In this document: in pieces, positions 1 through 64,000 of the stretch
Layout of the letters: each line of letters starts with the position of its first letter
How positions within the stretch are numbered: position 1 is the first letter of the stretch
Source of the DNA: an uncultured Alphaproteobacteria bacterium
GTDB lineage: Bacteria > Pseudomonadota > Alphaproteobacteria > Rickettsiales > JALZUV01
Length of the DNA stretch: 64,000 nt
NCBI GenBank assembly: GCA_963837025.1
Contig: CAWILT010000002.1
Span: forward strand, 422,554 to 486,553
Direction: 5' to 3'
The notes under the pieces: generated by a model
What the model saw: only the letters and a program-made list of their open reading frames with translations
The model's database searches: none
Told to the model about the DNA's origin: nothing
Position numbers and translations under genes: made by a program

Positions 1-1
1 T

Positions 2-322
2 TCATCATCAGCTGACGATGGTGGCGTTGATAAAGACGAAGATTGGGGTGTTTCATTCCGTCCAGGTATGTCAATCATTACTGACGTAACGGGTGATCTC
101 GGTTTCAATCCTTATGGTATCTTGGGCTATCGCCGTACTGAATTTGAAGCTGCTGGCGCAAGCGAGCGTTATAACGGTTTCGAACTTGGTTTAGGTACTG
201 AGATTCTTGCTTTCGGTGATATCGGTGTTCGTGCTGATTATTCACACACGTTCTATGCTAGCGAAGGTGGTATTGACGTAGATTCTGATGATGTTCGCAT
301 CGGTGCTGCTTACCACTTCTAG
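2..322 (+). CDS. outer-membrane beta-barrel protein, C-terminal part (5' end lies outside the window)
   Basis: The frame is open from nt 2. It has alternating beta-strand-like Gly/Tyr/Asp-rich sequence ending ...RIGAAYHF, with the terminal Phe typical of OMP barrels. A hairpin terminator follows. Confidence 0.6.
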
Positions 323-345
323 GTTTAGCAACATTCAATTTAAAA

Positions 346-373
346 AGAGGGCATGAAAATGCCCTCTTTTTTT
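346..373 (+). terminator. rho-independent terminator
   Basis: agagggcat-gaaa-atgccctct hairpin followed by a T7 run. Confidence 0.8.
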
Positions 374-497
374 ATGTTCACATTAATTACGTCTTAATGC
401 AGTTTTTATATTCTGCTATGAAACAGCCTCTCGCGCATTGATGCGCAATCTCATAAATTGAAGTTGTTAAAGAATACAACAATTTAAGGAGAAGATT

Positions 498-704
498 ATG
501 AACAGCGATATTATTAAAGGTAACTGGAAACAACTTAAAGGATCTGTACAAAAAACGTGGGGTGATCTTACCAATGATGAGATTGACCGTATTGAAGGTG
601 ATGCCACAAAGTTGTCAGGCATTATTCAAGAACGTTATGGCAAATCAAAAGATGAAGCTGAAAAAGAAGTTGATACGTGGCAGAAAAAGAATCACGCAGC
701 GTAA
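498..704 (+). CDS. csbD: CsbD-family general stress protein
   Basis: 68 aa with GNWKQLKG..K..WG.LT.D..D.I.G....L.G.IQERYG, the CsbD signature. AAGGAG Shine-Dalgarno lies 7 nt upstream. Confidence 0.85.
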   Translation: MNSDIIKGNWKQLKGSVQKTWGDLTNDEIDRIEGDATKLSGIIQERYGKSKDEAEKEVDTWQKKNHAA

Positions 705-730
705 TATTTAACATCTATTAAAATCTTAAA

Positions 731-768
731 AAGTCCCTCTTTCTAATGCTTAGAGGGACTTTTTTTTA
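731..768 (+). terminator. rho-independent terminator (A-run / T-run flanked, possibly bidirectional)
   Basis: aagtccctct ... agagggactt hairpin followed by a T8 run. It sits between csbD and the convergent tRNA. Confidence 0.75.
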
Positions 769-770
769 TA

Positions 771-847
771 TGGTGACCCCGACTGGATTCGAACCAGTGG
801 CCTACAGATTAGGAATCTATCGCTCTATCCACCTGAGCTACGGGATC
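771..847 (-). tRNA. tRNA-Arg (anticodon CCT), CCA encoded
   Basis: The reverse complement folds by hand into a cloverleaf: acceptor GATCCCG/CGGGGTC, D arm GCTC/GAGC, anticodon stem ATAGA/TCTGT with loop TTCCTAA, and T arm ACTGG-TTCGAAT-CCAGT. Confidence 0.9.
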
Positions 848-905
848 TCATTAGATTTCACACAACTGTAACACACATCATTGCGCGTTTTGATATAATC
901 AGCCT

Positions 906-1232
906 ATGAATAAAAAGCTATCAACTTGTTTATTAGTCGGCGCGGCTCTGGTTTTTACCAGTTGTCGACCACTTAGCTTGCAAATTATTGAGCCAGAAGG
1001 CCCAGCGGAGTATCAACTAGGCTGGCAAGATGGTTGTGATACGGGCTTATCAGCCGATAGCCCCATGTTCTATAAATTTATGTATGGTTTCAAAAAACGT
1101 CCTGAGATGGGCGCAAACGATCTTTACAAACAAGGTTGGAACGAAGGTTTTACCTATTGCCGCTTTACCTCGGGCGCAATTAGCTCATCAGGTGGTGAAG
1201 CCTCAAAAGGTATCTTTGGCGTATTCTACTAA
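906..1232 (+). CDS. small lipoprotein, unknown function
   Basis: Signal peptide with lipobox LVFTS-C (MNKKLSTCLLVGAALVFTSC). I recognise no family. Confidence 0.6.
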   Translation: MNKKLSTCLLVGAALVFTSCRPLSLQIIEPEGPAEYQLGWQDGCDTGLSADSPMFYKFMYGFKKRPEMGANDLYKQGWNEGFTYCRFTSGAISSSGGEASKGIFGVFY

Positions 1233-1235
1233 AAT

Positions 1236-3146
1236 CTAAAGTGATTCATGTGGTTCAGCATGCGTAATTTTGCGCAGCTTATAAGCAATTGAAAATGATT
1301 TTGACATACTAAAAACAAAGAAAATTAACGGAATTATCATTATTGCCCCCATTATAATCAGCTCTACCGTTGATAATTCACTACTATCGATTTGCGAGAA
1401 TACATTTTGCAAAATGAAAGCCAGAAAAAAGCATAGTAGGGTCCAACTAATTCCAAAAAACATGAATAATTTTCCCGATTTTTTAAATATATTTGCCAGT
1501 TCACCATCGATTGCAGGTGTTGATTGATTGGCAATCTGCATTTTATCGGCCTGGCTTTGACGATGCAACGCTTCGCGCTGAGCGTTTAAGTCGCGTTCGC
1601 GTTTCTCAAGTTCATCCCGAATTTGATTAAGTTTTTGCATCTCACTTGAGAAACTCTCACGTTCCGATTGCATAAATTGTGCATGTGCATCATTTGAAAT
1701 ATCAAAAGCTTGCGAAAAATCTGTCGCATTAAGATTCACATGTGCCATCTGCGCATCTTTAAAATTGGCTTGCTCGACTTTAGCGCCAGCAAAATTAACT
1801 GCATTTAACTGACTTTCACGAAATATAGCATGGGTTAAATCACTGTTTGAAAAATCAGATTCATTAAGTTGTGCACCTCTAAAATTAGCATTATTAGCGA
1901 AACTTGATGTAAAATTTGAATGATTTAAAACCGCGTCGCGCGCATTGAATTTTTCTAATTTACTATGACTGAAATTTGTATTTTCGGCCTGAACACCTGA
2001 AAAATTTACCTCAGACATTTGTGCATTATCAAACTCAGCATGGGTGAATGTAGCATTGCTAAAATTAGCTAAATCAAGATAAGTATTACTGAATATTGGG
2101 CGCTCAAGAACCGCTTCACTGAAATCAACTTCATTAAGTTGCGCACCGGTAAAATTACATTGCACAATTTGCAAACCGCGCATAGAAGCACCCGATAAGC
2201 GCTGCTGCACAAAATTTACCCCCTGTAGATTTTCACGAAACACAGCGCGTCTACCTTCAGCGCCGGCACTATCCAGCCACTTTTGATGCTCCGCAATCAG
2301 GCTAGCTGTATTATCTTGCGGTGGTTGCGATTTGTGAAGCGCTTCATCTGCGAATGATTGGGTAACGATAAGTGGTGTTGCTTCAGGTGCTTGCGCTATC
2401 TCTTCAACTGCTTGGGGTGTGTTGGATGTTTGATTATCTAATGTAAATTCAACAGCTGGTGGTGCAATTTCAATTTTTGCAGCATTCGAATCGGTCAATG
2501 GTTGTTTGATTGTTTCATCATTGAGCGAAAGACCTTCAACGGCCGGCAATTTTTCATAAATCTTAGGGCTGCTAGTTTGTGATGATTCGGGTTCGCTATC
2601 GGCTTGCGTTTCTGATGCATTATCGGCGTTCGATGTTGCCTGTGATGAGGCTTTAAATGGCTCTTCTAAATCCATCATGAAAGGGTTAGAGCTACTTGAT
2701 GCAGGAGCTTGTGGTTGTGCTGCGGCAGGTGCAATTTCTTCATTAGAGCGTTGAAAGTTTGCGTCTACAATCGCATTGGATGCCTCATTATGCGAAACTT
2801 CAGGCGTATCTTGTGTTTCATTTGGATTCACCTGCTCAGAAGAGACGCGCGCTTCGGGTGTTACCAATTCAAATGCATCACTGCTAAATGTTTTTGCGCT
2901 AGCATCATGTGCAGTTTCAAAGGGTTTTAAATAACTATCTTTAGAAGGCAAAGGGCTTGCCATCATTGATTTTTGAATATCATCCGACAAATCGGTAGCC
3001 GCAGGTTGCTCTGGCAATTCGGCTTGTGCCTGCTGCGAAGAAGATGCATGTTGTTCGCTATCTTTCACCCTTTCATTTGTATTATTTTCATCAGCAGACT
3101 GCTGCGATGGGTTGGGATTTTGTTTACCAAATAAAGAATCGTTCAT
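1236..3146 (-). CDS. pentapeptide-repeat protein with a disordered acidic N-terminus, a coiled coil and a C-terminal 2-TM anchor
   Basis: About 190 aa of A(D/N)LxX-type repeats (NFTGAQLNEVDFSEAVL...ANFRGAQLNESDFSNSDLTHAIF...). The N-terminal ~290 aa are a low-complexity S/Q/E/A/P region. The C-terminus has FMFFGISWTLLCFFLAFIL and LIIMGAIMIIPLIFFVF helices. Confidence 0.8.
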   Translation of the reverse strand: MNDSLFGKQNPNPSQQSADENNTNERVKDSEQHASSSQQAQAELPEQPAATDLSDDIQKSMMASPLPSKDSYLKPFETAHDASAKTFSSDAFELVTPEARVSSEQVNPNETQDTPEVSHNEASNAIVDANFQRSNEEIAPAAAQPQAPASSSSNPFMMDLEEPFKASSQATSNADNASETQADSEPESSQTSSPKIYEKLPAVEGLSLNDETIKQPLTDSNAAKIEIAPPAVEFTLDNQTSNTPQAVEEIAQAPEATPLIVTQSFADEALHKSQPPQDNTASLIAEHQKWLDSAGAEGRRAVFRENLQGVNFVQQRLSGASMRGLQIVQCNFTGAQLNEVDFSEAVLERPIFSNTYLDLANFSNATFTHAEFDNAQMSEVNFSGVQAENTNFSHSKLEKFNARDAVLNHSNFTSSFANNANFRGAQLNESDFSNSDLTHAIFRESQLNAVNFAGAKVEQANFKDAQMAHVNLNATDFSQAFDISNDAHAQFMQSERESFSSEMQKLNQIRDELEKRERDLNAQREALHRQSQADKMQIANQSTPAIDGELANIFKKSGKLFMFFGISWTLLCFFLAFILQNVFSQIDSSELSTVELIIMGAIMIIPLIFFVFSMSKSFSIAYKLRKITHAEPHESL

Positions 3147-3223
3147 GACGAGTCGCCCTGCTTTATGTTAGAATTTTGTTTCATTATTTAATTAGCGTGA
3201 AAAAGCTGATACAGCAAGAATAG

Positions 3224-3946
3224 ATGCAAATTTTAACCCAAAGCTTAAACCTTTTATTTCCACCGCAATGTGGATTATGTCGCGATGTGATAGCCAATAG
3301 TGGCGGCATTTGTTCCAGCTGCTGGGCAAAATTAAATTTTATCACCGCGCCCTTTTGCCGCCTTTGCGGATATCCTCATGAGTATGACATGGGTGATTCA
3401 GCCCAATGTGCAGCGTGCTTAGCCAATAACCCAAATTATCATGGGCACCGATCAGTTTTGCATTATGATGCGTATTCCAAACGGTTGGTTCATGATTTAA
3501 AATATTACGATAAGCCGCTTATGGTTAAACAATTGGCCGCGATGATGCGCAACACGGCACCCGAATGGTTGCAAAAAGAGGGTGCCATCATTGTACCTAT
3601 TCCTATCCACCGCTATAGAATGCTAAAACGTAAATATAATCAGTCTGCCTTATTGGCCAAAGCATTGGCCAAGCAGTCAGCACTTCCTTTAGCGCTTGAT
3701 GCATTGCGGCGCACCAAACATCGGCCGCCGCAAGCCAGTTTAACGCGCAAGCAGCGCCTAAAGAATTTAAGCAGTGCGTTTGAAGTAAATACTCGGAAAA
3801 TTGAGATTATTAAGGCGCGACCTATTATCTTGATTGATGATGTGCTTACCACAGGTGCCACCTTAAACGCTTGCGCAAAAGCCTTACAAACTGCAGGTTC
3901 TGGCCGCGTTTATTGCTTAACAATCGCACGCACGGTATTACATTAG
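3224..3946 (+). CDS. comF: ComF-family phosphoribosyltransferase-like protein
   Basis: N-terminal Cys clusters (CGLC...CSSC...CRLCG...C..C) and a C-terminal PRTase motif ILIDDVLTTGATL. Confidence 0.8.
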   Translation: MQILTQSLNLLFPPQCGLCRDVIANSGGICSSCWAKLNFITAPFCRLCGYPHEYDMGDSAQCAACLANNPNYHGHRSVLHYDAYSKRLVHDLKYYDKPLMVKQLAAMMRNTAPEWLQKEGAIIVPIPIHRYRMLKRKYNQSALLAKALAKQSALPLALDALRRTKHRPPQASLTRKQRLKNLSSAFEVNTRKIEIIKARPIILIDDVLTTGATLNACAKALQTAGSGRVYCLTIARTVLH

Positions 3947-3990
3947 TTTCACTTGCATCAGAGGCTAAACTAGCTAAAAATGCGCGGCTT

Positions 3991-5226
3991 ATGAGTTACC
4001 ATCTCACCACATGTTCAAACGGTTTGCGGATTGCTAGCGAGAGCTTACCTTCAGTTGAAACTGCCACCATTTGCTTTTCATTCAATGCCGGCGCGCGGCA
4101 CGAAACGGCTCAACAACATGGACTGGCACATCTGCTCGAACATATGGCATTTAAAGGCACAGCCAAGCGCAATGCCCGCCAGATAGCTGAAGCGTTCGAC
4201 GATATTGGAGGTGCAGTGAATGCCTATACCAGTATGGAAAAAACAGTCTATTATGCGCGGGTTTTAAAAGAGGATGTGCCCTTAGCAGTTGAAATTTTGG
4301 CAGATATTTTGCGCAATTCTACCTATGATGTGGAAGAACTTAAACGCGAGCAAGAGGTTATTGTTCAAGAGATTGGCATGCAGCTCGATACGCCTGAAGA
4401 TTTAGTGTTCGACAATTTGCATGAGCTTATCTATGGCAAACATCCGCTAGGATTATCCATATTAGGAACCGCCGAATCTGTTCGCGGGTTTACCCCGGAT
4501 GATTTGCGCCAATTTACGGATGCACATTACCATGCGCCAAGCTGCGTTATCTCAGCCGCAGGAAATATTGAGCATGATAGGTTAGTTAATTTAATAGACG
4601 AGCATTTTAGCGGCATTACCGATAAGCCCGCAATCGCACAAGCAAAACCCGTTTTTCAAGCAGGGCTACGCCACGATGTGCGGGATGATTTAGAGCAAAC
4701 ACAAGTGATGATGGCGTTTGAAGCCTTTACTCCGCATAATAAATTTTATTATCCGTCGCAATTATTATCCACTCTATTTGGCGGCGGAATGTCGTCACGT
4801 TTATTTCAGGAAGTGCGCGAAAATCGTGGGCTAGCTTATAGCGTTTCGGCTTTTTTAACGAGCTATAATGATGGTGGAATATTAGGTATCTACGCCGCCA
4901 CTTCCGCCCATCAACGCGATGAATTAATTGGGGTGTTACAAACAGAAGCGCAAAAACTTTTAAATGGTATTACCGAGCAAGAATTTAATCGTGCCAAAAA
5001 TCAACAAAAAGCGGCATTGCTTATGCGCCGCGAAAGCGTTACTGCGGTAGCAGAATGGATTGGCCGCCATCTACAAGATTATAATGAATATCGCGATGGC
5101 CATCAGATGGCCAAGCGCATAAATAATATTAAATTGGAAGATGTTCAACAGACCGCACAGCATATTTTTGCAACTAAAAAACATGCCATTGTTACTTTAG
5201 GCCCTAACCCAAAAACCAAATCCTAG
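3991..5226 (+). CDS. M16-family zinc peptidase (pitrilysin-like)
   Basis: HxxEH zinc motif ([14 protein letters not shown]) and typical M16 N- and C-domains. The ATG at 3991 is chosen because the longer ORF from 3871 overlaps comF. Confidence 0.85.
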
Positions 5227-6341
5227 CGGCCTTCAAAATCGATACGCGGGTCAACCATCACATACGTTAAATCGCCAATTAATTTAAAGATGAGGCTTAA
5301 TAAAGTCATCACAAATAAGGTGCCAAACACCACAGGATAATCACGGCTGATAGCGGCCTCAAACCCCAATAAACCTAGCCCATCCAGTGAAAATATAATT
5401 TCAATTAAGAGCGATCCGGTAAATAAAATACTTAATATCGCAGCGGGAAAACCCGCAATCACAATAAGCATCGCATTACGAAAAACATGTTTTATCAGCA
5501 CCTGCTTTTCGCTCAAACCTTTCGCGCGTGCTGTTAGCACATATTGCTTATTTATTTCATCCATAAATGAATTTTTAGTGAGCATGGTCAGGCTGGCAAA
5601 ACCAGATATGACCATCGCAATAACGGGCAAGGTAATGTGCCATAAATAATCTGCAATTTTAGCAGGCCAACTTAAACTTTCCCAATTTTCAGACACCAAT
5701 CCGCGTAGTGGAAATATCTGCCAATATTCTCCTCCGGCAAAAACGATAATCAATAAAATAGCGAATAAAAATGAGGGGATAGCATAGCCAATAATAATCA
5801 ACCCGCTTGACCAGATATCAAACGCCGACCCATCACGAACCGCCTTTAAAATGCCAAGCGGAATCGAAATTAAATAGACGAATAAAGTTGTCCAAAGCCC
5901 TAAAGAAATGGAGACGGGCATTTTCTCTAAAATCAAATCAAGCACGGGAACATCGCGATAAAAACTATCGCCAAAATCGAATGTTATATAATCGCCTAGC
6001 ATCATCCAAAAGCGTTCGCTTGCTGGTTTGTCAAAACCATATTGTTTCTCAAGTTCCTTTATAAAATCAGGATCAAGCCCCTGCGCTCCGCGATAGCTCG
6101 ATTGTGTAATTTGGCGTTGCGCAGCGGATAGGTTGGCTTGCTGACCCGAAACCCCCATATCACCCCCGCCGCCCGCACCCGCTATTCGGCTAGATGCCCC
6201 AGTGGCAGTGCCTTTAACTTTAGCAATTGCTTGTTCTACTGGCCCGCCCGGTGCCGCTTGGATGATGGCAAAATTAAGCAACATAATGCCAAATAAGGTT
6301 GGAATAATCAGAAGCAAACGCTTTAAAATATAGCTTTGCAT
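5223..6341 (-). CDS. yejB: ABC transporter permease, YejB (microcin C / oligopeptide) type
   Basis: N-terminus [34 protein letters not shown]. It has the long YejB-type periplasmic insert and the DppB/OppB-like EAA region ([18 protein letters not shown]). Confidence 0.8.
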
Positions 6342-7595
6342 TTAAAAATTCTCGCGGAACCAGCGCATAAAATGCCTAAATGATTTGAGGCTATAACCCG
6401 TAGGTCGGCGATGCATCCAACTATAGCGACCATTCATTAAATTGGTGTAAAGCAGCATACCAATCGGTGTTGCAAATGCCGGGCCAGATGTGGCATCAGC
6501 CAACCCTTCAATCGATTGCGGGCTGGCGAGACGCACTTGTTTATTGAACATTTTTCCCGCTAATTCGGCCACGCCTAAAAGCTGGCTTCCGCCACCCGTT
6601 AATACTAATCGATTTCCTGATAATTTACCAATATTGGCGCGGTTCAGTGCTTCACGCGTGAGCTCAAAAACCTCTTCAACCCGTGGGCGAATAATACGGT
6701 TTAAATGGCTTCGTTTTTCTTGCGTTGCTTCATCTTCGCTCTCAGCTCCAATAGGATAAATATCCAGCATCACGCCATCGTCGGCGGGTGATACAATCGC
6801 GCTGCCATTCACCGTTTTTAAACGCTCCGCATGCTGAATACTGGTGCTCAACCCTTGTGCAATATCTTGTGTAATATGATGGCTACCAATCGCAATCGAA
6901 CCGGTATGAATTAATTCGCCATGTGCAAATACAGCGTATCCTGTGGTAAACGCCCCCATATCAATCACGGTGACGCCTAATTCTTTTTCGTCTTTTTCCA
7001 AACACGCTAGAGCCGAAGCGTAAGCACTAGCCACATAACCTTCTACCTCTAAATGACATTGCCCTAAACAATGAGTTAGGTTACGTAGCAGCTTCGTAGG
7101 GGCGGTAACAATCACCAAATCCACTGTTAATTTATCGCCCACCATATCAAGCGGATCGCGAATGGTGCGCTCGCCATTTAAATCATATTGAAAGGGCAGA
7201 ATATGCAAAATTGTTTCATCTTCGCTCACTGTTTGAGCGGCTTCAGCTAACAATTCCTGCAAATCGCGTTCACTAATTGGCTCGCCTGAAAGGTTTAAAT
7301 CTACTGTGCAATGACGCGATCGAATATGCGGCAGGGTCAACCCAACCCACACTTTATCAACCTGCAAATCGGCCATATCTTCGGCACTACTAATAGCGGT
7401 GACCACACTGGCGCGCACCTCTGCCGCGTCGGTAATTATCCCCCCACGCAGGCCTTTGGAAAGCATATGTCCCACACCTAACACCTGCGCTTCGCCTTTG
7501 CTATCAATCTCGGCTAAAAAGCACACGCTTTTATTGCTGCCAATATCCAGCACGGCCACATGGTTGGTGCGTGGTTTACGTTTTGTCATTGTCAT
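6342..7595 (-). CDS. ftsA: cell division protein FtsA
   Basis: Actin-like ATPase motifs (VLDIGSNK..., IDMGAFTT, LTGGGSQL). It follows ftsQ. Confidence 0.9.
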   Translation of the reverse strand: MTMTKRKPRTNHVAVLDIGSNKSVCFLAEIDSKGEAQVLGVGHMLSKGLRGGIITDAAEVRASVVTAISSAEDMADLQVDKVWVGLTLPHIRSRHCTVDLNLSGEPISERDLQELLAEAAQTVSEDETILHILPFQYDLNGERTIRDPLDMVGDKLTVDLVIVTAPTKLLRNLTHCLGQCHLEVEGYVASAYASALACLEKDEKELGVTVIDMGAFTTGYAVFAHGELIHTGSIAIGSHHITQDIAQGLSTSIQHAERLKTVNGSAIVSPADDGVMLDIYPIGAESEDEATQEKRSHLNRIIRPRVEEVFELTREALNRANIGKLSGNRLVLTGGGSQLLGVAELAGKMFNKQVRLASPQSIEGLADATSGPAFATPIGMLLYTNLMNGRYSWMHRRPTGYSLKSFRHFMRWFRENF

Positions 7596-8461
7596 AATTG
7601 TTGCGATGCCTGTTGAACCAGTTTGATTTTAGGGCGAATAAACATGCGCTCGGGCACGCGTAAATCAATGGAGCTAATATCGGTTCCCGCCAGTGGTTGT
7701 GATTTTTGCAGCGCCTCTAATTGAACCAATGCGTTTTCTGGGTTCACCTCAGGCAATTTAATTTCAATACCATTAGCTAGCCAAATATTCCATCGACGTT
7801 GCCCTACATACACGGCTGAATCAAAGCTCTCTTTAACCTTTGGCGCCGATTTTAATAATTCCATCAAACTCAAGAAATTTTCAGGCGCTTGGCTACCCAC
7901 TAATAGCGGCAAATGATTATGCTTTACCGGATCACCATCGCCCATCAAAACCCCTTCATCATCAACTACAAATAATTGGTCTTTATCTTGCCATAATGCC
8001 GCAGCATAGCGCTCGCTGATTATGATATGCAAATCTCGCGGTAATTGACGGTTAATTACCACATGCCGAATTTGGGGAAGCGATTCGAGTTTCTCGCGTA
8101 ATTCAGGCAATGATACCTGTAAAATAGGTTGCCCAAACACCAAATCGCTGTGATGCAAAATGGCTTGTTTGCTTAGCTTATCATGCCCTGAAAGATAAAC
8201 GTTCGTAAGTTTAAAACCGACCTCTTTGGTTTGGTTGTAAAAGGCATTAACCGTTTGGTTTTTCCACATAGTGGCGGTGCCGCTCATAAATACCCAAATA
8301 AATGCAATTAGGGTAATGCCGCCTAAGCTACCAAATACAATCCATTTGGCGCCATAGCCAAATTTTTCGCGCCGCTTGCGTGTGGCGCGGCTACGCGATG
8401 CTCGCTCAAATTGACCCGCCCGCGTGGATGGTTTCGATTTTCCCATGATGATAATCTTCAT
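7592..8461 (-). CDS. ftsQ: cell division protein FtsQ
   Basis: Basic N-terminus, a single TM helix (WIVFGSLGGITLIAFIWVF) and POTRA/FtsQ-type periplasmic domains. It lies between ddl and ftsA. The start is uncertain (8461 or 8446). Confidence 0.8.
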   Translation of the reverse strand: MKIIIMGKSKPSTRAGQFERASRSRATRKRREKFGYGAKWIVFGSLGGITLIAFIWVFMSGTATMWKNQTVNAFYNQTKEVGFKLTNVYLSGHDKLSKQAILHHSDLVFGQPILQVSLPELREKLESLPQIRHVVINRQLPRDLHIIISERYAAALWQDKDQLFVVDDEGVLMGDGDPVKHNHLPLLVGSQAPENFLSLMELLKSAPKVKESFDSAVYVGQRRWNIWLANGIEIKLPEVNPENALVQLEALQKSQPLAGTDISSIDLRVPERMFIRPKIKLVQQASQQL

Positions 8462-9425
8462 CTGTTTGTTTTATTGTTTTTGGCGCATCCAAATCGTTAT
8501 CCAGTTGTGCGCTTTGCACTAAGCGTTGCACCAGCTCATTAAAGGAAATTCCTTGATGAGCAGCAATCTCAGGCGCAAGCGACAAAGGAGTCATCCCCGG
8601 TTGCGTATTAATTTCTAACAGATAAAATCGGCTTTGACCAGATTTGTACGCCAATTTATCGCTGGTATCATACCGAAAGTCACTACGAGTGAGGCCGCGA
8701 CAACCCAATGCCGCATGTGCTTTCACCGCAAGCGCGCACACTTCCTGATAATCATGGGCATCCAAAGGAGCGGGCATAATATGCGTGGCTTTGCCATCGG
8801 TATATTTGGCTTCATAATCGTAAAACCCACCCTGCGTGGTAATTTCAATGGCACCCAGCGCCTGACCATCCAGTACCGCCACCTGAATTTCGCGCCCAGG
8901 GATATAGGGCTCAATCAACACCTCATTACCAAATGGCCAGTTTTGTGCGGTGTAATGTGTGTTCGAATCCTCATGAATAATTTCAACACCAACGCTCGAG
9001 CCTTCATTAATAGGCTTCACCACAAACGGCCGCGCAATAGGCTCGCCAGCAAAAATCTGCTCTTTAGAATAAATTCCACCGGTCGGGCATTGCAAACCCG
9101 CGGCTTCAAATAACGTTTTAGCGGTGGGCTTATGCATAGCGGTAGCCGATGCCATTACACCTGAATGCGTATAAGGAATTTTCAACATCTCAAGCAGGCC
9201 TTGCACGCATCCATCTTCACCCCAGCGGCCATGCAGTGCATTAAACACAACATCGGGCTTTGCAGCGATTAGCGTTGCGGCCACATCATCTGCGGCATCG
9301 ATCAAACTCACGCTGTAGCCTAATTGTTCCAGCGCTTTAGCGACAGCCTTGCCAGAGGTTAGCGATACGTCGCGTTCAGCTGACCAGCCGCCATAAAGCA
9401 CGGCAATCGTTTTAGATGTATTCAT
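8406..9425 (-). CDS. ddl: D-alanine--D-alanine ligase
   Basis: ATP-grasp Ddl motifs (VLYGG.S.E..VSL.SG, HG..GEDG..QG, EINT.PGMT). Confidence 0.9.
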   Translation of the reverse strand: MNTSKTIAVLYGGWSAERDVSLTSGKAVAKALEQLGYSVSLIDAADDVAATLIAAKPDVVFNALHGRWGEDGCVQGLLEMLKIPYTHSGVMASATAMHKPTAKTLFEAAGLQCPTGGIYSKEQIFAGEPIARPFVVKPINEGSSVGVEIIHEDSNTHYTAQNWPFGNEVLIEPYIPGREIQVAVLDGQALGAIEITTQGGFYDYEAKYTDGKATHIMPAPLDAHDYQEVCALAVKAHAALGCRGLTRSDFRYDTSDKLAYKSGQSRFYLLEINTQPGMTPLSLAPEIAAHQGISFNELVQRLVQSAQLDNDLDAPKTIKQTDEDYHHGKIETIHAGGSI

Positions 9426-9537
9426 TTGACTATCTTTAACCCGCCCAAACGTTTGATGCTATGAAAAATTTCTTCCAATCAATGCTTGACCCATCCACCT
9501 GCTTCGCCTAATTTCCCAAAAATTCCACGGAGCCTCA

Positions 9538-10701
9538 ATGCCTGAAAAGCACATGCCAGAAACCTGCAATGCCGCCCTTCTCTTAGCGGATGGCTCAGTG
9601 TTTTTCGGTTATGGCATTGGCGCAAAAGGCACTACACTCGGCGAGATTTGTTTCAATACCAGCATGACTGGCTTTCAAGAAATTTTAACCGATTTATCTT
9701 ATGCTGGCCAAATTGTTACTTTTACCACACCGCATATCGGTAATACTGGAACCAACGACGAAGATAGCGAATCGCTAAAACCTGCTTGCCGCGGCTTAAT
9801 TTTACGCGAAATTCCGTCAGAGCCTTCAAGCTTTCGCAATACTGAAACCTTTACTTACTGGTTGCGTCGTCACGAAATCACCGGCATTGCTGGCATTGAT
9901 ACACGCGCACTCACCCGCCATATCCGCAAAAAAGGCGCGCAAAATGCGCTCATCTGGCACGGCGAGGTTGGCGATAGCCTACCATTAGACCAACTGAAAA
10001 CTAAACTTGCCGAGCATCCGCCTCTAACAGGATTAGATCTCGCTAAAGAAGTTTCAACCACCGAATCAGCGCCGTGGCGTCAAACGCGTTGGAGTTTAAA
10101 AAATGGTCTAGCTGATCAAAATAACGATACAGGACTGCATGTGGTGGCCATTGATTATGGCCAAAAACGCAATATCGCTCGCTCTCTCGTGGCGCATGGC
10201 TGTCGTGTCACCATCGTGCCGGCAAGCTATAGCGCATCCGACATTATGGCCTATGAACCCGATGGCGTTTTCCTATCTAACGGCCCAGCTGATCCCGCAG
10301 CAACCGCTGAACTCGTCGTGCCGACCTTACAAAAACTGTTGCATGATAACGTGCCTATTTTCGGTATTTGCCTTGGCCATCAACTTTTGGCTATCGCCAT
10401 GGGTGCCGAAACCGAAAAGATGCATCAAGGCCATCGCGGCGCGAACCATCCGGTAAAGAATTTGCTGAATGGCAAAGTTGAAATTACCAGCCAAAATCAT
10501 GGCTTTGTCGTGCGCTCAGGTAGCGTTCCCAAAGATGTTGAAGTAACGCACCGCTCATTATTCGATGGCTCAATCGAAGGTCTGCGCCACAAAACCAAAC
10601 CCGCTTTCAGCGTGCAATATCACCCCGAATCCTCCCCAGGCCCCCACGACTCACGCTACCTGTTCGACGATTTCGTAAAACTGATGAGGGACCATGCCTA
10701 G
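9538..10701 (+). CDS. carA: carbamoyl-phosphate synthase small (glutaminase) subunit
   Basis: CPSase small-chain N-domain plus a GATase1 domain with GICLGHQLL and the HGF/HPE triad context. Confidence 0.95.
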
Positions 10702-13700
10702 ACGCGATGATATAAAATCTATTTTGATTATAGGGGCAGGGCCGATTATTATTGGTCAGGCGTGTGAGTTTGATTATTCGGGCACGCAAGCGGTGAAAAC
10801 CCTTCGCGAAGAAGGCTATCGTGTCATTCTTGTTAATTCAAATCCCGCCACCATAATGACTGACCCGGATCTGGCCGATGCTACCTATATTGAGCCGATT
10901 AATGTTGAGATGGTAACTAAGGTAATTGAGGCTGAACGCCCTGATGCGCTATTGCCAACCATGGGCGGCCAAACCGCATTGAATTGCGCGATTCAGCTAG
11001 CCGAAAAAGGGGTGCTTAAAAAATATAATGTCGAGCTTATTGGCGCTAAGTTGGATGCCATAGATAAAGCCGAAAACCGTCACCGCTTCAATAAAGCGAT
11101 GGAAAAAATCGGCCTTGAAACGCCGCGTTATGCCGTTGTGCATTCGTTGGAAGAAGCGCAACAACATCTTGATTTTGTAGGTTTGCCTGCTATTATCCGC
11201 CCCAGCTTTACCATGGGCGGAACCGGCGGCGGCATCGCTTATAATAAAAAAGAATTTGATGAAATTGTAAGCAACGGGCTTGATGCTTCACCCACCCACG
11301 AAGTATTGATTGATCAATCCGTGTTGGGTTGGAAAGAATATGAGATGGAGGTTGTGCGCGACCATGTTGATAATTGCATTATCATCTGCGCCATTGAAAA
11401 TATTGATCCGATGGGCGTGCATACCGGCGATTCGATTACCGTAGCACCAGCGCTAACCCTTACCGATAAAGAATATCAAATTATGCGTGACGCCAGCCTC
11501 GCTGTTTTGCGCGAAATTGGCGTAGAAACAGGCGGCTCTAACGTTCAATTTGCCATCAACCCCGATGATGGACGCATGGTGGTGATTGAGATGAACCCGC
11601 GCGTATCGCGTTCCTCAGCGTTAGCATCGAAAGCCACCGGCTTCCCCATTGCCAAGGTGGCGGCCAAACTAGCGGTGGGATATCGTTTAGACGAAATTAC
11701 CAACGATATTACCCAAGCCACACCGGCATCATTCGAACCCAGTATCGACTATGTCGTTACAAAAATTCCACGCTTTGCGTTTGAAAAATTTGAAGGTGCA
11801 AGCCAAGTGCTTAATACCGCCATGCATTCGGTGGGCGAAGCGATGGCTATTGGCCGCAACTTCCCCGAAAGTTTGCAAAAAGCCTATCGTTCGCTCGAAA
11901 CCGGTTTGCATGGTTTTGACGAAATTGCTTTAGATACGCAAGATGGCGATGTGGCATTAGATTCGTTGCGCGCTGCCATTTCAAAACCAACGCCGATTCG
12001 CTTGCTGCAAGTAGGCCAAGCCATGCGTCTAGGTATGACGATTGATGAAGTTTATCAAATCACCAAAATTGACAAGTGGTTTTTGCGCCAAATCATGCGC
12101 ATTATTAATGCTGAAAAGCAAGTGCGCGAACATGGGTTGCCCATGAATGCCACCAAATTAATTGAACTGAAAAAACTCGGTTTTTCCGATGAACAACTCG
12201 CCACCTTCGCTGGAAAAATTGCGCCTGAAGTAACTGCCATTCGCCAAAAACTTGGCGTGAATCCCGTTTTCAAACGCATTGATACCTGCGCCGCTGAATT
12301 TGAGGCTCTCACCCCTTATATGTATTCTACCTATGAAGGTGATGGTGTAACGCCAGCTGAAAATGAGGCTGATGTAAGCGATCGTAATAAAGTCATCATC
12401 CTAGGCGGTGGCCCTAACCGTATTGGCCAAGGCATTGAATTTGATTATTGCTGTGTGCATGCATGTTATGCACTGCGCGAAGCCGGTTTAGAAACCATCA
12501 TGATTAACTGTAATCCTGAAACGGTTTCAACGGATTATGATACGTCTGACCGCTTGTATTTTGAGCCTTTAAGCGAAGAAGATGTGATTGCTGTTATTCG
12601 CTGTGAACAGGAAAAAGGCTATTTACGCGGAGTTATCGTGCAATTTGGTGGGCAAACGCCACTAAAATTGGCAGGCGCATTAGAGCGTGAAGGTATTCCC
12701 ATTATCGGCACCTCGCCCGATTCGATTGATTTAGCCGAAGATAGAGAGCGCTTTCAAAAACTGCTTTATTCGTTAGGGCTTCGCCAGCCGCCCAACCAAA
12801 TTTGCCATAATCATAGTGATGCGTTGGAACAGGCAGCGATGTTGGGTTATCCATTGGTTGTGCGCCCATCTTATGTTTTGGGTGGCCGTGCCATGCAAAT
12901 TATTCACACACCCGAAGCGCTGAAAAAATATATCGGCACCATTGCTAATATGTTTGGTGAAGGCCCCATTTTGCTTGATAGCTATTTAAGCAATGCGATT
13001 GAAGTGGATGTGGATGCGTTGTGCGACGGTAAAAGTGTTTATGTTACGGGCATTTTAGAGCATATTGAAGAAGCAGGCATTCACTCCGGCGACTCCACCT
13101 GTGCACTGCCGCCACATACACTCTCTGATGATATTCAAGCCGAAATCCGTAGCCAAACGGTGGCATTGGCCAAAGCGTTAAACGTGATTGGCTTAATGAA
13201 TGTGCAATTTGCCATTCAAGATGGCGACATTTTTATTTTAGAAGTAAATCCGCGTGCCAGCCGCACGGTTCCGTTCATTGCCAAAGCGACAGGCATTCCG
13301 ATTGCCAAAATCGCCGCGCGTTTAATGGTGGGTGAACGCTTGAGTGATTTTGGATTAGAAAATAGCTTAGCCGATGCGAAAAAGATTAAACATTCAGCCG
13401 TAAAAGAAGCGGTATTCCCCTTCGCACGCTTCCCTGGTGTTGATGTTATTTTGGGCCCCGAAATGCGTTCAACCGGCGAATCGATGGGGCTAGATATGGC
13501 TTTTCCACAAGCCCGTGCTAAAGCACATTTAGCCGCTAATCTGCCGCTACCATTAGAAGGTACGGTATTTGTTTCCGTCAAAGAATCGGATAAGCAAGCA
13601 ATTGCACCGGCCATTGAAAAATTGATGATGCTTGGCTTTAATGTGGTTGCTACTGCTGGCACGGCAAAATTCTTGCAAGAATATGGCTTAAGCCAAGTCA

Positions 13701-13957
13701 AGCAAGTGAACAAGGTGCTACAAGGCCGCCCTCATATTGTGGATATGATGATTGATGATGGTATAAACTTAGTGCTCAATACCACCGAAGGCGCGCAATC
13801 AATAAAAGATAGTTTCAGCATTCGCCGCACAGCACTCATGCGTAAAATTCCTTATAGTACTACGGTTTCAGGATCGTTCGCGTTAGTCGAGGCGATTGAG
13901 GCAGCGCAGGCAAAAGGCGGATTAAAGGTTAAATCACTGCAATCTTATTTTGCTTAA
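10694..13957 (+). CDS. carB: carbamoyl-phosphate synthase large subunit
   Basis: 1087 aa with duplicated ATP-grasp halves ([22 protein letters not shown] ... [21 protein letters not shown]) and a C-terminal MGS-like domain. Confidence 0.97.
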
Positions 13958-14169
13958 TAAGCCATCTGGCGCTGGTGTAATACACGGTTTTGAAATTCAT
14001 TTTTGGTAATGGCTTTGCCTTTTCGCATGACAACATAGGCTTCACATGGACGAAACCCGTCACCGGTAAAATATCCTTCAGCCCGCACACAATCTGCTGT
14101 TTTCGCATCAAACGTGAGGCGATATAGCGTATCATCATAAGTATAAAATTCATAAAAAATATTGCTCAT
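13954..14169 (-). CDS. hypothetical small protein (71 aa)
   Basis: This ORF lies 6 nt (14170-14175) downstream of the 678-aa ORF on the same strand, suggesting an operon. I recognise no family. A competing 74-aa ORF in another frame (13929..14153) is less well placed. Confidence 0.45.
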
Positions 14170-14175
14170 AAACCG

Positions 14176-16182
14176 CTACTTTTGCCTGCTTTTTTTTGCG
14201 TGTGCTAAGGCATCGGCAGCGCGCTGGCGATAATCATTTTCTAACGTTTCAACCATCGTTAGATCATCAGCAGTAAATTGCCCAATGCCTTTTTCATCCA
14301 ATAATTTAGGGCCGTGTTCTGCAAATAAATTTTTCAAACTTTTATATTCATTATTTAGTTGTGATTTACGAATTAGATTATCGCATGAATCAATTTTAGT
14401 TTTTTTCTCATCAAGCATTTCATTAAATTTATAATAAAATAATGCGGCCATTGAAGGCGATGCATTATCGCGCACCGACTCAAATCGAATGGTGGTTTCT
14501 GCATCTACAATTTTATCATGTGCGACGCGCATAAAATCAGGGTGCGCGACAATTTTACGCGAGAAACTTTTAATATTTTCAAGCTGTATCATTGCTTCAT
14601 CGCTATATTTTTCGGGCGTTGAAAGCAACACATCAATGGTTCTATCTACGCGTTGCGAAAAAGCCTCGCGAGCCTTAACATCCTCAATTAAACTAGGATT
14701 TAGCTCGCCTCGTTCCCCCTTATAAAGCTCGCGCGCTAACTCGTAAAGCGGGTGGCAAAGTGGCTCTGCTTTAGAAACCGAAAGTGGATCTGATTTTGTT
14801 TCGCCAAATAATCCTATTCCCGGCTCATCCACACGCTTAGCGCTTGATATCCAGTTTAATGTGCCAGTGCCAACCATGCGCAACCCTTTATCGCCGGTTT
14901 TATCTCGCGTAATTAATGTATTTTCCCACCCTAGTTTAGGTTCAATCTCGGCTTTAACGCGATTATAAAAATACAAGGATGCCGCGTTTGAAAATACGGG
15001 ATTAATACGACTCAAATCACGCATTTTATTCCAGTTTGCGTCTTTCTCATCAAATAATTTATCAATCGTGCGCTTCCACGATTTAATGCCATTTTCATTG
15101 ATTTTAACGCCCGGAATATTCTCGCGATAAGCAGGGTTTGGTGCCACATCAATCATTTGCCAAAGCCGGTTGCGCACCTCCCGCGTTTTTAAAATCGCTG
15201 GATGATGCTTGCTGGCTAAGTTACGATAATTCTCACTTAAATCATTTACTTTTGGGAATGTTACTAAATTTAAATCAGCTAGAATGATATTTATTTGGCT
15301 ATCTTGTTTTGGTAGTCGGCTCTCAATACCATTACGAAATAATTCAATTTCCGATAAGCGGTTCTTTACCAATGATTCTAACGAATCAATCGCCACAATT
15401 TGGTCTGCATTATGCAGACCTTCATAATTTTGCGCTAAATCGTTCACTTTAATTTGTAAATCCATCAAATTAGATTGGTAATGATTGACGGCCGCAGTTT
15501 GTGCCTTACGCGATTCTTGAAATAACTGTAAACTAGCAGGCAATATAGCCGGATCTTCTAACGGTAGTTTTAAAACCCAGGTTTCAATTTCGCGGCGCAA
15601 ATCATAACTAGCTTGTGGCGATTTATCGCGCAAGGTGGCTTCAATGAAAGGCATTAATTCTGTCGCCATGCCTTTAGAAAAACCTTTCACCATATCCGCA
15701 TCTAACAACACACTAATGGTGTCATTTAATACAGCGACAGCGCTTTCATAATGGGTTATCTCTTCATTTTGATCTAACCGCATCAATAAACCTTCAGCAA
15801 GTGAAACGGCATTGGCGGTGGCGACGTTCACGCGAATTAACTCCTCTTGAACAATATTGCCATGATGTAAATAAAACTCTAAACCTTCAAAACTTTCACG
15901 CGTTTTACGATCAACAAATTGCGGGTTAAGTTGTAATTCATCTGGCTGTTGTTGTAGCCAATCCTCTAAGCGCGCATGTAAATGTTTAAACGGCGCGCTA
16001 TTATCTTTAATCGCAGCAAGCGTTTTGGGCTGCTTTAACTTATGAAAAAGCCCCAGCTCAGACCAAATCTCGTCATCTGGGCGAAATAACTCTTCACCTA
16101 TCACATCAAATTCCATCTGCACAGTATAGGAATAAAATGTTACTGATTGATGAAGATTTAAAAATTGAGTAGCATAAGGCAT
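14176..16182 (-). CDS. large hypothetical protein (about 650-680 aa); predicted soluble and helical, no recognisable domain
   Basis: Long uninterrupted ORF. The longest form starts at a TTG at 16212. ATG candidates are at 16182 (Met11) and 16116 (Met33). I saw no signal peptide, TM helix, P-loop or other familiar motif. Confidence 0.7.
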   Translation of the reverse strand: MPYATQFLNLHQSVTFYSYTVQMEFDVIGEELFRPDDEIWSELGLFHKLKQPKTLAAIKDNSAPFKHLHARLEDWLQQQPDELQLNPQFVDRKTRESFEGLEFYLHHGNIVQEELIRVNVATANAVSLAEGLLMRLDQNEEITHYESAVAVLNDTISVLLDADMVKGFSKGMATELMPFIEATLRDKSPQASYDLRREIETWVLKLPLEDPAILPASLQLFQESRKAQTAAVNHYQSNLMDLQIKVNDLAQNYEGLHNADQIVAIDSLESLVKNRLSEIELFRNGIESRLPKQDSQINIILADLNLVTFPKVNDLSENYRNLASKHHPAILKTREVRNRLWQMIDVAPNPAYRENIPGVKINENGIKSWKRTIDKLFDEKDANWNKMRDLSRINPVFSNAASLYFYNRVKAEIEPKLGWENTLITRDKTGDKGLRMVGTGTLNWISSAKRVDEPGIGLFGETKSDPLSVSKAEPLCHPLYELARELYKGERGELNPSLIEDVKAREAFSQRVDRTIDVLLSTPEKYSDEAMIQLENIKSFSRKIVAHPDFMRVAHDKIVDAETTIRFESVRDNASPSMAALFYYKFNEMLDEKKTKIDSCDNLIRKSQLNNEYKSLKNLFAEHGPKLLDEKGIGQFTADDLTMVETLENDYRQRAADALAHAKKSRQK

Positions 16183-16471
16183 GACCGAACTCGAAGTAAT
16201 TGATATAGCCAAAGATGCTTTATGGATATTGCTTATAGCGGGTGCTCCCGTGATGGCCTTGGCAATGGGAGTTGGCTTACTGATTGCGCTTTTTCAAGCA
16301 CTCACCCAAATTCAGGAAATGACCCTTACTTTTGTGCCTAAAATTATTGCTGTTTTTTTAGGTTTAATGGTTTTCTTGCCATTCATGTTTTCTACATTAG
16401 AGGATTTTACCATGCGCATGTTTGAACGTATGACCCAAGTGGGCCAGTTTGACAGCGATTTAGAGCAATAA
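16181..16471 (+). CDS. fliQ: flagellar export apparatus protein FliQ
   Basis: About 90 aa with two TM helices and the FliQ/EscS pattern (A...I..AGP....A...GL.I...QA.TQIQE.TL.FVPK). fliR follows. Confidence 0.85.
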   Translation: MTELEVIDIAKDALWILLIAGAPVMALAMGVGLLIALFQALTQIQEMTLTFVPKIIAVFLGLMVFLPFMFSTLEDFTMRMFERMTQVGQFDSDLEQ

Positions 16472-16475
16472 ACCC

Positions 16476-17240
16476 ATGAGCCTAGAGCAGTTTTTAGTCG
16501 GAGAATTATTCGCTTTTCTGCTCATTTTTGTACGTATTGGCTCAGGCATTATGGTAATGCCTGGTATTGGTGAAAGCTACGTAACTACGCGTGTACGCTT
16601 GGCTTTTGCACTTATAGTATCTCTCGCGCTATTGCCCCTGTTAAAACCGATAATGCCACAAATTCCTTCCAGCCCATTCGCTTTGGGGTTACTCATGTTT
16701 GGCGAAGTGGGCGTGGGATTATTTTTTGGCCTAATGGCGCGCGTTATTGTTTCGGCCATGCATACGGTGGGTATGGTAATGTCGTTTCAATCATCGCTTG
16801 CATCAGCAACCATGTTTGATGTGTCGCAGGCCAGCCAAGGTTCTGCTATTGGTAACTTTTTAAGTATTACCGCTGTATTGCTTATTTTTGTCACCGATAT
16901 GCATCATCTAATGTTGCAAGGCTTGGTTGATAGTTACAGCTTATTCATTCCCGGTGCAGCATTTCCGATTGGTGATATGGCCAATAACTATACACGGCTT
17001 GTATCGGACGTCTTTAACGTATCTATCAAGCTAGCATCCCCCCTTATCGCTATGGGGTTAATTCTATATTTAGGCGCTGGTGTTTTGGCGCGCTTAATGC
17101 CTAACATGCAGATATTTTTTGTAATTATTCCATTACAAATTCAGGTGAGTTTTTGGGTCATCATGATCACCATGAGCGGAATGTTCTTATGGTATCTTGA
17201 TTTTGTAGAAGAGCGCTTAAGTGCTTTTTTGGGTGCTTAA
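16476..17240 (+). CDS. fliR: flagellar export apparatus protein FliR
   Basis: 254-aa polytopic membrane protein with FliR-type sequence (F.L.F.RI......MPG.GE). It lies directly after fliQ. Confidence 0.85.
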   Translation: MSLEQFLVGELFAFLLIFVRIGSGIMVMPGIGESYVTTRVRLAFALIVSLALLPLLKPIMPQIPSSPFALGLLMFGEVGVGLFFGLMARVIVSAMHTVGMVMSFQSSLASATMFDVSQASQGSAIGNFLSITAVLLIFVTDMHHLMLQGLVDSYSLFIPGAAFPIGDMANNYTRLVSDVFNVSIKLASPLIAMGLILYLGAGVLARLMPNMQIFFVIIPLQIQVSFWVIMITMSGMFLWYLDFVEERLSAFLGA

Positions 17241-17259
17241 ACAAATAAACAGCCAAAAA

Positions 17260-19035
17260 CTAGAGTTGTTTGCAGCGTTCCTTTAACCAGCTTCGCACAT
17301 CAGCCGGTAAGCGCTTATGCAAATTTTCATACACCCACACATGATAACGGTTCCACCATTGTATCTCTTCATTGGTCAGCATATCGCGTACCACTAAAGC
17401 CCGCTCTAATGGCGCGCAGGTAAGCGTTTCAAACCGCAAAAAATCCGATGATTCAACCGGCACAATTTCCACCAAATTTTCAATGCGAATGCCATATTCA
17501 CCCGTTTTATAATAGCCCGGCTCGTTTGATAATATCATGCCGGCCTGCAAAGCGGTGCCATTGCTGCGCTTGCTGATGGATTGCGGGCCTTCATGCACCC
17601 CCATATAGCAACCAACGCCATGACTTGTGCCATGATCGTAATCCAAGCCTGCTTTCCATAAGGGTAGCCGCGCCAGCGAATCCAACTGGTTGCCATTCGT
17701 GCCTTTCGGGAAATGTGCCATGCTAATTGCAATATGGCCTTGCAACACGCGCGTATAATTTTGCTGCATTTCTTCGCTGGGTTTTCCAATTGCCAGCGTG
17801 CGGGTCACATCGGTGGTGCCCCCTAAATATTGCCCACCCGAATCCACTAAATACAAGCCATTCTCACTAAATTTTAGGCAATCTTCAGCTTTTGCACGGT
17901 AATGCACAATCGCCCCATTTTCACTAAAGCCTGAAATGGTTGGAAAACTCGCTTCGGTAAATTCAGGCGATTGTGCACGAAAAGCTTCAAGCTTATCCGC
18001 CGCAAGCACTTCATCCAATGATTGATTCGTTGTATCTACCCAATGCAAAAATTGCGTGAGTGCCACACCATCGGTAAAATGCGCTTGGCGAATATGATCA
18101 AGCTCGGTCGCGTTCTTAATGGCTTTTGGCAATGTACATGGATCAATCTGATCGTAAATTTCAGTGCCGCTAATGCGTAAAGCTTGTTTTAATTTATAGG
18201 GTGTCGCTGATGACTGAACCCACATTTGCTTGCCCGAAAAAGTTTCGCAATCAGCTAACAACTCGCTCTCATCACGTAAGTTAATACCTTTGGCCAATGC
18301 TGCCGGAACCTTTTGCTTAGGCGCATATAAAGTCACCTCACCCGACTGGTGCACAATGGCGCGACACAGTAAAATGGGCGTATGTTCAATATCATGCCCA
18401 CGAATATTGAGCAGCCAATTAACCGATTCAGGCTGGCACAGCAAAATAGCATCGCATTCATACTGCGCTAATTGATGACATAATTGCTGAATTTTATCCG
18501 TTCTGGACTGGCCTGCATAAGTTAGTGGATAATCAAATGCTTTGGCGTTAGTAGGTTCAGGCCGATCATCCCAAACAGTGTAAAATGGATTAGGCTCTGC
18601 AGGCACCCACAATAAATTTCGGGCATTTTCTTTCCATTTTCGTAAAGTCGCTATGGATATTAGCCAAGGATCAAACCCAATCGTTTCACCCGCAGCATTT
18701 TGTTTAATCCATTCAAGCGGTGTAATCTGCGAACTATTGTGAATTTCGTAGAGGTTCGAATCCACTTCCTTTTGCGCTTGCAATGTATAGCGTCCATCGG
18801 TGAAAAACGCGCTGCGTTGCGGCTGCGGATGATCCAAAATTACCACTGTTCCGGCGGATCCGGTAAAGCCAGTCAACCATTCCAACCGTTTTTCATGTTC
18901 AGGTGGATACTCACTAAAAAACGCATCCCCGTTGGATAAAATAAACCCATCTAACCCTTCTTCGCGTAGAGTTTTTCGGATGGCTTCTAAACGTTCGTGA
19001 TGTATAGTATGGGTCATGATGCGTATTTTACTCAC
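17260..19035 (-). CDS. pepP: aminopeptidase P family (M24B Xaa-Pro aminopeptidase)
   Basis: Creatinase/prolidase N-domains plus the M24 catalytic domain (DSGGQY..GTTDVTRT, HGTSHGVG, NEPGYY, GIRIEN). An alternative start is at 19017. Confidence 0.85.
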   Translation of the reverse strand: MSKIRIMTHTIHHERLEAIRKTLREEGLDGFILSNGDAFFSEYPPEHEKRLEWLTGFTGSAGTVVILDHPQPQRSAFFTDGRYTLQAQKEVDSNLYEIHNSSQITPLEWIKQNAAGETIGFDPWLISIATLRKWKENARNLLWVPAEPNPFYTVWDDRPEPTNAKAFDYPLTYAGQSRTDKIQQLCHQLAQYECDAILLCQPESVNWLLNIRGHDIEHTPILLCRAIVHQSGEVTLYAPKQKVPAALAKGINLRDESELLADCETFSGKQMWVQSSATPYKLKQALRISGTEIYDQIDPCTLPKAIKNATELDHIRQAHFTDGVALTQFLHWVDTTNQSLDEVLAADKLEAFRAQSPEFTEASFPTISGFSENGAIVHYRAKAEDCLKFSENGLYLVDSGGQYLGGTTDVTRTLAIGKPSEEMQQNYTRVLQGHIAISMAHFPKGTNGNQLDSLARLPLWKAGLDYDHGTSHGVGCYMGVHEGPQSISKRSNGTALQAGMILSNEPGYYKTGEYGIRIENLVEIVPVESSDFLRFETLTCAPLERALVVRDMLTNEEIQWWNRYHVWVYENLHKRLPADVRSWLKERCKQL

Positions 19036-20004
19036 CTTGCTGTTACTCTGCTTTACTTATCCTGCTTTCGCGCAGACACAAAGCCCAATTGTGATTATTT
19101 ACAATAATGGCGACAATAAAACCGATCAGGCATTTATCGAAATGGCGCGCATTGGGGCTGAACGTGCACAAACCGAACTGGGTGTTGAATATAGCGAACA
19201 TCGGTTAAAAGAGAATGAAAATCGTACATCCGTGTTCGAACGCTACGCACGTAACGGAACTAAACTCATCATAGGGCTAGGCTTTCAAAATGTAAGCACG
19301 ATTAGTAGCTTGGCTGATAAATACCCACAAACAAATTTCACCATTATTGATGGTTTTATTCCGCCCATATTTACCAATGTGCAATCTTATATTTTTCGCG
19401 ATAATGAGGGTGCATTCCTAGTGGGCATGGTGGCTGCTTTACATAGTAAAACAGGCACAATCGGGTTTATTGGTGGCATGGATGCCCCAGTTATTCGCAA
19501 CTTTGCTTACGGCTATAAACAAGGCGCAAAATATGTGAATCCTGAAATTAAAATTCAACAACATATGATTGGCAAAACCGAAAGTGCGTTTAGTAATCCT
19601 GAAGTCGCTGCCAAACTTGCTCAGGAACAAATTAACAATGGTGCCGATATTATTTTTGCCGCCGCTGGTGGCAGCTCGCTTGGGGCGCAAAAAACCGCTG
19701 CTAACTATCCGCATGTTTATGCGATTGGGGTCGATACCAATCAGAACAGTAATTTCCCTGGCACAATACTTACATCGCTGGTCAAACGAGTCGATAAAGC
19801 CGTTTACACCGCAATGAAGGAAAATAATCTCAATACGTGGAAATCGGGCGTGCAATATTTAGGCATCAAGGAAGGCGCATTAGACTATGCCGTTGATGTG
19901 CATAATCGTAATCTTATTACAAAAAGCACCGTAGATAGGGTGGAAAAAACGAAAGACTTTATTATTCGCGGCTTAGTCAATATCGATGTTTATAAAGAGA
20001 ATAA

Positions 20005-20008
<4 letters not shown>
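19016..20008 (+). CDS. BMP-family (Med/PnrA-like) substrate-binding protein with a signal peptide
   Basis: Signal peptide MMRILLTLLLLCFTYPAFA. BMP-family motifs are present (GFIGGM..P.I..F..GY..GA, FAAAGGSSLGA). Confidence 0.7.
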
Positions 20009-24580
<4,572 letters not shown>

Positions 24581-24588
24581 ACGCCGCC

Positions 24589-25395
24589 CTAAAACAAACT
24601 ATCGAAGAAGCCCTTGCTTTGCGAAGATTCTGCCGAGCCATCAGCGCCAAGCAGTTTATAGCTATCTTTATACCATTCACTCGTCGGATAATTATGGCCA
24701 AGAACAGCGGCATAATTGCGCGCTTCTTCGGTAATACCCAACTCAAGATAGAGTTCAACCATACGATGTAGGGCTTCAGGCACATGGCTTGTTCCTTGAT
24801 AATCCTCTACCACACGGCGGAAGCGTTTAATCGCGGCTAAATATTCCTTGCGGCTAATATAATAACGCCCAATTTCCATTTCTTTACCCGCTAAATGATC
24901 GATGGTGAGATCTTTTTTAAGTTCCGCATCGCGCGCATAGGTGGATTGGGGAAAACGCCGAATCACTTCATTTAACGCAACCAACGCATTCTTCGTCATC
25001 GATTGATCGCGACCCACATCCGTTATTTGTTCGTAATTGGAAAGGGCGATAAGATAATAAGCATAGTCCACCTCTTCATCACCTGGGTAAAGCTGAACAT
25101 AACGGTCTAAAATTGCTATAGCTTCCGCATAATCTTGATTTTTATAATTAGCATAGGCGTTTAGCATTTGCGCTTTTTTCGCCCAAACAGAATAAGGGTG
25201 CTGGCGTTCAACTTCTTCAAATTCTACTTTAGCCGCTTTCCAGTCACTTTCATTTAATGAATCCAGCGCTTTGTTATAAAGCTCATCGACCGGTTCAATC
25301 TTTTCAACTTCAGCAAGTTTCGCTTCATCCGCGCTGTCACTACAGCCCGATAGCGCCAAAAAAGAAAGAGTAAAAAGGATAAGTCGCAAAGCCAT
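24589..25395 (-). CDS. bamD: outer membrane protein assembly factor BamD
   Basis: Lipobox LALSGC, TPR-like BamD/YfiO sequence, and the conserved position between lpxC and recN. Confidence 0.85.
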   Translation of the reverse strand: MALRLILFTLSFLALSGCSDSADEAKLAEVEKIEPVDELYNKALDSLNESDWKAAKVEFEEVERQHPYSVWAKKAQMLNAYANYKNQDYAEAIAILDRYVQLYPGDEEVDYAYYLIALSNYEQITDVGRDQSMTKNALVALNEVIRRFPQSTYARDAELKKDLTIDHLAGKEMEIGRYYISRKEYLAAIKRFRRVVEDYQGTSHVPEALHRMVELYLELGITEEARNYAAVLGHNYPTSEWYKDSYKLLGADGSAESSQSKGFFDSLF

Positions 25396-25471
25396 GCAGC
25401 GGTTATATCAAGTAAAAACCTGCTTGGAAAGCCTGATTAAATCTTAAAACTATGTTTTACACTTATTCAAC

Positions 25472-26419
25472 TTAAGCAAAGGCAACTTCAGCAACATGCT
25501 CATTTACGCGCGCTGGTTTTGAAACACTAAAACGTGGCGCCGCTAGTGCATTTTTGGTTTGTTGAGCTGCAAACTGCATCACACGACGTGCCATGTGAGT
25601 ATTAATGGTATGACCAGGTTTAAATGTGCGCACCAACCCACGAATACGCCCCCCACTTAAGAATAAATCACCCACTAAATCGAGCGCTTTATGCTGCACA
25701 AACTCATCATCAGAGCGTAATCCAGCGGGGTTTAAAATTTTAGTATCATCTAACACAACGGCGTTATCAAGTGAACCACCTCGCGCTAGGCCAATAGTTT
25801 TAAGATACTCAACCTCTTTTAAAAACCCAAACGTGCGCGCATTGCTCATCGCACCAGCAAAATTGGTTTGCGAAAAATCAACCACAACACGCTGTTCGCC
25901 AATTGCGCTATGTTTAAAATCAATATCTACTTCAATGGCAAAACCATCATAGGGCAAAATTTCCATATGACTGCCATCCATCTCAATTTTGAGAGGTTTG
26001 GTAATTTCAATAAAACTGCGTTTAGCAGATTGTGCGCGCAGGCCTGCTTGTTCAATTAATTCTATGAAAGGTGTTGCACTACCATCCATAATTGGAATTT
26101 CGGGGCCATTGACATAAACCATCGCATTATCAATTCCGCATCCCCAAAAAGCTGCCATTAAATGTTCAATGGTTGAAAGGGTTGCGCCTGATGGGTGGGT
26201 AAGTGATGTGCCCAATTTCGTTTCGCCCACTATCGCAGCACTAGCTTTAAAACGTATAGGCTCAGCCAAATCCGTGCGCACAAATTGAATGCCACTATGC
26301 GCTTCAGCTGGTTTTAGCGTTAGGGTAACCGCAGCACCGCTATGCAAGCCAATGCCTTCGCATGATATAGATTTTTGCAAGCTGTGCTGATAGCGCGAGT
26401 GGAAAGGGGTCTTTTTCAT
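25472..26419 (-). CDS. lpxC: UDP-3-O-acyl-N-acetylglucosamine deacetylase
   Basis: LpxC motifs are present (GIGLHSG, TIEHL.AA, HKALDL.GDL). Confidence 0.95.
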   Translation of the reverse strand: MKKTPFHSRYQHSLQKSISCEGIGLHSGAAVTLTLKPAEAHSGIQFVRTDLAEPIRFKASAAIVGETKLGTSLTHPSGATLSTIEHLMAAFWGCGIDNAMVYVNGPEIPIMDGSATPFIELIEQAGLRAQSAKRSFIEITKPLKIEMDGSHMEILPYDGFAIEVDIDFKHSAIGEQRVVVDFSQTNFAGAMSNARTFGFLKEVEYLKTIGLARGGSLDNAVVLDDTKILNPAGLRSDDEFVQHKALDLVGDLFLSGGRIRGLVRTFKPGHTINTHMARRVMQFAAQQTKNALAAPRFSVSKPARVNEHVAEVAFA

Positions 26420-26522
26420 TTGCTCATTTTACCCGACAAAAGCCAGTATAAAATGCACGCTTTATTTCAAATTGTAACAAACAACCAAAAAATTTACGCT
26501 GCTATGCATTTGCAAAATAACC

Positions 26523-28259
26523 TTAATTCGCTTGACGACGCAAGAATGCAGGAATTTCTAAGTCATCCTTCATTTCAGATTCCTGCGGTACGTTATTGGC
26601 TGCCACTTCAATGCGACGCGAGCGTGGACGCTCTTCTTCGCGGGTTGATAAGCGCGATGCTACACGGCGAAACAAGCCGGGCTGCTCTTCTGAATCATCG
26701 TAATTTTCTTCCCATTGTTCGTCATGTGCAACCGCATTCGTCGCATGCATTGCTGGGGAGATGTCATTCATTGACGACATCGCATTTTCAGTCGAATGGT
26801 TTGAATGTGATGCAATTTCAGCACGGGTTGGCGCATGACGCCCCATGTTACGCGCACCGCGTGGCTCTTGCGCTAGCGGTGCAGGTTTTTCTTGCTGATT
26901 AAAATGAAAAAGCTCTTGTGGTTGCGACTGTGCAACTTCTTGCTGTTCATAATAATCGTGTTCTTGCTCCATTTCAGCGTCTTGTTCAGCATTATGTTGC
27001 TGATAATGCTGTTGTTGCGGCGCTTCATAGTGCGTTTCAGCGAGTTGTGGTGCAGCAGCAGAGCGCATCATCGGTTGCGGTGCAGCGCCACTCACGCGCG
27101 TTGGGCGATCAAAGCTGGAATCTGCAGGGCGAATATTTAAATTACTCTGTGGTTTCGCCGTCGCGAACGTTGGTTTCTCAGCCATTTCCGTGCGAGGCTT
27201 AGCAGTAGTCACTCCGTTGCGAACAGAAAAACTATGGCTTGGGCGTGTTTCCACATGGGTTGAACTATTATGACGACCATGCTTACTGCCTGATTGTTCA
27301 ATACCGGTAGCCACAACGCTCACGCGCATTTTACCTTCCATATTATCATGGAAGGTTGAGCCGAAAATAATATTCGCATCTGAATCAACTTCGTCGCGAA
27401 TGCGGTTTGCGGCTTCATCCACCTCAAATAAGGTCATATCATGTCCACCGGTGATGTTAATAAGCACGCCGCGCGCACCTTTCATCGACACATCATCAAG
27501 CAAAGGATTACTGATAGCCGCTTCAGCAGCATCCACGGCACGGCGTTCGCCTTCTGCTTCACCTGTGCCCATCATCGCTTTGCCCATTTCGCGCATCACG
27601 GTGCGAATATCAGCAAAATCGAGGTTAATCAAACCCGGCATCACCATCAAGTCGGTTACGCCACGCACGCCTGAATGCAACACTTCATCAGCCATGCGGA
27701 ATGCATCAGCAAAAGTAGTTTTTTCATTCGCAATACGGAAAAGATTTTGGTTAGGAATCACAATCATGGTGTCTACATAGCGTTGGAGTTCTTCCAAGCC
27801 GCTATCAGCTAATTTCATACGGTGTGAGCCTTCAAAATGGAAAGGCTTAGTGACAACCGCAACCGTTAAAATACCTTGCTCTTTAGCCATACGCGCCACG
27901 ACCGGTGCTGCGCCTGTACCTGTACCACCACCCATACCAGCGGTGATGAACACCATATGGCTACCGTCAATTTGTTCCATAATTTCAGCGGCGGCTTCTT
28001 CGGCTGAGGCTGAGCCAATATCAGGATTAGCGCCAGCGCCTAATCCCTGAGTAATGTTAGCGCCAAGTTGAATAATGTTAGGGGTTTGTGCTTTGCTTAA
28101 CGCTTGTGCATCCGTGTTTGCAACACAAAAGCTTACACCTTCAAGCTGGGCGGAAATCATATTATCAACGGCATTACCGCCTGCACCCCCCACACCTATA
28201 ACAGTGATGGTTGGTTTCAACGTAGCATTGCGTGGAGCTGGTGTAATATTAATCGACAT
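26523..28259 (-). CDS. ftsZ: cell division GTPase FtsZ (long-linker alphaproteobacterial type)
   Basis: Contains [10 protein letters not shown] and [10 protein letters not shown] tubulin motifs, a linker of about 230 aa rich in Q/H/E, and the conserved C-terminal peptide [14 protein letters not shown]. Confidence 0.97.
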
Positions 28260-28438
28260 ATTTTCCCCTAGTCGTAGCGCGTTTCTTGCGGCTCTTAGCG
28301 ATAAAGCGGAATTTTCCGCACCGTCAATAAACTAATTTTTGTTGTTATTTAACCTTACTATATCGTCACGAAATTCGATTGCAACGATTTAGGCGCAGTT
28401 TTTGTCCACGAACTGTAAAAAACCGCTATAAAAATAAG

Positions 28439-29092
28439 ATGGAAATAATTCAGGCCCCATCACCAAATTATAATATTCGCGCTTTGCCGATCTCCATGCT
28501 GCTTTTGCACTATACCGGAATGCAATCAGGGCAGGCGGCTTTGCAACGCTTAACCGATGCGCAAAGCAACGTCAGCGCGCATTATCTGGTAGATGAAGAT
28601 GGCCGCATTTTTGCACTGGTAGATGAAGCAAATCGTGCATGGCATGGTGGTACAGGCTCTTGGCGTGGTATCACCGACATCAATAGTGCCTCAATCGGGA
28701 TTGAGATTGTGAATCCTGGGCATGAATGGGGGTATCGCGCATTTCCACAGGCACAAATGGACGCGGTGATACAGCTCAGCCAAGCTATCTTAAACCGCCA
28801 TGCTATCCCCGCACACAATATCATCGGCCATTCCGATAGTGCGCCAACCCGCAAACAAGACCCGGGCGAGTTGTTTGATTGGAAGTTGTTGGCGGATAAC
28901 GACATTGGCCAATGGTACGCACCCACAACAGCCCAAGCAAGCGCTGTTCAGTTAGCCGATTACGGTTATGATATTACCCATCTTGAGCAAGCCATTATCG
29001 CTTTCCAACGCCATTTCCGTCCTGATAATCTGAGTGGCATATGGGATGATGAATGTGCGGAAATTCTTGCATCCTTGCTTAACCAAGCGTAA
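28439..29092 (+). CDS. ampD: N-acetylmuramoyl-L-alanine amidase (amidase_2, AmpD-like)
   Basis: Contains HYTGM, SAHYLVDEDGRI, RAWHGG, SIGIEIVNPGH and GHSD.AP.RK.DPGE motifs. The ATG at 28439 is preferred over the upstream TTG. Confidence 0.85.
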   Translation: MEIIQAPSPNYNIRALPISMLLLHYTGMQSGQAALQRLTDAQSNVSAHYLVDEDGRIFALVDEANRAWHGGTGSWRGITDINSASIGIEIVNPGHEWGYRAFPQAQMDAVIQLSQAILNRHAIPAHNIIGHSDSAPTRKQDPGELFDWKLLADNDIGQWYAPTTAQASAVQLADYGYDITHLEQAIIAFQRHFRPDNLSGIWDDECAEILASLLNQA

Positions 29093-29101
29093 ACCATAAG
29101 C

Positions 29102-29564
29102 GAAATCAGATGGTCGGGTAACCGCGTTTAGTTTAACCACTAACCGAGGAAAGTCCGGGCTTCATGGAAAAAGGTGGTGGGTAACACCCACCGGAGGCAA
29201 CTCCAGAGACAGTGCCACAGAAAATAGGTGGCTATTTTTGTAGAAGGTTCAATACGAAGCCAGTAGGCCGAGTGAGCCATCAACCCGCGAAGCGGCGTTT
29301 TATTTGAGCGAAACTATGTCGCGCAGAGGAAACGAAAAATAGTCAAAGTGAAAAGGTGCGGTAAGAGCGCACCGCGCTTCTGGTAACAGAAGTGGCAGGG
29401 TAAACCTCACCTGAAGCAAAACCAAATAGGAATGATAATGGCGTTTTCCACGCTTTCATTCGGGTAGGTTGCTAAAGGTTGCGGGCAATCGCAACCGTAG
29501 ATGAATGGTTACCGCCTTGGCTAACCCCAAGGTACAGAACCCGGCTTATAGACCATCTGATTTC
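29102..29564 (+). ncRNA. rnpB: RNase P RNA (bacterial type A)
   Basis: Universal motifs are present: GAGGAAAGTCCGGGC, AGGGTGCGGTAAGAGCGCACC-like (aaaggtgcggtaagagcgcaccgcg) and ACAGAACCCGGCTTA. The 5' gaaatcagatggtc pairs with the 3' gaccatctgatttc to form P1. Confidence 0.92.
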
Positions 29565-29658
29565 ATCATTTACTTCACGATAAAGAAGCGGATGGTTTGC
29601 CTAATGGTAAATTTATGGTTACAACCTTAATCTGCTAAATGAATAATTAGGATACCGC

Positions 29659-30750
29659 ATGACTGCCGAAAACACTGCTGATCAAACTGCCACCGCAACT
29701 CAAAATGTAGCAGGTGACGTCACGGGTAAAGTGGATTTAAATCCAGCTTTAGCAATCGAAAAAATTGATAGCTGGATAGATAGTGCTGTGGCGTTAGCAC
29801 CTAATTTCGCTGTAGCAATTGTTGTTTTCTTCATCTTCTACATCATTTCGATTATTATTAAGCGCATCACCATCAAAAGTATGATGAGCCGTCAGCGTGA
29901 TAATTTGGGCGAAATCTTGGGTGGGCTATTTAAGTCTATCCTTATCATTTTAGGCTTCTTTGTGGCGGCTACTATTGTGATGCCAAGCTTAAGCCTTGGC
30001 GATTTAGTCGCTGGATTAGGTGTAAGCTCAGTTGCAATTGGTTTTGCCTTTAAAGATATTCTGCAAAATTGGCTTGCTGGATTACTCATTCTTATTCGTC
30101 AACCCTTTGAAGTGGGCGATCAAATCGTTGCAGGGGCTTATGAAGGAACAGTCCAGCGTATCGAAACGCGCGCAACACTCATAAAAACTTATGATGGTCA
30201 AAAAGCCGTTATCCCCAATAGCGAAATTTACACGAATGCCGTATTGGTTAAAACCGCCTATGAAATGCGCCGCAGCCAATATGATATCGGCATTGGCTAT
30301 GGCGATGACATCCAAAAAGCCTGCAAGATTATTAAAGAATCATTGCTTAAGATTGAAGGAGTGGAAAATACACCCGCACCCGAAGCTTTGCCTTGGGATT
30401 TAGCGGCTAGTTGGGTAACCATCCGCGCCCGTTGGTGGAGCAATAGTAAGCGATCCGATGTGGTGGATAAACGCGCGCAAGTCATCATGGCCATAAAATA
30501 TGCATTGGATGAAGCTGGCATCGATATGCCTTATGATACACAGGTACATTTATTCCACGACCAGACCGATGAGCGTGATGGAACACCGGGTGAACAACGC
30601 GAAGGCTGGCCAGCTCCTGAAGATAAAAATGTGAAACCTCGTTGGAAAAAAGAAATCGAGGTGAAGCAAGAAAGCGAACCGGCTAAAGCAGAAGTAAAAG
30701 CGAAACCTGCGCCTAAAAAACCTGCGGCAAAAAAGCCGAAAACTACTTGA
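29659..30750 (+). CDS. mechanosensitive ion channel family protein (MscS-like) with a Lys-rich C-terminal tail
   Basis: TM helices followed by the MscS pore/beta-domain signature (LQNWLAGLLILIRQPFEVGDQI..G..EGTV..I..R.T.I...DG....IPNS). Confidence 0.85.
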   Translation: MTAENTADQTATATQNVAGDVTGKVDLNPALAIEKIDSWIDSAVALAPNFAVAIVVFFIFYIISIIIKRITIKSMMSRQRDNLGEILGGLFKSILIILGFFVAATIVMPSLSLGDLVAGLGVSSVAIGFAFKDILQNWLAGLLILIRQPFEVGDQIVAGAYEGTVQRIETRATLIKTYDGQKAVIPNSEIYTNAVLVKTAYEMRRSQYDIGIGYGDDIQKACKIIKESLLKIEGVENTPAPEALPWDLAASWVTIRARWWSNSKRSDVVDKRAQVIMAIKYALDEAGIDMPYDTQVHLFHDQTDERDGTPGEQREGWPAPEDKNVKPRWKKEIEVKQESEPAKAEVKAKPAPKKPAAKKPKTT

Positions 30751-30861
30751 TTTTGCAAGGCATAGCGTTATATTGCGCGCCCTTGTGGTTATTAAGCCAC
30801 GTCACGCAACTAACCCCTCTTTGGCTTTTAAAGTCTAAAGAATATAGAATTGAAGATTATT

Positions 30862-32586
30862 ATGACCGCTGCTACAGCTAAAAAATACGCAAAAGACCTC
30901 CCCGAATCATTCCAATCAAACGACTCGTTCGCCGATATTTTCGAGAACGAATTAGCCAACTCAACCGTTGCCGAAGGCAGTGTGGTTGAAGGCACCGTTA
31001 TCGCGCTGAATAAAGATTTCGCTGTGGTTGATGTAGGTTTAAAATCCGAAGGTTTCATTCCTTTATCTGAATTTGGCCGCGAAGCTGAATTAGCCGTTGG
31101 CGATAAAGTTGAAGTGTATGTCGATCGTTACGAAAACCGATCAGGCGAAATCGTGCTCAGCCGCGAAAAAGCCATGCGCGAATCCGTATGGGAAGATTTA
31201 GAAAAAGCCTGTGCGAAATCAGAGCCGGTTGATGGCACTATCTTTAACCGTGTTAAAGGTGGTTTCACCGTTGACCTTAACGGCGCGGTGGCTTTCTTGC
31301 CGGGCAGCCAAGTGGATATTCGTCCAACCAAAGATATTGCTCCATTGATGAATGTTGAGCAACCTTTCATGATTTTGAAAATGGACCGCAAACGTGGCAA
31401 CATCATCGTTTCACGTCGTGCGCTACTTGAAGAATCACGCAGTGAAGAGCGTCAAGAGTTGCTCGATAATATTTCTGAAGGCAGCAAGCTTGATGGTGTG
31501 GTTAAAAATATCACCGATTACGGTGCGTTCGTTGATCTCGGTGGCGTTGATGGTTTGTTGCACGTTACTGATATGTCGTGGAAGCGCATTAATCATCCGA
31601 CCGATGTGTTAAAAGTGGGCGAAACGATTAAAGTTATCGTTACCAAATACGATCCAGATACCAAGCGTGTCAGCCTCGGTATGAAACAGCTTGAAGAAAA
31701 TCCATGGAATGAAGTTGCTGGCAGCTTTGAAGTGGGTCAAATCTGCACAGGCCGTATTAGCAATGTAACCGATTATGGTGCATTTGTTGAACTTGGCGAA
31801 GGCATTGAAGGTTTAGTTCACGTTTCTGAAATGTCTTGGACGAAGAAAAACGTTCACCCAAGCAAAATCGTATCGGCTAGCCAAGAAGTAAAAGTAATGG
31901 TTCTCGATATTGATCGCGAGAAGCACCGCATCAGCTTAGGCATTAAACAAACTGAAGATAATCCTTGGAACAGCTTTGCTGCATCGCAAGAAGCCGGTAA
32001 TATCGTTGAAGGCGAAATCCGCAACATTACTGACTTTGGTCTATTCGTTGGCTTGTCAGGCGATATTGATGGCTTAGTCCATTACTCGGATATCTCATGG
32101 GATAAATCCGGTGAAGAAGCGGTTAAAGACTACAAAAAAGGCGATATGGTTAAAGCGCGCATTCTCAGCATCGATGTTGAAAAAGAGCGTATTAGCCTCG
32201 GTATCAAGCAACTGGAAGATAACAAAGCCGCTGAAGCCGTTGAAGGTTTAGGTAAAGGTGCTACGGTTACCTGTACTGTTACCGATGTTCAGCCCGGTGG
32301 TATCGAAGTTCAACTTTCTGAAGGCCTCAAAACCTTCGTGAAGAAATCGGATCTTTCACGTGATCGTCAAGATCAACGTCCAGACCGTTTTGCCGTTGGC
32401 GATCGTGTTGATGCCAAAGTTACTTCGCTCAATAAGAAAGAGGGCAAAGTGAATGTTTCGATCAAAGCGCTCGAAATGGATCAGCATAAACACGCCATCG
32501 AAGAATATGGTTCTGCCGAAAGTGGTGCAAGCTTAGGCGACATCCTTGGGGCGGCGCTGAGCGAAGCGAAAAAAGGTAAAAAGTAA
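30862..32586 (+). CDS. rpsA: 30S ribosomal protein S1
   Basis: Six S1 repeats (G..V.G.V..I...GAFV.L.G..GL.H.S). The ATG at 30862 is preferred over the TTG at 30850. Confidence 0.95.
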   Translation: MTAATAKKYAKDLPESFQSNDSFADIFENELANSTVAEGSVVEGTVIALNKDFAVVDVGLKSEGFIPLSEFGREAELAVGDKVEVYVDRYENRSGEIVLSREKAMRESVWEDLEKACAKSEPVDGTIFNRVKGGFTVDLNGAVAFLPGSQVDIRPTKDIAPLMNVEQPFMILKMDRKRGNIIVSRRALLEESRSEERQELLDNISEGSKLDGVVKNITDYGAFVDLGGVDGLLHVTDMSWKRINHPTDVLKVGETIKVIVTKYDPDTKRVSLGMKQLEENPWNEVAGSFEVGQICTGRISNVTDYGAFVELGEGIEGLVHVSEMSWTKKNVHPSKIVSASQEVKVMVLDIDREKHRISLGIKQTEDNPWNSFAASQEAGNIVEGEIRNITDFGLFVGLSGDIDGLVHYSDISWDKSGEEAVKDYKKGDMVKARILSIDVEKERISLGIKQLEDNKAAEAVEGLGKGATVTCTVTDVQPGGIEVQLSEGLKTFVKKSDLSRDRQDQRPDRFAVGDRVDAKVTSLNKKEGKVNVSIKALEMDQHKHAIEEYGSAESGASLGDILGAALSEAKKGKK

Positions 32587-32595
32587 TACCTTAAA

Positions 32596-32634
32596 AACGG
32601 CGCAACTTTAAACAGGTTGCGCCGTTTTCTTTAT
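32596..32634 (+). terminator. rho-independent terminator after rpsA
   Basis: aacggcgcaac ... gttgcgccgtt hairpin followed by a T-rich tract. Confidence 0.8.
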
Positions 32635-32652
32635 TAATAGACAGGATGTAGC

Positions 32653-33585
32653 ATGGCCTTAAACGCAGATATGTTGTTAGAACGTATTCACTTAAAAAAC
32701 CAAGCACGCCGTTGGCGCTTAGTGGCTATTATCATTGCGATTATTGCGGCGATTGTCTTTTTTGAAAAGATGGGCAAATTAAATAATTTTGTAAATATAC
32801 AAAGCCATATTGCTCGTTTTGAAATTGACGAAATTATTTTTGATGAACCAAAGCGCTTAGATTTACTCGATGAAATCAAAGATGATGATTCAATCAAAGC
32901 TCTTATCTTGCGTATTGACTCACCAGGGGGCACCACAGTTGGATCTGAGGCGCTTTACTTAAAACTGCGCGAAATTGCTGCGAAAAAACCTGTGGTTGCT
33001 ACTTTGCGCTCTATGGCCACATCGGGCGGATATATGGCTGCTATTGGCGCAGATTATATTTTAGCTCGCGAAGGCACCATAACAGGCTCGGTAGGTGTGA
33101 TTATGCAATCAGCCGAAATGACTGAACTTGCTGAAAAACTCGGCATCAAACCCATCGTGGTGCGTTCTGGTGCATTAAAAGCTTCACCCACACCTTTTGA
33201 AAAATTAACACCCGATGTGCGCGAAATGTTAGATGGCGTGATTCAGGATTTCTTTGATTATTTTATTGGGTTAGTGGCCGAGCGCCGCCAATTAACGCCC
33301 GAACAAATCGCCTATATTTCCGATGGGCGTGTGGTATCTACCCGTCAAGCCCTTAACGCGCATTTAATTGATGCGATTGGCGGCGAAAGCGAAGCAAAGC
33401 AATGGTTGGAAAAAAATCATGAAATTGCGGTTACGCTAGATGTGCGCGATTATGAAGTTCCAGAAGAGAAAAGTGCATTCAAAGAAATATTCGATGGAGC
33501 GGTTGCTGGTACGATTTTTGAAAATCTTAATGCAGCATCACTTGACGGACTTGTATCAATCTGGCATCCTACGGCTCTCAAATAA
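32653..33585 (+). CDS. sppA: signal peptide peptidase SppA (36K type, S49 family)
   Basis: N-terminal TM anchor and S49 motifs (IDSPGG, MATSGGY, GSVGV). Confidence 0.85.
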   Translation: MALNADMLLERIHLKNQARRWRLVAIIIAIIAAIVFFEKMGKLNNFVNIQSHIARFEIDEIIFDEPKRLDLLDEIKDDDSIKALILRIDSPGGTTVGSEALYLKLREIAAKKPVVATLRSMATSGGYMAAIGADYILAREGTITGSVGVIMQSAEMTELAEKLGIKPIVVRSGALKASPTPFEKLTPDVREMLDGVIQDFFDYFIGLVAERRQLTPEQIAYISDGRVVSTRQALNAHLIDAIGGESEAKQWLEKNHEIAVTLDVRDYEVPEEKSAFKEIFDGAVAGTIFENLNAASLDGLVSIWHPTALK

Positions 33586-33611
33586 CCCTTACATTTTAAA
33601 TGGTTGCATCT

Positions 33612-33908
33612 ATGACAAAATCTGAACTTATACAACGACTCGCCAAGCGGTTTCCTAAGCTTATGCAACGTGAAATTGAACAGCTAGTGAATACGTTTTT
33701 AGGCGAAATCAGTGGTGCATTATGCGATAATGGGCGGGTTGAACTCCGTGGCTTTGGCGCGTTTTCAGTTCGCACGCGTGATCCGCGCAAGGCACGTAAT
33801 CCTAAAAACGGTGCCGAAGTGAAAGTAGGCAAACGTCATTCAATTTATTTCCGCACGGGTAAAGAGTTACGTGATGAAATTAAAGATTTAAATGTGAAAA
33901 ATAGTTAA
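33612..33908 (+). CDS. ihfB: integration host factor subunit beta
   Basis: MTKSELI..LA start and HU/IHF fold motifs (RVELRGFGAFSVR.R..R.ARNPK.G..V). It sits downstream of rpsA. Confidence 0.9.
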   Translation: MTKSELIQRLAKRFPKLMQREIEQLVNTFLGEISGALCDNGRVELRGFGAFSVRTRDPRKARNPKNGAEVKVGKRHSIYFRTGKELRDEIKDLNVKNS

Positions 33909-33910
33909 AC

Positions 33911-34279
33911 GTGTTTGCTTCCTTATTTCGGGTTATTAAACTCACCTTAATTATTTTATTATTATTGATTGTGGTGGTATTTACGGTTTCAAATCGTGGC
34001 GATGTGGTTTTATCGCTCTATCCGCTGCCTTATGAAATTGCGCTTCCTACTTATCTTTTCTTCCTGCTTACCCTTACGGTTGGTTATATGGTAGGTACAT
34101 TTTTTGGCTCAATGCACAGCTTTCGCCATAAACGGATTGCGAAAAAAGAGCATCAAAAGGTTGAGGCTCTGCAAGAAGAAGTGGCAGCATTACGCGCCCG
34201 TGAAAATACTGCGCCCGCTTATAAAAAAGGGCCAAACATTAACCCTTCAAATCCTGTATTATTGCCTGATTCCCTTTAA
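33911..34279 (+). CDS. LapA/DUF1049-like inner-membrane protein
   Basis: Two N-terminal TM helices followed by a basic/coiled segment (HKRIAKKEHQKVEALQEEVAALR). It holds the conserved alphaproteobacterial position between ihfB and trpF. GTG start. Confidence 0.55.
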   Translation: MFASLFRVIKLTLIILLLLIVVVFTVSNRGDVVLSLYPLPYEIALPTYLFFLLTLTVGYMVGTFFGSMHSFRHKRIAKKEHQKVEALQEEVAALRARENTAPAYKKGPNINPSNPVLLPDSL

Positions 34280-34284
34280 TCGCG

Positions 34285-34917
34285 ATGACGAAACCATTGG
34301 TTAAAATCTGTGGGTTATCAACCATCGAAACGGTGCAGGTCTGCATTTCTGCGAAAGCAGATTTCATTGGCTTTGTCGCCTATCCTAAATCACCGCGTCA
34401 TTTATCGCCTGCAGATTTTGCGCGGCTTGCGATGCATGCAGGGCAAGTTCCCACGGTGCTGGTAACAGTAAACGCCACTGATGCATTACTGGATGATTAT
34501 ATGGAGCATTTTACTCCCACTTATGTACAATGTCATGGCGCGGAATCACCGCAGCGCTTAAAGGACATTCGTTCCCGCAAAATAAAGATTATCAAAGCTC
34601 TCGCCATTGCGGAAGCGGCTGATTTAGAAAAAATCGTAGAATTTCAATCTCACGCCGATATTATTTTGCTCGACGCCAAGCCCATATCGGGCGAGCTGCC
34701 CGGCGGCAACGCCAAGCAGTTTGATTGGGGTTTACTCGCCAAAGCAAATCTTCCCCAAAATTGGATGCTCTCCGGCGGATTAAACCCCTACAACATTGCC
34801 ACCGCCATCACCCAAACCCACGCCCCCATGGTCGATGTTTCCAGCGGAGTGGAAAGCAGTGCAGGGGTTAAAGATGCAGAATTAATTCGAGCGTTTCTGC
34901 ACAATATCAAAAAATAA
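34285..34917 (+). CDS. trpF: phosphoribosylanthranilate isomerase
   Basis: VKICG start, PRAI TIM-barrel motifs (LLD...GG.G..FDW, LSGGL.P.N) and trpFBA synteny. Confidence 0.9.
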   Translation: MTKPLVKICGLSTIETVQVCISAKADFIGFVAYPKSPRHLSPADFARLAMHAGQVPTVLVTVNATDALLDDYMEHFTPTYVQCHGAESPQRLKDIRSRKIKIIKALAIAEAADLEKIVEFQSHADIILLDAKPISGELPGGNAKQFDWGLLAKANLPQNWMLSGGLNPYNIATAITQTHAPMVDVSSGVESSAGVKDAELIRAFLHNIKK

Positions 34918-34945
34918 TCTCATTTATGAATTTTTTGTGACACTG

Positions 34946-34974
34946 TTGTAATGCATTTGCATTTAAATTATATT
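34946..34974 (+). promoter_or_regulatory. sigma70-like promoter (TTGTAA - 17 nt - TATATT) for the small inserted ORF
   Basis: The hexamers and 17-nt spacer were counted directly. It lies about 57 nt upstream of the ATG at 35032. The spacer contains the palindromic ATGCATTTGCAT. Confidence 0.45.
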
Positions 34975-35031
34975 GAAAGGGTTACTTGAACATTTTTTGT
35001 TCTTTTTTTTAACCCTTCAAAAACATAACAC

Positions 35032-35241
35032 ATGTTTAGTGAAGTGAAGTTTTTTACGATTGATGATCTTGTCCATTTCCAATTCAAGTCCAACTGGAAT
35101 GAAGATGGGACGAGGTTGTACTTCAGAGCATTAGGGATGGAATCATTAAATTTAACATTTAGTGATGACACTTACAAAGGCTCCAGTGGACACAACGTCG
35201 CACTAGAAGTCGTAAAGATTCTAGCGAGTAATCTCGCGTGA
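35032..35241 (+). CDS. hypothetical small protein (69 aa) inserted between trpF and trpB
   Basis: The ORF is bracketed by a near-consensus promoter and a strong terminator in an AT-rich spacer. It has no Shine-Dalgarno sequence and I recognise no family. An antisense ORF (34968..35171) is the alternative. Confidence 0.5.
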
Positions 35242-35248
35242 TAATAAT

Positions 35249-35282
35249 AAGTCGTTTGCTGAGGCAAGCGGCTTATTTTTTT
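35249..35282 (+). terminator. rho-independent terminator
   Basis: aagtcgtttgc-tgag-gcaagcggctt forms an 11-bp stem including two G-U pairs, followed by a T-rich run (attttttt). Confidence 0.75.
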
Positions 35283-35329
35283 GGATTATTGGCTACACAA
35301 GAGCGTTTAAAAGCATTAGATTGCTGCTT

Positions 35330-36538
35330 ATGAAAACCCCTAGACAAAACTCCCTTCCCGACGAAAACGGCCATTTTGGCATTTTTGGTGGCCGCTATGT
35401 GGCTGAAACTTTAATGCCGCTGATTTTAGAGGTCGAAAAAGCCTATAAATCCATCGCGAATGATGCCGATTTTTGGAGTGAGTTTGATGCGCTTGCCGCC
35501 GATTATATTGGCCGCCCATCGCCGCTTTATCATGCGAAGCGTTTAAGCGAACATTTGGGCGGTGCGAAAATTTATTTCAAACGCGATGAGTTAAATCATA
35601 CCGGCGCGCACAAAATTAATAACTGCATTGGCCAAGCGCTGATTGCTCGCAAACTGGGCCGCAAACGTATTATTGCCGAAACAGGCGCTGGCCAACATGG
35701 AGTGGCTACTGCCACTGTCTGCGCATTATTTGGCCTTGAATGTGTCGTCTATATGGGTGCCAAAGATATGGAGCGCCAAAAGCCCAACGTATTTCGCATG
35801 AAGCTGCTGGGCGCTAAAATTGTGCCCGTCACCAACGGCTCGGGCACGCTTAAAGATGCCATGAACGAAGCCCTGCGCGACTGGGTGAGCAATGTTGATT
35901 CCAGTTATTACCTCATCGGTACAGCCGCAGGCCCGCATCCATTCCCCGAAATGGTGCGCGAATTTCAAAGCGTGATTGGCCGCGAAACCAAAGAACAAAT
36001 GATGGCCAAAGAAGGCCGCTTGCCCGATTCGCTAGTGGCCTGCATTGGTGGCGGCAGCAACGCCATTGGATTATTTCATCCTTTTATTGATGATGAGTTA
36101 GTGCAAATTTACGGTGTTGAAGCGGCGGGCAAAGGCTTGGAAAGTGGCGCACATGCCGCCTCACTCGCCAAAGGAAAGCCCGGAATTTTACATGGCAACC
36201 GCACCTATTTGCTGCAAAATGACGATGGGCAAATTCAAGAAGCGCACAGTATTTCTGCTGGCCTCGATTACCCTGGCATCGGCCCCGAACATAGCTACTT
36301 AAACGATATTGGACGGGTTAAATATGTGAGCGTAACCGATGATGAGGCGCTTGCCGCCTTCAAACTCTGCACCGAAAAAGAGGGTATTTTGCCAGCATTA
36401 GAGCCCGCCCACGCTTTAGCATATGTCACTAAAATTGCGCCCACATTACCCAGCGATCACATCATGGTAATGAACCTTTGCGGCCGTGGCGATAAAGACA
36501 TATTCACCCTCGCAGAAGCGTTTGGAGTAGAGCTATGA
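35330..36538 (+). CDS. trpB: tryptophan synthase beta chain
   Basis: Contains GHFG.FGGRYV and HTGAHKINN (PLP lysine) and a GGGSNA motif. Confidence 0.97.
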
Positions 36539-37326
36539 GCCAGCGCCTAGCCGCTAAATTTGCTGCGTTGAAGGTGGCTCAAAAGAAGTCATTTATTCCT
36601 TTTATCATGGCTGGCGACCCTGATGCAAAATCGAGTTTAGAACTCCTCAAAGCATTGCCAGCAGCCGGTGCTGATATTATTGAAATTGGTATGCCTTTTT
36701 CCGATCCGATGGCTGATGGGCCGGTGATTGAAGCGGCTGGAAATCGCGCCCTCAGCGGGGGCATGAGCCTAACCAAAACGCTTGATATCGTGGCGGAGTT
36801 TCGCCAAAGCGATACGCAAACTCCCATCATCCTCATGGGTTATAGCAACCCGCCTTACATCATGGGTTGGGAAAAATTTTGCGCAAATGCTAAGCAAGCG
36901 GGCGTGGATGGGGTTATCCTCGTGGACTTGCCGCCCGAAGAAGAAAATGAAGCAACTGGATTTTTAGCCGCCAACGCAATTGATTTAATCCGCCTCGTCA
37001 CCCCCACTGCCGATGCGGCACGCCGTGAGGTTATTTTAAAATCCGCCAGCGGATTTGTCTATTATGTTTCGGTTGCAGGTATTACCGGCGATAAATCGGC
37101 CAGCTCCCCTGCGCTTGATACGGCCATGCGCGACTTGCGCGCTCAAACTTCGCTGCCACTCGCCATCGGTTTTGGCATTAAAACGCCCGAGCAAGCCGCC
37201 GCCGCTGCACAGCACGCCGACGCAGTCGTCGTAGGTTCCGCCATTGTAAAATGTTTAAATGAAAACGGCACTGATGCCGCATTGCAGTTAGTGCGTGATT
37301 TGGCTAATGCGGTGCATTCACTATAA
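36535..37326 (+). CDS. trpA: tryptophan synthase alpha chain
   Basis: Contains the EIG.PFSDP.ADGP.I motif. It overlaps the trpB stop by 4 nt. Confidence 0.95.
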
Positions 37327-37327
37327 A

Positions 37328-39145
37328 TTAAGCCGCTTCATCAAAGGCTAGAATGACATCAAGCAAGGGCTGGCCATAACGATCTAGTTTGGTTTGGCCG
37401 ATGCCGCTAATGTGCATCATGGCATCTAGGCTGTTAGGTTTTTGGGTGGCAAGTTCTATGAGTGTTTTATCGTGAAACACCACATATGCGGGCACTTTAT
37501 TCTCTTTCGCAAGTGCTGCACGGGCTGTTTTTAATTGTTCAAAAAGGGATTGGGCAGCAGCATTAGGCAGTGCTTGTGCGGCCACTTTAGAAGATGATTT
37601 TTGGCTGTTTTTAGAGTCAGATTTCGCAGGCATTTCGCGCAAATGGAGCTCGGATTTTGCTTTCAAAAAATCAGCGCCTTGGGGGCTTATGGCTACGCCG
37701 CCATGTGCGCCATCTACTGCCAATAAATTCTGCGCGATGAGTTGACGAAAAATATTTTGCCATTGTGGTTTGGTATGTTCTTGCCCAATGCCGAACGTGC
37801 TTTGCGCATCATGCCCAAATTTTTGCATGCGATCATCCGCTTTGCCCAACAATACATTGATTAAATACATCACACCAAAACGCTGACCGGTGCGATAGGC
37901 ACAGGATAACGCTTTTTGCGCGGCGGTGGTGGCATTAAAGGTGGAAGGCGGGTTATCGCAGCTATCGCAATTGCCGCAGGGCTCGGCCTCATCGCCAAAA
38001 TAGCGTAACAGATGTTGGCGGCGACAAGTGGCCGATTCGCATAAAGCAAGCAGCGCATTGAGCTTTTGATGTTCAATCCGCTTTTGCGCATCAGGCGCAT
38101 CAGAGCCTTCAATCCATTGGCGCTGTTGGGCGGCATCTTCCAGCCCATAAATCATATAGGCCTGTGCGGGCAAACCATCGCGCCCTGCACGGCCTGTTTC
38201 TTGATAGTAAGCTTCAATATTTTTAGGCGTGTTCATATGCACCACAAAACGCACATCGGGCTTATCAATGCCCATACCAAAGGCAATGGTGGCCACCATA
38301 ATCACCGCATCTTCACGCAGGAATTGCGTTTGATTGGCACTGCGAATTTCAGACGCTAACCCAGCATGATAGGGCAGAGCATTTAACCCCGACTCGCGCA
38401 AAAATGCCGCCATCTCATCCACTTTTTTACGCGAGATGCAATACACAATTCCACTTTGGCCAATGTATGAGTGTTGTATGAAATCTAGCACTTGCTGCTT
38501 GGCTTTGGTGCGCGCCACAATGCGGTAATGGATATTGGGGCGGTCAAATCCGCTGATAAATTGTTGGCCTTGTGCTAGGTGCAAACGCTCCACAATATCT
38601 TTGCGCGTGGGGTGATCGGCTGTTGCTGTCAGCGCGATGCGCGGCACATGGGCGAAGCGCTCAGCCAGCAGCGATAGTTTCACATAATCGGGTCGAAAAT
38701 CATGCCCCCATTGCGAAACGCAATGCGCTTCATCAATCGCAAATAGCGCAATAGTGGCGGTGTCTAGTTCGTTCAAAAACTCGGGCATTACAAGGCGCTC
38801 AGGCGCGACATAAAGCAAATCAATCGTGCCTTCTTGCAAGGCGCGCTTGGCATCACTCACCTGCCCAAATGACAGCCCCGAATGAATGGCCGCCGCGCGA
38901 ATACCGAGTTGATCCAGCGCGATAATCTGATCTTGCATCAAGGCAATTAGCGGCGAAATAATAATACCGACGCCTTTGCGCATTAGCGACGGAATTTGAT
39001 AGCACAGCGATTTTCCGCCGCCAGTGGGCATTAGCACAAAGGCGTTTTGGCCGCTCACAACGCAGTCAATAATTTCGGCTTGAGGGCTACGAAACGCGCC
39101 ATAGCCATAGGTCGTTTTTAAAATATCTAATGCGGTTTTAGCCAT
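37328..39145 (-). CDS. recQ: ATP-dependent DNA helicase RecQ
   Basis: Contains FGY..FR..Q, MPTGGGKSLCYQ, DEAHC.SQWGHDFRP, a Zn-binding Cys cluster, and RQC and HRDC domains. The ATG at 39145 (MAKTALDIL) is chosen. Confidence 0.95.
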   Translation of the reverse strand: MAKTALDILKTTYGYGAFRSPQAEIIDCVVSGQNAFVLMPTGGGKSLCYQIPSLMRKGVGIIISPLIALMQDQIIALDQLGIRAAAIHSGLSFGQVSDAKRALQEGTIDLLYVAPERLVMPEFLNELDTATIALFAIDEAHCVSQWGHDFRPDYVKLSLLAERFAHVPRIALTATADHPTRKDIVERLHLAQGQQFISGFDRPNIHYRIVARTKAKQQVLDFIQHSYIGQSGIVYCISRKKVDEMAAFLRESGLNALPYHAGLASEIRSANQTQFLREDAVIMVATIAFGMGIDKPDVRFVVHMNTPKNIEAYYQETGRAGRDGLPAQAYMIYGLEDAAQQRQWIEGSDAPDAQKRIEHQKLNALLALCESATCRRQHLLRYFGDEAEPCGNCDSCDNPPSTFNATTAAQKALSCAYRTGQRFGVMYLINVLLGKADDRMQKFGHDAQSTFGIGQEHTKPQWQNIFRQLIAQNLLAVDGAHGGVAISPQGADFLKAKSELHLREMPAKSDSKNSQKSSSKVAAQALPNAAAQSLFEQLKTARAALAKENKVPAYVVFHDKTLIELATQKPNSLDAMMHISGIGQTKLDRYGQPLLDVILAFDEAA

Positions 39146-39875
39146 TAGGCAGCACCAATGGACGCAGCTGATATTGGTTATCCCACGCATTGCCATAAAT
39201 CGGTTCGCCTGGGTCAATCTGGTTTTGCAAACCTAAAACGACACCCTCTAACAGTGCCTCCACGCAGGCAGCAATATTCGCGTCAGCTGACGAAACACGA
39301 TGTTCAATATGTTTATTATCCAAGGGCTTATCAGGCAGCCGAATTGCAACGGAACGGTTATTAGGCCCCCAGCTTAAATGCGTAGGTGCATTTTTGCCTA
39401 AGCTGGTGAAGCGCTGCGTATCAAAGGGCGAAAAGATTTTTAAGTTTTTGGCCATGGTTTCGAGCAGGCCGCCAATGCTATGCAACATGGGCTCACTATA
39501 GTCGCCAGCTGGCGTGCGTGTAAAAACATTCGTGCCATTTTCATCTTCTAAATGCAGATGAAAATGAATTGAGCTACCATAATCATTAGGGAAGGGTTTG
39601 GCTGAAAAATCAGCATCTAAATACGCATTGATAATCTTGCGCAAATTGGTGGCACGAGTAATAAATTCAGCCACATTTTTAACCGGCCGCATCGCAATTT
39701 CATATTGCCCCACGCCGCGCTCTTTTTCCGATTCATGGCAGTGGTGGCAAATATCATTCAACGTATCAAGTATCGTCGATTCTGACAAATGGTCGGCCAC
39801 ATAAAATTCAAGCTCCATCGCAAAAACGGGATGGAGCTTGAATTGTGAAGTTAGAATTTCGAGTGGGCTAGGCAA
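39138..39875 (-). CDS. glutamine synthetase-like protein, catalytic domain only (no N-terminal beta-grasp domain)
   Basis: 245 aa with GS catalytic-domain landmarks in order: ELEFY, E.GVGQYEI, GSSIHFHL, APTHLSWGPNNRSVAIRLP and IEHRVSSADAN. Its ends overlap trxA and recQ by 8 nt each. Confidence 0.6.
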   Translation of the reverse strand: MPSPLEILTSQFKLHPVFAMELEFYVADHLSESTILDTLNDICHHCHESEKERGVGQYEIAMRPVKNVAEFITRATNLRKIINAYLDADFSAKPFPNDYGSSIHFHLHLEDENGTNVFTRTPAGDYSEPMLHSIGGLLETMAKNLKIFSPFDTQRFTSLGKNAPTHLSWGPNNRSVAIRLPDKPLDNKHIEHRVSSADANIAACVEALLEGVVLGLQNQIDPGEPIYGNAWDNQYQLRPLVLPNG

Positions 39876-40191
39876 CGACCGAATTTATCCACTCTTGTAA
39901 TTTAGACTTTGGCAATGCGCCAACTTTAGTGCCAATCACTTCACCACCTTTAAAAATCATCATCGTAGGAATGCCGCGCACGCCATATTTGCTGGGTGTT
40001 TCAGGGTTGTTGTCAATATTCACTTTTGCGACAGTTATCTTATCGCCCACTTCACTAGCAAGCTCATCTAAAATGGGGCCAACTTGTTTGCATGGACCAC
40101 ACCATTCAGCCCAAAAATCAACCAATACGGGTTTGTCGGATTTTAATACGCGGCTTTCAAAATCGCCATCATCAATATGTTCTGCGCCCAT
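39868..40191 (-). CDS. trxA: thioredoxin
   Basis: WAEWCGPCK active site; 107 aa. Confidence 0.97.
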   Translation of the reverse strand: MGAEHIDDGDFESRVLKSDKPVLVDFWAEWCGPCKQVGPILDELASEVGDKITVAKVNIDNNPETPSKYGVRGIPTMMIFKGGEVIGTKVGALPKSKLQEWINSVVA

Positions 40192-40226
40192 GAGGAGTCT
40201 CCTTTATTTATTTAAAATAATGTAGG

Positions 40227-43200
40227 TTAGTTTGGCGAAATTGCAAGGGGCATCAAAACAGGTTTTGCTGTCCATAAAATAGCCGCTTCAATGCGTTTAG
40301 ATGGATAGATAGGCGCAATGGCATTCACATACACTTGCATTTGCTGAGCAAAATAATCAGGCAATTGGCTGGCTGATTCAGGCACATGAATGCTGGTCTT
40401 ATAATCCACAATCAGCACCTTTTCTGGGCTAATTACCAAACGATCGATTTGTCCGGCAAGCACTTGACCGTTCGGCAGTAGCGCAGTAACCGGTACTTCC
40501 GCTAACGATCCTTCGGCAAATACGGCGGCAAACTGCGGATCGTTCAAAACCTGCATAACTTCTGCAATCCATTGCGCAGATTCTTGCGCTAACACGCCTT
40601 GTTTTTTCAATAAAATTTCAGCAGAAGCCGCACGCTGTTCTGGCGCTATCTGCGGTAATATTTCAAGTAGATGATGCATCAGCGTTCCGCGCTTAGCTTG
40701 CTTGCGCATTAAGGGTGAATCAGCAGCAGGCTCCTTTAATTCAGGGCGTGAGGGGGTAAGCGGGCGAGGCGGCAAAGGTTCAACGGGCATTGGCGCATGA
40801 ATCCAGCTTGGCAAACGCGTTTTTGACAGCGGTGATGCAGCACCATCAGATTTCGTTTCATCTGCTTCGACTGGTTTAAATTTATCTTCTAAAATCCAAT
40901 GGTCATCATGCTCTTCTGTGCCAATTTTTTGCATAGCCGCTGCAACTAATCCATACCAACTATCTTTATTAATTTTAGTGCTATTGCCGCCTAAATAACC
41001 ACCAATGTAAAGCTCATCCGCCGCGCGCGTTAAGGCCACATATAATAACCGGCGATGCTCGCGCAATTCATCGGCTTTGCGTTGCTCTTTTAACGCCTGC
41101 ACAAAACCAGAATTCTTTGCGCCATCTTGTGGCAAAAACAAGGCATCTTCTTGCCACAAAATTTGATCCTGCGCTTTTCCAATTGAGAGCGTATCAGGCA
41201 AAATAACGATAGGTGATTGCAAGCCTTTGCTATGATGCACCGTCATGACGCGCACTTGGCCAGTTGCTGCTTCCATCTCGCGTTTAATGATAATCTCATC
41301 ACGGCGCACGGCATGCATAAACCCTTGCAAACTCGGTGGATGAAGCTGCTCATAATCGCGGGCGAGTTTCAATAATTCATTAAGCGGGTCATGCATGTGA
41401 ACCCCTAATCGCGCAACCAGCTTTTCGCGCCCGCCTTGCGCTTCCAATAGATAGGCAAATAATTCATAGGGCCGCAAATAATCCACCTGATTTAACCAGC
41501 GTTTAAGCGTATCGGCAATATCAGGACGCTTGGCTATCACCGCATCCCAAAGGCTCATTTTTTCACGCCCATAAGCAAGGTCAAATAATGCATCTTCGCT
41601 CACATCAAAAAACGGCGATTTTAAAACACAAGCCAGCGATAAATCATCTTGCGGTAATAAAAGAAAATCAGCTAATGCCAGCACATCCATCACCGCAATT
41701 TGATCAAGCAATTTTAATCTATCTTCGCCTGCGACAGGAATATTGGCATTTTTTAACGTGCGAATAAGGCGATAATAAAACGGATTTCGCGAACGCACTA
41801 AAATTAAAATATCGCTAGGCTCAATCGCACGTCCTTTTGCTGCAATGAAACGTTTATCTCCTAACCACTCGCCAATAGTATGGCTGATTTGATTAGCGAG
41901 TAGCGCATCGGCACTCACGGTTTGGCGCGCATTTTTGCTATCGGGCACTTGCCACGGAATGCGTGCCTCATCTTCTTTTTGGGCTATCACAGGTGGCCAT
42001 AATTCTACCCGACCAGGCTGCTCGCTTCGGTCGGGTTGATGGTGAATATCTGCGCCCAGTTCTAACACCCCATCACGCGCATTTTCGTCACTAAACACCT
42101 TATCCACTAGGCGCAAAACTGCGGGGGTAGAGCGAAACGATAATTCTAACGATACCGGCTGCCATGCTTCGCCAGCCGCTTGAATCTTTTGCGCAAAATG
42201 CTGTTTCATTTCCAAGAATTTTCGTGGATCAGCGCCTTGAAAACTATAGATAGATTGTTTTTCATCGCCCACCACAAACAAGGTGCGTTTGGCTTTATTG
42301 GCGCTATGCCCGCTAAAAAATTCTTCGGCAAGTTGCTTGATAATTTCCCATTGAATAGGCGAGGTATCTTGCGCCTCATCCACCAGCAAATGCTCTAACC
42401 CATTATCGAGTTTATATAAAATCCATGGGGCAATATCAGGCTTTTGAAATAGCTGATGCGTTTGCGTAATTAAATCATCAAAATCTAGATAACCGCTATC
42501 GCGTTTTAACCTATCATAAAGCGCCAATAATGCCTCACCCAGCGATAAAGTAGCCAACGACCATTCCGCCGCTTCAAGCGCGAATAATTTTTGCATAACA
42601 GCAAATATGCGGTCACGTTCTTCAATTAAAATTTCAGCTAATTCGATATGTTTTTTAGCTAATGAACCGGTAATCACATAACTATCGGCAAATGGTTTAT
42701 CTAAATTTTTATTTAAAAAGCCTCGTGCCCAACTTTTAAAATCATCTTCAGTAATATTATGTGAATCAAGCTCCCATTTTTGAATCCATTCATCATAAAT
42801 GGGAGCTTTATCAGCGTCTCGTGATGAGCTTGCTCTTAAAATATCAGCGGCTAGTTTGAAAGATTTAATGCGTTGCGGGATTGTTTCATAATATTCCGCC
42901 AGAATCGTTTCGCGGGTTTCATTTTGCGCGATGCCAAGTTGCGCTTGAATATGATGCCTAATCTTTGCCGCGCCTTTGCCAGCATCTTCATTAAACCAAA
43001 TTTCGAGGATTTTTCGTTTTTTAATTATTTCATCTAATAGCGTATCTAACTGATCTTCACTTAACCGTTCGGCAAATAAGGTTAGTGCTTTACTCAAACC
43101 CTCAATATCTTTGGGCAAGCGTTGCTGGGTGAATAATCGTTGGCGTGCTTGCGTTAAAAGTATCGATGATTGCGAATTTTCCATTAAACGAAAATAAGGA

Positions 43201-43628
43201 GAAACTCCCGCTTCTAATGCAAACCGTTTCAACAAAGATTGGCATAGCGAATGCAGGGTCATTATACGCACGCCTTCCGGCGCTTCTAACACACGAATAA
43301 ATAATTGCTGAGCACGAAATAATTCATCTTCGCTGGGTGCTCGGCCAATGAGTCCGTTTAGTTCACGTTTTAAATCATATTCTGAAAGTTTAACCCATTT
43401 AGCCAATTCTTTTTGCAAGCGCGTCACCATTTCGGCGCTGGCGGCGTTGGTATAGGTAAGTGCTAGAATTTTCTCAGGCGCAGTGCCATCTAATAATAAA
43501 CGCAAAATACGGTCAGTGAGCACCTTGGTTTTGCCTGTGCCTGCATTGGCTGTAACCCAAACCGATTGGGTAGGATCAGCCGCTTGACGCTGGCTTTGCG
43601 TAATCATGATTTCTTTGGATTTGCCCAT
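40227..43628 (-). CDS. addA: double-strand break repair helicase AddA (UvrD-like helicase with a C-terminal PD-(D/E)xK nuclease)
   Basis: Contains ANAGTGKTKVLT Walker A, LLVDEAQDTSP, UvrD-family motifs, and a C-terminal nuclease-like G.IDRL...........IVDYKT. It is followed by trxA, as in many Alphaproteobacteria. Confidence 0.9.
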   Translation of the reverse strand: MGKSKEIMITQSQRQAADPTQSVWVTANAGTGKTKVLTDRILRLLLDGTAPEKILALTYTNAASAEMVTRLQKELAKWVKLSEYDLKRELNGLIGRAPSEDELFRAQQLFIRVLEAPEGVRIMTLHSLCQSLLKRFALEAGVSPYFRLMENSQSSILLTQARQRLFTQQRLPKDIEGLSKALTLFAERLSEDQLDTLLDEIIKKRKILEIWFNEDAGKGAAKIRHHIQAQLGIAQNETRETILAEYYETIPQRIKSFKLAADILRASSSRDADKAPIYDEWIQKWELDSHNITEDDFKSWARGFLNKNLDKPFADSYVITGSLAKKHIELAEILIEERDRIFAVMQKLFALEAAEWSLATLSLGEALLALYDRLKRDSGYLDFDDLITQTHQLFQKPDIAPWILYKLDNGLEHLLVDEAQDTSPIQWEIIKQLAEEFFSGHSANKAKRTLFVVGDEKQSIYSFQGADPRKFLEMKQHFAQKIQAAGEAWQPVSLELSFRSTPAVLRLVDKVFSDENARDGVLELGADIHHQPDRSEQPGRVELWPPVIAQKEDEARIPWQVPDSKNARQTVSADALLANQISHTIGEWLGDKRFIAAKGRAIEPSDILILVRSRNPFYYRLIRTLKNANIPVAGEDRLKLLDQIAVMDVLALADFLLLPQDDLSLACVLKSPFFDVSEDALFDLAYGREKMSLWDAVIAKRPDIADTLKRWLNQVDYLRPYELFAYLLEAQGGREKLVARLGVHMHDPLNELLKLARDYEQLHPPSLQGFMHAVRRDEIIIKREMEAATGQVRVMTVHHSKGLQSPIVILPDTLSIGKAQDQILWQEDALFLPQDGAKNSGFVQALKEQRKADELREHRRLLYVALTRAADELYIGGYLGGNSTKINKDSWYGLVAAAMQKIGTEEHDDHWILEDKFKPVEADETKSDGAASPLSKTRLPSWIHAPMPVEPLPPRPLTPSRPELKEPAADSPLMRKQAKRGTLMHHLLEILPQIAPEQRAASAEILLKKQGVLAQESAQWIAEVMQVLNDPQFAAVFAEGSLAEVPVTALLPNGQVLAGQIDRLVISPEKVLIVDYKTSIHVPESASQLPDYFAQQMQVYVNAIAPIYPSKRIEAAILWTAKPVLMPLAISPN

Positions 43629-43669
43629 AGGTTAAACCAACCTAGCGCATCGGCTCTAAGCGTAAAGAT

Positions 43670-44320
43670 TTATTTTGATAAGGTAGATTCGACCGCTGCG
43701 TTTTGCGTGGCTGCTGTAAATTTTGACCAGCTTTGCCCGTCCGCACGACTCGTAGGTTGCGTGTGCTCTGGTTTGGTTGGCGCAAGTTTATCCGCAGCAG
43801 TTTCAATGGGGGAAGGAATAGGCGACGGGACAGAGGATTTATCGCGGGCAATAATGTTGCTTTGCGCTTCGCGGCGATCTTCATCATTTTCGATGCGCTC
43901 TTGTTGTTCGCGCGTTAAATTAGTTTGGATGTTAGCCAAGGCGCTATCGGTTGGTGCAAGGCCAGGATTAACAGGTATATCTTTTGTAGGGGCAATTTGG
44001 CTTCCCTGCATTCCACGCGTGGCACCTTTACCCATTTCAAATTCATCTGCGTAATGCCTTGCTGAAAGTTTGGTCTGACCTGAGCCTACTTTAAGTTTAT
44101 ACTCCTCACGCGTGCTATCGCGTTCAATATAAGAAAAAACAGCGCCTGCCGCTGATGCAGCCCCAGCAATGATGCCTGCAACACCACCAATAATTAATAC
44201 AGAATAAACAGCTACTGCGGCCAGAGCAACAAAGGCAGCACCCCAAAAAATCGCTTCATAACGCAACATGGTGCGTTCGCGGCCTTCGGTTTCTATTTCA
44301 TGTTCTACAGAATGACTCAT
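43670..44320 (-). CDS. hypothetical membrane protein with one Gly/Ala-rich TM hairpin
   Basis: The hydrophobic hairpin [43 protein letters not shown] is followed by a polar, P/S/T-rich tail. The antisense ORF looks like noise. Confidence 0.6.
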
Positions 44321-44410
44321 GATGTCACTATAGGGTATGAATTTTACAGTTTGATGACAACGCGTAACTTTGCTAAAAGAGCGCTAACGATAATTACGAT
44401 AAGAGCAACC

Positions 44411-45949
44411 ATGCCGCAGCAAGCAATTATTACCGAACTCGAAAAACGCCGTGAATCCGCACGTAACGGTGGGGGCGAGGCTCGCACCGCAAAACAACAT
44501 GAAAAAGGCAAACTCACCGCACGCGAACGGATTGAGGTGCTGGTTGATGCTGATTCTTTTGAAGAATTTGATATGTTTGTCGAGCATCGCTGCGAGCATT
44601 TTGGCATGGAAGATAACCGCATCGCAGGCGATGGCTGCGTTACCGGCCAAGGCACCATTAACGGGCGCTTAGTATTTGTTTATAGCCAAGATTTCACTGT
44701 TTTAGGTGGTTCGCTTTCCGAAACAAATGGCAAAAAAATCTGTAAATTGATGGATATGGCCATGAAAGTGGGTGCTCCCGTTATTGGCATGAACGATTCG
44801 GGCGGCGCGCGTATTCAAGAAGGGGTCGATTCGCTTTCAGGCTATGCTGAAATTTTTCAGCGCAATGTGTTAGCCTCAGGTGTAGTGCCGCAAATTTCGC
44901 TCATTATGGGCCCTTGCGCCGGTGGCGCGGTTTATTCACCCGCATTGACGGACTTTACCTTTATGGTTAAAGGCAGCAGCTACATGTTTGTGACTGGCCC
45001 CGATGTGGTAAAAACCGTTACGCATGAGGTGGTTAGCCAAGAAACGCTCGGTGGTGCTGATGTACATACGAAAAAGAGCGGTGTAGCTGATCGCGCGTTC
45101 AATCACGATATCGATGCCTTATTGCAAACGCGCCGCTTATTTAACTATCTGCCTCTATGCAACCGCAGCGGCGTGCCTTCACGCCCGACTCCTGATCCGG
45201 TCGATCGCATTGAAATGTCGCTCAATACGCTTGTTCCCGAAAATCCGAATAAAGCCTATGATATGAAAGAGCTTATCTATCGCATTGTTGATGAAGGCGA
45301 TTTCTTTGAAATTCAACCTGAATGGGCGAAAAATATTGTTATTGGTTTTGGTCGAATGGATGGTCATACGGTAGGGTTCGTTGGCAATAACCCCATGCAT
45401 TTAGCAGGCTGTTTAGATATTGATGCCAGCCGCAAAGCCGCGCGTTTTGTGCGCTTTTGCGATGCGTTTAGTATTCCATTAGTCAATTTGGTTGATGTTC
45501 CTGGGTTTTTGCCCGGTACCGCCCAAGAGCATAATGGTATTATCAAACATGGCGCGAAACTGCTTTATGCTTATGCCGAAGCCACTGTGCCTAAAGTTAC
45601 CATCATCACCCGCAAAGCCTATGGTGGTGCTTATATTGTAATGAGTAGCAAGCACTTACGCGGCGATGTAAATTATGCGTGGCCAACAGCCGAAGTGGCG
45701 GTAATGGGCCCCAAAGGCGCGGTAGAAATCATCTTCCGTGGCAGCCTTAAAAACAGCGCTGAGGCGGATAAAAAAGTGGAAGAATATCGCGAAAAATTTG
45801 CTAGCCCCTTTGTTGCCGCATCACGCGGTTATATTGATGATATTATCCGCCCACAAAACACGCGTGCGCGCATTTGTCGTTCACTTGGTATTTTACGCAA
45901 GAAAAAGCTCGAAAACCCGTGGAAAAAACACGATAATTTACCTTTATAA
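44411..45949 (+). CDS. pccB: acyl-CoA carboxylase carboxyltransferase subunit (propionyl-CoA carboxylase beta type)
   Basis: Typical PccB sequence ([51 protein letters not shown]). The ATG at 44411 is chosen. Confidence 0.88.
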
Positions 45950-45963
45950 AGAAAGAGAAAATT

Positions 45964-46218
45964 ATGGCTAAAATCGAAGTTTATAGCACCAATTATTGCC
46001 CCTATTGTGTGCGCGCGAAAGATTTATTAAAGCGCAAAGGTGCTGAATTTACTGAAATTGATGTCACCAATGATGATGATGGCCGCATTGCGTTAGTGGA
46101 GCGTGCAGGAGGTCGCCGTACCGTACCTCAAATTTTCATTGATGATGCCCATATTGGTGGTTTTGACGATTTGGCCGCATTGGATAAAGCGGGTAAATTA
46201 GATAATTTGATCGCGTAA
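45964..46218 (+). CDS. grxC: glutaredoxin 3
   Basis: 84 aa with a CPYC active site and TVPQIFI..HIGG.DD. Confidence 0.92.
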   Translation: MAKIEVYSTNYCPYCVRAKDLLKRKGAEFTEIDVTNDDDGRIALVERAGGRRTVPQIFIDDAHIGGFDDLAALDKAGKLDNLIA

Positions 46219-46420
46219 AATAATCAATAAATGATGATTTTCGGCGTGTTGTTTCAAACACACTAAATGCGGCTTTTAAGCCACGCGCCTGTGTGTAACT
46301 GCTCTAAATCACTGAAAAATTCACGTTTTTATAACATCTTTATTTGACAGTTGGGCGTAAATGCCTAATTTGTGGCAAATACGTCTATAAATTTTATCCC
46401 CAGACATACAGGAGTTTTCT

Positions 46421-46981
46421 ATGTTGAACCGAATTTTAAAAGCAACTGCACTAATGGCCACTGCGGCTGCTGTGCTTGTAGCCCCACTCACCGCATCTGC
46501 ATTTAGCACTGATGATAAAAATGTGCTTGTTGATCAGCGTGATAACATCGTGCGCGATGCTCGCGGCAACTGCGTTTACGTTAAATGGACTGATAACGGC
46601 AATAATTGTGACGAAGGTATCTACTTCACCACTGATGAGCGTAATATCTATTTCCCATTTGATAGCTCAGAATTAACACCAAAAGCACAAGCTAAATTGG
46701 ATTATATCGCTGAAAACGTGCTTGCTAAAGGCAATGTGGTTGAAGCAACGCTTGTGGGTTATGCGGATCCAATTGGTAACCCAACTTATAACGTGGCACT
46801 TTCGAAGCGTCGCGCTGTATCGGTTAAACAGTATTTAGCGTCTAAAGGGTATTTAAACACCACAGCAACTACCCTTATGGGCAAAGGTGAAACATCACAA
46901 TTTGCACCCAATTGTGGTGGTAATAAAGCGTGTTTACAACCAAACCGTCGCGTAGAGATCTTGTTTAAAAAAGTAAACTAA
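46421..46981 (+). CDS. OmpA-family (OmpA_C-like) protein with a signal peptide
   Basis: Signal peptide ending ASA. The OmpA_C signature is present (F.FDSSELT..A...L, GYAD.IG...YN..LS.RRA..V..YL, NRRVEI). AGGAG Shine-Dalgarno present. Confidence 0.85.
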   Translation: MLNRILKATALMATAAAVLVAPLTASAFSTDDKNVLVDQRDNIVRDARGNCVYVKWTDNGNNCDEGIYFTTDERNIYFPFDSSELTPKAQAKLDYIAENVLAKGNVVEATLVGYADPIGNPTYNVALSKRRAVSVKQYLASKGYLNTTATTLMGKGETSQFAPNCGGNKACLQPNRRVEILFKKVN

Positions 46982-47003
46982 ATTTACTTTATAATTTAAA
47001 AAA

Positions 47004-47030
47004 AGGGGGGCGTTAAGCCTCCCTTTTTTT
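47004..47030 (+). terminator. rho-independent terminator
   Basis: ggggggc-gttaa-gcctccc hairpin followed by a T7 run. Confidence 0.75.
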
Positions 47031-47129
47031 ATGCTTTCTGCCATCAATCTGAAACATAATCTTCATGCAACCGTAACACTTTACTCGCGCGTTATTTAGT
47101 AGAATGGAATGGAATAAATAGGAGTTTCA

Positions 47130-48845
47130 TTGAACGAAAACGAACAGCTTGAATTTGATCCACACGCGATAGATCACGGCAGCGCATCCAAAAAGATGAG
47201 CTGGAGCGCCTTTAAAGGGCACATCCGTGGCATCGTGCGTGGGTTGATTGTTGGCTGCACCATCGGTGCGGTAGTCGGCTTAGGCGTGTGGGGTTTGGGT
47301 GCAATTGGGCTTATCGGGGCTTTAACCGCAACTGCCGCACAAACTGCCGCCGTTTTTTCCGTAACTGCAGGCGTCCTTGCCAGTAGCTTGATGGGTCGTA
47401 TCGGTAATGCCGCAGGTAACGCTGCAGGTCAACTCGCTGAACAAGAGCTACGCTTGCGCTACCCCGAGCTGCCTGAGCTTTCGCCTGATGCTCCACAACC
47501 TGGCTACGGTCACCATCTTGAGATTCCAGCCGATCGCGATAAGGGAAAATTCTTCCACCCGCGCGTTGGCATTGCAGGCGCTATCATGGGCGGGCTATTT
47601 GGTGGTATTGCAAGTATTGCTGGTTTAGGTTCAATCATTGCCATGCACACTACCGCAGTTGTAGCCTTACCAGTACTTGCTCCGGTCATATTAGGCGCAG
47701 TGATGGGCAGTTCGTTTGGGGTAAATCGCAGCGTATTTAAAACCATCTTCAACTTCACTGACAATCTGATGCACGGAAAAGTGGGAGGCCCCACTCAAGA
47801 TGATCTTGCTAAAAACCGCGAGCTATACCGCTTGCAAGGCGACCCCGGGCCCGAACCCGTTATCACCAACTTGCAAAGGCAAGAAGAATTCTACCGTTTA
47901 GAAAACGGCTATTTCAAAAAAGCGTTCGAAGCGGGCTTTGCTGGCAACGGGCGCGGTTTGCTAGGTGGACTTGTTATCGGCGGCGGTATGGGCATATTAC
48001 TAGGCGGCGTGGCTGTTGGCGCGCTTGCATTATTTGGTGGCTTTGCCATTACCGGTGCTGGTGCGATGGCTATCATTGCGGGCATATCTGCTTTCACCAT
48101 GCATAAATCAGCGGATTTCTTTTCGGAAGCTATGTTTGAAGGCTCAAGCCATGATCACGTACACGAAGTCTATCACGAGCGGGTTCGGTCTTTGCGCAAA
48201 GGCGAAAATATCAGTTTCGATCAAGCCGAGATGAATATTGTTGAGCGCCGCCAATCTGACCCTGAATTAACGCCGGCCGCTTCACAATCGAAAGATGCGT
48301 TTAAGCCGCGTGTTGCATTGGTATTAGGGGCTGTTGGTGCTGCCATAGGCGTTGGTTTAACCCCAGTTATAGGCCCTATAGCTGGGGCTTTAGGGATTTC
48401 AGCGGGTAAAATATCATTAGGATTAAGCGCTTCAACTTTTGGTATGGCGGGCGCGTCGTTTGGTATTGGTCCCAAAATTACGGAGAAACTGCATAGTTTA
48501 TCAGACGCCATTTTTCACGGCGCATTCAACCCCGGTGTTGACCATCCAGATATTAAGGTCGAGGGCAGAATCCCCCTTATGTCGCCAAATTCTGATTTAG
48601 CAGAACATTTCAGCGTGCATCTTAAAAAATCAATCCCACAGATTGATAGTAACCGCGATGTGTCAGCTATCTATAAAGCACCCGCTGAACCACAATCCAC
48701 AGTCCAATCCGAAACACCTCTAGTTACGCCAGAAGTTAAACCAGAGCGTAAGCCCGCATTTACCGATATTATCAATAAAGGTGCGCGCAATTTAGAACAG
48801 CAAGTGTCGCAATCTATCGCTGCGCCGTCAGGGTTGGATCGCTAG
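47130..48845 (+). CDS. hypothetical polytopic membrane protein with four repeated glycine-zipper TM-hairpin modules
   Basis: TTG start with an AGGAG Shine-Dalgarno 5 nt upstream. It has four Gly/Ala-rich bilobed hydrophobic segments. Three of them end in a similar amphipathic motif (FTDNLMHG / FFSEAMFEG / LSDAIFHG). Confidence 0.75.
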   Translation: MNENEQLEFDPHAIDHGSASKKMSWSAFKGHIRGIVRGLIVGCTIGAVVGLGVWGLGAIGLIGALTATAAQTAAVFSVTAGVLASSLMGRIGNAAGNAAGQLAEQELRLRYPELPELSPDAPQPGYGHHLEIPADRDKGKFFHPRVGIAGAIMGGLFGGIASIAGLGSIIAMHTTAVVALPVLAPVILGAVMGSSFGVNRSVFKTIFNFTDNLMHGKVGGPTQDDLAKNRELYRLQGDPGPEPVITNLQRQEEFYRLENGYFKKAFEAGFAGNGRGLLGGLVIGGGMGILLGGVAVGALALFGGFAITGAGAMAIIAGISAFTMHKSADFFSEAMFEGSSHDHVHEVYHERVRSLRKGENISFDQAEMNIVERRQSDPELTPAASQSKDAFKPRVALVLGAVGAAIGVGLTPVIGPIAGALGISAGKISLGLSASTFGMAGASFGIGPKITEKLHSLSDAIFHGAFNPGVDHPDIKVEGRIPLMSPNSDLAEHFSVHLKKSIPQIDSNRDVSAIYKAPAEPQSTVQSETPLVTPEVKPERKPAFTDIINKGARNLEQQVSQSIAAPSGLDR

Positions 48846-49352
48846 ATGGCATTTGAAACCGCAAAATCACTTCTAACCGGTGCATCACGTGGCGCTCTAC
48901 GTGGCGCTGGCGTGGGTTTAGGCATCATGATGGTTGGTGGAATTATTGGCGCACTAACCATTTTCACCGCTGGGGCAGGTACATTAGGATTAGGCGCCCT
49001 CGCATTTACCGTTATTGCAGGCGCTATTGGAGGAGTCGTCGCCATTCCGCCGCTTACATTATTGGTTACCGGTTCATGCGCCGCCATTGGAGCATGTTAT
49101 CGTGGCGTATCCGATTTTGTCGATATGGCTGAAACGGTACAGGAAAAAGATACCCAAGTAGCCATCACACGCCAAGCAAACGAATCCGCAAAAAAACCGC
49201 CTAGCGTTAGCACTCATCTGACTCAGCCCATCATTGAAGATAAATTGCCCAGCTCAATCGATTCTAAAGAAATTCCTAAAAACTGGGTCAAATCCGTGAA
49301 CGCGCAAAAAGACAAATCGATGGCACAATCACAATCAGTTCCTAGCAAATAA
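48846..49352 (+). CDS. hypothetical membrane protein with one glycine-zipper module (paralogous to the upstream gene's modules)
   Basis: The ATG directly abuts the upstream stop codon. It has a Gly-rich hairpin (GVGLGIMMVGGIIGALTIFTAGAGTLGLGALAFTVIAGAIGGVVAI) followed by the VSDFVDMAE motif. Confidence 0.7.
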   Translation: MAFETAKSLLTGASRGALRGAGVGLGIMMVGGIIGALTIFTAGAGTLGLGALAFTVIAGAIGGVVAIPPLTLLVTGSCAAIGACYRGVSDFVDMAETVQEKDTQVAITRQANESAKKPPSVSTHLTQPIIEDKLPSSIDSKEIPKNWVKSVNAQKDKSMAQSQSVPSK

Positions 49353-49541
49353 ACTCTTTAAATTATTCGCCAAAACCTAATTTTACTTTAAATAATAGTG
49401 CGCCATTAACAAAGGCGTTTTTGTTGCGCTGGCATACGCACGTTTTCGACAGCGCATACAATAATCTTTATATTATCATTTGCTCCAGCGCAAATATCAA
49501 TCCACGCTCATCAGCAATCTCGTGCATTTCAATATAATGTA

Positions 49542-50417
49542 TTAGTTCCACTTAGAAATACTCTGCAAATATTTACCGTATGGACTAGACGAAAATTCCT
49601 GCGCTAAAGCGTGTAATTGTTCACGCGATATGGTTTGGCGCATAAATGCAGCCTCTTCAATACAACCAATTTTCAAACCCATTTGTTTTTCAACAATGCG
49701 AATAAAATTACCTGCATCAAGCAAGTTTTCAAATTGTCCTGCATCCATCCATGTGGCGCCACGGCTTAAATATTTAGCATTAATATTGCCCTCGTTTAAA
49801 TATAAACTATTTAGATCCATAATCTCTAACTCGCCACGAATTGATGCCGCTAACGATTTTGCCTTTTCAACCACGCTATTATCATAAAAATATAATCCAA
49901 TAGCGGCCATGTCACTGGTTGGATGCGTAGGCTTTTCTTCAAGCGATGTAATTGCACCGCTCTTATCACGATTAATAATTCCAAACGAACGGGGGTCGGT
50001 CACGTGCGCCCCAACCAGCCAAGCGCCTTTTTCTAATTGCATGCAATCATTAAAAAATTGGGTAAAATTAGCCATGTGCAAAATATTATCGCCTAAAATC
50101 ATGCATACCGCATCATCGCCAATAAAATCTTCACCAACAATAAAAGCATCAGCTAAACCTTTAGGCTCAGCCTGCACTTCATAGCGAATACGCACTCCTA
50201 AACGTGTGCCATCGCCAATTGCATCATATAATAACGGCACGTCACGCGGGGTGCTAATAATTAAAATATCCGTGATTCCCAAAAGCAAAAGGGTGCTAAG
50301 CGGATAGTAAATCATCGGTTTATCATAAACGGGTAAAAGCTGCTTACACACAAAATCAGTAATCGGCTTTAGGCGTGTGCCTTTGCCGCCTGCTAAAATA
50401 ATACCTTTTTTAATCAT
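49542..50417 (-). CDS. rfbA: glucose-1-phosphate thymidylyltransferase
   Basis: Contains KGIILAGG.GTRL.P.T....KQLLPVYDKPMIYYPLS..L..GI..ILIIS, the RmlA signature. Confidence 0.92.
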   Translation of the reverse strand: MIKKGIILAGGKGTRLKPITDFVCKQLLPVYDKPMIYYPLSTLLLLGITDILIISTPRDVPLLYDAIGDGTRLGVRIRYEVQAEPKGLADAFIVGEDFIGDDAVCMILGDNILHMANFTQFFNDCMQLEKGAWLVGAHVTDPRSFGIINRDKSGAITSLEEKPTHPTSDMAAIGLYFYDNSVVEKAKSLAASIRGELEIMDLNSLYLNEGNINAKYLSRGATWMDAGQFENLLDAGNFIRIVEKQMGLKIGCIEEAAFMRQTISREQLHALAQEFSSSPYGKYLQSISKWN

Positions 50418-50870
50418 TACTTTCACCACGTGTTCTAACCGGTTTTAACTTAACGATATAACATTTGAATGCAAATGCATTCAAAGCGAACCAAAACGTT
50501 ATCTTAGCAAAAATTTTCCATTAATAATTTACGCATTTAAAGAAATTTATGAATAAAAACTAATGCCACCAATATAACTCAAACTTTTCTAGCTTCATGA
50601 TCAATAACAGACTCTAACCTCAACACTGCTATATTTTCTATTTCAACACTTTACCATACTAAACATATTTTAAAATCTGTTACTTAAGCTAGTATAAAGA
50701 TATGTGAGAGATATCTGGAAAAAGAAATACATATATAATTTTTGTTAATACCGAGTAAATGATATATCGAATGTGTGTGATACTAAATCTTGAGAAATTT
50801 ATTCAAAAATTATGTTATATAACAATTTAAATAAGTTGTTTTTAAAATAGGTTAATAGAAGGAATAAAGG

Positions 50871-51728
50871 ATGAAAAATCAGCTTTCTATTGTTACTGTA
50901 GCTTTTAATAGCGCTAAAATTCTGCCTGCATTGTTGGATGAAATATCTACGCTTGAGCATGATATTATCATTATTAATAACAGCAGTGAGGATAACCTCG
51001 TTGAAATTGCATCCCGTTATAGCAGCGTTAAAATAATAGAAAATCAGAACACTGGCTATGGTAGGGGCGCGAATATAGGTTTCTCCCATACACATAGCAA
51101 ATATGTAGCTTTAATAAACCCAGATGTGAGACTGGAGCCAAATATTTTTCAAAAACTAATTGATGTTATGGAATCAAATGAAGAGATTGCCGTTATTGCA
51201 CCAAGAAGTTATGAATATAAAAATTCAAAAAAACTATATCAAAAATCTCTTAGCTTTGACAATAATGGGCTTTGTTTTATAGATACAGTTTCAGGGGCAT
51301 TCATGTTAATTCGCAAAGATGCGTTTGATTCTATAGTAGGTTTTGATAATAATATTTTTTTATTTTTTGAAGAAAATGATTTATGCAGGAGATTATCTAA
51401 GCAAGGATATAAAATTGCTATTCATGAGCATTCTGAATATGAACATGAAGAAGGTAATTCTTCAGGAATTAATGCCACAATTAGAAAGATTAGAGCTTGG
51501 CATTTTGCATGGTCTGGCTGTTATTTTACCGAAAAACATAATGGTAAATGTGCAGCTATAAAAAAAGCTGTAAGAATAATTCTTTTAAATGGAATAAAAG
51601 CTATTATAAAAACGGCTGCTTTTCAACATTACAAAGCTACTGCCCACTTTTACAAGTTACGTGGTGGTTTTGATTTCTTAATTGGCAAAAAAGCATTCGA
51701 TAACGATGGTAAAGCTAGATATACATAA
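50871..51728 (+). CDS. family 2 glycosyltransferase
   Basis: The GT2 pattern is present (SIVTV.FNS ... IIIINNSSED ... N.GYG.GAN.G ... INPDV). AT-rich gene. Confidence 0.8.
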   Translation: MKNQLSIVTVAFNSAKILPALLDEISTLEHDIIIINNSSEDNLVEIASRYSSVKIIENQNTGYGRGANIGFSHTHSKYVALINPDVRLEPNIFQKLIDVMESNEEIAVIAPRSYEYKNSKKLYQKSLSFDNNGLCFIDTVSGAFMLIRKDAFDSIVGFDNNIFLFFEENDLCRRLSKQGYKIAIHEHSEYEHEEGNSSGINATIRKIRAWHFAWSGCYFTEKHNGKCAAIKKAVRIILLNGIKAIIKTAAFQHYKATAHFYKLRGGFDFLIGKKAFDNDGKARYT

Positions 51729-51731
51729 AAA

Positions 51732-52796
51732 ATGAAAATACTATTTGTAGGTAATAGAAATTTAAAGCATTGCGGTGCTCGATACTATGATTCTGGTACA
51801 AAAATTATTAACGGATTAATCAGAGAAGGTCATAATGTTTATGTGATGTGTGATCGTGACATTGCACGCAACCATAAAATCCTCGGAATTAAATCTTTTG
51901 GAGTGAAATACTGCAATGAATTCTTCCTTAAAACCTGTATAAATTTTAAACCTGATATGGTTTTATTTCACCATGCTGATTTAATAACCATTGAAACTAT
52001 TAAAGAAGCAAAATCAGTTCTTACTCATGCAAAATTTGCGCAGTTTAATGTTGATATAATCTTTAGCCCACATAATATTGAAAATATAAAATCTAAGCTG
52101 CCCTATTTAGATGCTAGCTTTCATACTACGGCGGGAAAAGCACTTAAGGTTTTCTCTGGTTACAGAGCGATTATTAGCTACATTCCTAATCCGGTTGATT
52201 CATCGATAGACACCCCTAAATGCCATGAAAGTTCTAATCAAGAATACGACATATTTTGGGCAATGAGGGTAGGCAAAAGAACATTTAAAGGTGATAAACG
52301 TTTAGAATATCCCTTATTTTTAGAAAAAAATGAATCAGTAAAAATTGATTATTATGGGATGAATGGCAGGCCGCTATTATTTAATGCCGAATATTATCAA
52401 AAAATATCAAATTGTAAAATGGGGTTAAATATTAGCAGCAATAAAACGCTAGACGATAGTGAAGTAGCTAAACCAGAAGACCTATATCTTTACTCATCCG
52501 ACAGAATTTCCCAATATATGGGAAGTGGGCTTTTAACATTTGCATCAAGAGAAAACAGCCTACATGAATTATTTATAGAAGATAAAGAAATAGTATTTTT
52601 TGATTCAAAATATGAATTATTAGATAAAATTATGTATTATAAAAAAAATGATTCTGAACGTAAAAAGATAGCTGCAGCAGGCTGGCAAAAATCGCACACT
52701 CATTTCAACGAAAGGATCATTTCGAAATATATGGTGGAAACCACAATGCAAAAAAAATATAGTGAAAATTATCTTTGGCCAATTGATAAATACTAA
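51732..52796 (+). CDS. CgeB-like glycosyltransferase (Glyco_trans_1_2-type C-terminal domain)
   Basis: The C-terminus (VFFDSKYELLDKIMYYKKNDSERKKIAAAGWQKSHTHFNERI) matches the CgeB/YkvP-type pattern as I remember it. I counted 31 G+C in the first 100 nt. Confidence 0.6.
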   Translation: MKILFVGNRNLKHCGARYYDSGTKIINGLIREGHNVYVMCDRDIARNHKILGIKSFGVKYCNEFFLKTCINFKPDMVLFHHADLITIETIKEAKSVLTHAKFAQFNVDIIFSPHNIENIKSKLPYLDASFHTTAGKALKVFSGYRAIISYIPNPVDSSIDTPKCHESSNQEYDIFWAMRVGKRTFKGDKRLEYPLFLEKNESVKIDYYGMNGRPLLFNAEYYQKISNCKMGLNISSNKTLDDSEVAKPEDLYLYSSDRISQYMGSGLLTFASRENSLHELFIEDKEIVFFDSKYELLDKIMYYKKNDSERKKIAAAGWQKSHTHFNERIISKYMVETTMQKKYSENYLWPIDKY

Positions 52797-53101
52797 AAGC
52801 ATAATATATTATCGTTGCAAAAGGTTACCGATTAAAGAGTAATAATGAGTTAATTTTGGAAGATAATTAATTCTTAGCCAAAGCCATCAAGCGTGCTAAA
52901 TTTTTAATTAATCATCTAATATTAAGATCAAAAAAAACTATGATTTAGCCAATAAAAAAACAGCACAAATAACTAATAAGTTTATATAATCTTAATTTAA
53001 ATGATGTTTCAAAGGTAAATCAATTAAGTGGCTATCATTAATCTGTATCAAAACCGTTTGTGTCTCTGAGAAAAAATAAACTTACTAGAAATACCTAAAA
53101 C

Positions 53102-53176
53102 TGGTGCCACCTACAAGAATCGAACTTGTGACCTCTTCATTACCAATGAAGCGCTCTACCCCTGAGCTAAGGCGGC
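53102..53176 (-). tRNA. tRNA-Thr (anticodon GGT), CCA encoded
   Basis: The reverse complement folds into a cloverleaf: acceptor GCCGCCT/AGGTGGC, D arm GCTC/GAGC, anticodon stem CTTCA/TGAAG with loop TTGGTAA, and T arm ACAAG-TTCGATT-CTTGT. Confidence 0.9.
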
Positions 53177-53189
53177 CGATGTTTAGGGG

Positions 53190-53218
53190 TTCATACAACA
53201 ATGCGGTATAGCTCGCAA
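53190..53218 (-). promoter_or_regulatory. candidate sigma70-type promoter for tRNA-Thr (TTGCGA - 17 nt - TATGAA on the minus strand)
   Basis: The hexamers and spacing were counted by hand. The -10 ends about 13 nt upstream of the mature tRNA 5' end. Confidence 0.35.
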
Positions 53219-53316
53219 GTATCTTAATGAAGCCTCACTACATTCAGATATTATTTAAAAGAGTCTTACGTAATGCACATTGAAAAAACGCTAGAAATAG
53301 TCTATAGTTTCTAGGC

Positions 53317-53454
53317 ATGAAAAATCCCTCAGATAAGCCAGCATCACTTGATGTAAAAAAGCCAAAACCGCAGCTTGCCGCTGCATTGCGCGCGAACTTA
53401 AAGCGCCGTAAGGCCGCTGCCCCTGCGAAGAAGGGCTCCAATAGTGAGCCATAA
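53317..53454 (+). CDS. possible very small basic protein (45 aa)
   Basis: ATG-initiated ORF MKNPSDKPASLDVKKPKPQLAAALRANLKRRKAAAPAKKGSNSEP. It is absent from the ORF track, which appears to list only ORFs of about 60 aa or longer. It is preceded by the inverted repeat ctagaaa...tttctag. Coding status is unproven. Confidence 0.3.
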   Translation: MKNPSDKPASLDVKKPKPQLAAALRANLKRRKAAAPAKKGSNSEP

Positions 53455-53749
53455 GCCACCCAAACATCCCCATACTGCAAAAGAGAAAAAAGCGGCACGC
53501 ACGGCAAAAAATCGTGCTTTGTTTGAAATTTTTACCGTTGCCAATCGTGCAGCCGATAAATCCGATGTGGGGACGCCTGAAATTATCGCACATGCAGAGC
53601 CACAAAAAACGATGGTAGAGCTAAAAGAGGAAGATGCGCTGGAACGCGTACAGCAAATTCGTAACCGTATTTCAGGCCGAAGCCGCGCCTCAAAAGATAA
53701 GTGGAATCGCTTTGCCGGCACTTCTGGCGGCGGTGGTCGCGGCCGATAA
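53444..53749 (+). CDS. hypothetical basic/charged protein (101 aa)
   Basis: GTG-start ORF with K/E/A/R-rich plausible protein sequence ending in a GGGGRGR tail. The three overlapping minus-strand ORFs are R/S/C-rich and look like antisense noise. Confidence 0.4.
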   Translation: MSHKPPKHPHTAKEKKAARTAKNRALFEIFTVANRAADKSDVGTPEIIAHAEPQKTMVELKEEDALERVQQIRNRISGRSRASKDKWNRFAGTSGGGGRGR

Positions 53750-53790
53750 TTATGCCTGACAACCTCTAAAATTAATGCTACGCAAGAGCG

Positions 53791-54021
53791 ATGGAAAGCG
53801 ATATAACACAGTTTGTTCAATCGGAAATGGGCTTCATTTTTGCTATTGGAATGATTGTAGTGGGGCTGGCCGATTTAGCCAGCGGCATCTACATCATGCG
53901 CCACCGCCCCGATTTAATGCCCCTCCCGCCCGAAAAAATTAAAACCTTCATGACCGCCATTTATTTCATCGCAAGTCTACTGGTGCTTACAGGGTTTTAC
54001 ATGCTGTATTTGAGGATTTAA
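53791..54021 (+). CDS. small 2-TM membrane protein (76 aa)
   Basis: Two clear hydrophobic helices (FIFAIGMIVVGLADLASGIYI, FMTAIYFIASLLVLTGFYMLY). Its stop abuts the tdh start. Confidence 0.5.
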   Translation: MESDITQFVQSEMGFIFAIGMIVVGLADLASGIYIMRHRPDLMPLPPEKIKTFMTAIYFIASLLVLTGFYMLYLRI

Positions 54022-55056
54022 ATGATGAAAGCTCTGGTAAAAGATAAAGCGGAACAGGGCATTTGGATGCGGGAGGTGCAAAAGCCTGTAATCGCACCAC
54101 ATGAGGTGTTGATTCGCACGCATTTTACCGGCATTTGCGGTACCGATATTCACATTTATAATTGGGATGAATGGGCGCAGAAGGTCATTCCGCTGCCACT
54201 CACCATTGGTCATGAATTTGTGGGCGAAATTGTGCAAATGGGCAGCGAGGTGCATGGCTACAGCATCGGCCAAATTGTGAGTGCTGAAGGGCATGTAACC
54301 TGCGGCCATTGTCGCATGTGCTTTGCCGGCAAACGCCACTTATGCCGCAATACAGTGGGTATTGGCGTGCACCGCAACGGCGCTATGGCTGAGTTTGTGG
54401 CCGTGCCCTACAGTAATTTATGGAAAACGCGCCCTGAAATTCCTGAAGAATTTTATGCCATATTCGATCCTTACGGCAACGCCGTCCACACCGCTGCCAG
54501 CTTCGATTTGCTGGGCGAAGACGTGCTTATAACCGGTGCTGGCCCTATTGGCTGCATGGCCGTAGCCATCGCTAAACATTCCGGCGCGCGCAAAGTGGTT
54601 ATCACCGATGTAAATGAATATCGCCTTGATTTAGCCCGCCAAATGGGTGCCACCCAAGCCATTAATGTGCAGCATAAAAGCCTTCGACAGGTGATGGACG
54701 AAGAAGGTATGATCGAAGGGTTTGATGTAGGGCTGGAAATGTCTGGCAACTCTCAGGCCTTTGCCGATATGATTAAATTTTCGCGCAATGGAGCTAAAAT
54801 TGCGCTACTGGGTATCCTGCCACAATCCACCCAAATTCCGTGGGATGAGGTGTGTTTTAAAGGTCTTGAAATTAAAGGCATCTATGGCCGCGAAATGTTT
54901 GAAACCTGGTATAAAATGCAAGCCATGTTGCAAAGCGGCCTCAATATTTCGCCAGTACTAACACACCAATTTGCCTATAGCGATTTTCAAGAAGCGTTCG
55001 ACATCATGCGCACCGGCCAAAGCGGAAAAATCGTACTCGATTGGCGCAACATTTAA
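54022..55056 (+). CDS. tdh: L-threonine 3-dehydrogenase
   Basis: Zn-ADH family with the Tdh-typical sequence (MKAL.K......W...V..P......L.+.....ICGTD.HIY.WDEWA......P...GHEF.G). Confidence 0.9.
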
Positions 55057-55070
55057 TAGCGTCGCTTGCC

Positions 55071-55841
55071 TTAAAAGGCACTGTAAAAATCAATAGAACA
55101 TAGTACGGTGGAATCGCTCAACTTATAAGCGGCACTTGCGCCACTTCCCGTGTAACAAGCTGTCACTTGTGTGTTAACTGCGCCTGTATAGGGCAAGCCA
55201 TCATCCATTTTAACATCAATGTTATATAATTCTTCAGGCGTAATAATGCCGCTCGGACTCGGATAGAAGTTTGCGCCACTGGCAGAACCATAAATGAGCA
55301 TATTGCCATACTTTCTTCCTGAACTATCACCCCCAGTCGCAGGCCCGCCTGAACTACGCCCTTCAACCGCCCAATAAGATCCAGAAAGTGATCCGTTGGG
55401 CACATTACTAGAGGGTATTGGAACAAAATTTCTTCCTCCCGTATAATTACCCTGAATAATGTCTGAATTTGCGAGATGCTTCCAAAAATTTAAATTTTCC
55501 ATCTGCTCGAAGTCATTCATATTTAAATCTTCTAATTTAAAATTCCCATTTCCATTGCAGGTTACTTGTGTAGTCGAGTCAATCGCCGCACAATCTGAAC
55601 CCTTGCCATCGCCACCATCGGCTGTTCCCCAATATGCGGTAGCATTTGGCATGTCACCCGGAAGGGCGTTATATTTGAGTTTAAATGTGTTGACCGCAAC
55701 TTGGTATTTAGTAAATTCTTTTGGAATAGATTGTAGTCCAGAGCTGCGAATTAACGCTGAACCTGCTGTCACGCCGCCAATAATCAACCCAATGATAACC
55801 AATACAATCGATAGCTCTAAAAGTGTAAAACCGTGTTTCAT
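55071..55841 (-). CDS. prepilin-type N-terminal cleavage/methylation domain protein (pilin/pseudopilin-like)
   Basis: MKHGFTLLELSIVLVIIGLIIGG is a class III signal (G/FTLLE) plus hydrophobic helix. The C-terminal domain of about 220 aa is Gly/Ser/Asn-rich with four Cys. Confidence 0.75.
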   Translation of the reverse strand: MKHGFTLLELSIVLVIIGLIIGGVTAGSALIRSSGLQSIPKEFTKYQVAVNTFKLKYNALPGDMPNATAYWGTADGGDGKGSDCAAIDSTTQVTCNGNGNFKLEDLNMNDFEQMENLNFWKHLANSDIIQGNYTGGRNFVPIPSSNVPNGSLSGSYWAVEGRSSGGPATGGDSSGRKYGNMLIYGSASGANFYPSPSGIITPEELYNIDVKMDDGLPYTGAVNTQVTACYTGSGASAAYKLSDSTVLCSIDFYSAF

Positions 55842-55883
55842 GATACAATAATAAGTGTTATTTATTAATAATAAATGAATTTT

Positions 55884-57059
55884 CTAATAACGCGGCAATT
55901 CGCCACCTGCGAGGGGTTTGTCGGTGGCAAAATGGGCTTCGGCTTCTTCTAAATCTTGTGTGGCGCGGGTGATGATGGCGCTTACAAATTCAACCACTTC
56001 TTTACTTTCATCATCGGCAACAACGATTAACAAATGGCGTTGTAATAAGCGCGGGTGCAAAGTTTTTAATGTCGCATCATTGAGCAACAAGCGAATTAAT
56101 GCACTGAATACACGATTATATATTTCGGGCAATTTGCTGACTTTATACAAGGCTTCAATTCCGCGCCCGCCCTTATCGCGCAGCAAAATACGTGCATTGC
56201 TTACCGGAATGCCCGCGAGCTGCGATAACGCATGTTCAACCAACGATAATTCGCCAATACATAACGAGCGTAATAAAAGCGAAATGCTCAAACGGCCTTG
56301 GCTGGCTAGTTGATGCACCAAATGGGGCATGCCTTCGCCTTTTACCTGCTCCAGCGTCATGCCTAAGAGCGAATATAACTGCGCCGCTTCAACTAATTCA
56401 TCGGGTTTTAATTCTTCTTCAAGCGAATGCGAAAACTGATTAAATCCAGATTTTACCGCCATTACTTTTAGTTTTTGTTGGCTTATCGTGCTCAATTCTA
56501 TGCGCTGTGCAGCGAGCTTTAACAATTCTTCGCTTGGCTGAGTATTCTCTAAATTTGCAATCAATTCTTCTTCATCAATTTGCGCATTGTTATTGCGTAA
56601 TATGAGCGACAAAATATGAGGTAAACGTTTGCTCATCAACGCGCTTGATACGTTTGAAGAGAGTGCTTCGCGCCGCGCAATCGCCTCTAATCGCGGTGAA
56701 TGCACCGTGTCGGTTATAAGCTCGGCCAAATCCTCTTCCGATAGTAAATAGCTATGCTGCAAAATGGGGCAGGCCACCGCGTCGGACAAATCACTCGCCA
56801 GCGCCATCACAATATCATGCGGCAATAATAAATTATCTTTTAAAATCTGTGATAATTTTTGGCGTAAATTTTCATCTTTATCTTTGACTAATGCGCGAAA
56901 AATATCATCGGCTAATTGCTGTTCTTGTCGATTAAAAAAGTTGTTATGATAAGCTTCAGCCAGCCGCTCCACCATGTGATGCTTCGCATCATTATCTTTG
57001 CCGCGCAGCTTTTGCAGGGTCTCTTTCCCAAAAAAGGGGCTATAGCCTTCGTTACTCAT
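55884..57059 (-). CDS. DUF2336-like helical-repeat protein
   Basis: Helical-repeat protein with the segment LASDLSDAVACPILQHSYLLSEEDLAELI, resembling the conserved DUF2336 core as I remember it from Alphaproteobacteria. Confidence 0.55.
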   Translation of the reverse strand: MSNEGYSPFFGKETLQKLRGKDNDAKHHMVERLAEAYHNNFFNRQEQQLADDIFRALVKDKDENLRQKLSQILKDNLLLPHDIVMALASDLSDAVACPILQHSYLLSEEDLAELITDTVHSPRLEAIARREALSSNVSSALMSKRLPHILSLILRNNNAQIDEEELIANLENTQPSEELLKLAAQRIELSTISQQKLKVMAVKSGFNQFSHSLEEELKPDELVEAAQLYSLLGMTLEQVKGEGMPHLVHQLASQGRLSISLLLRSLCIGELSLVEHALSQLAGIPVSNARILLRDKGGRGIEALYKVSKLPEIYNRVFSALIRLLLNDATLKTLHPRLLQRHLLIVVADDESKEVVEFVSAIITRATQDLEEAEAHFATDKPLAGGELPRY

Positions 57060-57120
57060 TTGAGTATTTTATCGTGTTGAAGCACATTTAACCATTTATT
57101 TTTGCGCATAAAGAGTAATA

Positions 57121-57828
57121 ATGCACATTATGGCTCAGCACTATACCCATGCACGCGATGCATTTAACGGATTACTCCATGATAATATTACCCTTATGTC
57201 GGGCGGCTTTGGCCTATGCGGCATCGCCGAAAATGCCATTGAGCAAATACGCGATTCGGGTATCAAAAACCTCACCGTAATCAGCAATAATTGCGGCGTG
57301 GACGATTTTGGACTTGGCCTTTTACTGCGAAATAAGCAAATTAAAAAGATGATTTCATCCTATGTGGGCGAGAATAAAGAGTTTGAACGTCAATATCTTA
57401 GCGGCGAATTAGAATTGGAATTTAACCCGCAAGGCACATTAGCCGAACGTATCCGCGCGGGCGGCGCAGGCATTCCCGCTTTTTATACGAAAACGGGCGT
57501 AGGCACTATCGTTGCCGAAGGCAAAGAAACCCGCGAATTTGACGGCGAAACCTATGTGATGGAACGCGCCCTAACGGCCGATATCGCCATTGTCAAAGCA
57601 TGGAAAGCTGATAGTGCCGGCAATGTAATTTTTCGCAAAACGGCACGCAATTTTAACCCCCTTATGGCTAAAGCCGCTAAAGTGAGTGTGGTGGAAGTAG
57701 AAGAGATTGTGCCCGCTGGCCAGCTTGATGCCGATGCTATTCATTTGCCCAGCATCTATGTGCAGCGTTTTTTCCAAGGTGAAAATTACGAAAAACGCAT
57801 CGAATTTCGCACCGTTACCGCTGCCTAA
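57121..57828 (+). CDS. scoA: 3-oxoacid CoA-transferase subunit A
   Basis: Typical subunit A sequence ([16 protein letters not shown]....GLG.LL...[46 protein letters not shown]). Confidence 0.9.
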
Positions 57829-57831
57829 ATA

Positions 57832-57872
57832 AACACAAAAACAAAGGCCGCCTCCCAACGGGAGACGACCTT
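57832..57872 (-). terminator. cassette 1 terminator (rho-independent, minus-strand orientation)
   Basis: Minus-strand RNA AAGGUCGUCUCCC-GUU-GGGAGGCGGCCUU forms a 13-bp stem including 2 G-U pairs, followed by UGUUUUUGUG. On the plus strand the same positions would be C-A mismatches. Confidence 0.8.
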
Positions 57873-57897
57873 GCTATAAACACCCTACACTAAATTT

Positions 57898-58296
57898 TTA
57901 CGAGTTTGTCAGACTCGTAAACTCTTCTTCAAGCTGCTTAAGCACCTCAAAGTCGCTTTCTTCGCGACTTTGATTGATGAGTGCCAAGGCATCAAGTAGT
58001 GCCACAAAAACTTCAGCCTCCTCAAGAGAAAAAAGTTTTTCGGTGGTTTTATTTTTAGCAACAGATTTTTCAATCTTAATTACTAAAATTTGCCCACCGA
58101 TGTTACGCGCATTGATGACAATTTCGCTGTTAGAAGTTTTGACATGCACCCAAGCGCTTGCCAAAATCGCTTCAAACGCAATGATTTCACCAGTAATGGC
58201 AGTGCTTGCGTTCGTTTTGCTGCGAATAAAAAGCGTATTATCGTTACGCGATACGGAAAGGCGCTGGATGGCCTCTCGAATGGATTTGCTCAACAT
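57898..58296 (-). CDS. cassette 1 ORF, hypothetical protein (132 aa)
   Basis: The ORF is bracketed by a conserved promoter/leader and a terminator. It has no Shine-Dalgarno sequence and I recognise no family. Confidence 0.7.
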   Translation of the reverse strand: MLSKSIREAIQRLSVSRNDNTLFIRSKTNASTAITGEIIAFEAILASAWVHVKTSNSEIVINARNIGGQILVIKIEKSVAKNKTTEKLFSLEEAEVFVALLDALALINQSREESDFEVLKQLEEEFTSLTNS

Positions 58297-58453
58297 TTTT
58301 TATGTTTTAGCGGTGAAAGAATGCACCAGAATGGTGCGAGAAAATTTCTATCCTTATCAAAGATTACAGAGTCAAAATTAGCCCGCGCTAATGTGAATGT
58401 GTGACGGCAAAATTGCTGTGTAACCTAAAAAAAGAGGTAAGAAATATTCGCTC

Positions 58454-58487
58454 ACTATACCCCCAAATCATGACAGTTTGATGACAT
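58454..58487 (-). promoter_or_regulatory. Pho-box-type promoter of cassette 1
   Basis: Minus strand reads ATGTCAT-CAAA-CTGTCAT-gatttggggg-TATAGT: two direct TGTCAT repeats 11 bp apart, 10 nt upstream of a -10 hexamer. Confidence 0.65.
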
Positions 58488-58502
58488 AGGCGCTGAAAAT
58501 TG

Positions 58503-58540
58503 AATAAAAATAAAGGCCGCCTCCCAACGGGAGACGACCT
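58503..58540 (-). terminator. cassette 2 terminator
   Basis: Same hairpin as cassette 1 (aggccgcctccc-aac-gggagacgacct on plus), followed on the minus strand by UUAUUUUUAUU. Confidence 0.8.
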
Positions 58541-58565
58541 AAATTTAATGCAGCAAAGCTTGCTG

Positions 58566-59102
58566 TTACCAAGCGTTTCCTTTGATTCGCTTTATCACAA
58601 ACTTTGAGGAGCGTGCTCCACAAAATTCGTTGATGTGGCTGTCATCGGCCTCGGGTGTCAACAGAGACATCTGCTGCAGCAATTGTCGTAGCCAAGTGGT
58701 CTTGGCGGCGGCCTGCTGCGTCAGCTTGGTGGAATATTCCACGCGCGGATCTTTTCGCTCTTTGGAGGCGTTACACTCTTTGAGCGCGCGAAACAACACC
58801 CAAACGAAGTCATCGTAATGCTTCGGGGTAATGTTGCGCACAAAGTGAGTGCCCTCGCCTTCTAAGCAAAAGCATATGTGCTCATCTTTAGGACAAAAGG
58901 TGATTTTCATCACCTTATCCCAATTGCTTCGAATGGTGAGGAAGCCATGCGCTGGCTTGTAATCCTCATCATGCGAAATAACACCGTATAGGCGCCAGTT
59001 GGCAAGCTTTGAGTCTACCTTAATCCCGTCCCCATTATCGGTTACGGTTGCGCTTACTTGGGCATACTTTGCCAAGTCGCGCAGTAATTGGAAATCGATC
59101 AT
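58566..59102 (-). CDS. cassette 2 ORF, hypothetical protein (178 aa from the ATG at 59102; the ORF track extends to a GTG at 59156)
   Basis: The ATG at 59102 gives an N-terminus (MIDFQLLRDLAKYAQ) that aligns with the cassette 5 N-terminus (MVDEAQLRELFKNAW). It also gives a leader of about 150 nt, like the other cassettes. Confidence 0.7.
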   Translation of the reverse strand: MIDFQLLRDLAKYAQVSATVTDNGDGIKVDSKLANWRLYGVISHDEDYKPAHGFLTIRSNWDKVMKITFCPKDEHICFCLEGEGTHFVRNITPKHYDDFVWVLFRALKECNASKERKDPRVEYSTKLTQQAAAKTTWLRQLLQQMSLLTPEADDSHINEFCGARSSKFVIKRIKGNAW

Positions 59103-59259
59103 GTGATTCGATTTAAAAAGTGACAATCTCCAAAACGGAAAATTGTAATTTCTCACCTCCCATTCTACATCACCTTAATAAAAAGATGAGCGTCAAGCGT
59201 GTGAATTTAAATGACGGCAAAATGCTGTAAAACCAAAATTGAGGTAAGAAATATGCAAT

Positions 59260-59293
59260 CACTATAATGCGCGTTGATGACAGTTTCATGACA
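59260..59293 (-). promoter_or_regulatory. Pho-box-type promoter of cassette 2
   Basis: Minus strand reads CTGTCAT-GAAA-CTGTCAT-caacgcgcat-TATAGT. Confidence 0.65.
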
Positions 59294-59300
59294 GCACCAC

Positions 59301-59337
59301 ATAAAAGCAAAGGCCGCCCCCCAACGGGAGACGGCCT
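59301..59337 (-). terminator. cassette 3 terminator
   Basis: Hairpin aaggccgcccccc-aac-gggagacggcctt on the plus strand, which forms G-U pairs only in the minus-strand RNA. The U-tract is weaker (CUUUUAU). Confidence 0.65.
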
Positions 59338-59345
59338 TGCAAAAT

Positions 59346-59768
59346 TTACCGAAAGAGCAGATGTAGCCCGTTTCGCTGTAACGCATTGGCGAGCAGAAGC
59401 CCCTCCAACACCACCTCACGATCATATGATCCGAGATGATTTTGGTTGAATTCCACTTCCGCAATCCAGCGACCAAGTCGGTGGCAGAAGTTGGCTGTTG
59501 GTGCGGTCACCTTGAGCTTAGCTTTAGCATCCGCCGCAAGTAATGCGGGGTTTTCGGATACCTGTAGCTCAGCCACAAGGGTTGTCTCGTCCTTCTCACG
59601 CACCTGAAACCAAACGCCTTGCAGCGTATTGTCAGGTGCGTAAGTGGCGCGTCCGTGAACTTGCGACTTTCTGCCACCAACCACTTTAAAAGTGATAGTG
59701 GATTGTGTCGCTTCATCTAGCCTTTCGGCGATGATCCCATTAAGGAGCATCTTTACCTTATCTTCCAT
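59346..59768 (-). CDS. cassette 3 ORF, hypothetical protein (140 aa)
   Basis: The ORF is bracketed by a conserved promoter/leader and a terminator. It has no Shine-Dalgarno sequence and I recognise no family. Confidence 0.7.
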   Translation of the reverse strand: MEDKVKMLLNGIIAERLDEATQSTITFKVVGGRKSQVHGRATYAPDNTLQGVWFQVREKDETTLVAELQVSENPALLAADAKAKLKVTAPTANFCHRLGRWIAEVEFNQNHLGSYDREVVLEGLLLANALQRNGLHLLFR

Positions 59769-59911
59769 GCTGGAGATTTTTTAGGTGATTTAAAAAAAAG
59801 GGTGAATTTTTCTACCAGTACAGTTTCGCGACCGTTAAGGAGCGTCTTTGAAATGAGGGACGTCGCATCCAAAAAGCGGCGTAAAACTATAAAAGTAAGA
59901 AATATGCCATC

Positions 59912-59945
59912 ACTATAACCACACATGATGACAGTTTAATGACAA
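59912..59945 (-). promoter_or_regulatory. Pho-box-type promoter of cassette 3
   Basis: Minus strand reads TTGTCAT-TAAA-CTGTCAT-catgtgtggt-TATAGT. Confidence 0.65.
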
Positions 59946-59979
59946 AAAAAGCCGCTCTCCCCAAAAGGAAGAACGGCTT
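59945..59979 (-). terminator. cassette 4 terminator
   Basis: Hairpin aagccgctctccc...ggaagaacggctt. On the minus strand it is followed by a U7 run that continues directly into the next Pho box. Confidence 0.75.
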
Positions 59980-60000
59980 AATGTTTGGCACTGCTAGGCG

Positions 60001-60411
60001 CTACGGCAGCGACAGAATATAAAGCGTGCCAACAGGAATTTCTTCCTTTAACACCGCTTTAATTTCCCGCTCGCATGCCCGCAAAATGCTAGCAAAATTA
60101 TTTCGGCTGAGCATCTGCTCATCAACCGGAAGGCTAACGATGCGGTTGGCACTTCGCGCCTTCGCGGTGATGATCAACCCAGCCGTCGTTTCGGTGGCAT
60201 CAACGGTCACCGTCAAATGCGTGTAACCCGGCTGCTCAATCACCAAACGAATTTTGTTCGTTTGGTTTTCGCAAAAGTCAGCTGTTCCCGTCATCGTGTA
60301 GTCACGGTGCTTGCTAATGCATTGCATTAGGTTAGGCATCGTTTTGCGATACGTGCCCTTATTCTTATAGGTCGCTTGCAACAGCAGCTCCCTAATTACT
60401 GAAAAAGTCAT
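60001..60411 (-). CDS. cassette 4 ORF, hypothetical protein (136 aa)
   Basis: The ORF is bracketed by a conserved promoter/leader and a terminator. It has no Shine-Dalgarno sequence and I recognise no family. Confidence 0.7.
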   Translation of the reverse strand: MTFSVIRELLLQATYKNKGTYRKTMPNLMQCISKHRDYTMTGTADFCENQTNKIRLVIEQPGYTHLTVTVDATETTAGLIITAKARSANRIVSLPVDEQMLSRNNFASILRACEREIKAVLKEEIPVGTLYILSLP

Positions 60412-60564
60412 GCTTATATATTTTAAGCATTAAAGAAATCAACATACCAAGCGCGGCATGAGGGTAGCAGTTACCACAAATCAACCCATTTGCATGAGGT
60501 GAATAAATAGAGGTGACAGCGAAAAAAGCTGTAAAACCAAAAGAAAGGTAAAAGATACCCGCAG

Positions 60565-60598
60565 ACTATAGCGCCCAATCATGACAGTTTGATGACAA
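60565..60598 (-). promoter_or_regulatory. Pho-box-type promoter of cassette 4
   Basis: Minus strand reads TTGTCAT-CAAA-CTGTCAT-gattgggcgc-TATAGT. Confidence 0.65.
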
Positions 60599-60631
60599 AA
60601 AAAGTCGCCCTCCCCGCAAGGGAAGGACGAC
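60598..60631 (-). terminator. cassette 5 terminator
   Basis: Hairpin agtcgccctcccc-gcaa-ggggaaggacgact-like, a 13-bp stem with 2 G-U pairs in the minus-strand RNA, followed by a U7 run that continues into the next Pho box. Confidence 0.75.
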
Positions 60632-60646
60632 TGAGTTAAAACCTAT

Positions 60647-61099
60647 TCACCAAGGTCCAAGCGCATAGATGCTTGGGGCATCCAGCACGTTTACATGCGC
60701 ATAGTGATGCTGCATTAAACGTGATAGCTTCGCGCCTTGCTCTAGTAGCTCTGGCGAGAAACTTCCTAAGCAATCAGCTTCCAAAATCGCCTTGCGGATT
60801 AGGCTTGAAAGCTGGCTAACCTCACTTTTATATAAGTAAAGTTCGCACTTCGCAAAGGCTCCCGTAAAGAAACATTTGTGAATTTCCTTGGTCGAAGGCA
60901 GCATCACGAAACGTAACTCTCGTTGCTTTCCTTCGAAAATGGAAATGTCGAAAAAGGAGACTAGCTCATTTTCGAACACAGCCAGTACTTCCAGTCTCCA
61001 TGAGAGGTAGCTGGACTTGAAGATGACAAGATTGCCACCTTCAACCGGTGAATGCCACGCGTTTTTGAACAGTTCGCGCAACTGAGCTTCATCAACCAT
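60647..61099 (-). CDS. cassette 5 ORF, hypothetical protein (150 aa)
   Basis: The ORF lies between a conserved promoter/leader and a terminator. It shows weak N-terminal and central similarity to the cassette 2 protein. Confidence 0.7.
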   Translation of the reverse strand: MVDEAQLRELFKNAWHSPVEGGNLVIFKSSYLSWRLEVLAVFENELVSFFDISIFEGKQRELRFVMLPSTKEIHKCFFTGAFAKCELYLYKSEVSQLSSLIRKAILEADCLGSFSPELLEQGAKLSRLMQHHYAHVNVLDAPSIYALGPW

Positions 61100-61257
61100 T
61101 ATTTTTAGGTATAGAAGTGATACAACATACCAGAAATGGCATGAGGGCTATCTTAACTTATACAATCAAGCACACAAGCGAAGTTGGCGTTGAGTGAAAA
61201 TGTGACTGCGAAAAACGCGGTGAAACCTGAAAAAATAAAGGTAAGAAATACTCAAAC

Positions 61258-61291
61258 ACTATAACTGCATTTGATGACAGTTTTATGACAG
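61258..61291 (-). promoter_or_regulatory. Pho-box-type promoter of cassette 5 (overlaps the stop codon of the upstream methyltransferase gene)
   Basis: Minus strand reads CTGTCAT-AAAA-CTGTCAT-caaatgcagt-TATAGT. The TAA stop of the 686-aa ORF (61283-61285) lies inside the box. Confidence 0.65.
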
Positions 61292-63343
61292 CGGCTTTTT
61301 TAACCAAAATTGATACATGGATTTAAACGTATCGGGGTTTTGTTGTTCATAAGCATGCCATTTTATAAGGTAATCAGGATGATTGGGCGGGGGTAATGTG
61401 GCCTCAAACGCTTCCAACTCTGCGCGGTGCATGAGGTTGATGCCACAAAATTCCAATCCTAAATCACTCACAATTTTCCCAATTTGCGGCCACGTGAATT
61501 GATGTTCCTGAACATGAAAAATTAAATCACGACATTCCGAAAGCGAAAAGAAATCGGTTGCAGCATAGAGATCGGAAATGATGGGAGTCAGCGCATTATC
61601 GGCACCCGTTTGTTGCCGCTGAAATTCATAATTTCGTTGCATCAATTCGCGGCGATAGTGGCGCAACGCATCATCCGAATCGCCTAAGTTGCGCGCTTTA
61701 ATCTCCTCGCGCGCGAGCGTCACACTGCGTCGCGCCATTTGGCTGTAAAGGCCAATGCGCATCATACCACCTGGTTTTAAAATATCGGTAAGCACCTTCC
61801 AGCCGGCGATGGGGTCGCGCATGTGATGCAGCACGCCCACGCTTTCAATCATATCAAATGTGCGGTTAAGTGCGAGTAATTTTAAAATATCGGCCTGCAT
61901 AAATGTGAGTTGGTCACAGCCATATTGCTCGGCCTTGCGTTGTGCGTAAGCCAAACTGGAAAGGCTAATATCAACCGCTAATAACGCACTTTTACAAAGC
62001 GATGCGGCAAGCATGATGGGGTGCTGCCCCGTGCCGCAACCCGCAATCAACACCTCGCCCTGTTTAGGTAAAGTTGAGCTAATAATTTCAGGCTTAACAC
62101 CAAAACGCGCCACATATTCAGGCAGTGAAATGGGCGTGTAATCGGGCACCTCATTCCAACGCGGGTAGGGCGCGGATTCATATTGTTCGCGCACTTTTTG
62201 GCTGGTGGCATCGTCAATTTCATCCAAGCGCGGCAAGCTCAATTTGCGCTTTTGTTCATCTTGCGGGTTATGGCATTGCTGTTCAATAATGCGTTTTAAA
62301 ATAGCATCATCTGGCTGCCATTGTGCTAGCTGCGGCGCGCAATCTTCCTGCGCTAAAGGGGTATAACTGCCCAATAATGTGAGTGCATCATTATCAATTT
62401 TAGGTAAGCTTGCCACCAGTTTTACGCGCAAAGGTTTTAATGCTGCAGCTTCTTCTGCCTCCGTAAAAAATACATATTCATTATTAAATCCGAGTGAGCA
62501 AAGCGCCCATTGCAAAGGTTGAAACGGCGCACGAGCAGCGGCATCACATTCCAGCAATAAATGCCGGCGAATTTGGGTGAGCAATAGCTCTAATATTGGC
62601 TGAGTAATCGAATCGCGATGCATCAGCGGCAGCAAAAGCGATTGTTGAAATTGCTGCAAAAAGCCATCCTGTTTAATCAGCTTTCGCATGGCGATAATCA
62701 GGTCGCTATAATGCTCAATTGATGCCAGCTTATTGCATTCTACCATCCACGGCGCAGCGTGTTGATGGCGAATAATTGCCGCGCGAATGCCGTTCATAAG
62801 ACCGGTTTTTAATGCCTCTTTTAGCACCGGTTCCAATTTTAATTCCACCTCATAAAATGCGTCCATTAAATAGGTAACGCGTTTATAATTTTCCCATACG
62901 GCTTCTTCCTGCGGCGAAATTAAAAACATTTGCACTGCAAAGGGCAGGGCTGCTTTTTTATCACCAGCAATTAAATGCAAACGACACGCGCGAGCAAAAG
63001 GCGGCTGCCAATCCGGCTTTAGCGTGGCAGCGCGTGTGTAAGATTGTAGCGCATCTTTGTTCGCGCCTGAATATTCTTGCGCTAAACCCAAATGATAATG
63101 CGCCGATTCATGTCGCATATTTAACATTACAGCCTGTTGAAATCGCGCAATCGCATCAGGGTAATCTTGCAACTGTAGCGCCGCAAGTGCTAAGCCAAAA
63201 TAAACACCAAATTCCGTATGACCCTGCGCCAATAAATGCGCAAATAATTCGCGCGCTTCGCCAAATTTGCCGTGCTGTAACCAACTATCAGCTTGCTTAA
63301 ATTGCTTTTGAAATTGTTTTGTCTGATTCATAAATACGAGCAT
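61283..63343 (-). CDS. TPR-repeat protein fused to a class I SAM-dependent methyltransferase
   Basis: N-terminal TPR-like repeats (about 34-aa A/L/Y pattern). The C-terminus has motif I VLIAGCGTGQ, post-I LAVDIS, and DMIESVGVLHHM...LKPGG. An alternative start is at 63331. Confidence 0.8.
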   Translation of the reverse strand: MLVFMNQTKQFQKQFKQADSWLQHGKFGEARELFAHLLAQGHTEFGVYFGLALAALQLQDYPDAIARFQQAVMLNMRHESAHYHLGLAQEYSGANKDALQSYTRAATLKPDWQPPFARACRLHLIAGDKKAALPFAVQMFLISPQEEAVWENYKRVTYLMDAFYEVELKLEPVLKEALKTGLMNGIRAAIIRHQHAAPWMVECNKLASIEHYSDLIIAMRKLIKQDGFLQQFQQSLLLPLMHRDSITQPILELLLTQIRRHLLLECDAAARAPFQPLQWALCSLGFNNEYVFFTEAEEAAALKPLRVKLVASLPKIDNDALTLLGSYTPLAQEDCAPQLAQWQPDDAILKRIIEQQCHNPQDEQKRKLSLPRLDEIDDATSQKVREQYESAPYPRWNEVPDYTPISLPEYVARFGVKPEIISSTLPKQGEVLIAGCGTGQHPIMLAASLCKSALLAVDISLSSLAYAQRKAEQYGCDQLTFMQADILKLLALNRTFDMIESVGVLHHMRDPIAGWKVLTDILKPGGMMRIGLYSQMARRSVTLAREEIKARNLGDSDDALRHYRRELMQRNYEFQRQQTGADNALTPIISDLYAATDFFSLSECRDLIFHVQEHQFTWPQIGKIVSDLGLEFCGINLMHRAELEAFEATLPPPNHPDYLIKWHAYEQQNPDTFKSMYQFWLKKPLS

Positions 63344-63559
63344 AACCTATGGTAGCGAAACACGAAAAGGATTTATCAATAAAGCTTCCAAATGCCCCAT
63401 AATATTATTTTCAAACCTTCACGAAACTTTAATAAACCCTTGCTATTCTAAAGGCTGTTTCTTGCTTCAAATCTTTGAAAGCTTTAGTTGGTATTTTCCA
63501 TCTCTAGTAATGAATGCCTAGCATTCTGCAAGAATTTTTCACGCTCAAAATACAAGAAA

Positions 63560-63904
63560 ATGAGCAGGACTTTAGAAAATGCCAATTTAATAGTATCAGC
63601 CATTGTAGCGATTGCGATCGTGCTGACAATGGTATTCATGGCAACAGCTACCACTACATCCACTTCGCAAGAGGTGATGGAAGTGGATAAAGCATATTAC
63701 CAAATCCGGCGCAAAAGTCGCTCCAGCGGTTGCCGCATTTCCGGTAAGGTGCTTGGCGAAACTGTGCGCTTCAAAAAACGCTACAGCCGTTGCCCTTGCC
63801 AAGCTGGAGACCAGATTTTGGTGCAAATTAACCAAAAAGAAGGATGGTTTGGTATTAAGTACCAGAACATCCATTACATTGGTCAAGCACCAAACCAGTG
63901 GTAA
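63560..63904 (+). CDS. hypothetical N-terminally anchored small protein (114 aa)
   Basis: The ATG at 63560 gives MSRTLENANLIVSAIVAIAIVLTMVFMA (a TM anchor) and then a basic Cys-containing domain. A strong terminator follows. The ORF track starts earlier, at a TTG at 63488. Confidence 0.55.
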   Translation: MSRTLENANLIVSAIVAIAIVLTMVFMATATTTSTSQEVMEVDKAYYQIRRKSRSSGCRISGKVLGETVRFKKRYSRCPCQAGDQILVQINQKEGWFGIKYQNIHYIGQAPNQW

Positions 63905-63909
63905 AAAAA

Positions 63910-63944
63910 AGGAGGCGTCGCGATGCGACCCTCCTTTTTTATTT
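63910..63944. terminator. bidirectional rho-independent terminator shared by convergent genes
   Basis: aggagg(c)gtcgc-gat-gcgaccctcct hairpin with one bulge. It is flanked by an A8 run upstream and a T-rich run downstream. Confidence 0.75.
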
Positions 63945-64000
63945 CCAGATCTTTTTGCCTTCAGAGGTAAAGCCGTATTTTTTCCAGTTTTGTGAAACTT
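63939..64000 (-). CDS. 3' end of a minus-strand gene continuing beyond the window
   Basis: The open frame on the minus strand reads ...VSQNWKKYGFTSEGKKIWK* with the stop at 63939-63941, just before the shared hairpin. It is too short to identify. Confidence 0.3.
   Translation of the reverse strand, partial: VSQNWKKYGFTSEGKKIWK

Follow-up and report, generated by a model that had tools for sequence, protein, structure and literature searches.

Glycine-rich hydrophobic hairpins recur in several described groups of membrane proteins. The Pfam families Rick_17kDa_Anti (PF05433), YMGG (PF13441), Gly-zipper_Omp (PF13488) and Gly-zipper_OmpA (PF13436) have a Gly-rich two-helix hairpin with a (G/A/S)xxxG pattern, present as a single zipper domain of ~45 residues and usually in lipoproteins made with a signal peptide. 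The Inc proteins of Chlamydiae, which are T3SS substrates, carry a bilobed hydrophobic hairpin of ~40-60 aa, the two flanks of which lie on one side of the membrane, and have helical or coiled-coil extensions; they are poorly conserved and form large paralogous sets. Mic10 (MICOS) and other hairpin membrane shapers are oligomerising proteins whose TM hairpins have conserved glycine motifs in both helices, and the termini of Mic10 face the intermembrane space. Finally, there are glycine-zipper toxins with adjoining small membrane immunity proteins, such as EsxX (PMC12744356).

The locus described here lies in a window of 64,000 nt (the whole stretch of DNA that was analysed) and encodes two abutting hairpin proteins, A and B; a third, C, is encoded nearby on the opposite strand. 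Uncultured Rickettsiales-like Alphaproteobacteria bear on the origin of intracellular lifestyles, and their lineage-specific membrane proteins are almost wholly unannotated. The analysis defines a family-level unit, a two-hairpin a-b module together with a duplicated version and partner genes, that matches no described family or fold and is tied to a conserved cis-regulatory box. Where there was only an anonymous hydrophobic ORF, there is now a system open to tests, with a promoter element, subunits and a PWM for regulon mapping in MAGs. Should these proteins turn out to serve ordinary housekeeping functions in the membrane, the gain would be mainly a new DUF-type family and a regulon motif.

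The proteins share the glycine-rich two-helix hairpin of the zipper families, and the initial annotation had named the Rick_17kDa/YMGG type as one in which such TM pairs occur. We reject membership of the Rick_17kDa, YMGG and Omp families: A, B and C had no Pfam or NCBIfam match at E <= 1, the usual signal peptide and lipobox are absent from A and B, whose N-termini are polar or amphipathic, and A has four hairpins together with conserved cytoplasmic motifs instead of a single zipper domain. With the Incs the proteins share the bilobed domain, as uncharged stretches of 49-66 aa with a short turn, but this is a resemblance of architecture and not of homology; neither an Inc-family sequence match (e.g. 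to the IncA Pfam model) nor a PDB sequence or fold match was obtained. Unlike the Incs, the family here is alphaproteobacterial and strongly conserved, has one copy at each locus read, sits in housekeeping synteny and has two to four hairpins per protein. With Mic10 they share TM hairpins whose two helices both carry conserved glycine motifs that would promote oligomerisation, and the kinship of mitochondria with alphaproteobacteria adds to the temptation of this analogy. Membership of Mic10/MICOS was rejected, since A, B and C have no Pfam match and the predicted topology is opposite, with the termini placed by the positive-inside rule on the cytoplasmic (matrix-equivalent) side; the proteins are also much larger than Mic10 and have extensive soluble motifs. 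An F/V-ATPase c-subunit proteolipid was rejected as well, there being no ATP-synt_C match and no D/E inside the predicted helices.

Scans of A, B and C with PADLOC gave no match, and those with PHROGs gave noise only (E >= 0.1, tape-measure and holin models). No Pfam match rose above the cut-off in nine relatives; the best Pfam score among relatives was 19 bits for PF13441 in one half-size homologue (cut-off 28.9). Neither the A1 and A2 profiles nor B matched any PDB sequence. Foldseek searches against PDB with models of A and of a single unit gave E values of 0.38 or more and TM-scores of 0.31 at most, with alpha-pore-forming toxins (SmhB, AhlB) and BAR domains listed at noise level only, and a literature search on glycine zippers or bilobed hydrophobic domains with Rickettsiales found nothing relevant. 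The earlier description of an unplaceable, lineage-specific membrane family thus stands across Pfam/NCBIfam, PADLOC, PHROGs, PDB sequences and Foldseek.

The features of the locus are collected in Table 1; all three ORFs were re-found with the coordinates and lengths first given for them. A and B form a transcription unit with its own promoter and with a terminator upstream. The TTG start of A is backed by the AGGAG at 5 nt and by an ATG-initiated orthologue (MNENEHDEF...) in a related locus (L007). The terminator scan missed the candidate terminator 3' of B because its loop is longer than 8 nt. The gene 5' of A belongs to the OmpA family (PF00691, E 4e-14), as had been noted, but the relation is positional only: a strong terminator lies between the genes, similar terminators precede A in L007, L001, L006, L009 and L016, and the OmpA gene is next to A in close relatives only, with the adjacency absent from distant loci. 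A functional tie between A/B and the OmpA gene was therefore dropped. The pairing of A with B does recur, a Gly-rich hairpin partner of the B type adjoining A in 11/13 loci at a distance of -4 to +14 nt, and this bears out the two-gene unit that had been proposed.

Table 1. Features of the A/B locus and of box-associated genes in the window.
Feature	Position	Strand	Description
Gene A	47130..48845	+	571 aa, TTG start
Gene B	48846..49352	+	168 aa; ATG directly adjoins A's TAG stop
Gene C	43670..44320	-	216 aa
Intrinsic terminator of OmpA-like gene	46997..47031	+	AAAAAAGGGGGG-loop-CCTCCCTTTTTTT, stem 12-15 bp then T run
22-nt direct-repeat box of A	47060..47081	+	TCTTCATGCAACCGTAACACTT, 21.8 bits (PWM built without the window site)
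-10 hexamer TAGAAT of A	47100..47105	+	21 nt downstream of box
Shine-Dalgarno AGGAG of A	47120..47124	+	5 nt 5' of TTG start
Module a1	47193..47465	+	aa 22-112
Module b1	47547..47795	+	aa 140-222; FHPRVG lead-in, hairpin, GSSFGVNRSVFKTIFNFTDNLMHG tail
Module a2	47913..48164	+	aa 262-345
Module b2	48291..48539	+	aa 388-470; FKPRVA lead-in, hairpin, GASFGIGPKITEKLHSLSDAIFHG tail
Candidate terminator 3' of B	49400..49424	+	GCGCC-9 nt loop-GGCGT then TTTTTG; by eye, weak
Second box, 5' of C	44339..44360	-	TTGTCATCAAACTGTAAAATTC, 19.8 bits
Third box	855..876	+	17.0 bits; 17 nt, TATAAT, 6 nt, ATG
108-aa lipoprotein-like ORF	906..1232		downstream of third box; candidate regulon member
Fourth box	16135..16156	-	15.6 bits; 6 nt, TATACT, 6 nt, ATG 16116
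646-aa ORFan	14176..16116	-	no Pfam match; downstream of fourth box; candidate regulon member

The 22-nt box in the promoter region of A is a new observation. Its consensus is TTGTCATAAAAACTTAACACTC, with two half-sites 11 bp apart, and it is found 5' of A in 17/17 loci, whatever the upstream neighbour. A TATAAT-like -10 follows at 20-22 nt in 13 of the 17 loci, and a spacing of 9-11 nt is seen in others. The promoter of A has no good -35, which suggests that it depends on an activator. The spacing of E. coli Pho boxes to the -10 is ~10 nt. A Pho box consists of two 11-nt direct repeats with a 7-nt CTGTCAT core (PMC4415409), and CtrA sites have the form TTAA-N7-TTAA at -35, the first half often being degenerate (PMC11264516). 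Like these, the box described here has direct half-sites 11 bp apart and an A-rich spacer, and it lies over or just upstream of the missing -35. Its first half reads TGTCAY/CGTCAT, the PhoB core, in most loci, and can also be scored as a CtrA TTAA, with GTCA, TTCA or GTAA agreeing at 2-3 of 4 positions; its second half is the CtrA half-site TTAAC in 9/17 loci and GTAAC in 5, and the PhoB-fitting TTCAC occurs in half-size loci only. Unlike either a Pho or a CtrA box, the element is a hybrid of both consensus sequences, and its distance to the -10, mostly 20-22 nt, differs from that of the E. coli Pho boxes. The box resembles a site for an OmpR/PhoB-family response regulator, PhoB-like or CtrA-like. 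No response-regulator gene was found in the window. Two other identities were rejected: a sigma-EcfG site (GGAAC-N16-17-CGTT), for which the window offers GCAAC-N18-CGTT, not conserved in orthologues, and a plain sigma-70 -35 (TTAACA), for which 20-22 nt to the -10 is too long.

Four matches to the box of at least 15 bits occur in the window, against 0.24 expected, and all are promoter-proximal and correctly oriented with a -10 hexamer after each. The promoter of C runs from the box through 6 nt, TATAGT (44332-44327) and 6 nt to the ATG, a geometry that suggests a leaderless transcript, and a box also stands 5' of the C orthologue in L007. In other loci boxes precede an RTX-repeat protein (L014), a TM and coiled-coil protein and two ORFans; the PWM scan found none at ftsZ or ftsA in the window. 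From the genes that follow it, the box appears to mark a small candidate regulon of envelope and secreted ORFans.

The initial annotation had described A as four copies of one module. Four hairpins are indeed present, but they are of two types in the order a-b-a-b. In profile-profile comparisons with a column-shuffle null, the first module matches the third (M1~M3; prob 92.6%, E 4.5e-7, z 13) and the second matches the fourth (M2~M4; prob 97.8%, E 8.7e-13, z 25), and under the same null the cross-type pairs within A are weak (z 2.7-5.9). The N-half of A aligns with its C-half (hhalign 99.2%, E 3.3e-19) and also with the half-size family (99.9%, E 9e-33), in which a single a-b unit stands alone as a ~330-aa protein in related genomes. 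A is very probably a tandem duplication of this two-hairpin unit. Module a1 leads from an amphipathic segment through a (GxxxG)5 zipper helix (G30...G50) and a second TM helix to a GRIGNAAGN..ELRLRYP tail, and a2 from a YFKKAFEAGFAGNGRG lead-in through a (GxxxG)5 zipper (G272...G292) and hairpin to an ADFFSEAMFEG..HDHVHE tail. The peptides quoted earlier were all confirmed in place, GLLGG...IIAGI at aa 276-319 and VALVLG...ISAG at aa 395-426. Among the three amphipathic motifs that had been taken as shared, FTDNLMHG (209-216) and LSDAIFHG (457-464) are homologous type-b tails; FFSEAMFEG (330-338) belongs instead to a type-a tail.

Since Gly/Ala-rich hydrophobic sequence inflates similarity scores, and the A-B and A-C blastp matches are mostly lost on composition correction, the repeats could be thought a low-complexity compositional artefact and the ORFs no functional genes. 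There is next to no chance of this. Full-length homologues, some with as little as 29% identity, have indels that keep the reading frame and non-hydrophobic motifs that do not vary, the column-shuffle nulls are exceeded by z 13-25, and the locus has a Shine-Dalgarno sequence as well as a promoter and a terminator; homologues, alignment, nulls and profile matches together in effect refute it. To judge from these sequences, the A family is real and under constraint.

A has four uncharged double-hydrophobic stretches of ~50 aa each; B and C have a single one each, of 66 aa and 43 aa respectively. The claim of glycine zippers holds for A, which has 20 GxxxG motifs vs 11.5 when residues are shuffled inside the hairpin regions (P = 0.002) and 10 GxxxGxxxG motifs (P = 0.0003 in the same test), but in B (P = 0.18) and C (P = 0.10) the excess of GxxxG falls short of significance. 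The zipper glycines G30/34/38/42/50 and G276/280/284/288 of A are invariant in 16 homologues. Mean column identity in the family alignment is 41%, with invariant juxtamembrane motifs; indels cluster at the hairpin turns, and the predicted periplasmic turns are short, variable and unconserved. The turns of A hold 0-1 charged residues each, vs 7-14 K/R in the loops between hairpins, and A is predicted to be an N-in/C-in membrane protein with eight TM helices arranged as four glycine-zipper hairpins and with a disordered C-terminal tail (aa ~500-571). Gly, Ala and Ser abound in the predicted TM segments, whose hydrophobicity is moderate (KD 1.05-2.04), and complete membrane spanning is not certain for the weakest helices, TM2 (KD 1.22) and TM8 (KD 1.05). 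The AF2 model of A is all-helical with long hairpins (pLDDT 68.7, pTM 0.68), and so is that of a single unit (pLDDT 81), which includes a 67-residue helix.

Glycine zippers are reported to be over-represented in homo-oligomeric channels (VacA, MscL, KcsA), and the long invariant (GxxxG)n faces of A might point to an oligomeric inner-membrane channel for ions or solutes, in which B would be an accessory subunit and the conserved juxtamembrane R/D/T-D motif a possible gate. We consider such a channel rather unlikely, as there is no conserved intramembrane polar or charged residue, the periplasmic turns are not conserved, Foldseek against PDB finds no fold similarity to any channel, and the long cytoplasmic helical extensions, such as the 67-residue helix, look structural. 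Our preference, a tentative one that falls well short of a conclusion, is for a membrane-organising scaffold.

B has a type-a-like RGALRG lead-in, a Gly/Ala-rich hydrophobic region, a YRGVSDFVDMAE tail and then a polar C-terminal tail. It had been counted as one more copy of the module; it is type a to whose tail its VSDFVDMAE (aa 88-96) is similar (B~M1 z 6.3, B~M3 z 6.8). The hydrophobic region, of 66-80 aa, could form two, three or four helices, and with three the tail would be periplasmic. Orthologues of B in L007, L001, L014, L005 and L006 (E 5e-29 to 2e-4, kept after composition correction) were drawn from genomic context, because a word-index search with B matched B alone. The hairpin partner is absent beside A in L004 and L020, so B is not obligatory. 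That B is a fast-evolving, type-a-module-like protein is, jointly with the duplication in A, the separate transcription unit and the conserved box shared with C and two other lineage-specific ORFs, a conclusion of high confidence.

C, which had been called a similar hairpin, has one hairpin rich in Gly and Ala (aa 23-65), a long polar tail and an orthologue in L007 (39% identity, E 3e-24). Its similarity to A and B does not go beyond composition, and homology was rejected: blastp gave E of at least 0.045 uncorrected and nothing after composition correction, and the module HMM gave E of at least 0.31. C is like A/B in architecture only and is probably co-regulated with them, given the shared upstream box; the supposition that it belongs with the locus gains support from this box and not from common descent. 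Both B and C evolve faster than A.

The abutting genes and the EsxX-type precedent would also fit a membrane-depolarising glycine-zipper toxin or bacteriocin (A) with its immunity protein (B), in the style of Cdz or of T6SS/T7SS effectors. We think this very improbable. Pfam and NCBIfam scans found no secretion, LXG, Rhs or PAAR domain, no secretion genes lie nearby, and PADLOC and PHROGs gave no significant match; inheritance is vertical and the locus keeps its synteny and its single copy, whereas toxin-immunity pairs are typically patchy and polymorphic. Moreover, A is more conserved than B, yet both are orthologous across genomes, and the loci that have A without B would be lethal if A were a toxin.

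The composite picture that best accommodates the locus, and to which we give about an even chance, is a hairpin complex of A and B that sits in the inner membrane and is controlled by a response regulator. A and B would be co-translated subunits of a complex made of glycine-zipper helical hairpins, each of which would span the inner membrane and leave just a minimal and variable turn in the periplasm, so that the N- and C-terminus and the conserved polar motifs would be cytoplasmic. The invariant GxxxG faces would provide tight helix-helix packing within A, and among A, B and further copies, leading to an oligomeric membrane assembly whose juxtamembrane helices would offer a conserved platform. 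Production would be switched on when a phosphorylated regulator of the OmpR/PhoB family, either PhoB-like or CtrA-like, occupies the -35 region, and A/B would belong to a regulon that supplies envelope and secreted proteins in a particular physiological or developmental state. A more far-reaching version, which we consider quite unlikely, would make A/B, perhaps with C, the core of a new Rickettsiales-like membrane system, a hairpin lattice that remodels the cell's own membrane or, after export, that of a host, under CtrA-/PhoB-type control and with an ORFan regulon; it would come into use in a single developmental or nutritional state together with dedicated lineage-specific envelope and secreted ORFans.

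Homologues of A number 20 by word index and 222 by profile at E <= 1e-3, and the family comprises ~220 representative clusters, including ~100 half-size (~330 aa, one-unit) forms. All named members are hypothetical proteins from Rickettsiales or Alphaproteobacteria MAGs; the A/B family is conserved, so far undescribed and, among the homologues found, confined to uncultured Rickettsiales-like bacteria. It is single-copy at every locus read, and a module HMM search of the 64,000 nt found no paralogue of A. In 3/3 half-size loci for which gene context was available, the gene keeps the same position, flanked by DUF1467-proS-lolCD-dnaE on one side and rnj-coaX-birA-nuoN on the other, and DUF1467 also adjoins full-size forms in L004 and L005. 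Vertical inheritance with a fixed position argues for a cell-autonomous role. One A-family gene sits on a 2.3-Mb contig with broad metabolism, including homogentisate and aromatic catabolism, and the family is also present in flagellated lineages.

These distributions bear on whether A, B and C might instead be secreted Inc-like effectors, with hairpins in a host vacuolar or organellar membrane and coiled-coil or polar tails in the host cytosol. The combination of bilobed ~50-aa hydrophobic domains with long helical or polar extensions is Inc-like, the hydrophobicity (KD 1.05-2.04) is moderate, a property said to help proteins avoid insertion into the inner membrane, every named source genome carries the label of a Rickettsiales or Alphaproteobacteria MAG, the box also precedes the secreted RTX-repeat protein in L014, and a FliR/SctT-family export gene, the one T3SS-related gene found, lies in the window. 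We nevertheless regard secretion as distinctly unlikely. A is highly conserved, its TM helices included, occurs once per locus read and keeps a fixed housekeeping position over deep divergence, in catabolic and flagellated lineages among others; its K/R-flanked helices suit ordinary inner-membrane insertion, and no secretion-system genes adjoin the locus. The host-membrane idea of the initial annotation is thereby weakened, and the RTX-type protein in the candidate regulon and the Rickettsiales or Alphaproteobacteria labels of the source MAGs leave some room for a host-directed role. The FliR/SctT-family gene (16476..17240) is solitary and probably flagellar.

The initial annotation saw in A, the 571-aa hairpin protein, four copies of one module; the repeats are genuine, but they are of two types. 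We cut an alignment of 16 A homologues into four module profiles (M1 to M4) and compared these pairwise with hhalign against a column-shuffle null. M1 paired with M3 (probability 92.6%, E 4.5e-7, z 13) and M2 with M4 (97.8%, E 8.7e-13, z 25), the cross-type pairs reaching 3-38% (z 2.7-5.9), and a profile alignment of the N-half with the C-half gave 99.2% and E 3.3e-19 over 202 columns. By these scores A is a two-hairpin unit duplicated in tandem, in the order a-b-a-b (type a, M1 and M3; type b, M2 and M4). The tails of the two type-b modules, GSSFGVNRSVFKTIFNFTDNLMHG and GASFGIGPKITEKLHSLSDAIFHG, are homologues, and the VSDFVDMAE of B, the abutting hairpin gene, resembles the type-a tail of M3, ADFFSEAMFEG. 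Against the type-a modules B scores z 6.3 and 6.8, a modest similarity, and the window contains no further paralogue.

The reading frames of A, B and C (the latter a separate hairpin gene) are as first described, and every peptide quoted from them was found in the translations. Uncharged double-hydrophobic stretches number four in A (~50 aa each), with one in B (66 aa) and one in C (43 aa). There is good support for TTG as the start of A: AGGAG lies 5 nt upstream, the closest orthologue (locus L007, 64% identity) has an ATG at the equivalent MNENE... position, and the first 22 residues are conserved family-wide. In A, GxxxG periodicity (P = 0.002) and the longer GxxxGxxxG pattern (P = 0.0003) exceed composition on shuffling within hairpin regions, and across 16 homologues two six-turn zippers, G30-G50 and G272-G292, keep their glycines with little or no variation; B and C, each considered alone, showed no significant GxxxG enrichment. 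Because each inter-hairpin loop of A carries 7-14 K/R and the hairpin turns hold 0-1 charged residues, the positive-inside rule predicts an N-in/C-in topology, in which eight membrane helices would form four hairpins with little periplasmic exposure and the conserved polar motifs would all lie at the cytoplasmic face. TM2 and TM8 are weakly hydrophobic, and indels in the family alignment are located in the hairpin turns. AF2 models of A (pLDDT 68.7, pTM 0.68) and of a single-unit, half-size relative (pLDDT 81.2) are all-helical, consisting of long hairpins whose second helix runs on into the soluble part, with a predicted helix of 67 residues in the single-unit model.

Word-index searching returned 20 homologues of A (29-64% identity, nearly all full-length), and a profile run against 1.84 billion representatives gave 222 proteins at E <= 1e-3, among them ~40 of full size (480-690 aa) and ~100 of half size (310-390 aa) with one a+b unit. 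Aligned as 60 sequences, the half-size family matches the N-half of A at 99.9% (E 9e-33). All named members are a 'hypothetical protein' from 'Rickettsiales bacterium' or 'Alphaproteobacteria bacterium' MAGs, sampled from freshwater, pond and marine sources. That the proteins cannot be placed in a named family, as the initial annotation had it, was borne out: models in Pfam, NCBIfam, PADLOC and PHROGs gave no match to the hairpin proteins, nor did PDB sequences, and Foldseek searches of the PDB with the A and single-unit models had no informative hit (best E 0.38, TM-score <= 0.31).

Alignment of upstream regions revealed a 22-nt direct-repeat element, the box, common to 17/17 A-family loci regardless of the upstream neighbour. 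Its consensus is TTGTCATAAAAACTTAACACTC, with T4, A6, A10, A11, T15, A17, C18 and T21 invariant, and a TATAAT-like hexamer follows 20-22 nt downstream in 13 of the 17; the A promoter in the window lacks a good -35. Scanned with a PWM built without the window site, the window has four matches of at least 15 bits, where first-order Markov simulations predict 0.24; each of the four lies between genes, in the right orientation and ahead of a -10 hexamer. At three of them this hexamer lies exactly 6 nt before the ATG, a leaderless-transcript geometry that implies putative leaderless mRNAs for C, a 646-aa ORFan and a 108-aa lipoprotein-like ORF. By the same geometry the mechanical ORF of the ORFan is over-extended, its true start probably being ATG 16116. 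In other loci, genes with the box upstream encode a 496-aa RTX-repeat protein (PF00353), a protein with a TM segment and a coiled coil, and two ORFans; the L007 orthologue of C also has the box. The box thus stands before several unrelated lineage-specific ORFs, and a regulon appears to be formed by A/B, C and several other envelope or secreted proteins specific to the lineage. C is tied to A/B by the box and not by homology, as it has no similarity to any module beyond composition.

The box comprises two half-sites 11 bp apart with an A-rich spacer, an arrangement characteristic of winged-helix response regulators of the OmpR/PhoB family. TGTCAY, its first half, agrees with the PhoB core (PMC4415409), and TTAAC, its second, with the CtrA half-site; sites for CtrA are located at -35, and their first half may be degenerate (PMC11264516). 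The box is a candidate marker of a PhoB- or CtrA-type regulon, and the available sequence holds no regulator gene or diagnostic target gene.

Coordinates of genes, promoter elements and other features (window positions unless a locus is named)
Feature	Position	Strand	Details
Gene A	47130..48845	+	571 aa, TTG start
Gene B	48846..49352	+	168 aa
Gene C	43670..44320	-	216 aa
OmpA-family gene upstream of A	46421..46981		PF00691, E 4e-14
Strong terminator	46997-47031		
Box, A/B operon	47060-47081	+	then 18 nt, TAGAAT (47100-47105), 24 nt including AGGAG, TTG
Box, C	44339-44360	-	then 6 nt, TATAGT, 6 nt, ATG (-10 to ATG 44318-44332)
Box, 108-aa lipoprotein-like ORF (906..1232)	855-876	+	then 17 nt, TATAAT, 6 nt, ATG (-10 to ATG 894-908)
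Box, 646-aa ORFan	16135-16156	-	then 6 nt, TATACT, 6 nt, ATG (-10 to ATG 16114-16128)
Mechanical ORF of 646-aa ORFan	14176..16212		
Box, L001	12760	-	
Box, L006	10261	+	
Box, L014	2245	+	
Box, L014	4085	+	
Box, L007	754	-	
Paralogous pair, L006	8338-9506	+	~200 aa each
FliR/SctT-family gene	16476-17240	+	PF01311, E 5e-53
636-aa protein	1236-3146	-	PF00805, E 2e-28
Propionyl-CoA carboxylase beta-like ORF, overlap	44300-44413	+	listed start 44300
RmlA-like gene	49542..50429	-	
Low-GC island	50000-54000		GC 0.32-0.375 vs ~0.45 elsewhere
Sizeable ORF	14176-16116	-	
Sizeable ORF	55071-55841	-	
Sizeable ORF	58566-59156	-	
Sizeable ORF	60647-61099	-	

The ATG of B abuts the TAG stop of A, and a Gly-rich hairpin partner lies 3' of A in 11 of the 13 loci with complete downstream sequence (gap -4 to +14 nt). 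B orthologues are still detectable after composition correction, B being the faster-evolving gene (38% identity to its L007 orthologue, against 64% for A). That the two are a toxin/immunity pair is unlikely, given that two loci carry A but no B and that a secretion context is lacking. In half-size lineages the A-half is followed by a B-type protein of 217-251 aa and, in two of the three loci with gene context, by a third gene (~150 aa), of which the sole readable copy, in L013, is B-like. Downstream of the A/B pair in L006 lie two paralogous ~200-aa proteins (30% identity, E 2e-14), both of which combine short stretches rich in GxxxG with a coiled coil at the C-terminus; this suggests that additional small glycine-zipper subunits can be added to the hairpin operon.

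An OmpA-family gene does precede A, as annotated, but a functional link between them is unsupported: in the window a strong terminator separates them, and the adjacency is limited to the closest relatives (L007, L001/L003). The half-size operon sits between DUF1467-proS-lolCD-dnaE and rnj-coaX-birA-nuoN in 3/3 loci with gene context, and full-size forms in L004 and L005 also adjoin DUF1467; this conserved position suggests that the operon descended vertically from an ancestral site and moved later on in the lineage of the window, which is itself ordinary chromosome (ftsA, ftsZ, carAB, ligA, recN, rpsA, recQ, addA, lpxC). One carrier contig, of 2.3 Mb, encodes homogentisate and aromatic catabolism, and other carriers have flagellar genes. 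A and B follow the same packing logic as known glycine-zipper hairpin membrane proteins and are alike in architecture to Mic10, the MICOS hairpin protein, and to the Incs, the chlamydial inclusion-membrane proteins; apart from the Inc-like bilobed hydrophobic domain, they failed each runnable test of membership in the families compared. Inc-like effectors would fit this architecture, the Rickettsiales label of the genomes and the RTX protein in the candidate regulon, but the conservation of the family, its one copy per locus, its synteny with housekeeping genes and its presence in apparently versatile genomes make that reading improbable.

We propose instead that A and B, possibly with C, would form an inner-membrane complex in which the hairpins pack via invariant glycine faces and conserved juxtamembrane helices form a cytoplasmic platform, the whole being produced only once the regulon has been activated by a response regulator. 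As to its role, organising or scaffolding a membrane is weakly favoured over a channel function, because the helices contain no conserved polar residue, the periplasmic turns are free of constraint and the cytoplasmic helices are long. The A/B family has given no sign of unusual function so far; the outcome is a solid new protein family with a tractable regulon handle, and both family and box appear undescribed to date.

Several other features of the window deserve mention. Divergent from the box-bearing ORFan is a solitary FliR/SctT-family export gene, with no flagellar or T3SS genes beside it. The 636-aa protein combines a hydrophobic hairpin at its C-terminus with a coiled coil, pentapeptide repeats and a long acidic Ser/Gln-rich N-terminal region, a domain mix that looks unusual and effector-like. 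The listed start of a propionyl-CoA carboxylase beta-like ORF overlaps C and its promoter, and, judging by where the L007 orthologue starts, the real start is probably near 44414. Several sizeable ORFs, the 646-aa ORFan among them, had no Pfam match, and the load of lineage-specific proteins in the genome is notable. Finally, the low-GC island, whose ORFs look glycosyltransferase-like by eye and which an RmlA-like gene adjoins, is probably a horizontally acquired surface-polysaccharide cluster.

Follow-up and report, generated by a model that had tools for sequence, protein, structure and literature searches.

Architecture of the five-gene array

The window, a 64,000-nt stretch of DNA from an uncultured alphaproteobacterium, carries on its minus strand five co-oriented small genes, g5 to g1 in the direction of transcription. 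Each gene is a monocistronic unit with its own promoter and terminator, as had been proposed from the letters alone, and each promoter is separated from its open reading frame (ORF) by a leader. Downstream of every ORF lies a strong intrinsic terminator made up of a 12–14 bp stem and a T tract; the earlier claim of individual terminators stands as well. The features are as follows, all on the minus strand.

61258–61291, cassette 5 promoter: Pho box CTGTCATAAAACTGTCAT (61274–61291), 10-nt spacer, TATAGT (61258–61263); exact module 61258–61290
61100–61257, cassette 5 leader, about 150 nt: block A TATTTCTTACCT at 61239–61250, conserved part 61202–61256, hairpin II 61126–61143
60647–61099, g5: orphan ORF of 150 aa, pI 5.9, without transmembrane segment or signal peptide
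60603–60632, g5 intrinsic terminator: 13-bp stem and T tract, the latter leading directly into the next Pho box
60565–60598, cassette 4 promoter: Pho box TTGTCATCAAACTGTCAT, N10, TATAGT; exact module 60565–60597
60412–60564, cassette 4 leader: block A TATCTTTTACCT at 60546–60557, conserved part 60513–60562, hairpin II 60443–60460
60001–60411, g4: orphan ORF of 136 aa, pI 9.1
59949–59979, g4 intrinsic terminator: 14-bp stem
59912–59945, cassette 3 promoter: Pho box TTGTCATTAAACTGTCAT, N10, TATAGT; exact module 59912–59944
59769–59911, cassette 3 leader: block A TATTTCTTACTT at 59893–59904, conserved part 59863–59911, only a weak A/U hairpin at 59777–59798
59346–59768, g3: orphan ORF of 140 aa
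59310–59338, g3 intrinsic terminator: 13-bp stem, sharing 83–90% identity with those of g1 and g2
59261–59294, cassette 2 promoter: Pho box CTGTCATGAAACTGTCAT, N10, TATAGT; exact module 59261–59293
59103–59260, cassette 2 leader: block A at 59242–59253, its 12-bp complement at 59148–59160, hairpin II 59123–59146
58566–59102, g2: orphan ORF of 178 aa from ATG; an alternative GTG at 59156 gives 196 aa
58514–58540, g2 intrinsic terminator: 12-bp stem
58454–58487, cassette 1 promoter: Pho box ATGTCATCAAACTGTCAT, N10, TATAGT; exact module 58454–58486
58297–58453, cassette 1 leader: block A at 58435–58446, conserved part 58401–58453, hairpin II 58323–58337
57898–58296, g1: orphan ORF of 132 aa, pI 5.3
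57844–57872, g1 intrinsic terminator and end of the array: 13-bp stem

The array end is convergent with a CoA-transferase gene (57121–57828, plus strand). Upstream, at the opposite end, a TPR-methyltransferase gene has its stop codon overlapping with the Pho box of cassette 5, the first of the array. The two nearest relatives with this methyltransferase (53% and 49% identity) have neither array nor Pho-box-like site nor leader motif there.

All five ORFs carry a coding signal, with a codon log-likelihood that is positive in frame and negative in each of the five other frames, and their products appear to be soluble. None has a match among 1.84 billion representative proteins, in agreement with the earlier failure to recognize a family. 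The genes had also been called unrelated. This holds insofar as a leave-one-out HMM for common ORF ancestry fails for four of the five, so that kinship cannot be demonstrated by sequence; very old paralogy is nevertheless conceivable. Two low-confidence structure models share a helix / six-strand / two-helix layout, which hints that g1–g5 may be ancient paralogs, and g2 and g5 show a weak N-terminal similarity.

Promoter modules and their Pho boxes

The minus strand contains five exact copies of TGTCATnAAACTGTCAT-N10-TATAGT, compared with zero matches in 100 dinucleotide-preserving shuffles. All modules quoted by the sequence-only reading were recovered letter for letter, together with their geometry: the TGTCAT repeats lie 11 bp apart from start to start, and 10 nt separate the second repeat from TATAGT in every copy. 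The reported lack of a −35 element is likewise borne out, with the hexamer at 17-nt spacing reading AT(N)AAA and cassette 2 alone reaching 9/12 in a sigma-70 scan. Mean pairwise identity among the copies is 95% for the Pho box, 43% for the 10-nt spacer and 100% for the −10 hexamer, which argues that the boxes were kept by selection and do not reflect a recent duplication.

The classical Pho-box consensus of Escherichia coli is well established. Copy 5 (CTGTCATAAAACTGTCAT) fits it in 18 of 18 positions and the other copies with one or two mismatches, and the assignment made earlier is further backed by the exact 33-nt pattern lying before phoB, beside pstB–phoU and before PstS-like genes in other Proteobacteria. 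The pattern recurs at 42 other genomic or metagenomic loci, with one exact copy per locus. This copy is located upstream of phoB at six of them (L002, L005, L014, L037, L040 and L044) and directly after pstB–phoU or adjoining pstB at four (L004, L008, L042 and L023); further single sites precede genes for a PstS-like protein, for porins and for DUF2610 proteins. No comparable array was found in 185,579 species-representative genomes and a metagenome collection, where exact copies occur singly, and the earlier statement that no such array is known is thus upheld.

Classical PhoB-dependent promoters (pstS, phoA, phoB and phoE of E. coli; pstS, phoC and phoX of Sinorhizobium meliloti) likewise have two 11-bp-phased TGTCAT repeats replacing the −35 element, with the box ending 10 bp upstream of a TATAAT-like −10. 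[quoted passage not shown] The array differs from the classical Pho regulon in that five near-consensus copies in tandem drive orphan proteins instead of phosphate-uptake or -scavenging genes. It also adds a conserved block of 12 nt at the predicted transcript 5′ end, and its 5′ UTRs of about 150 nt contrast with mostly about 20–60 nt to the first ORF found at other loci with this box.

Elsewhere in the window, one degenerate copy was found:

44327–44359, minus strand: sixth, degenerate Pho-box promoter TGTCATCAAACTGTAAA-N10-TATAGT, second half-site TGTAAA

The ATG of a 216-aa membrane ORF (43670–44320) lies 7 nt past this promoter, for which reason its mRNA is probably leaderless; block A is absent here.

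The conserved leader

Conservation does not end at the −10 hexamer. Block A (TATTTCTTACCT), 12 nt long, begins 8 nt past it after a fixed gap of 7 nt and is 90% identical among the five copies, followed by block B with 68% and the remaining leader with 35%. Hence, the sequence-only description was right for the promoter but incomplete, as it missed that conservation runs into the transcript, where the leader is as conserved as the Pho box. Each of the five leaders, about 150 nt long, has a more stable predicted fold than its shuffled versions. A leader-only HMM run over the window and 49 loci matched these five sites only, and Rfam contains no family matching the leader. The conserved blocks most likely represent a second control layer shared by all five transcripts. 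Candidates for its agent are a common RNA-binding factor or small RNA, a stabilizing 5′ stem, and an operator overlapping +1.

Control and origin of the array

Probably, a response regulator of the PhoB type, in its phosphorylated form, activates each of the five monocistronic units, which would share a leader layer and derive from old tandem duplications. The mechanism is modeled on the E. coli and Sinorhizobium paradigm. Upon phosphate limitation, a PhoB~P dimer would bind head to tail to the two TGTCAT repeats, in place of a −35 element, and recruit sigma-70 RNA polymerase to the TATAGT −10. Transcription would start at a purine 7 nt downstream of the −10, present in all five copies, so that each mRNA would begin with the conserved UAUUUCUUACCU. 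Each mRNA is predicted to have a structured 5′ UTR of about 150 nt and to encode one soluble protein of 15–21 kDa, and by stopping at a strong intrinsic terminator the five units would be insulated from one another. Most likely, the array arose by old tandem duplications of a single unit, after which purifying selection would have retained promoter, leader blocks and terminator, and divergence would have reached saturation in the coding regions and in spacers free of constraint.

It is unlikely that the boxes are read by another response regulator of the OmpR/PhoB family, be it a PhoB paralog or one of converged specificity, answering to a host, surface or stress cue instead of phosphate. Such a private regulon would have its analog in the Icm/Dot effector genes under PmrA control in Legionella pneumophila and Coxiella burnetii. 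These genes carry a tandem-repeat box at a fixed distance to the −10 and no −35; as in the array, many unrelated lineage-specific genes each possess a response-regulator box and form a co-regulated battery. Their half-site, however, is of the TTAAT type and not TGTCAT, the genes are scattered over the genome and not arranged in tandem with matching leaders and terminators, and neither a secretion system nor an effector signal was found for the array. In favor of another regulator, the box is limited within the 64 kb to the array and the degenerate copy, neither adjoining a phosphate gene (PhoB, PhoR, Pst and PhoU genes were not found in the window), the cargo consists of lineage-specific orphans without phosphate-scavenging functions, and the additional leader suggests specialized control. 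Against it, half-site, 11-bp phasing and 10-bp gap to the −10 are identical to what genuine phoB and pst promoters show in other Proteobacteria, and to our knowledge the half-sites of other well-studied OmpR-family regulators differ. Quite unlikely, too, is that the Pho box merely supplies transcription and the decisive control is exerted after initiation by the leader as a new cis-regulatory RNA, whether riboswitch-like, an attenuator or a target of a small RNA or protein. Besides the block conservation, this would account for the negative folding z-scores of all five leaders (−1.5, −2.0, −2.3, −3.3 and −3.9 against shuffles) and for a CC-loop-(U)GG hairpin with differing outer pairs 21–31 nt before the AUG in four of five copies, which in two is followed by a T-rich run flagged by the terminator scan. 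A distal partner of block A lies 54–64 nt before the AUG in four of five copies, and in cassette 4 a C of block A and its partner G have moved together. Yet long-range block A pairing exceeds that of shuffles in cassette 2 only, cassette 3 has no hairpin II, Rfam offers no counterpart, and five sequences without orthologs limit any covariation test; block A at +2 to +13 might just as well serve as a DNA operator or act through the initially transcribed region.

Regarding the array structure, a mobile or cassette-type element (integron-like or a repeated intergenic element) that captured foreign ORFs, as opposed to a duplicated native locus, is very improbable. Unalignable ORFs do lie between conserved flanks (promoter and leader 5′, terminator 3′), the codon usage of g2–g5 is atypical (GC3 of 0.51–0.59 versus 0.42 in housekeeping genes), and integron gene-cassette arrays also present small, unrelated, co-oriented ORFs in series with repeated hairpin-containing elements between them. 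However, no intI or other integrase or transposase is among the called genes of a 13.7-kb contig copy, which reaches about 3 kb beyond the array on the upstream side and 7 kb on the downstream side. The hairpins, with G+C-rich stems spanning 27–31 nt, contain G-U pairs when read on the transcribed strand and come with T tracts; they are Rho-independent terminators and not attC sites. Integron cassettes are typically promoterless, whereas each unit here has its own regulated promoter; moreover, none of 72,556 plasmids and 50,697 phages resembles the array at the DNA level, and its GC content of 44.8% equals the 44.6% of the window. That the repeats are inert relics of a recent tandem duplication, with constitutive or silent genes, is hardly credible and already disfavored. 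The tandem, co-oriented units, spaced 651–807 bp, would fit, but divergence has reached saturation at neutral positions (43% identity in the spacer, 35% in the variable leader, proteins unalignable) while the functional hexamers are 95–100% identical, a mosaic that marks the boxes as being under purifying selection, and the ORFs retain their coding signal.

The array also resembles those of fast-diverging paralogs, for instance of orphan immunity or effector genes, in its co-oriented genes of similar size (132–178 aa), a possibly common architecture and the weak N-terminal similarity of g2 and g5. It departs from them in that each copy has a complete promoter, leader and terminator instead of belonging to an operon, in that homology between the copies is not demonstrable by sequence, and in that toxin, secretion or defense genes were not found nearby. 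On sequence grounds, our verdict is that lineage-specific genes with a leader in common form a putative battery of the PhoB type. The label of a novel system given earlier suits the genes and the leader, which are new and so far known from one genome; it is too strong for the regulatory logic, which would be that of an ordinary Pho regulon with a textbook control mechanism. Relatives of the source organism possess chemotaxis and flagellar genes, and the organism therefore looks free-living.

The promoter module and its occurrence in other genomes

The array consists of five co-oriented minus-strand units between positions 61291 and 57844, which follow each other at a spacing of 651–807 bp. They are numbered cassettes 5 to 1 in the order of transcription, with the ORFs g5 to g1. 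Each unit carries an untranslated leader of ~150 nt between promoter and ORF and ends with a Rho-independent terminator composed of a 12–14 bp G+C-rich stem and a T tract. The promoter pattern TGTCATnAAACTGTCAT-N10-TATAGT occurs in five copies with zero mismatches in the specified bases and in none of 100 dinucleotide-preserving shuffles. Herein, TGTCAT-N5-TGTCAT is exact in all five copies, and the spacer between box and TATAGT measures exactly 10 nt in each of them. The sequence-only reading, which had described five exact modules with this geometry and the sizes of the ORFs behind them, is correct in every detail; its claims that a −35 hexamer is missing and that every gene has a terminator of its own are borne out as well, with only cassette 2 scoring as a weak sigma-70-like promoter (9/12).

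The classical Pho-box consensus of Escherichia coli reads CTGTCATA(A/T)A(A/T)CTGTCA(C/T). Copy 5 of the array (CTGTCATAAAACTGTCAT) fits this consensus at 18 of 18 positions, and the other copies deviate at one or two, so that the array 18-mers show 0–2 mismatches. PhoB-dependent promoters are recognized by two 7-bp direct repeats of CTGTCAT (or close) with a centre-to-centre spacing of 11 bp, and by the location of this box at the −35 site, ~10 bp upstream of a sigma-70 −10 element and without a −35 hexamer. The array promoters exhibit both the direct repeats and the replacement of the −35 element. The PhoB site has been described as two 11-bp direct repeats (PMC3978041), and in the alphaproteobacterium Sinorhizobium meliloti, PhoB boxes overlap the −35 region, with the mapped transcription start sites following 22–25 nt downstream (PMC3616915).

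The exact 33-nt pattern, which has 22 specified bases and for which less than one chance match is expected by our own estimate, was scanned for in 185,579 species-representative genomes and a metagenome collection, yielding 26 and 16 loci, respectively. It lies directly upstream of phoB in L002, L005, L014, L037, L040, and L044, whose PhoB proteins share 59–60% identity with that of E. coli. In L004, L008, and L042, it is located immediately 3′ of pstB–phoU and 5′ of a porin gene; in L023, it lies near pstB, and in L007, it precedes the gene of a PstS-like protein. It is also found repeatedly 5′ of DUF2610 and other small genes in metagenome-assembled genomes (MAGs) labeled ‘Rickettsiales’, ‘Azospirillum’, and Alphaproteobacteria. 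The occurrence before phoB, pst-linked, and PstS-like genes indicates that the pattern is a genuine and widely used PhoB-type promoter, and the PhoB-type reading of the array promoters, which for this organism is a prediction, is well supported by this comparative evidence. The boxes may alternatively be read by an OmpR-family regulator with PhoB-like specificity that does not respond to phosphate. We consider such a regulator unlikely, since the same pattern precedes phoB elsewhere. The 64-kb window contains no phoB, phoR, pstB, or phoU, nor any other pho or pst gene. The assignment of the motif as a Pho box, made from the sequence at the outset, stands with its 0–2 mismatches to the consensus and its recurrence before phoB.

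Each of the 42 other loci contains one exact copy; hence, no second array was found, and neither the 185,579 species-representative genomes nor the metagenome collection yielded another array of Pho box plus −10 element. The combined promoter and leader pattern has zero matches in the JGI metagenomes, and a literature search turned up no described array of Pho-box genes.

The scan also draws attention to small genes outside the array. DUF2610 genes (~90 aa, start MKRFTVPCDFNGVK...) follow the exact pattern in L010, L011, L016, L019, L022, L024, and L025, all alphaproteobacterial MAGs, and this uncharacterized family is probably a conserved member of the Pho regulon in those lineages. In L009 (Colwellia, 2955–3179), the only ORF behind the Pho-box promoter is a very basic one of 49 aa (MKRTLKNNQRRKQLNRQHHK...), and the promoter might drive either a small protein or an sRNA under PhoB control; similar promoters are present in L012, L013, L018, L026, and several metagenome loci.

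Leader, terminators, and a sixth box

Conservation along the unit forms a mosaic, in which short conserved elements alternate with strongly diverged ones.

Mean pairwise identity of the unit segments over the five copies
10 nt upstream of the box: 28%
Pho box, 17 nt: 95%
Spacer, 10 nt: 43%
−10 hexamer: 100%
7 nt after the −10 hexamer: 46%
Block A, 12 nt (TATTTCTTACCT): 90%
Linker: 46%
Block B (GGTTTTACAGC-TTTT-GCnGTCAC): 68%
Remaining leader: 35%

This pattern indicates that selection, and not recent duplication, keeps the module. The proteins cannot be aligned, so that the unconstrained positions are saturated, and the functional hexamers are invariant; this rules out that the repeats are inert relics of duplication.

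The conserved leader, which was absent from the sequence-only reading, is the truly unexplained feature of the array. Counted from the last base of the −10 hexamer, the start of block A lies at exactly 8 nt downstream in all five copies, and the nucleotide directly before it, 7 nt past the −10, is a purine in all five. Transcription is predicted to start at this purine, and the mRNAs would begin with R-UAUUUCUUACCU. A hidden Markov model (HMM) of the leader alone recovers the five array copies (E-values of 1e-7 to 2e-11), with no further match in the window or in 49 other loci; the other Pho-box promoters among those 49 loci share only the box and −10 part with the array copies. Compared with dinucleotide shuffles, all five leaders fold more stably (z = −1.5, −2.0, −2.3, −3.3, and −3.9). 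In the minimum-free-energy folds of cassettes 1–4, block A pairs with a segment 54–64 nt upstream of the AUG and thereby closes a large domain, and in cassette 4, a C of block A and its G partner are shifted together. Taken singly, this long-range pairing beats shuffles in cassette 2 only (12 contiguous pairs, −17 kcal/mol), and it was therefore dropped as a feature of the family. A second hairpin of the type CC-loop-(U)GG with differing outer pairs is located 21–31 nt before the AUG in cassettes 1, 2, 4, and 5; cassette 3 has an A/U hairpin alone at this site.

Taken together, the leaders likely share a post-initiation control element. This could be an RNA structure, a target of an sRNA or protein, a 5′ stabilizer, or a DNA operator overlapping +1. 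An upstream ORF or leader peptide was rejected on inspection of the leaders, as no start codon or reading frame is conserved across the copies. The GTCAC of block B was likewise rejected on inspection as a third Pho half-site because its distance to the box differs among copies. The missing Shine–Dalgarno sequence is not a special feature, since most genes of the window are without one.

No Rfam 15 family matches the array at gathering level. In E-value mode, only weak matches to BcKCsr2, a Burkholderia sRNA, are obtained (24–25 bits vs a gathering score of 40), which most likely reflect just a resemblance to terminator hairpins:
59944–60039, minus strand, sub-threshold BcKCsr2 match covering the 3′ end of g4 and its terminator
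60597–60719, minus strand, sub-threshold BcKCsr2 match covering the 3′ end of g5 and its terminator

Read on the minus strand, and only then, the terminator stems contain G–U pairs, consistent with a function as RNA in that orientation. The terminators and the genes at the edges of the array are as follows:
61283–63343, upstream of the array, TPR/SAM-methyltransferase gene (686 aa), the stop codon of which overlaps the first Pho box (61283–61291)
60603–60632, minus strand, terminator of g5
59949–59979, minus strand, terminator of g4, like that of g5 and with it of a second sequence type
59299–59340, minus strand, terminator of g3
58502–58543, minus strand, terminator of g2
57833–57874, minus strand, terminator of g1, those of g1, g2, and g3 being 83–90% identical over 42 nt
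57121–57828, convergent, CoA-transferase subunit gene facing the last terminator

The presence of two terminator types may stem from duplication in two waves or from gene conversion that affected the flanks. There is no terminator between the methyltransferase gene and the first Pho box; hence, read-through into cassette 5 is possible.

A sixth, degenerate box is found outside the array:
44327–44359, minus strand, degenerate Pho-box promoter TGTCATCAAACTGTAAA-N10-TATAGT, 7 nt before an ATG
43670–44320, minus strand, 216-aa orphan with one strong hydrophobic segment (membrane), just upstream of addA

The mRNA from this promoter is probably leaderless. Block A is absent here, meaning that the Pho box can occur without block A.

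The orphan proteins and a possible role of the array

The ORFs of cassettes 5 to 1 comprise 150, 136, 140, 178, and 132 aa and each is the longest of its unit in the direction dictated by the promoter. A coding signal is present in all five: the codon log-likelihood is positive in frame (0.02–0.31, below the housekeeping mean of 0.40 ± 0.08) and negative in all five other frames. GC3 is raised in g2–g5 (58566–61099; 0.51–0.59 vs 0.42 in housekeeping genes), with a weaker fit to codon usage, and g1 and the 216-aa ORF at 43670–44320 look native (0.43 and 0.36). The proteins have masses of 14.6–20.6 kDa and pI values of 5.3–9.1, and none contains a hydrophobic segment of transmembrane strength or a signal-peptide-like hydrophobic N terminus.

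g1–g5 are true orphans, in line with the sequence-only reading, which had recognized no family in them. No match under the cut-offs was obtained with Pfam, NCBIfam, PADLOC, PHROGs, or PDB sequences and profiles; a word-index search of 5.8 billion cluster representatives with g5 recovers only g5, and a full HMMER search of 1.84 billion representatives with a five-protein profile returns only g1–g5 themselves. The five proteins are unalignable with one another. In a leave-one-out HMM test, g4 is marginal (5/2000 shuffles score as well) and the other four fail, and blastp of g2 against g5 gives 26% identity over the first 80 residues (E = 0.046, six-protein database). The AlphaFold2 model of g5, predicted from the five-sequence alignment, consists of a helix (4–12), six strands, and two helices (91–111 and 116–133) at a pLDDT of 50; that of g1, predicted alone, consists of a helix (4–11), six strands, and two helices (91–110 and 113–130) at a pLDDT of 58. 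Both models hence display nearly the same order and boundaries of elements, at low confidence. A Foldseek search of the PDB gave no match at E ≤ 0.001. A common fold, and thus an old tandem duplication, would be the most economical reading of these models.

Promoter, leader, and terminator might serve as an expression chassis dedicated to one protein family that is lineage-specific and evolves fast. Herein, the canonical Pho box and a new class of 5′-UTR element—block A at the mRNA 5′ end plus a structured domain—would act as an AND gate that subjects the orphan battery, for instance a starvation-induced arsenal for defence, competition, or dormancy, to phosphate starvation and another signal. 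We put this forward as an improbable proposal. If the predicted PhoB-type control holds, the array would be a clean natural case in which promoter, leader, and terminator have been kept together around a coding sequence diverged beyond recognition, and five orphan proteins and one undescribed 5′-UTR element would join the response to phosphate starvation in an alphaproteobacterial lineage that is poorly known. The leader would then offer a small model system in which control after initiation is superimposed on a promoter of a two-component system. Because the boxes are E. coli-type Pho boxes, the regulatory claim is cheaply testable in a heterologous host. The reach of the finding is limited, as it comes from one genome in its entirety and follows a textbook principle of regulation.

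Genomic context and origin

The window proteins checked are all singletons at 90% identity, and one NCBI contig of 876,849 bp carries them all. The genome bears alphaproteobacterial marks (an alpha-type addA and a DUF2336/SpbR-family protein), and the nearest named relatives of RpsA, with ~65% identity, belong to ‘Rickettsiales bacterium’ and ‘Alphaproteobacteria bacterium’ MAGs. For the methyltransferase encoded upstream of the array, the closest orthologs have identities of 53% (JGI 347-kb contig) and 49%, and array, Pho-box-like site, and leader motif are all missing behind both of them. Array, box, and leader motif are also absent from the rpsA neighbourhoods of relatives with 86–89% RpsA identity. 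Genes for chemotaxis and flagella are present in these neighbourhoods and suggest that the lineage is motile and free-living.

A row of cassettes with one small gene each may call to mind an integron, for which attC sites and a nearby intI are expected. The array shows neither: the called genes of its copy on a 13.7-kb contig contain no integrase domain, and the hairpins have 27–31-nt G+C-rich stems with T tracts, i.e., they are terminators and not attC sites. Since DNA similarity to 72,556 plasmids and 50,697 phages is lacking as well, an integron-like or mobile origin is unlikely. The chromosomal context is confirmed by ordinary housekeeping RNA genes:
29106–29564, plus strand, RNase P RNA (class A, 316 bits)
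53105–53176, minus strand, tRNA gene
774–847, minus strand, tRNA gene

Several large ORFs of the window are without any family, e.g., 14176–16212 and 47130–48845. One further gene has weak similarity to secreted-effector families:
1236–3146, minus strand, pentapeptide-repeat protein (636 aa) weakly similar to PipB2, SopA, and IcmE

Follow-up and report, generated by a model that had tools for sequence, protein, structure and literature searches.

Layout and promoters of the array

On the minus strand of the window, by which we mean the whole 64-kb stretch of DNA analyzed, five monocistronic cassettes are arranged head to tail at 57837-61291. Each consists, in this order, of a Pho box promoter, a structured 5' leader, a small ORF and an intrinsic terminator (Table 1). 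The cassette pitch is regular (807, 651, 653 and 693 nt) and the ORFs are alike in size (132-178 aa). An earlier sequence-only reading had located the feature at 58297-61263, which is indeed where it lies, although the whole feature is wider. The upstream neighbor is a TPR-methyltransferase gene, the stop codon of which overlaps the Pho box of promoter 5. At the other end lies a convergent CoA-transferase gene, which also runs into terminator T1. No integrase or transposase was found among the ORFs scanned in the window.

Pairwise alignment separated the control DNA from the coding DNA: the intergenic modules gave z = 17-38, whereas the five coding sequences gave z from -1.3 to +1.3 against codon-shuffled controls. 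These results confirm what had been noticed by eye, that the array consists of five small genes whose control parts are recognizable copies of one another and whose proteins are nearly without similarity.

Table 1. Features of the array and of the separate O6 unit (window coordinates).
Feature	Position	Strand	Remarks
Promoter 1	58454-58486	-	Pho box 58470-58486, 10-nt spacer, -10 TATAGT 58454-58459
Leader 1	58297-58447	-	predicted start near 58447; P1 5' arm 58435-58445, 3' arm 58344-58354
Leader 1, second hairpin	58323-58337	-	
O1	57898-58296	-	132-aa orphan ORF; codon usage typical of the genome
T1 (type A), after O1	57844-57872	-	13-bp stem, 8 G-C pairs, T-run
Promoter 2	59261-59293	-	perfect Pho box CTGTCATGAAACTGTCAT (exact core 59277-59293) and TATAGT
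Leader 2	59103-59254	-	P1 5' arm 59241-59252, 3' arm 59148-59159; 12 consecutive pairs
O2	58566-59102	-	178-aa orphan ORF; weak similarity to O5
T2 (type A), after O2	58514-58540	-	terminator scan
Promoter 3	59912-59944	-	Pho box 59928-59944 and TATAGT 59912-59917
Leader 3	59769-59905	-	P1 5' arm 59894-59902, 3' arm 59809-59816
O3	59346-59768	-	140-aa orphan ORF
T3 (type A), after O3	59310-59338	-	terminator scan
Promoter 4	60565-60597	-	Pho box 60581-60597 and TATAGT 60565-60570
Leader 4	60412-60558	-	P1 5' arm 60547-60558, 3' arm 60464-60475
Leader 4, second hairpin	60443-60460	-	
O4	60001-60411	-	136-aa orphan ORF
T4 (type B), after O4	59949-59979	-	terminator scan
Promoter 5	61258-61290	-	perfect Pho box CTGTCATAAAACTGTCAT (61274-61291; exact core 61274-61290) and TATAGT
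Leader 5	61100-61251	-	P1 5' arm 61237-61246, 3' arm 61151-61161
Leader 5, second hairpin	within 61123-61147	-	
O5	60647-61099	-	150-aa orphan ORF
T5 (type B), after O5	60603-60632	-	terminator scan
O6 unit, separate from the array	43670-44359	-	weaker Pho box 44343-44359, TATAGT 44327-44332

The string TGTCATnAAACTGTCAT occurs exactly five times, on the minus strand, where 0.05 occurrences were expected by chance. In all five cassettes the layout is Pho box, 10 nt, TATAGT, 7 nt and TAT(T/C)T(C/T)TTAC. The boxes satisfy the published definition of the Pho box, namely two 7-nt direct repeats (consensus CTGTCAT) that lie 4 nt apart and form 11-nt repeat units (PMC4415409). Two of the five show no mismatch to the full 18-nt consensus. 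In E. coli pho promoters, the box takes the place of the -35 element, with about 10 nt between it and the -10 hexamer; the spacer between box and TATAGT in the array, exactly 10 nt in every cassette, agrees with this positional rule. When identity was scored in fixed register, the Pho box reached 0.95, the -10 hexamer 1.00 and the 5' leader arm 0.86, as against 0.43 for the 10-nt spacer, 0.46 for the 7-nt discriminator and 0.28 for the 12 nt that precede the box.

The identical box and -10 were found at 59 other proteobacterial loci. The 10 downstream genes scanned at those loci included five encoding PstS-type binding proteins (PBP_like_2), one encoding a phoB-like regulator, two porin genes and one gene for a DUF2610 protein; by sequence, the array promoters are thus PhoB promoters of a generic kind. 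Neither phoB nor phoR was present among the ORFs scanned in the 64-kb window. The array promoters share with the Pho regulon promoters of pstS, phoA and phoB the CTGTCAT repeats, the 11-nt periodicity, the replacement of the -35 element and the 10 nt before the -10, but differ from them in that five stand in tandem within 3.4 kb, drive orphans instead of phosphate-acquisition genes and share a conserved, structured leader absent from the other Pho promoters examined. The sequence-only reading had remarked that the array would be less special if its upstream module also preceded ordinary genes genome-wide; in other Proteobacteria the promoter does precede such genes (pstS-like, phoB-like and porin genes), but the leader does not.

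Five strong intrinsic terminators were detected, one per cassette. A terminator had been ascribed to every intergenic module, which is right for four of them; none lies upstream of O5, and the fifth is instead located after O1.

The leader RNAs

The conserved start of the leaders had been recognized before, but the conserved complementary arm on the 3' side had gone unnoticed. In all five leaders, which are 149-164 nt long when measured from the -10, the first ~14 nt were predicted to base-pair with a complementary stretch some 90 nt further downstream and so to close a domain of about 100 nt, although the leaders are paralogues and their common structure therefore does not count as five independent observations. 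This predicted long-range pairing of the 5' end is new in this analysis. Between nt 1-14 and nt 70-115, the number of expected pairs ranged from 5.6 to 11.7 across the five leaders, whereas shuffled-tail controls gave 0.65-1.35 and at most 1% of the shuffles matched the value of the observed leader. Among 58 natural Pho-promoter transcripts used as a further control, the median was 0.18 expected pairs, and 3 reached 5.6. The P1 stem was present in all minimum-energy and centroid structures of the leaders, and, counted from the predicted transcript start, the predicted stems begin at nt 1-6. The P1 stem of leader 4 contains one compensatory C-G pair.

The P1 domain is followed by a hairpin and then a U-rich tract, scored as terminator-like by the scan in leaders 1 and 4; the leader hairpins have 6-bp stems and are weak as terminators. 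The motif CCCTCATGCC...TGGTATGTTG, previously described for cassettes 4 and 5, was found again at 60440-60464 and 61123-61147, where the two copies are 80% identical. No Shine-Dalgarno sequence could be recognized in the A/U-rich start region.

Within the window, both leader motifs were absent outside the array, and the leader start was missing downstream of the promoter matches in representative genomes. For a combined pattern of -10 and leader start, JGI metagenomes yielded only two matches, both put down to chance, and viral contigs yielded none. Rfam 15 gave no match at gathering score; its best scores, 24-25 bits against a 40-bit threshold, fell on terminators and not on leaders. Among the loci searched, the leader sequence was thus found only in this array. 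We also considered a MITE-like repeat and rejected it, as the leader motifs are not dispersed in the window and the homology is not bounded by the arms but takes in promoter and terminator as well.

We propose that, under phosphate limitation, phosphorylated PhoB would bind the two 11-nt repeat units that stand in for the -35 element and bring RNA polymerase to the TATAGT -10, with transcription starting at the purine 7 nt downstream. Each transcript would begin with (A/G)UAUUUCUUACC, predicted to pair with the GGURAGAAAU-like box about 90 nt downstream into the ~100-nt 5'-end domain. This domain would most likely shield the 5' end of the transcript from RppH and RNase E, and might in addition control translation from the A/U-rich start region. 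Termination would take place at each unit's own terminator, so that the five genes would be expressed independently and yet in response to the same signal.

Secondary structure at the 5' end stabilizes mRNA because RppH and RNase E require single-stranded 5' ends, and pairing near the 5' end is the feature that blocks their access (PMC3997798). The array leaders resemble the stabilizing stem-loops of the ompA and papA 5' UTRs in that the predicted pairing starts 0-5 nt from the predicted 5' end; they differ in having a long-range stem around a domain of ~100 nt in place of a simple hairpin, both the start and the stabilization being predictions here. They also resemble riboswitch leaders, in which an aptamer closed by a P1 helix precedes an expression platform: in the array leaders, after the predicted P1-closed domain of ~100 nt, there comes a hairpin with a U-rich tail, itself located before the start codon. 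However, only the 5' half and the 3' arm of P1 are conserved in the array, and neither an Rfam match nor a candidate ligand was found. The conserved leader is a concrete candidate for post-transcriptional control on top of the Pho regulon.

The encoded proteins

The five ORFs look real: by chance, each specific frame would remain free of stop codons with a probability of 4e-5 to 5e-4, and the codon score is positive in frame 0 only. O1 and O5 matched only themselves in a search of 5.8 billion protein clusters, as did O2 when 1.84 billion representative proteins were searched in full with HMMER. O3 had no tblastn match in plasmids; the searches for O3 and O4 were weaker than those for O1, O2 and O5. 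Orthologues that would permit a dN/dS calculation were found for none of the five. None of the five proteins had a significant match in Pfam, NCBIfam, PADLOC or PHROG, and the likeness to effector or immunity arrays that had been suggested is not borne out by these family searches. No toxin, immunity, secretion-system or defence domain was found in or adjoining the array. Inspection of the translations revealed neither an obvious signal peptide nor a C-terminal signal in common; the small products are probably cytoplasmic, and their isoelectric points run from 5.3 to 9.1. AlphaFold2 models of O4 (pLDDT 51, HH-EEEEE-HH) and O5 (pLDDT 35, H-EEEE-HHH) were of low confidence; unreliable as they are, both run from a helix through a beta meander to further helices. 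A fold comparison of the low-confidence O4 model against the PDB gave nothing significant.

The proteins had been described as unalignable apart from a weak match between cassettes 2 and 5, and our comparison bears this out. Only O2-O5 was significant, with a weak but collinear similarity (Smith-Waterman z 4.2, p about 0.0025-0.003); O3-O5 gave z 3.3 and the remaining pairs were null. A profile of O2 and O5 matched O4 weakly and non-collinearly. An N-terminal motif, [IL]R[ED][AL][ILFA], which was defined post hoc, occurs in four of the five proteins (not in O3) and in none of 336 control N-termini, with the arginine encoded by CGA, CGC, AGG and CGC; an unbiased N-terminal score test gave p = 0.034.

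The codon-usage scores of O2-O5 are low. Their GC3 is 0.51-0.59, compared with 0.41 +/- 0.065 for 39 window genes, and their G3 is 0.27-0.37, compared with 0.15 in rpsA. Such G/C-rich third positions hint at foreign origin or ORF replacement, and would be unexpected for old resident paralogues.

Origin and meaning of the array

We consider the chance to be about even that the five cassettes are old tandem copies of a single complete transcription unit, controlled by PhoB and carrying a structured leader. Common descent is suggested by the regular pitch and leader length, the similar ORF sizes, the matching subgroups, the O2-O5 similarity and the N-terminal motif. As to the subgroups, cassettes 4 and 5 are set apart from 1, 2 and 3 both by the extra leader elements and by terminator subtype, a grouping with which the O2-O5 protein similarity is at odds. 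Unconstrained positions of the non-coding modules are near random, so the copies look old and conservation is limited to short functional motifs. Purifying selection would have retained only these cis-acting motifs while neutral positions were randomized and the proteins drifted beyond detectable similarity, save for the N-terminal helix motif and the O2-O5 pair. Two models had been offered previously, tandem duplication with fast, diversifying protein evolution and the swapping of unrelated ORFs between conserved flanks. Duplication followed by divergence appears to be the better of the two and is partly supported by the comparisons above; the fast diversification is not, as the neutral spacers are near random themselves, and exceptional protein evolution seems neither shown nor needed.

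Module capture, in which promoter, leader and terminator were conserved while unrelated ORFs, some of them foreign, were exchanged by recombination, would account for four of the five proteins being mutually unalignable, for coding DNA with z about 0 and for the codon usage, atypical of the genome in O2-O5 and typical in O1. In addition, the 35 nt at 57837-57871 around T1 match the surroundings of T2 with one mismatch, suggesting some sequence exchange. Yet attC-like core sites are absent and no integrase or transposase is among the ORFs scanned, and apart from the T1/T2 pair the conserved tracts are short (e.g. the 17-nt Pho box) and look like poor substrates for homologous recombination, so the proposed swapping between recombination flanks finds no backing. 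Uniform ORF length, leader length and cassette pitch also speak against it, as do the N-terminal motif common to four ORFs with differing arginine codons and the failure of searches with O1, O2 and O5 to find any homologue as a possible donor. We therefore regard ORF replacement as unlikely.

Integron cassettes, too, are small, mutually unrelated ORFs of one orientation, separated by a recurring element that includes an imperfect inverted repeat. An integron array was rejected: 57800-61400 contains no RYYYAAC...GTTRRRY pair, its few GTTRRRY sites lie away from the boundaries, no integrase is among the ORFs scanned, and the cassettes here each come with a promoter and a terminator, whereas integron cassettes are promoterless.

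Tandem genes with divergent products are also found in the Mycoplasma vlp/vsp surface lipoprotein loci, which have a conserved promoter, 5' UTR and N-terminus and divergent bodies. The array is similar in that upstream regions and first codons are conserved and the remaining coding sequence is different, but it lacks a lipoprotein signal peptide, internal repeats and a phase-variable tract, and its conservation consists of short motifs and not of long near-identical blocks. Dissimilar small proteins under one shared regulatory signal also call regulon-defined effector sets to mind. The array could accordingly be read as encoding rapidly evolving effector, immunity or interaction proteins under positive selection, deployed when low phosphate signals a certain niche; orphan status, tandem arrangement, the common regulatory signal and a FliR/YscT export family gene present in the window fit this reading. 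We hold it to be quite unlikely, since no toxin, secretion-system or immunity family lies in or beside the array, signal peptides and a common C-terminal signal are not obvious, the isoelectric points are uneven, and the randomized neutral sites already account for the divergence without positive selection.

We also think it improbable that the leader is a novel cis-regulatory RNA that would add a second input (ligand, protein or small RNA) to PhoB control and so gate a lineage-specific, fast-evolving orphan family for interactions with host or competitors under phosphate starvation. That leaders of ~105-130 nt are themselves the products, as PhoB-induced small RNAs or attenuated transcripts with incidental or decaying ORFs, would suit their conservation and structure, the terminator-like hairpin and U-rich tract after P1 in leaders 1 and 4 and the low codon-usage scores of O2-O5, but is very improbable given five intact ORFs (132-178 codons) that exactly fill the space from leader to terminator, a coding score confined to frame 0, an N-terminal motif kept at the protein level while the arginine codon varies, and the weakness of the leader hairpins as terminators.

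On the preferred reading of old tandem copies, the locus shows short cis-regulatory motifs (transcription factor site, -10, RNA stem and terminator) outlasting the sequences of the genes that they control. A sixth unit, O6, lies outside the array and is predicted from its promoter to belong to the same regulon. All six strong Pho boxes in the 64 kb drive proteins of unknown function, which indicates that a sizeable share of the predicted phosphate-starvation response of this poorly sampled bacterium consists of proteins without known relatives; the practical value is limited, as one genome and predictions are all that is involved. The O6 protein has 216 aa, and its ATG lies 7 nt after the -10, without the conserved leader. 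By inspection, residues 26-55 of O6 are hydrophobic and likely form a membrane helix.

Conserved control DNA and dissimilar coding DNA

The array consists of tandem PhoB-type transcription units in which the control elements are conserved and the encoded orphan proteins are not. The sequence-only reading had held that the inter-ORF modules can be aligned, that the coding DNA cannot, and that the proteins cannot be aligned by eye apart from a weak match between those of cassettes 2 and 5. Our alignment of the modules spans about 140 nt, and intergenic pairwise local scores were 17-38 SD above shuffles, whereas pairwise scores of the coding DNA were -1.3 to +1.3 SD relative to shuffles. Among the proteins of the five array ORFs (O1 to O5), only the O2-O5 pair exceeded background (z 4.2, p about 0.0025); this similarity is collinear from residue 1, and that of O3-O5 is marginal. 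Judged by these scores, the observation stands.

Conservation within the module was uneven. Mean pairwise identity was 0.95 in the Pho box, 1.00 in the -10 hexamer and 0.86 at the transcript start, and 0.43 in the 10-nt spacer, 0.46 in the 7-nt discriminator and 0.28 in the 12 nt upstream of the Pho box. Identity was thus near random at positions without obvious function, suggesting that the cassette copies are old and that the alignable remainder represents constrained sites.

The array extends from 57837 to 61291 on the minus strand. Upstream of each of O1 to O5 stand, in order, TGTCATnAAACTGTCAT, a gap of 10 nt, TATAGT, a gap of 7 nt and TAT(T/C)T(C/T)TTAC. The Pho box and promoter-layout patterns each occur in five exact copies, against chance expectations of 0.05 and 0.13. 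A strong intrinsic terminator (12-14-bp stem plus T-run) lies 3' of every one of the five ORFs, but the module upstream of O5, which had been credited with one, has none. There, CTG TCA TAA, with which the upstream TPR-methyltransferase gene ends, makes up the first half of Pho box 5. That gene and O5 have no terminator between them, so transcription might read through into O5. At the other end, a CoA-transferase subunit A gene converges on T1, the terminator after O1; it has no subunit B gene beside it.

Positions of the array ORFs and other features in the window
Feature	Position	Strand	Size
O5	60647-61099	minus	150 aa
O4	60001-60411	minus	136 aa
O3	59346-59768	minus	140 aa
O2	58566-59102	minus	178 aa
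O1	57898-58296	minus	132 aa
Leader 5 U-rich segment and complementary O5 start region	61231-61242 and 61095-61106	minus	12 nt
Pho box 5 overlap with TPR-methyltransferase gene	61283-61291	minus
CoA-transferase subunit A gene	57121-57828	plus
O6 with its Pho box and -10	43670-44359	minus	216 aa (O6)
Weaker Pho box before O6	44343-59
FliR/YscT export family gene (Bac_export_1)	16476-17240	plus
Low-GC stretch	52000-53200
Glycosyltransferase gene	51732-52796
tRNA-Thr	53102-53176

The window is chromosomal, with the housekeeping genes ftsQAZ, ddl, lpxC, carAB, ligA, recN, rpsA, recQ, an addA-like gene and trpA. Its AddA-type nuclease, DUF2336 and long FtsZ suggest that it comes from an alphaproteobacterium. 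Identical DNA is present in run ERR12040027, and the proteins are on record in an NCBI contig of 876,849 bp. The FliR/YscT family gene, which adjoins a 678-aa ORF without a Pfam match, shows that a component of flagellar or type III export is encoded in this organism. A low-GC stretch (0.29-0.33 vs 0.45 overall) covers the end of a glycosyltransferase gene and ends at a tRNA-Thr.

PhoB-type promoters inside and outside the array

The Pho box has been described as two CTGTCAT repeats with 4 nt between them (PMC4415409), a definition that the array promoter motif fits. Scanning one genome per species, we found 59 single-copy loci in Proteobacteria with the box and TATAGT, never with more than one match per locus, which places the array's own genome outside the representative set scanned. 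Genes downstream include those for phoB-like response regulators, PstS-type binding proteins, porins and DUF2610 proteins. The array leader sequence was absent from all of these loci. Thus, of the module whose occurrence before ordinary genes had been put in question, the promoter part does stand there in other genomes, but the leader part was confined to the array in the collections scanned.

Within the window, a sixth, weaker Pho box (two mismatches) with the same -10 TATAGT lies directly before O6, a separate ORF of genome-typical codon usage whose product likely has a membrane helix (by inspection). No conserved leader is present; the O6 ATG follows the -10 by exactly 7 nt, so that its mRNA is predicted to be leaderless. 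Because the promoter is shared by the other Pho loci and O6, this part of the module would be ordinary regulon hardware, and its sequence marks it as a putative generic PhoB promoter. We also considered whether GCTGTCAC in the leader is a second Pho half-site and dropped the idea, as by eye it had no partner repeat at 11-nt spacing.

At eight alphaproteobacterial MAG loci (L016, L022, L033, L040, L047, L049, L051 and L054), small DUF2610 proteins (MKRFTVPCDFNG...) are encoded behind a perfect Pho box and TATAGT, suggesting that DUF2610 is a conserved Pho regulon member in those lineages.

A predicted 5'-terminal stem in the leader RNAs

The transcript start is predicted to be the purine located 7 nt downstream of the -10, which reads A, A, A, G, G across the five copies; transcripts would then begin with (A/G)UAUUUCUUACC. 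Folding predicts that the first nucleotides of every leader pair with a GGURAGAAAU-like box near nt 84-107, and this long-range stem (P1) appeared in 5/5 minimum-energy and 5/5 centroid structures. The expected number of pairs joining nt 1-14 to nt 70-115 was 5.6-11.7 in the leaders vs 0.65-1.35 with shuffled tails, and 0-1% of shuffles came up to the observed number. By the same measure, 58 natural transcripts from Pho promoters of other genomes had a median of 0.18, with 3/58 reaching 5.6. In leader 4, the 5' arm has C in place of U and the 3' arm a matching G. RNAalifold, run on a MAFFT alignment, missed the stem because the 3' halves misalign. The folds point to a previously unnoticed 5'-terminal RNA stem, new here.

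A second hairpin lies 3' of the P1 domain. In leader 1 it reads GCACC...GGUGC; leaders 4 and 5 have CAUGCC...GGUAUG, which is what cassettes 4 and 5 had been seen to share near the start codon. An A/U-rich start region without a recognisable Shine-Dalgarno sequence follows, and by inspection this element looks weak or absent before many other window genes too. No Rfam family matched the leaders, their motifs were not found elsewhere in the window, and the leader pattern gave two chance matches in JGI metagenomes and zero in viral contigs.

Since RppH and RNase E require single-stranded 5' ends (PMC3997798), the simplest reading of the modelled stem is that it would stabilise the mRNA. The leader might possibly serve as an attenuator or switch. 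In leader 5, a U-rich segment just after the 5' arm is 92% complementary over 12 nt to the O5 start-codon region, and in the full-length fold this pairing and the long-range stem are in competition; start-codon sequestration was discounted, as the other four leaders showed only weak A/U pairing by inspection.

Orphan proteins and the origin of the array

The chance of staying open was 4e-5 to 5e-4 for each specific ORF frame, and the codon score was positive in frame 0 alone. On their sequence, the array ORFs appear to be real but orphan. At 90% identity, each of the five proteins stands as a singleton; O5 and O1 had zero matches beyond themselves in 5.8 billion clusters, O2 had none beyond itself in a full HMMER scan of 1.84 billion representatives, and O3 and O4 had none in plasmids. 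Searches of the five against Pfam, NCBIfam, PADLOC and PHROG gave no match, nor did a profile of all five against PDB. Single-sequence AlphaFold2 gave pLDDT values of 35 (O5) and 51 (O4), and these models, built without homologues, were unreliable. A T3SS-chaperone-like identity was dropped because not all the isoelectric points are acidic.

Next, we considered how the array arose. The pitch from cassette to cassette is regular (807, 651, 653 and 693 nt), as is the length of the leaders (149-164 nt). The ORFs are similar in size, and the cassettes fall into the same two groups, {4,5} vs {1,2,3}, by leader extras as by terminator subtype. The O2 and O5 proteins both have a C-terminal G-x-W. At residue 6 or 7, O1, O2, O4 and O5 carry [IL]R[ED][AL][ILFA], found in 0/336 control N-termini, with different codons for the arginine among the ORFs; this motif was defined post hoc, and an unbiased N-terminal test gave p = 0.034. 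An O2/O5 profile scored O4 above all shuffles, yet we discounted this kinship because the match was non-collinear and of 4.5 bits. Taken together, the regularities, subgroups, O2-O5 similarity and N-terminal motif favour whole-cassette duplication, and the best explanation, to which we give an even chance, is an old duplication with motif-level purifying selection. Of the proposed duplication followed by very fast protein evolution, the duplication is retained, but exceptional diversifying selection is not supported and is a less likely possibility. The swapping of unrelated ORFs between conserved flanks, also possible but less likely, is not supported either: the conserved tracts seen are short, one terminator pair excepted, no integrase was found among the window ORFs scanned, and the integron model was rejected because there are no attC-like sites.

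G-rich third positions set O2-O5 apart from O1, O6 and 39 other window genes: GC3 was 0.51-0.59 vs 0.41 +/- 0.065 for the 39, and G3 was 0.27-0.37 vs 0.15 in rpsA. This bias, which is unlike that of rpsA, a highly expressed gene, would count against simple in-place ageing of the duplicated cassettes.
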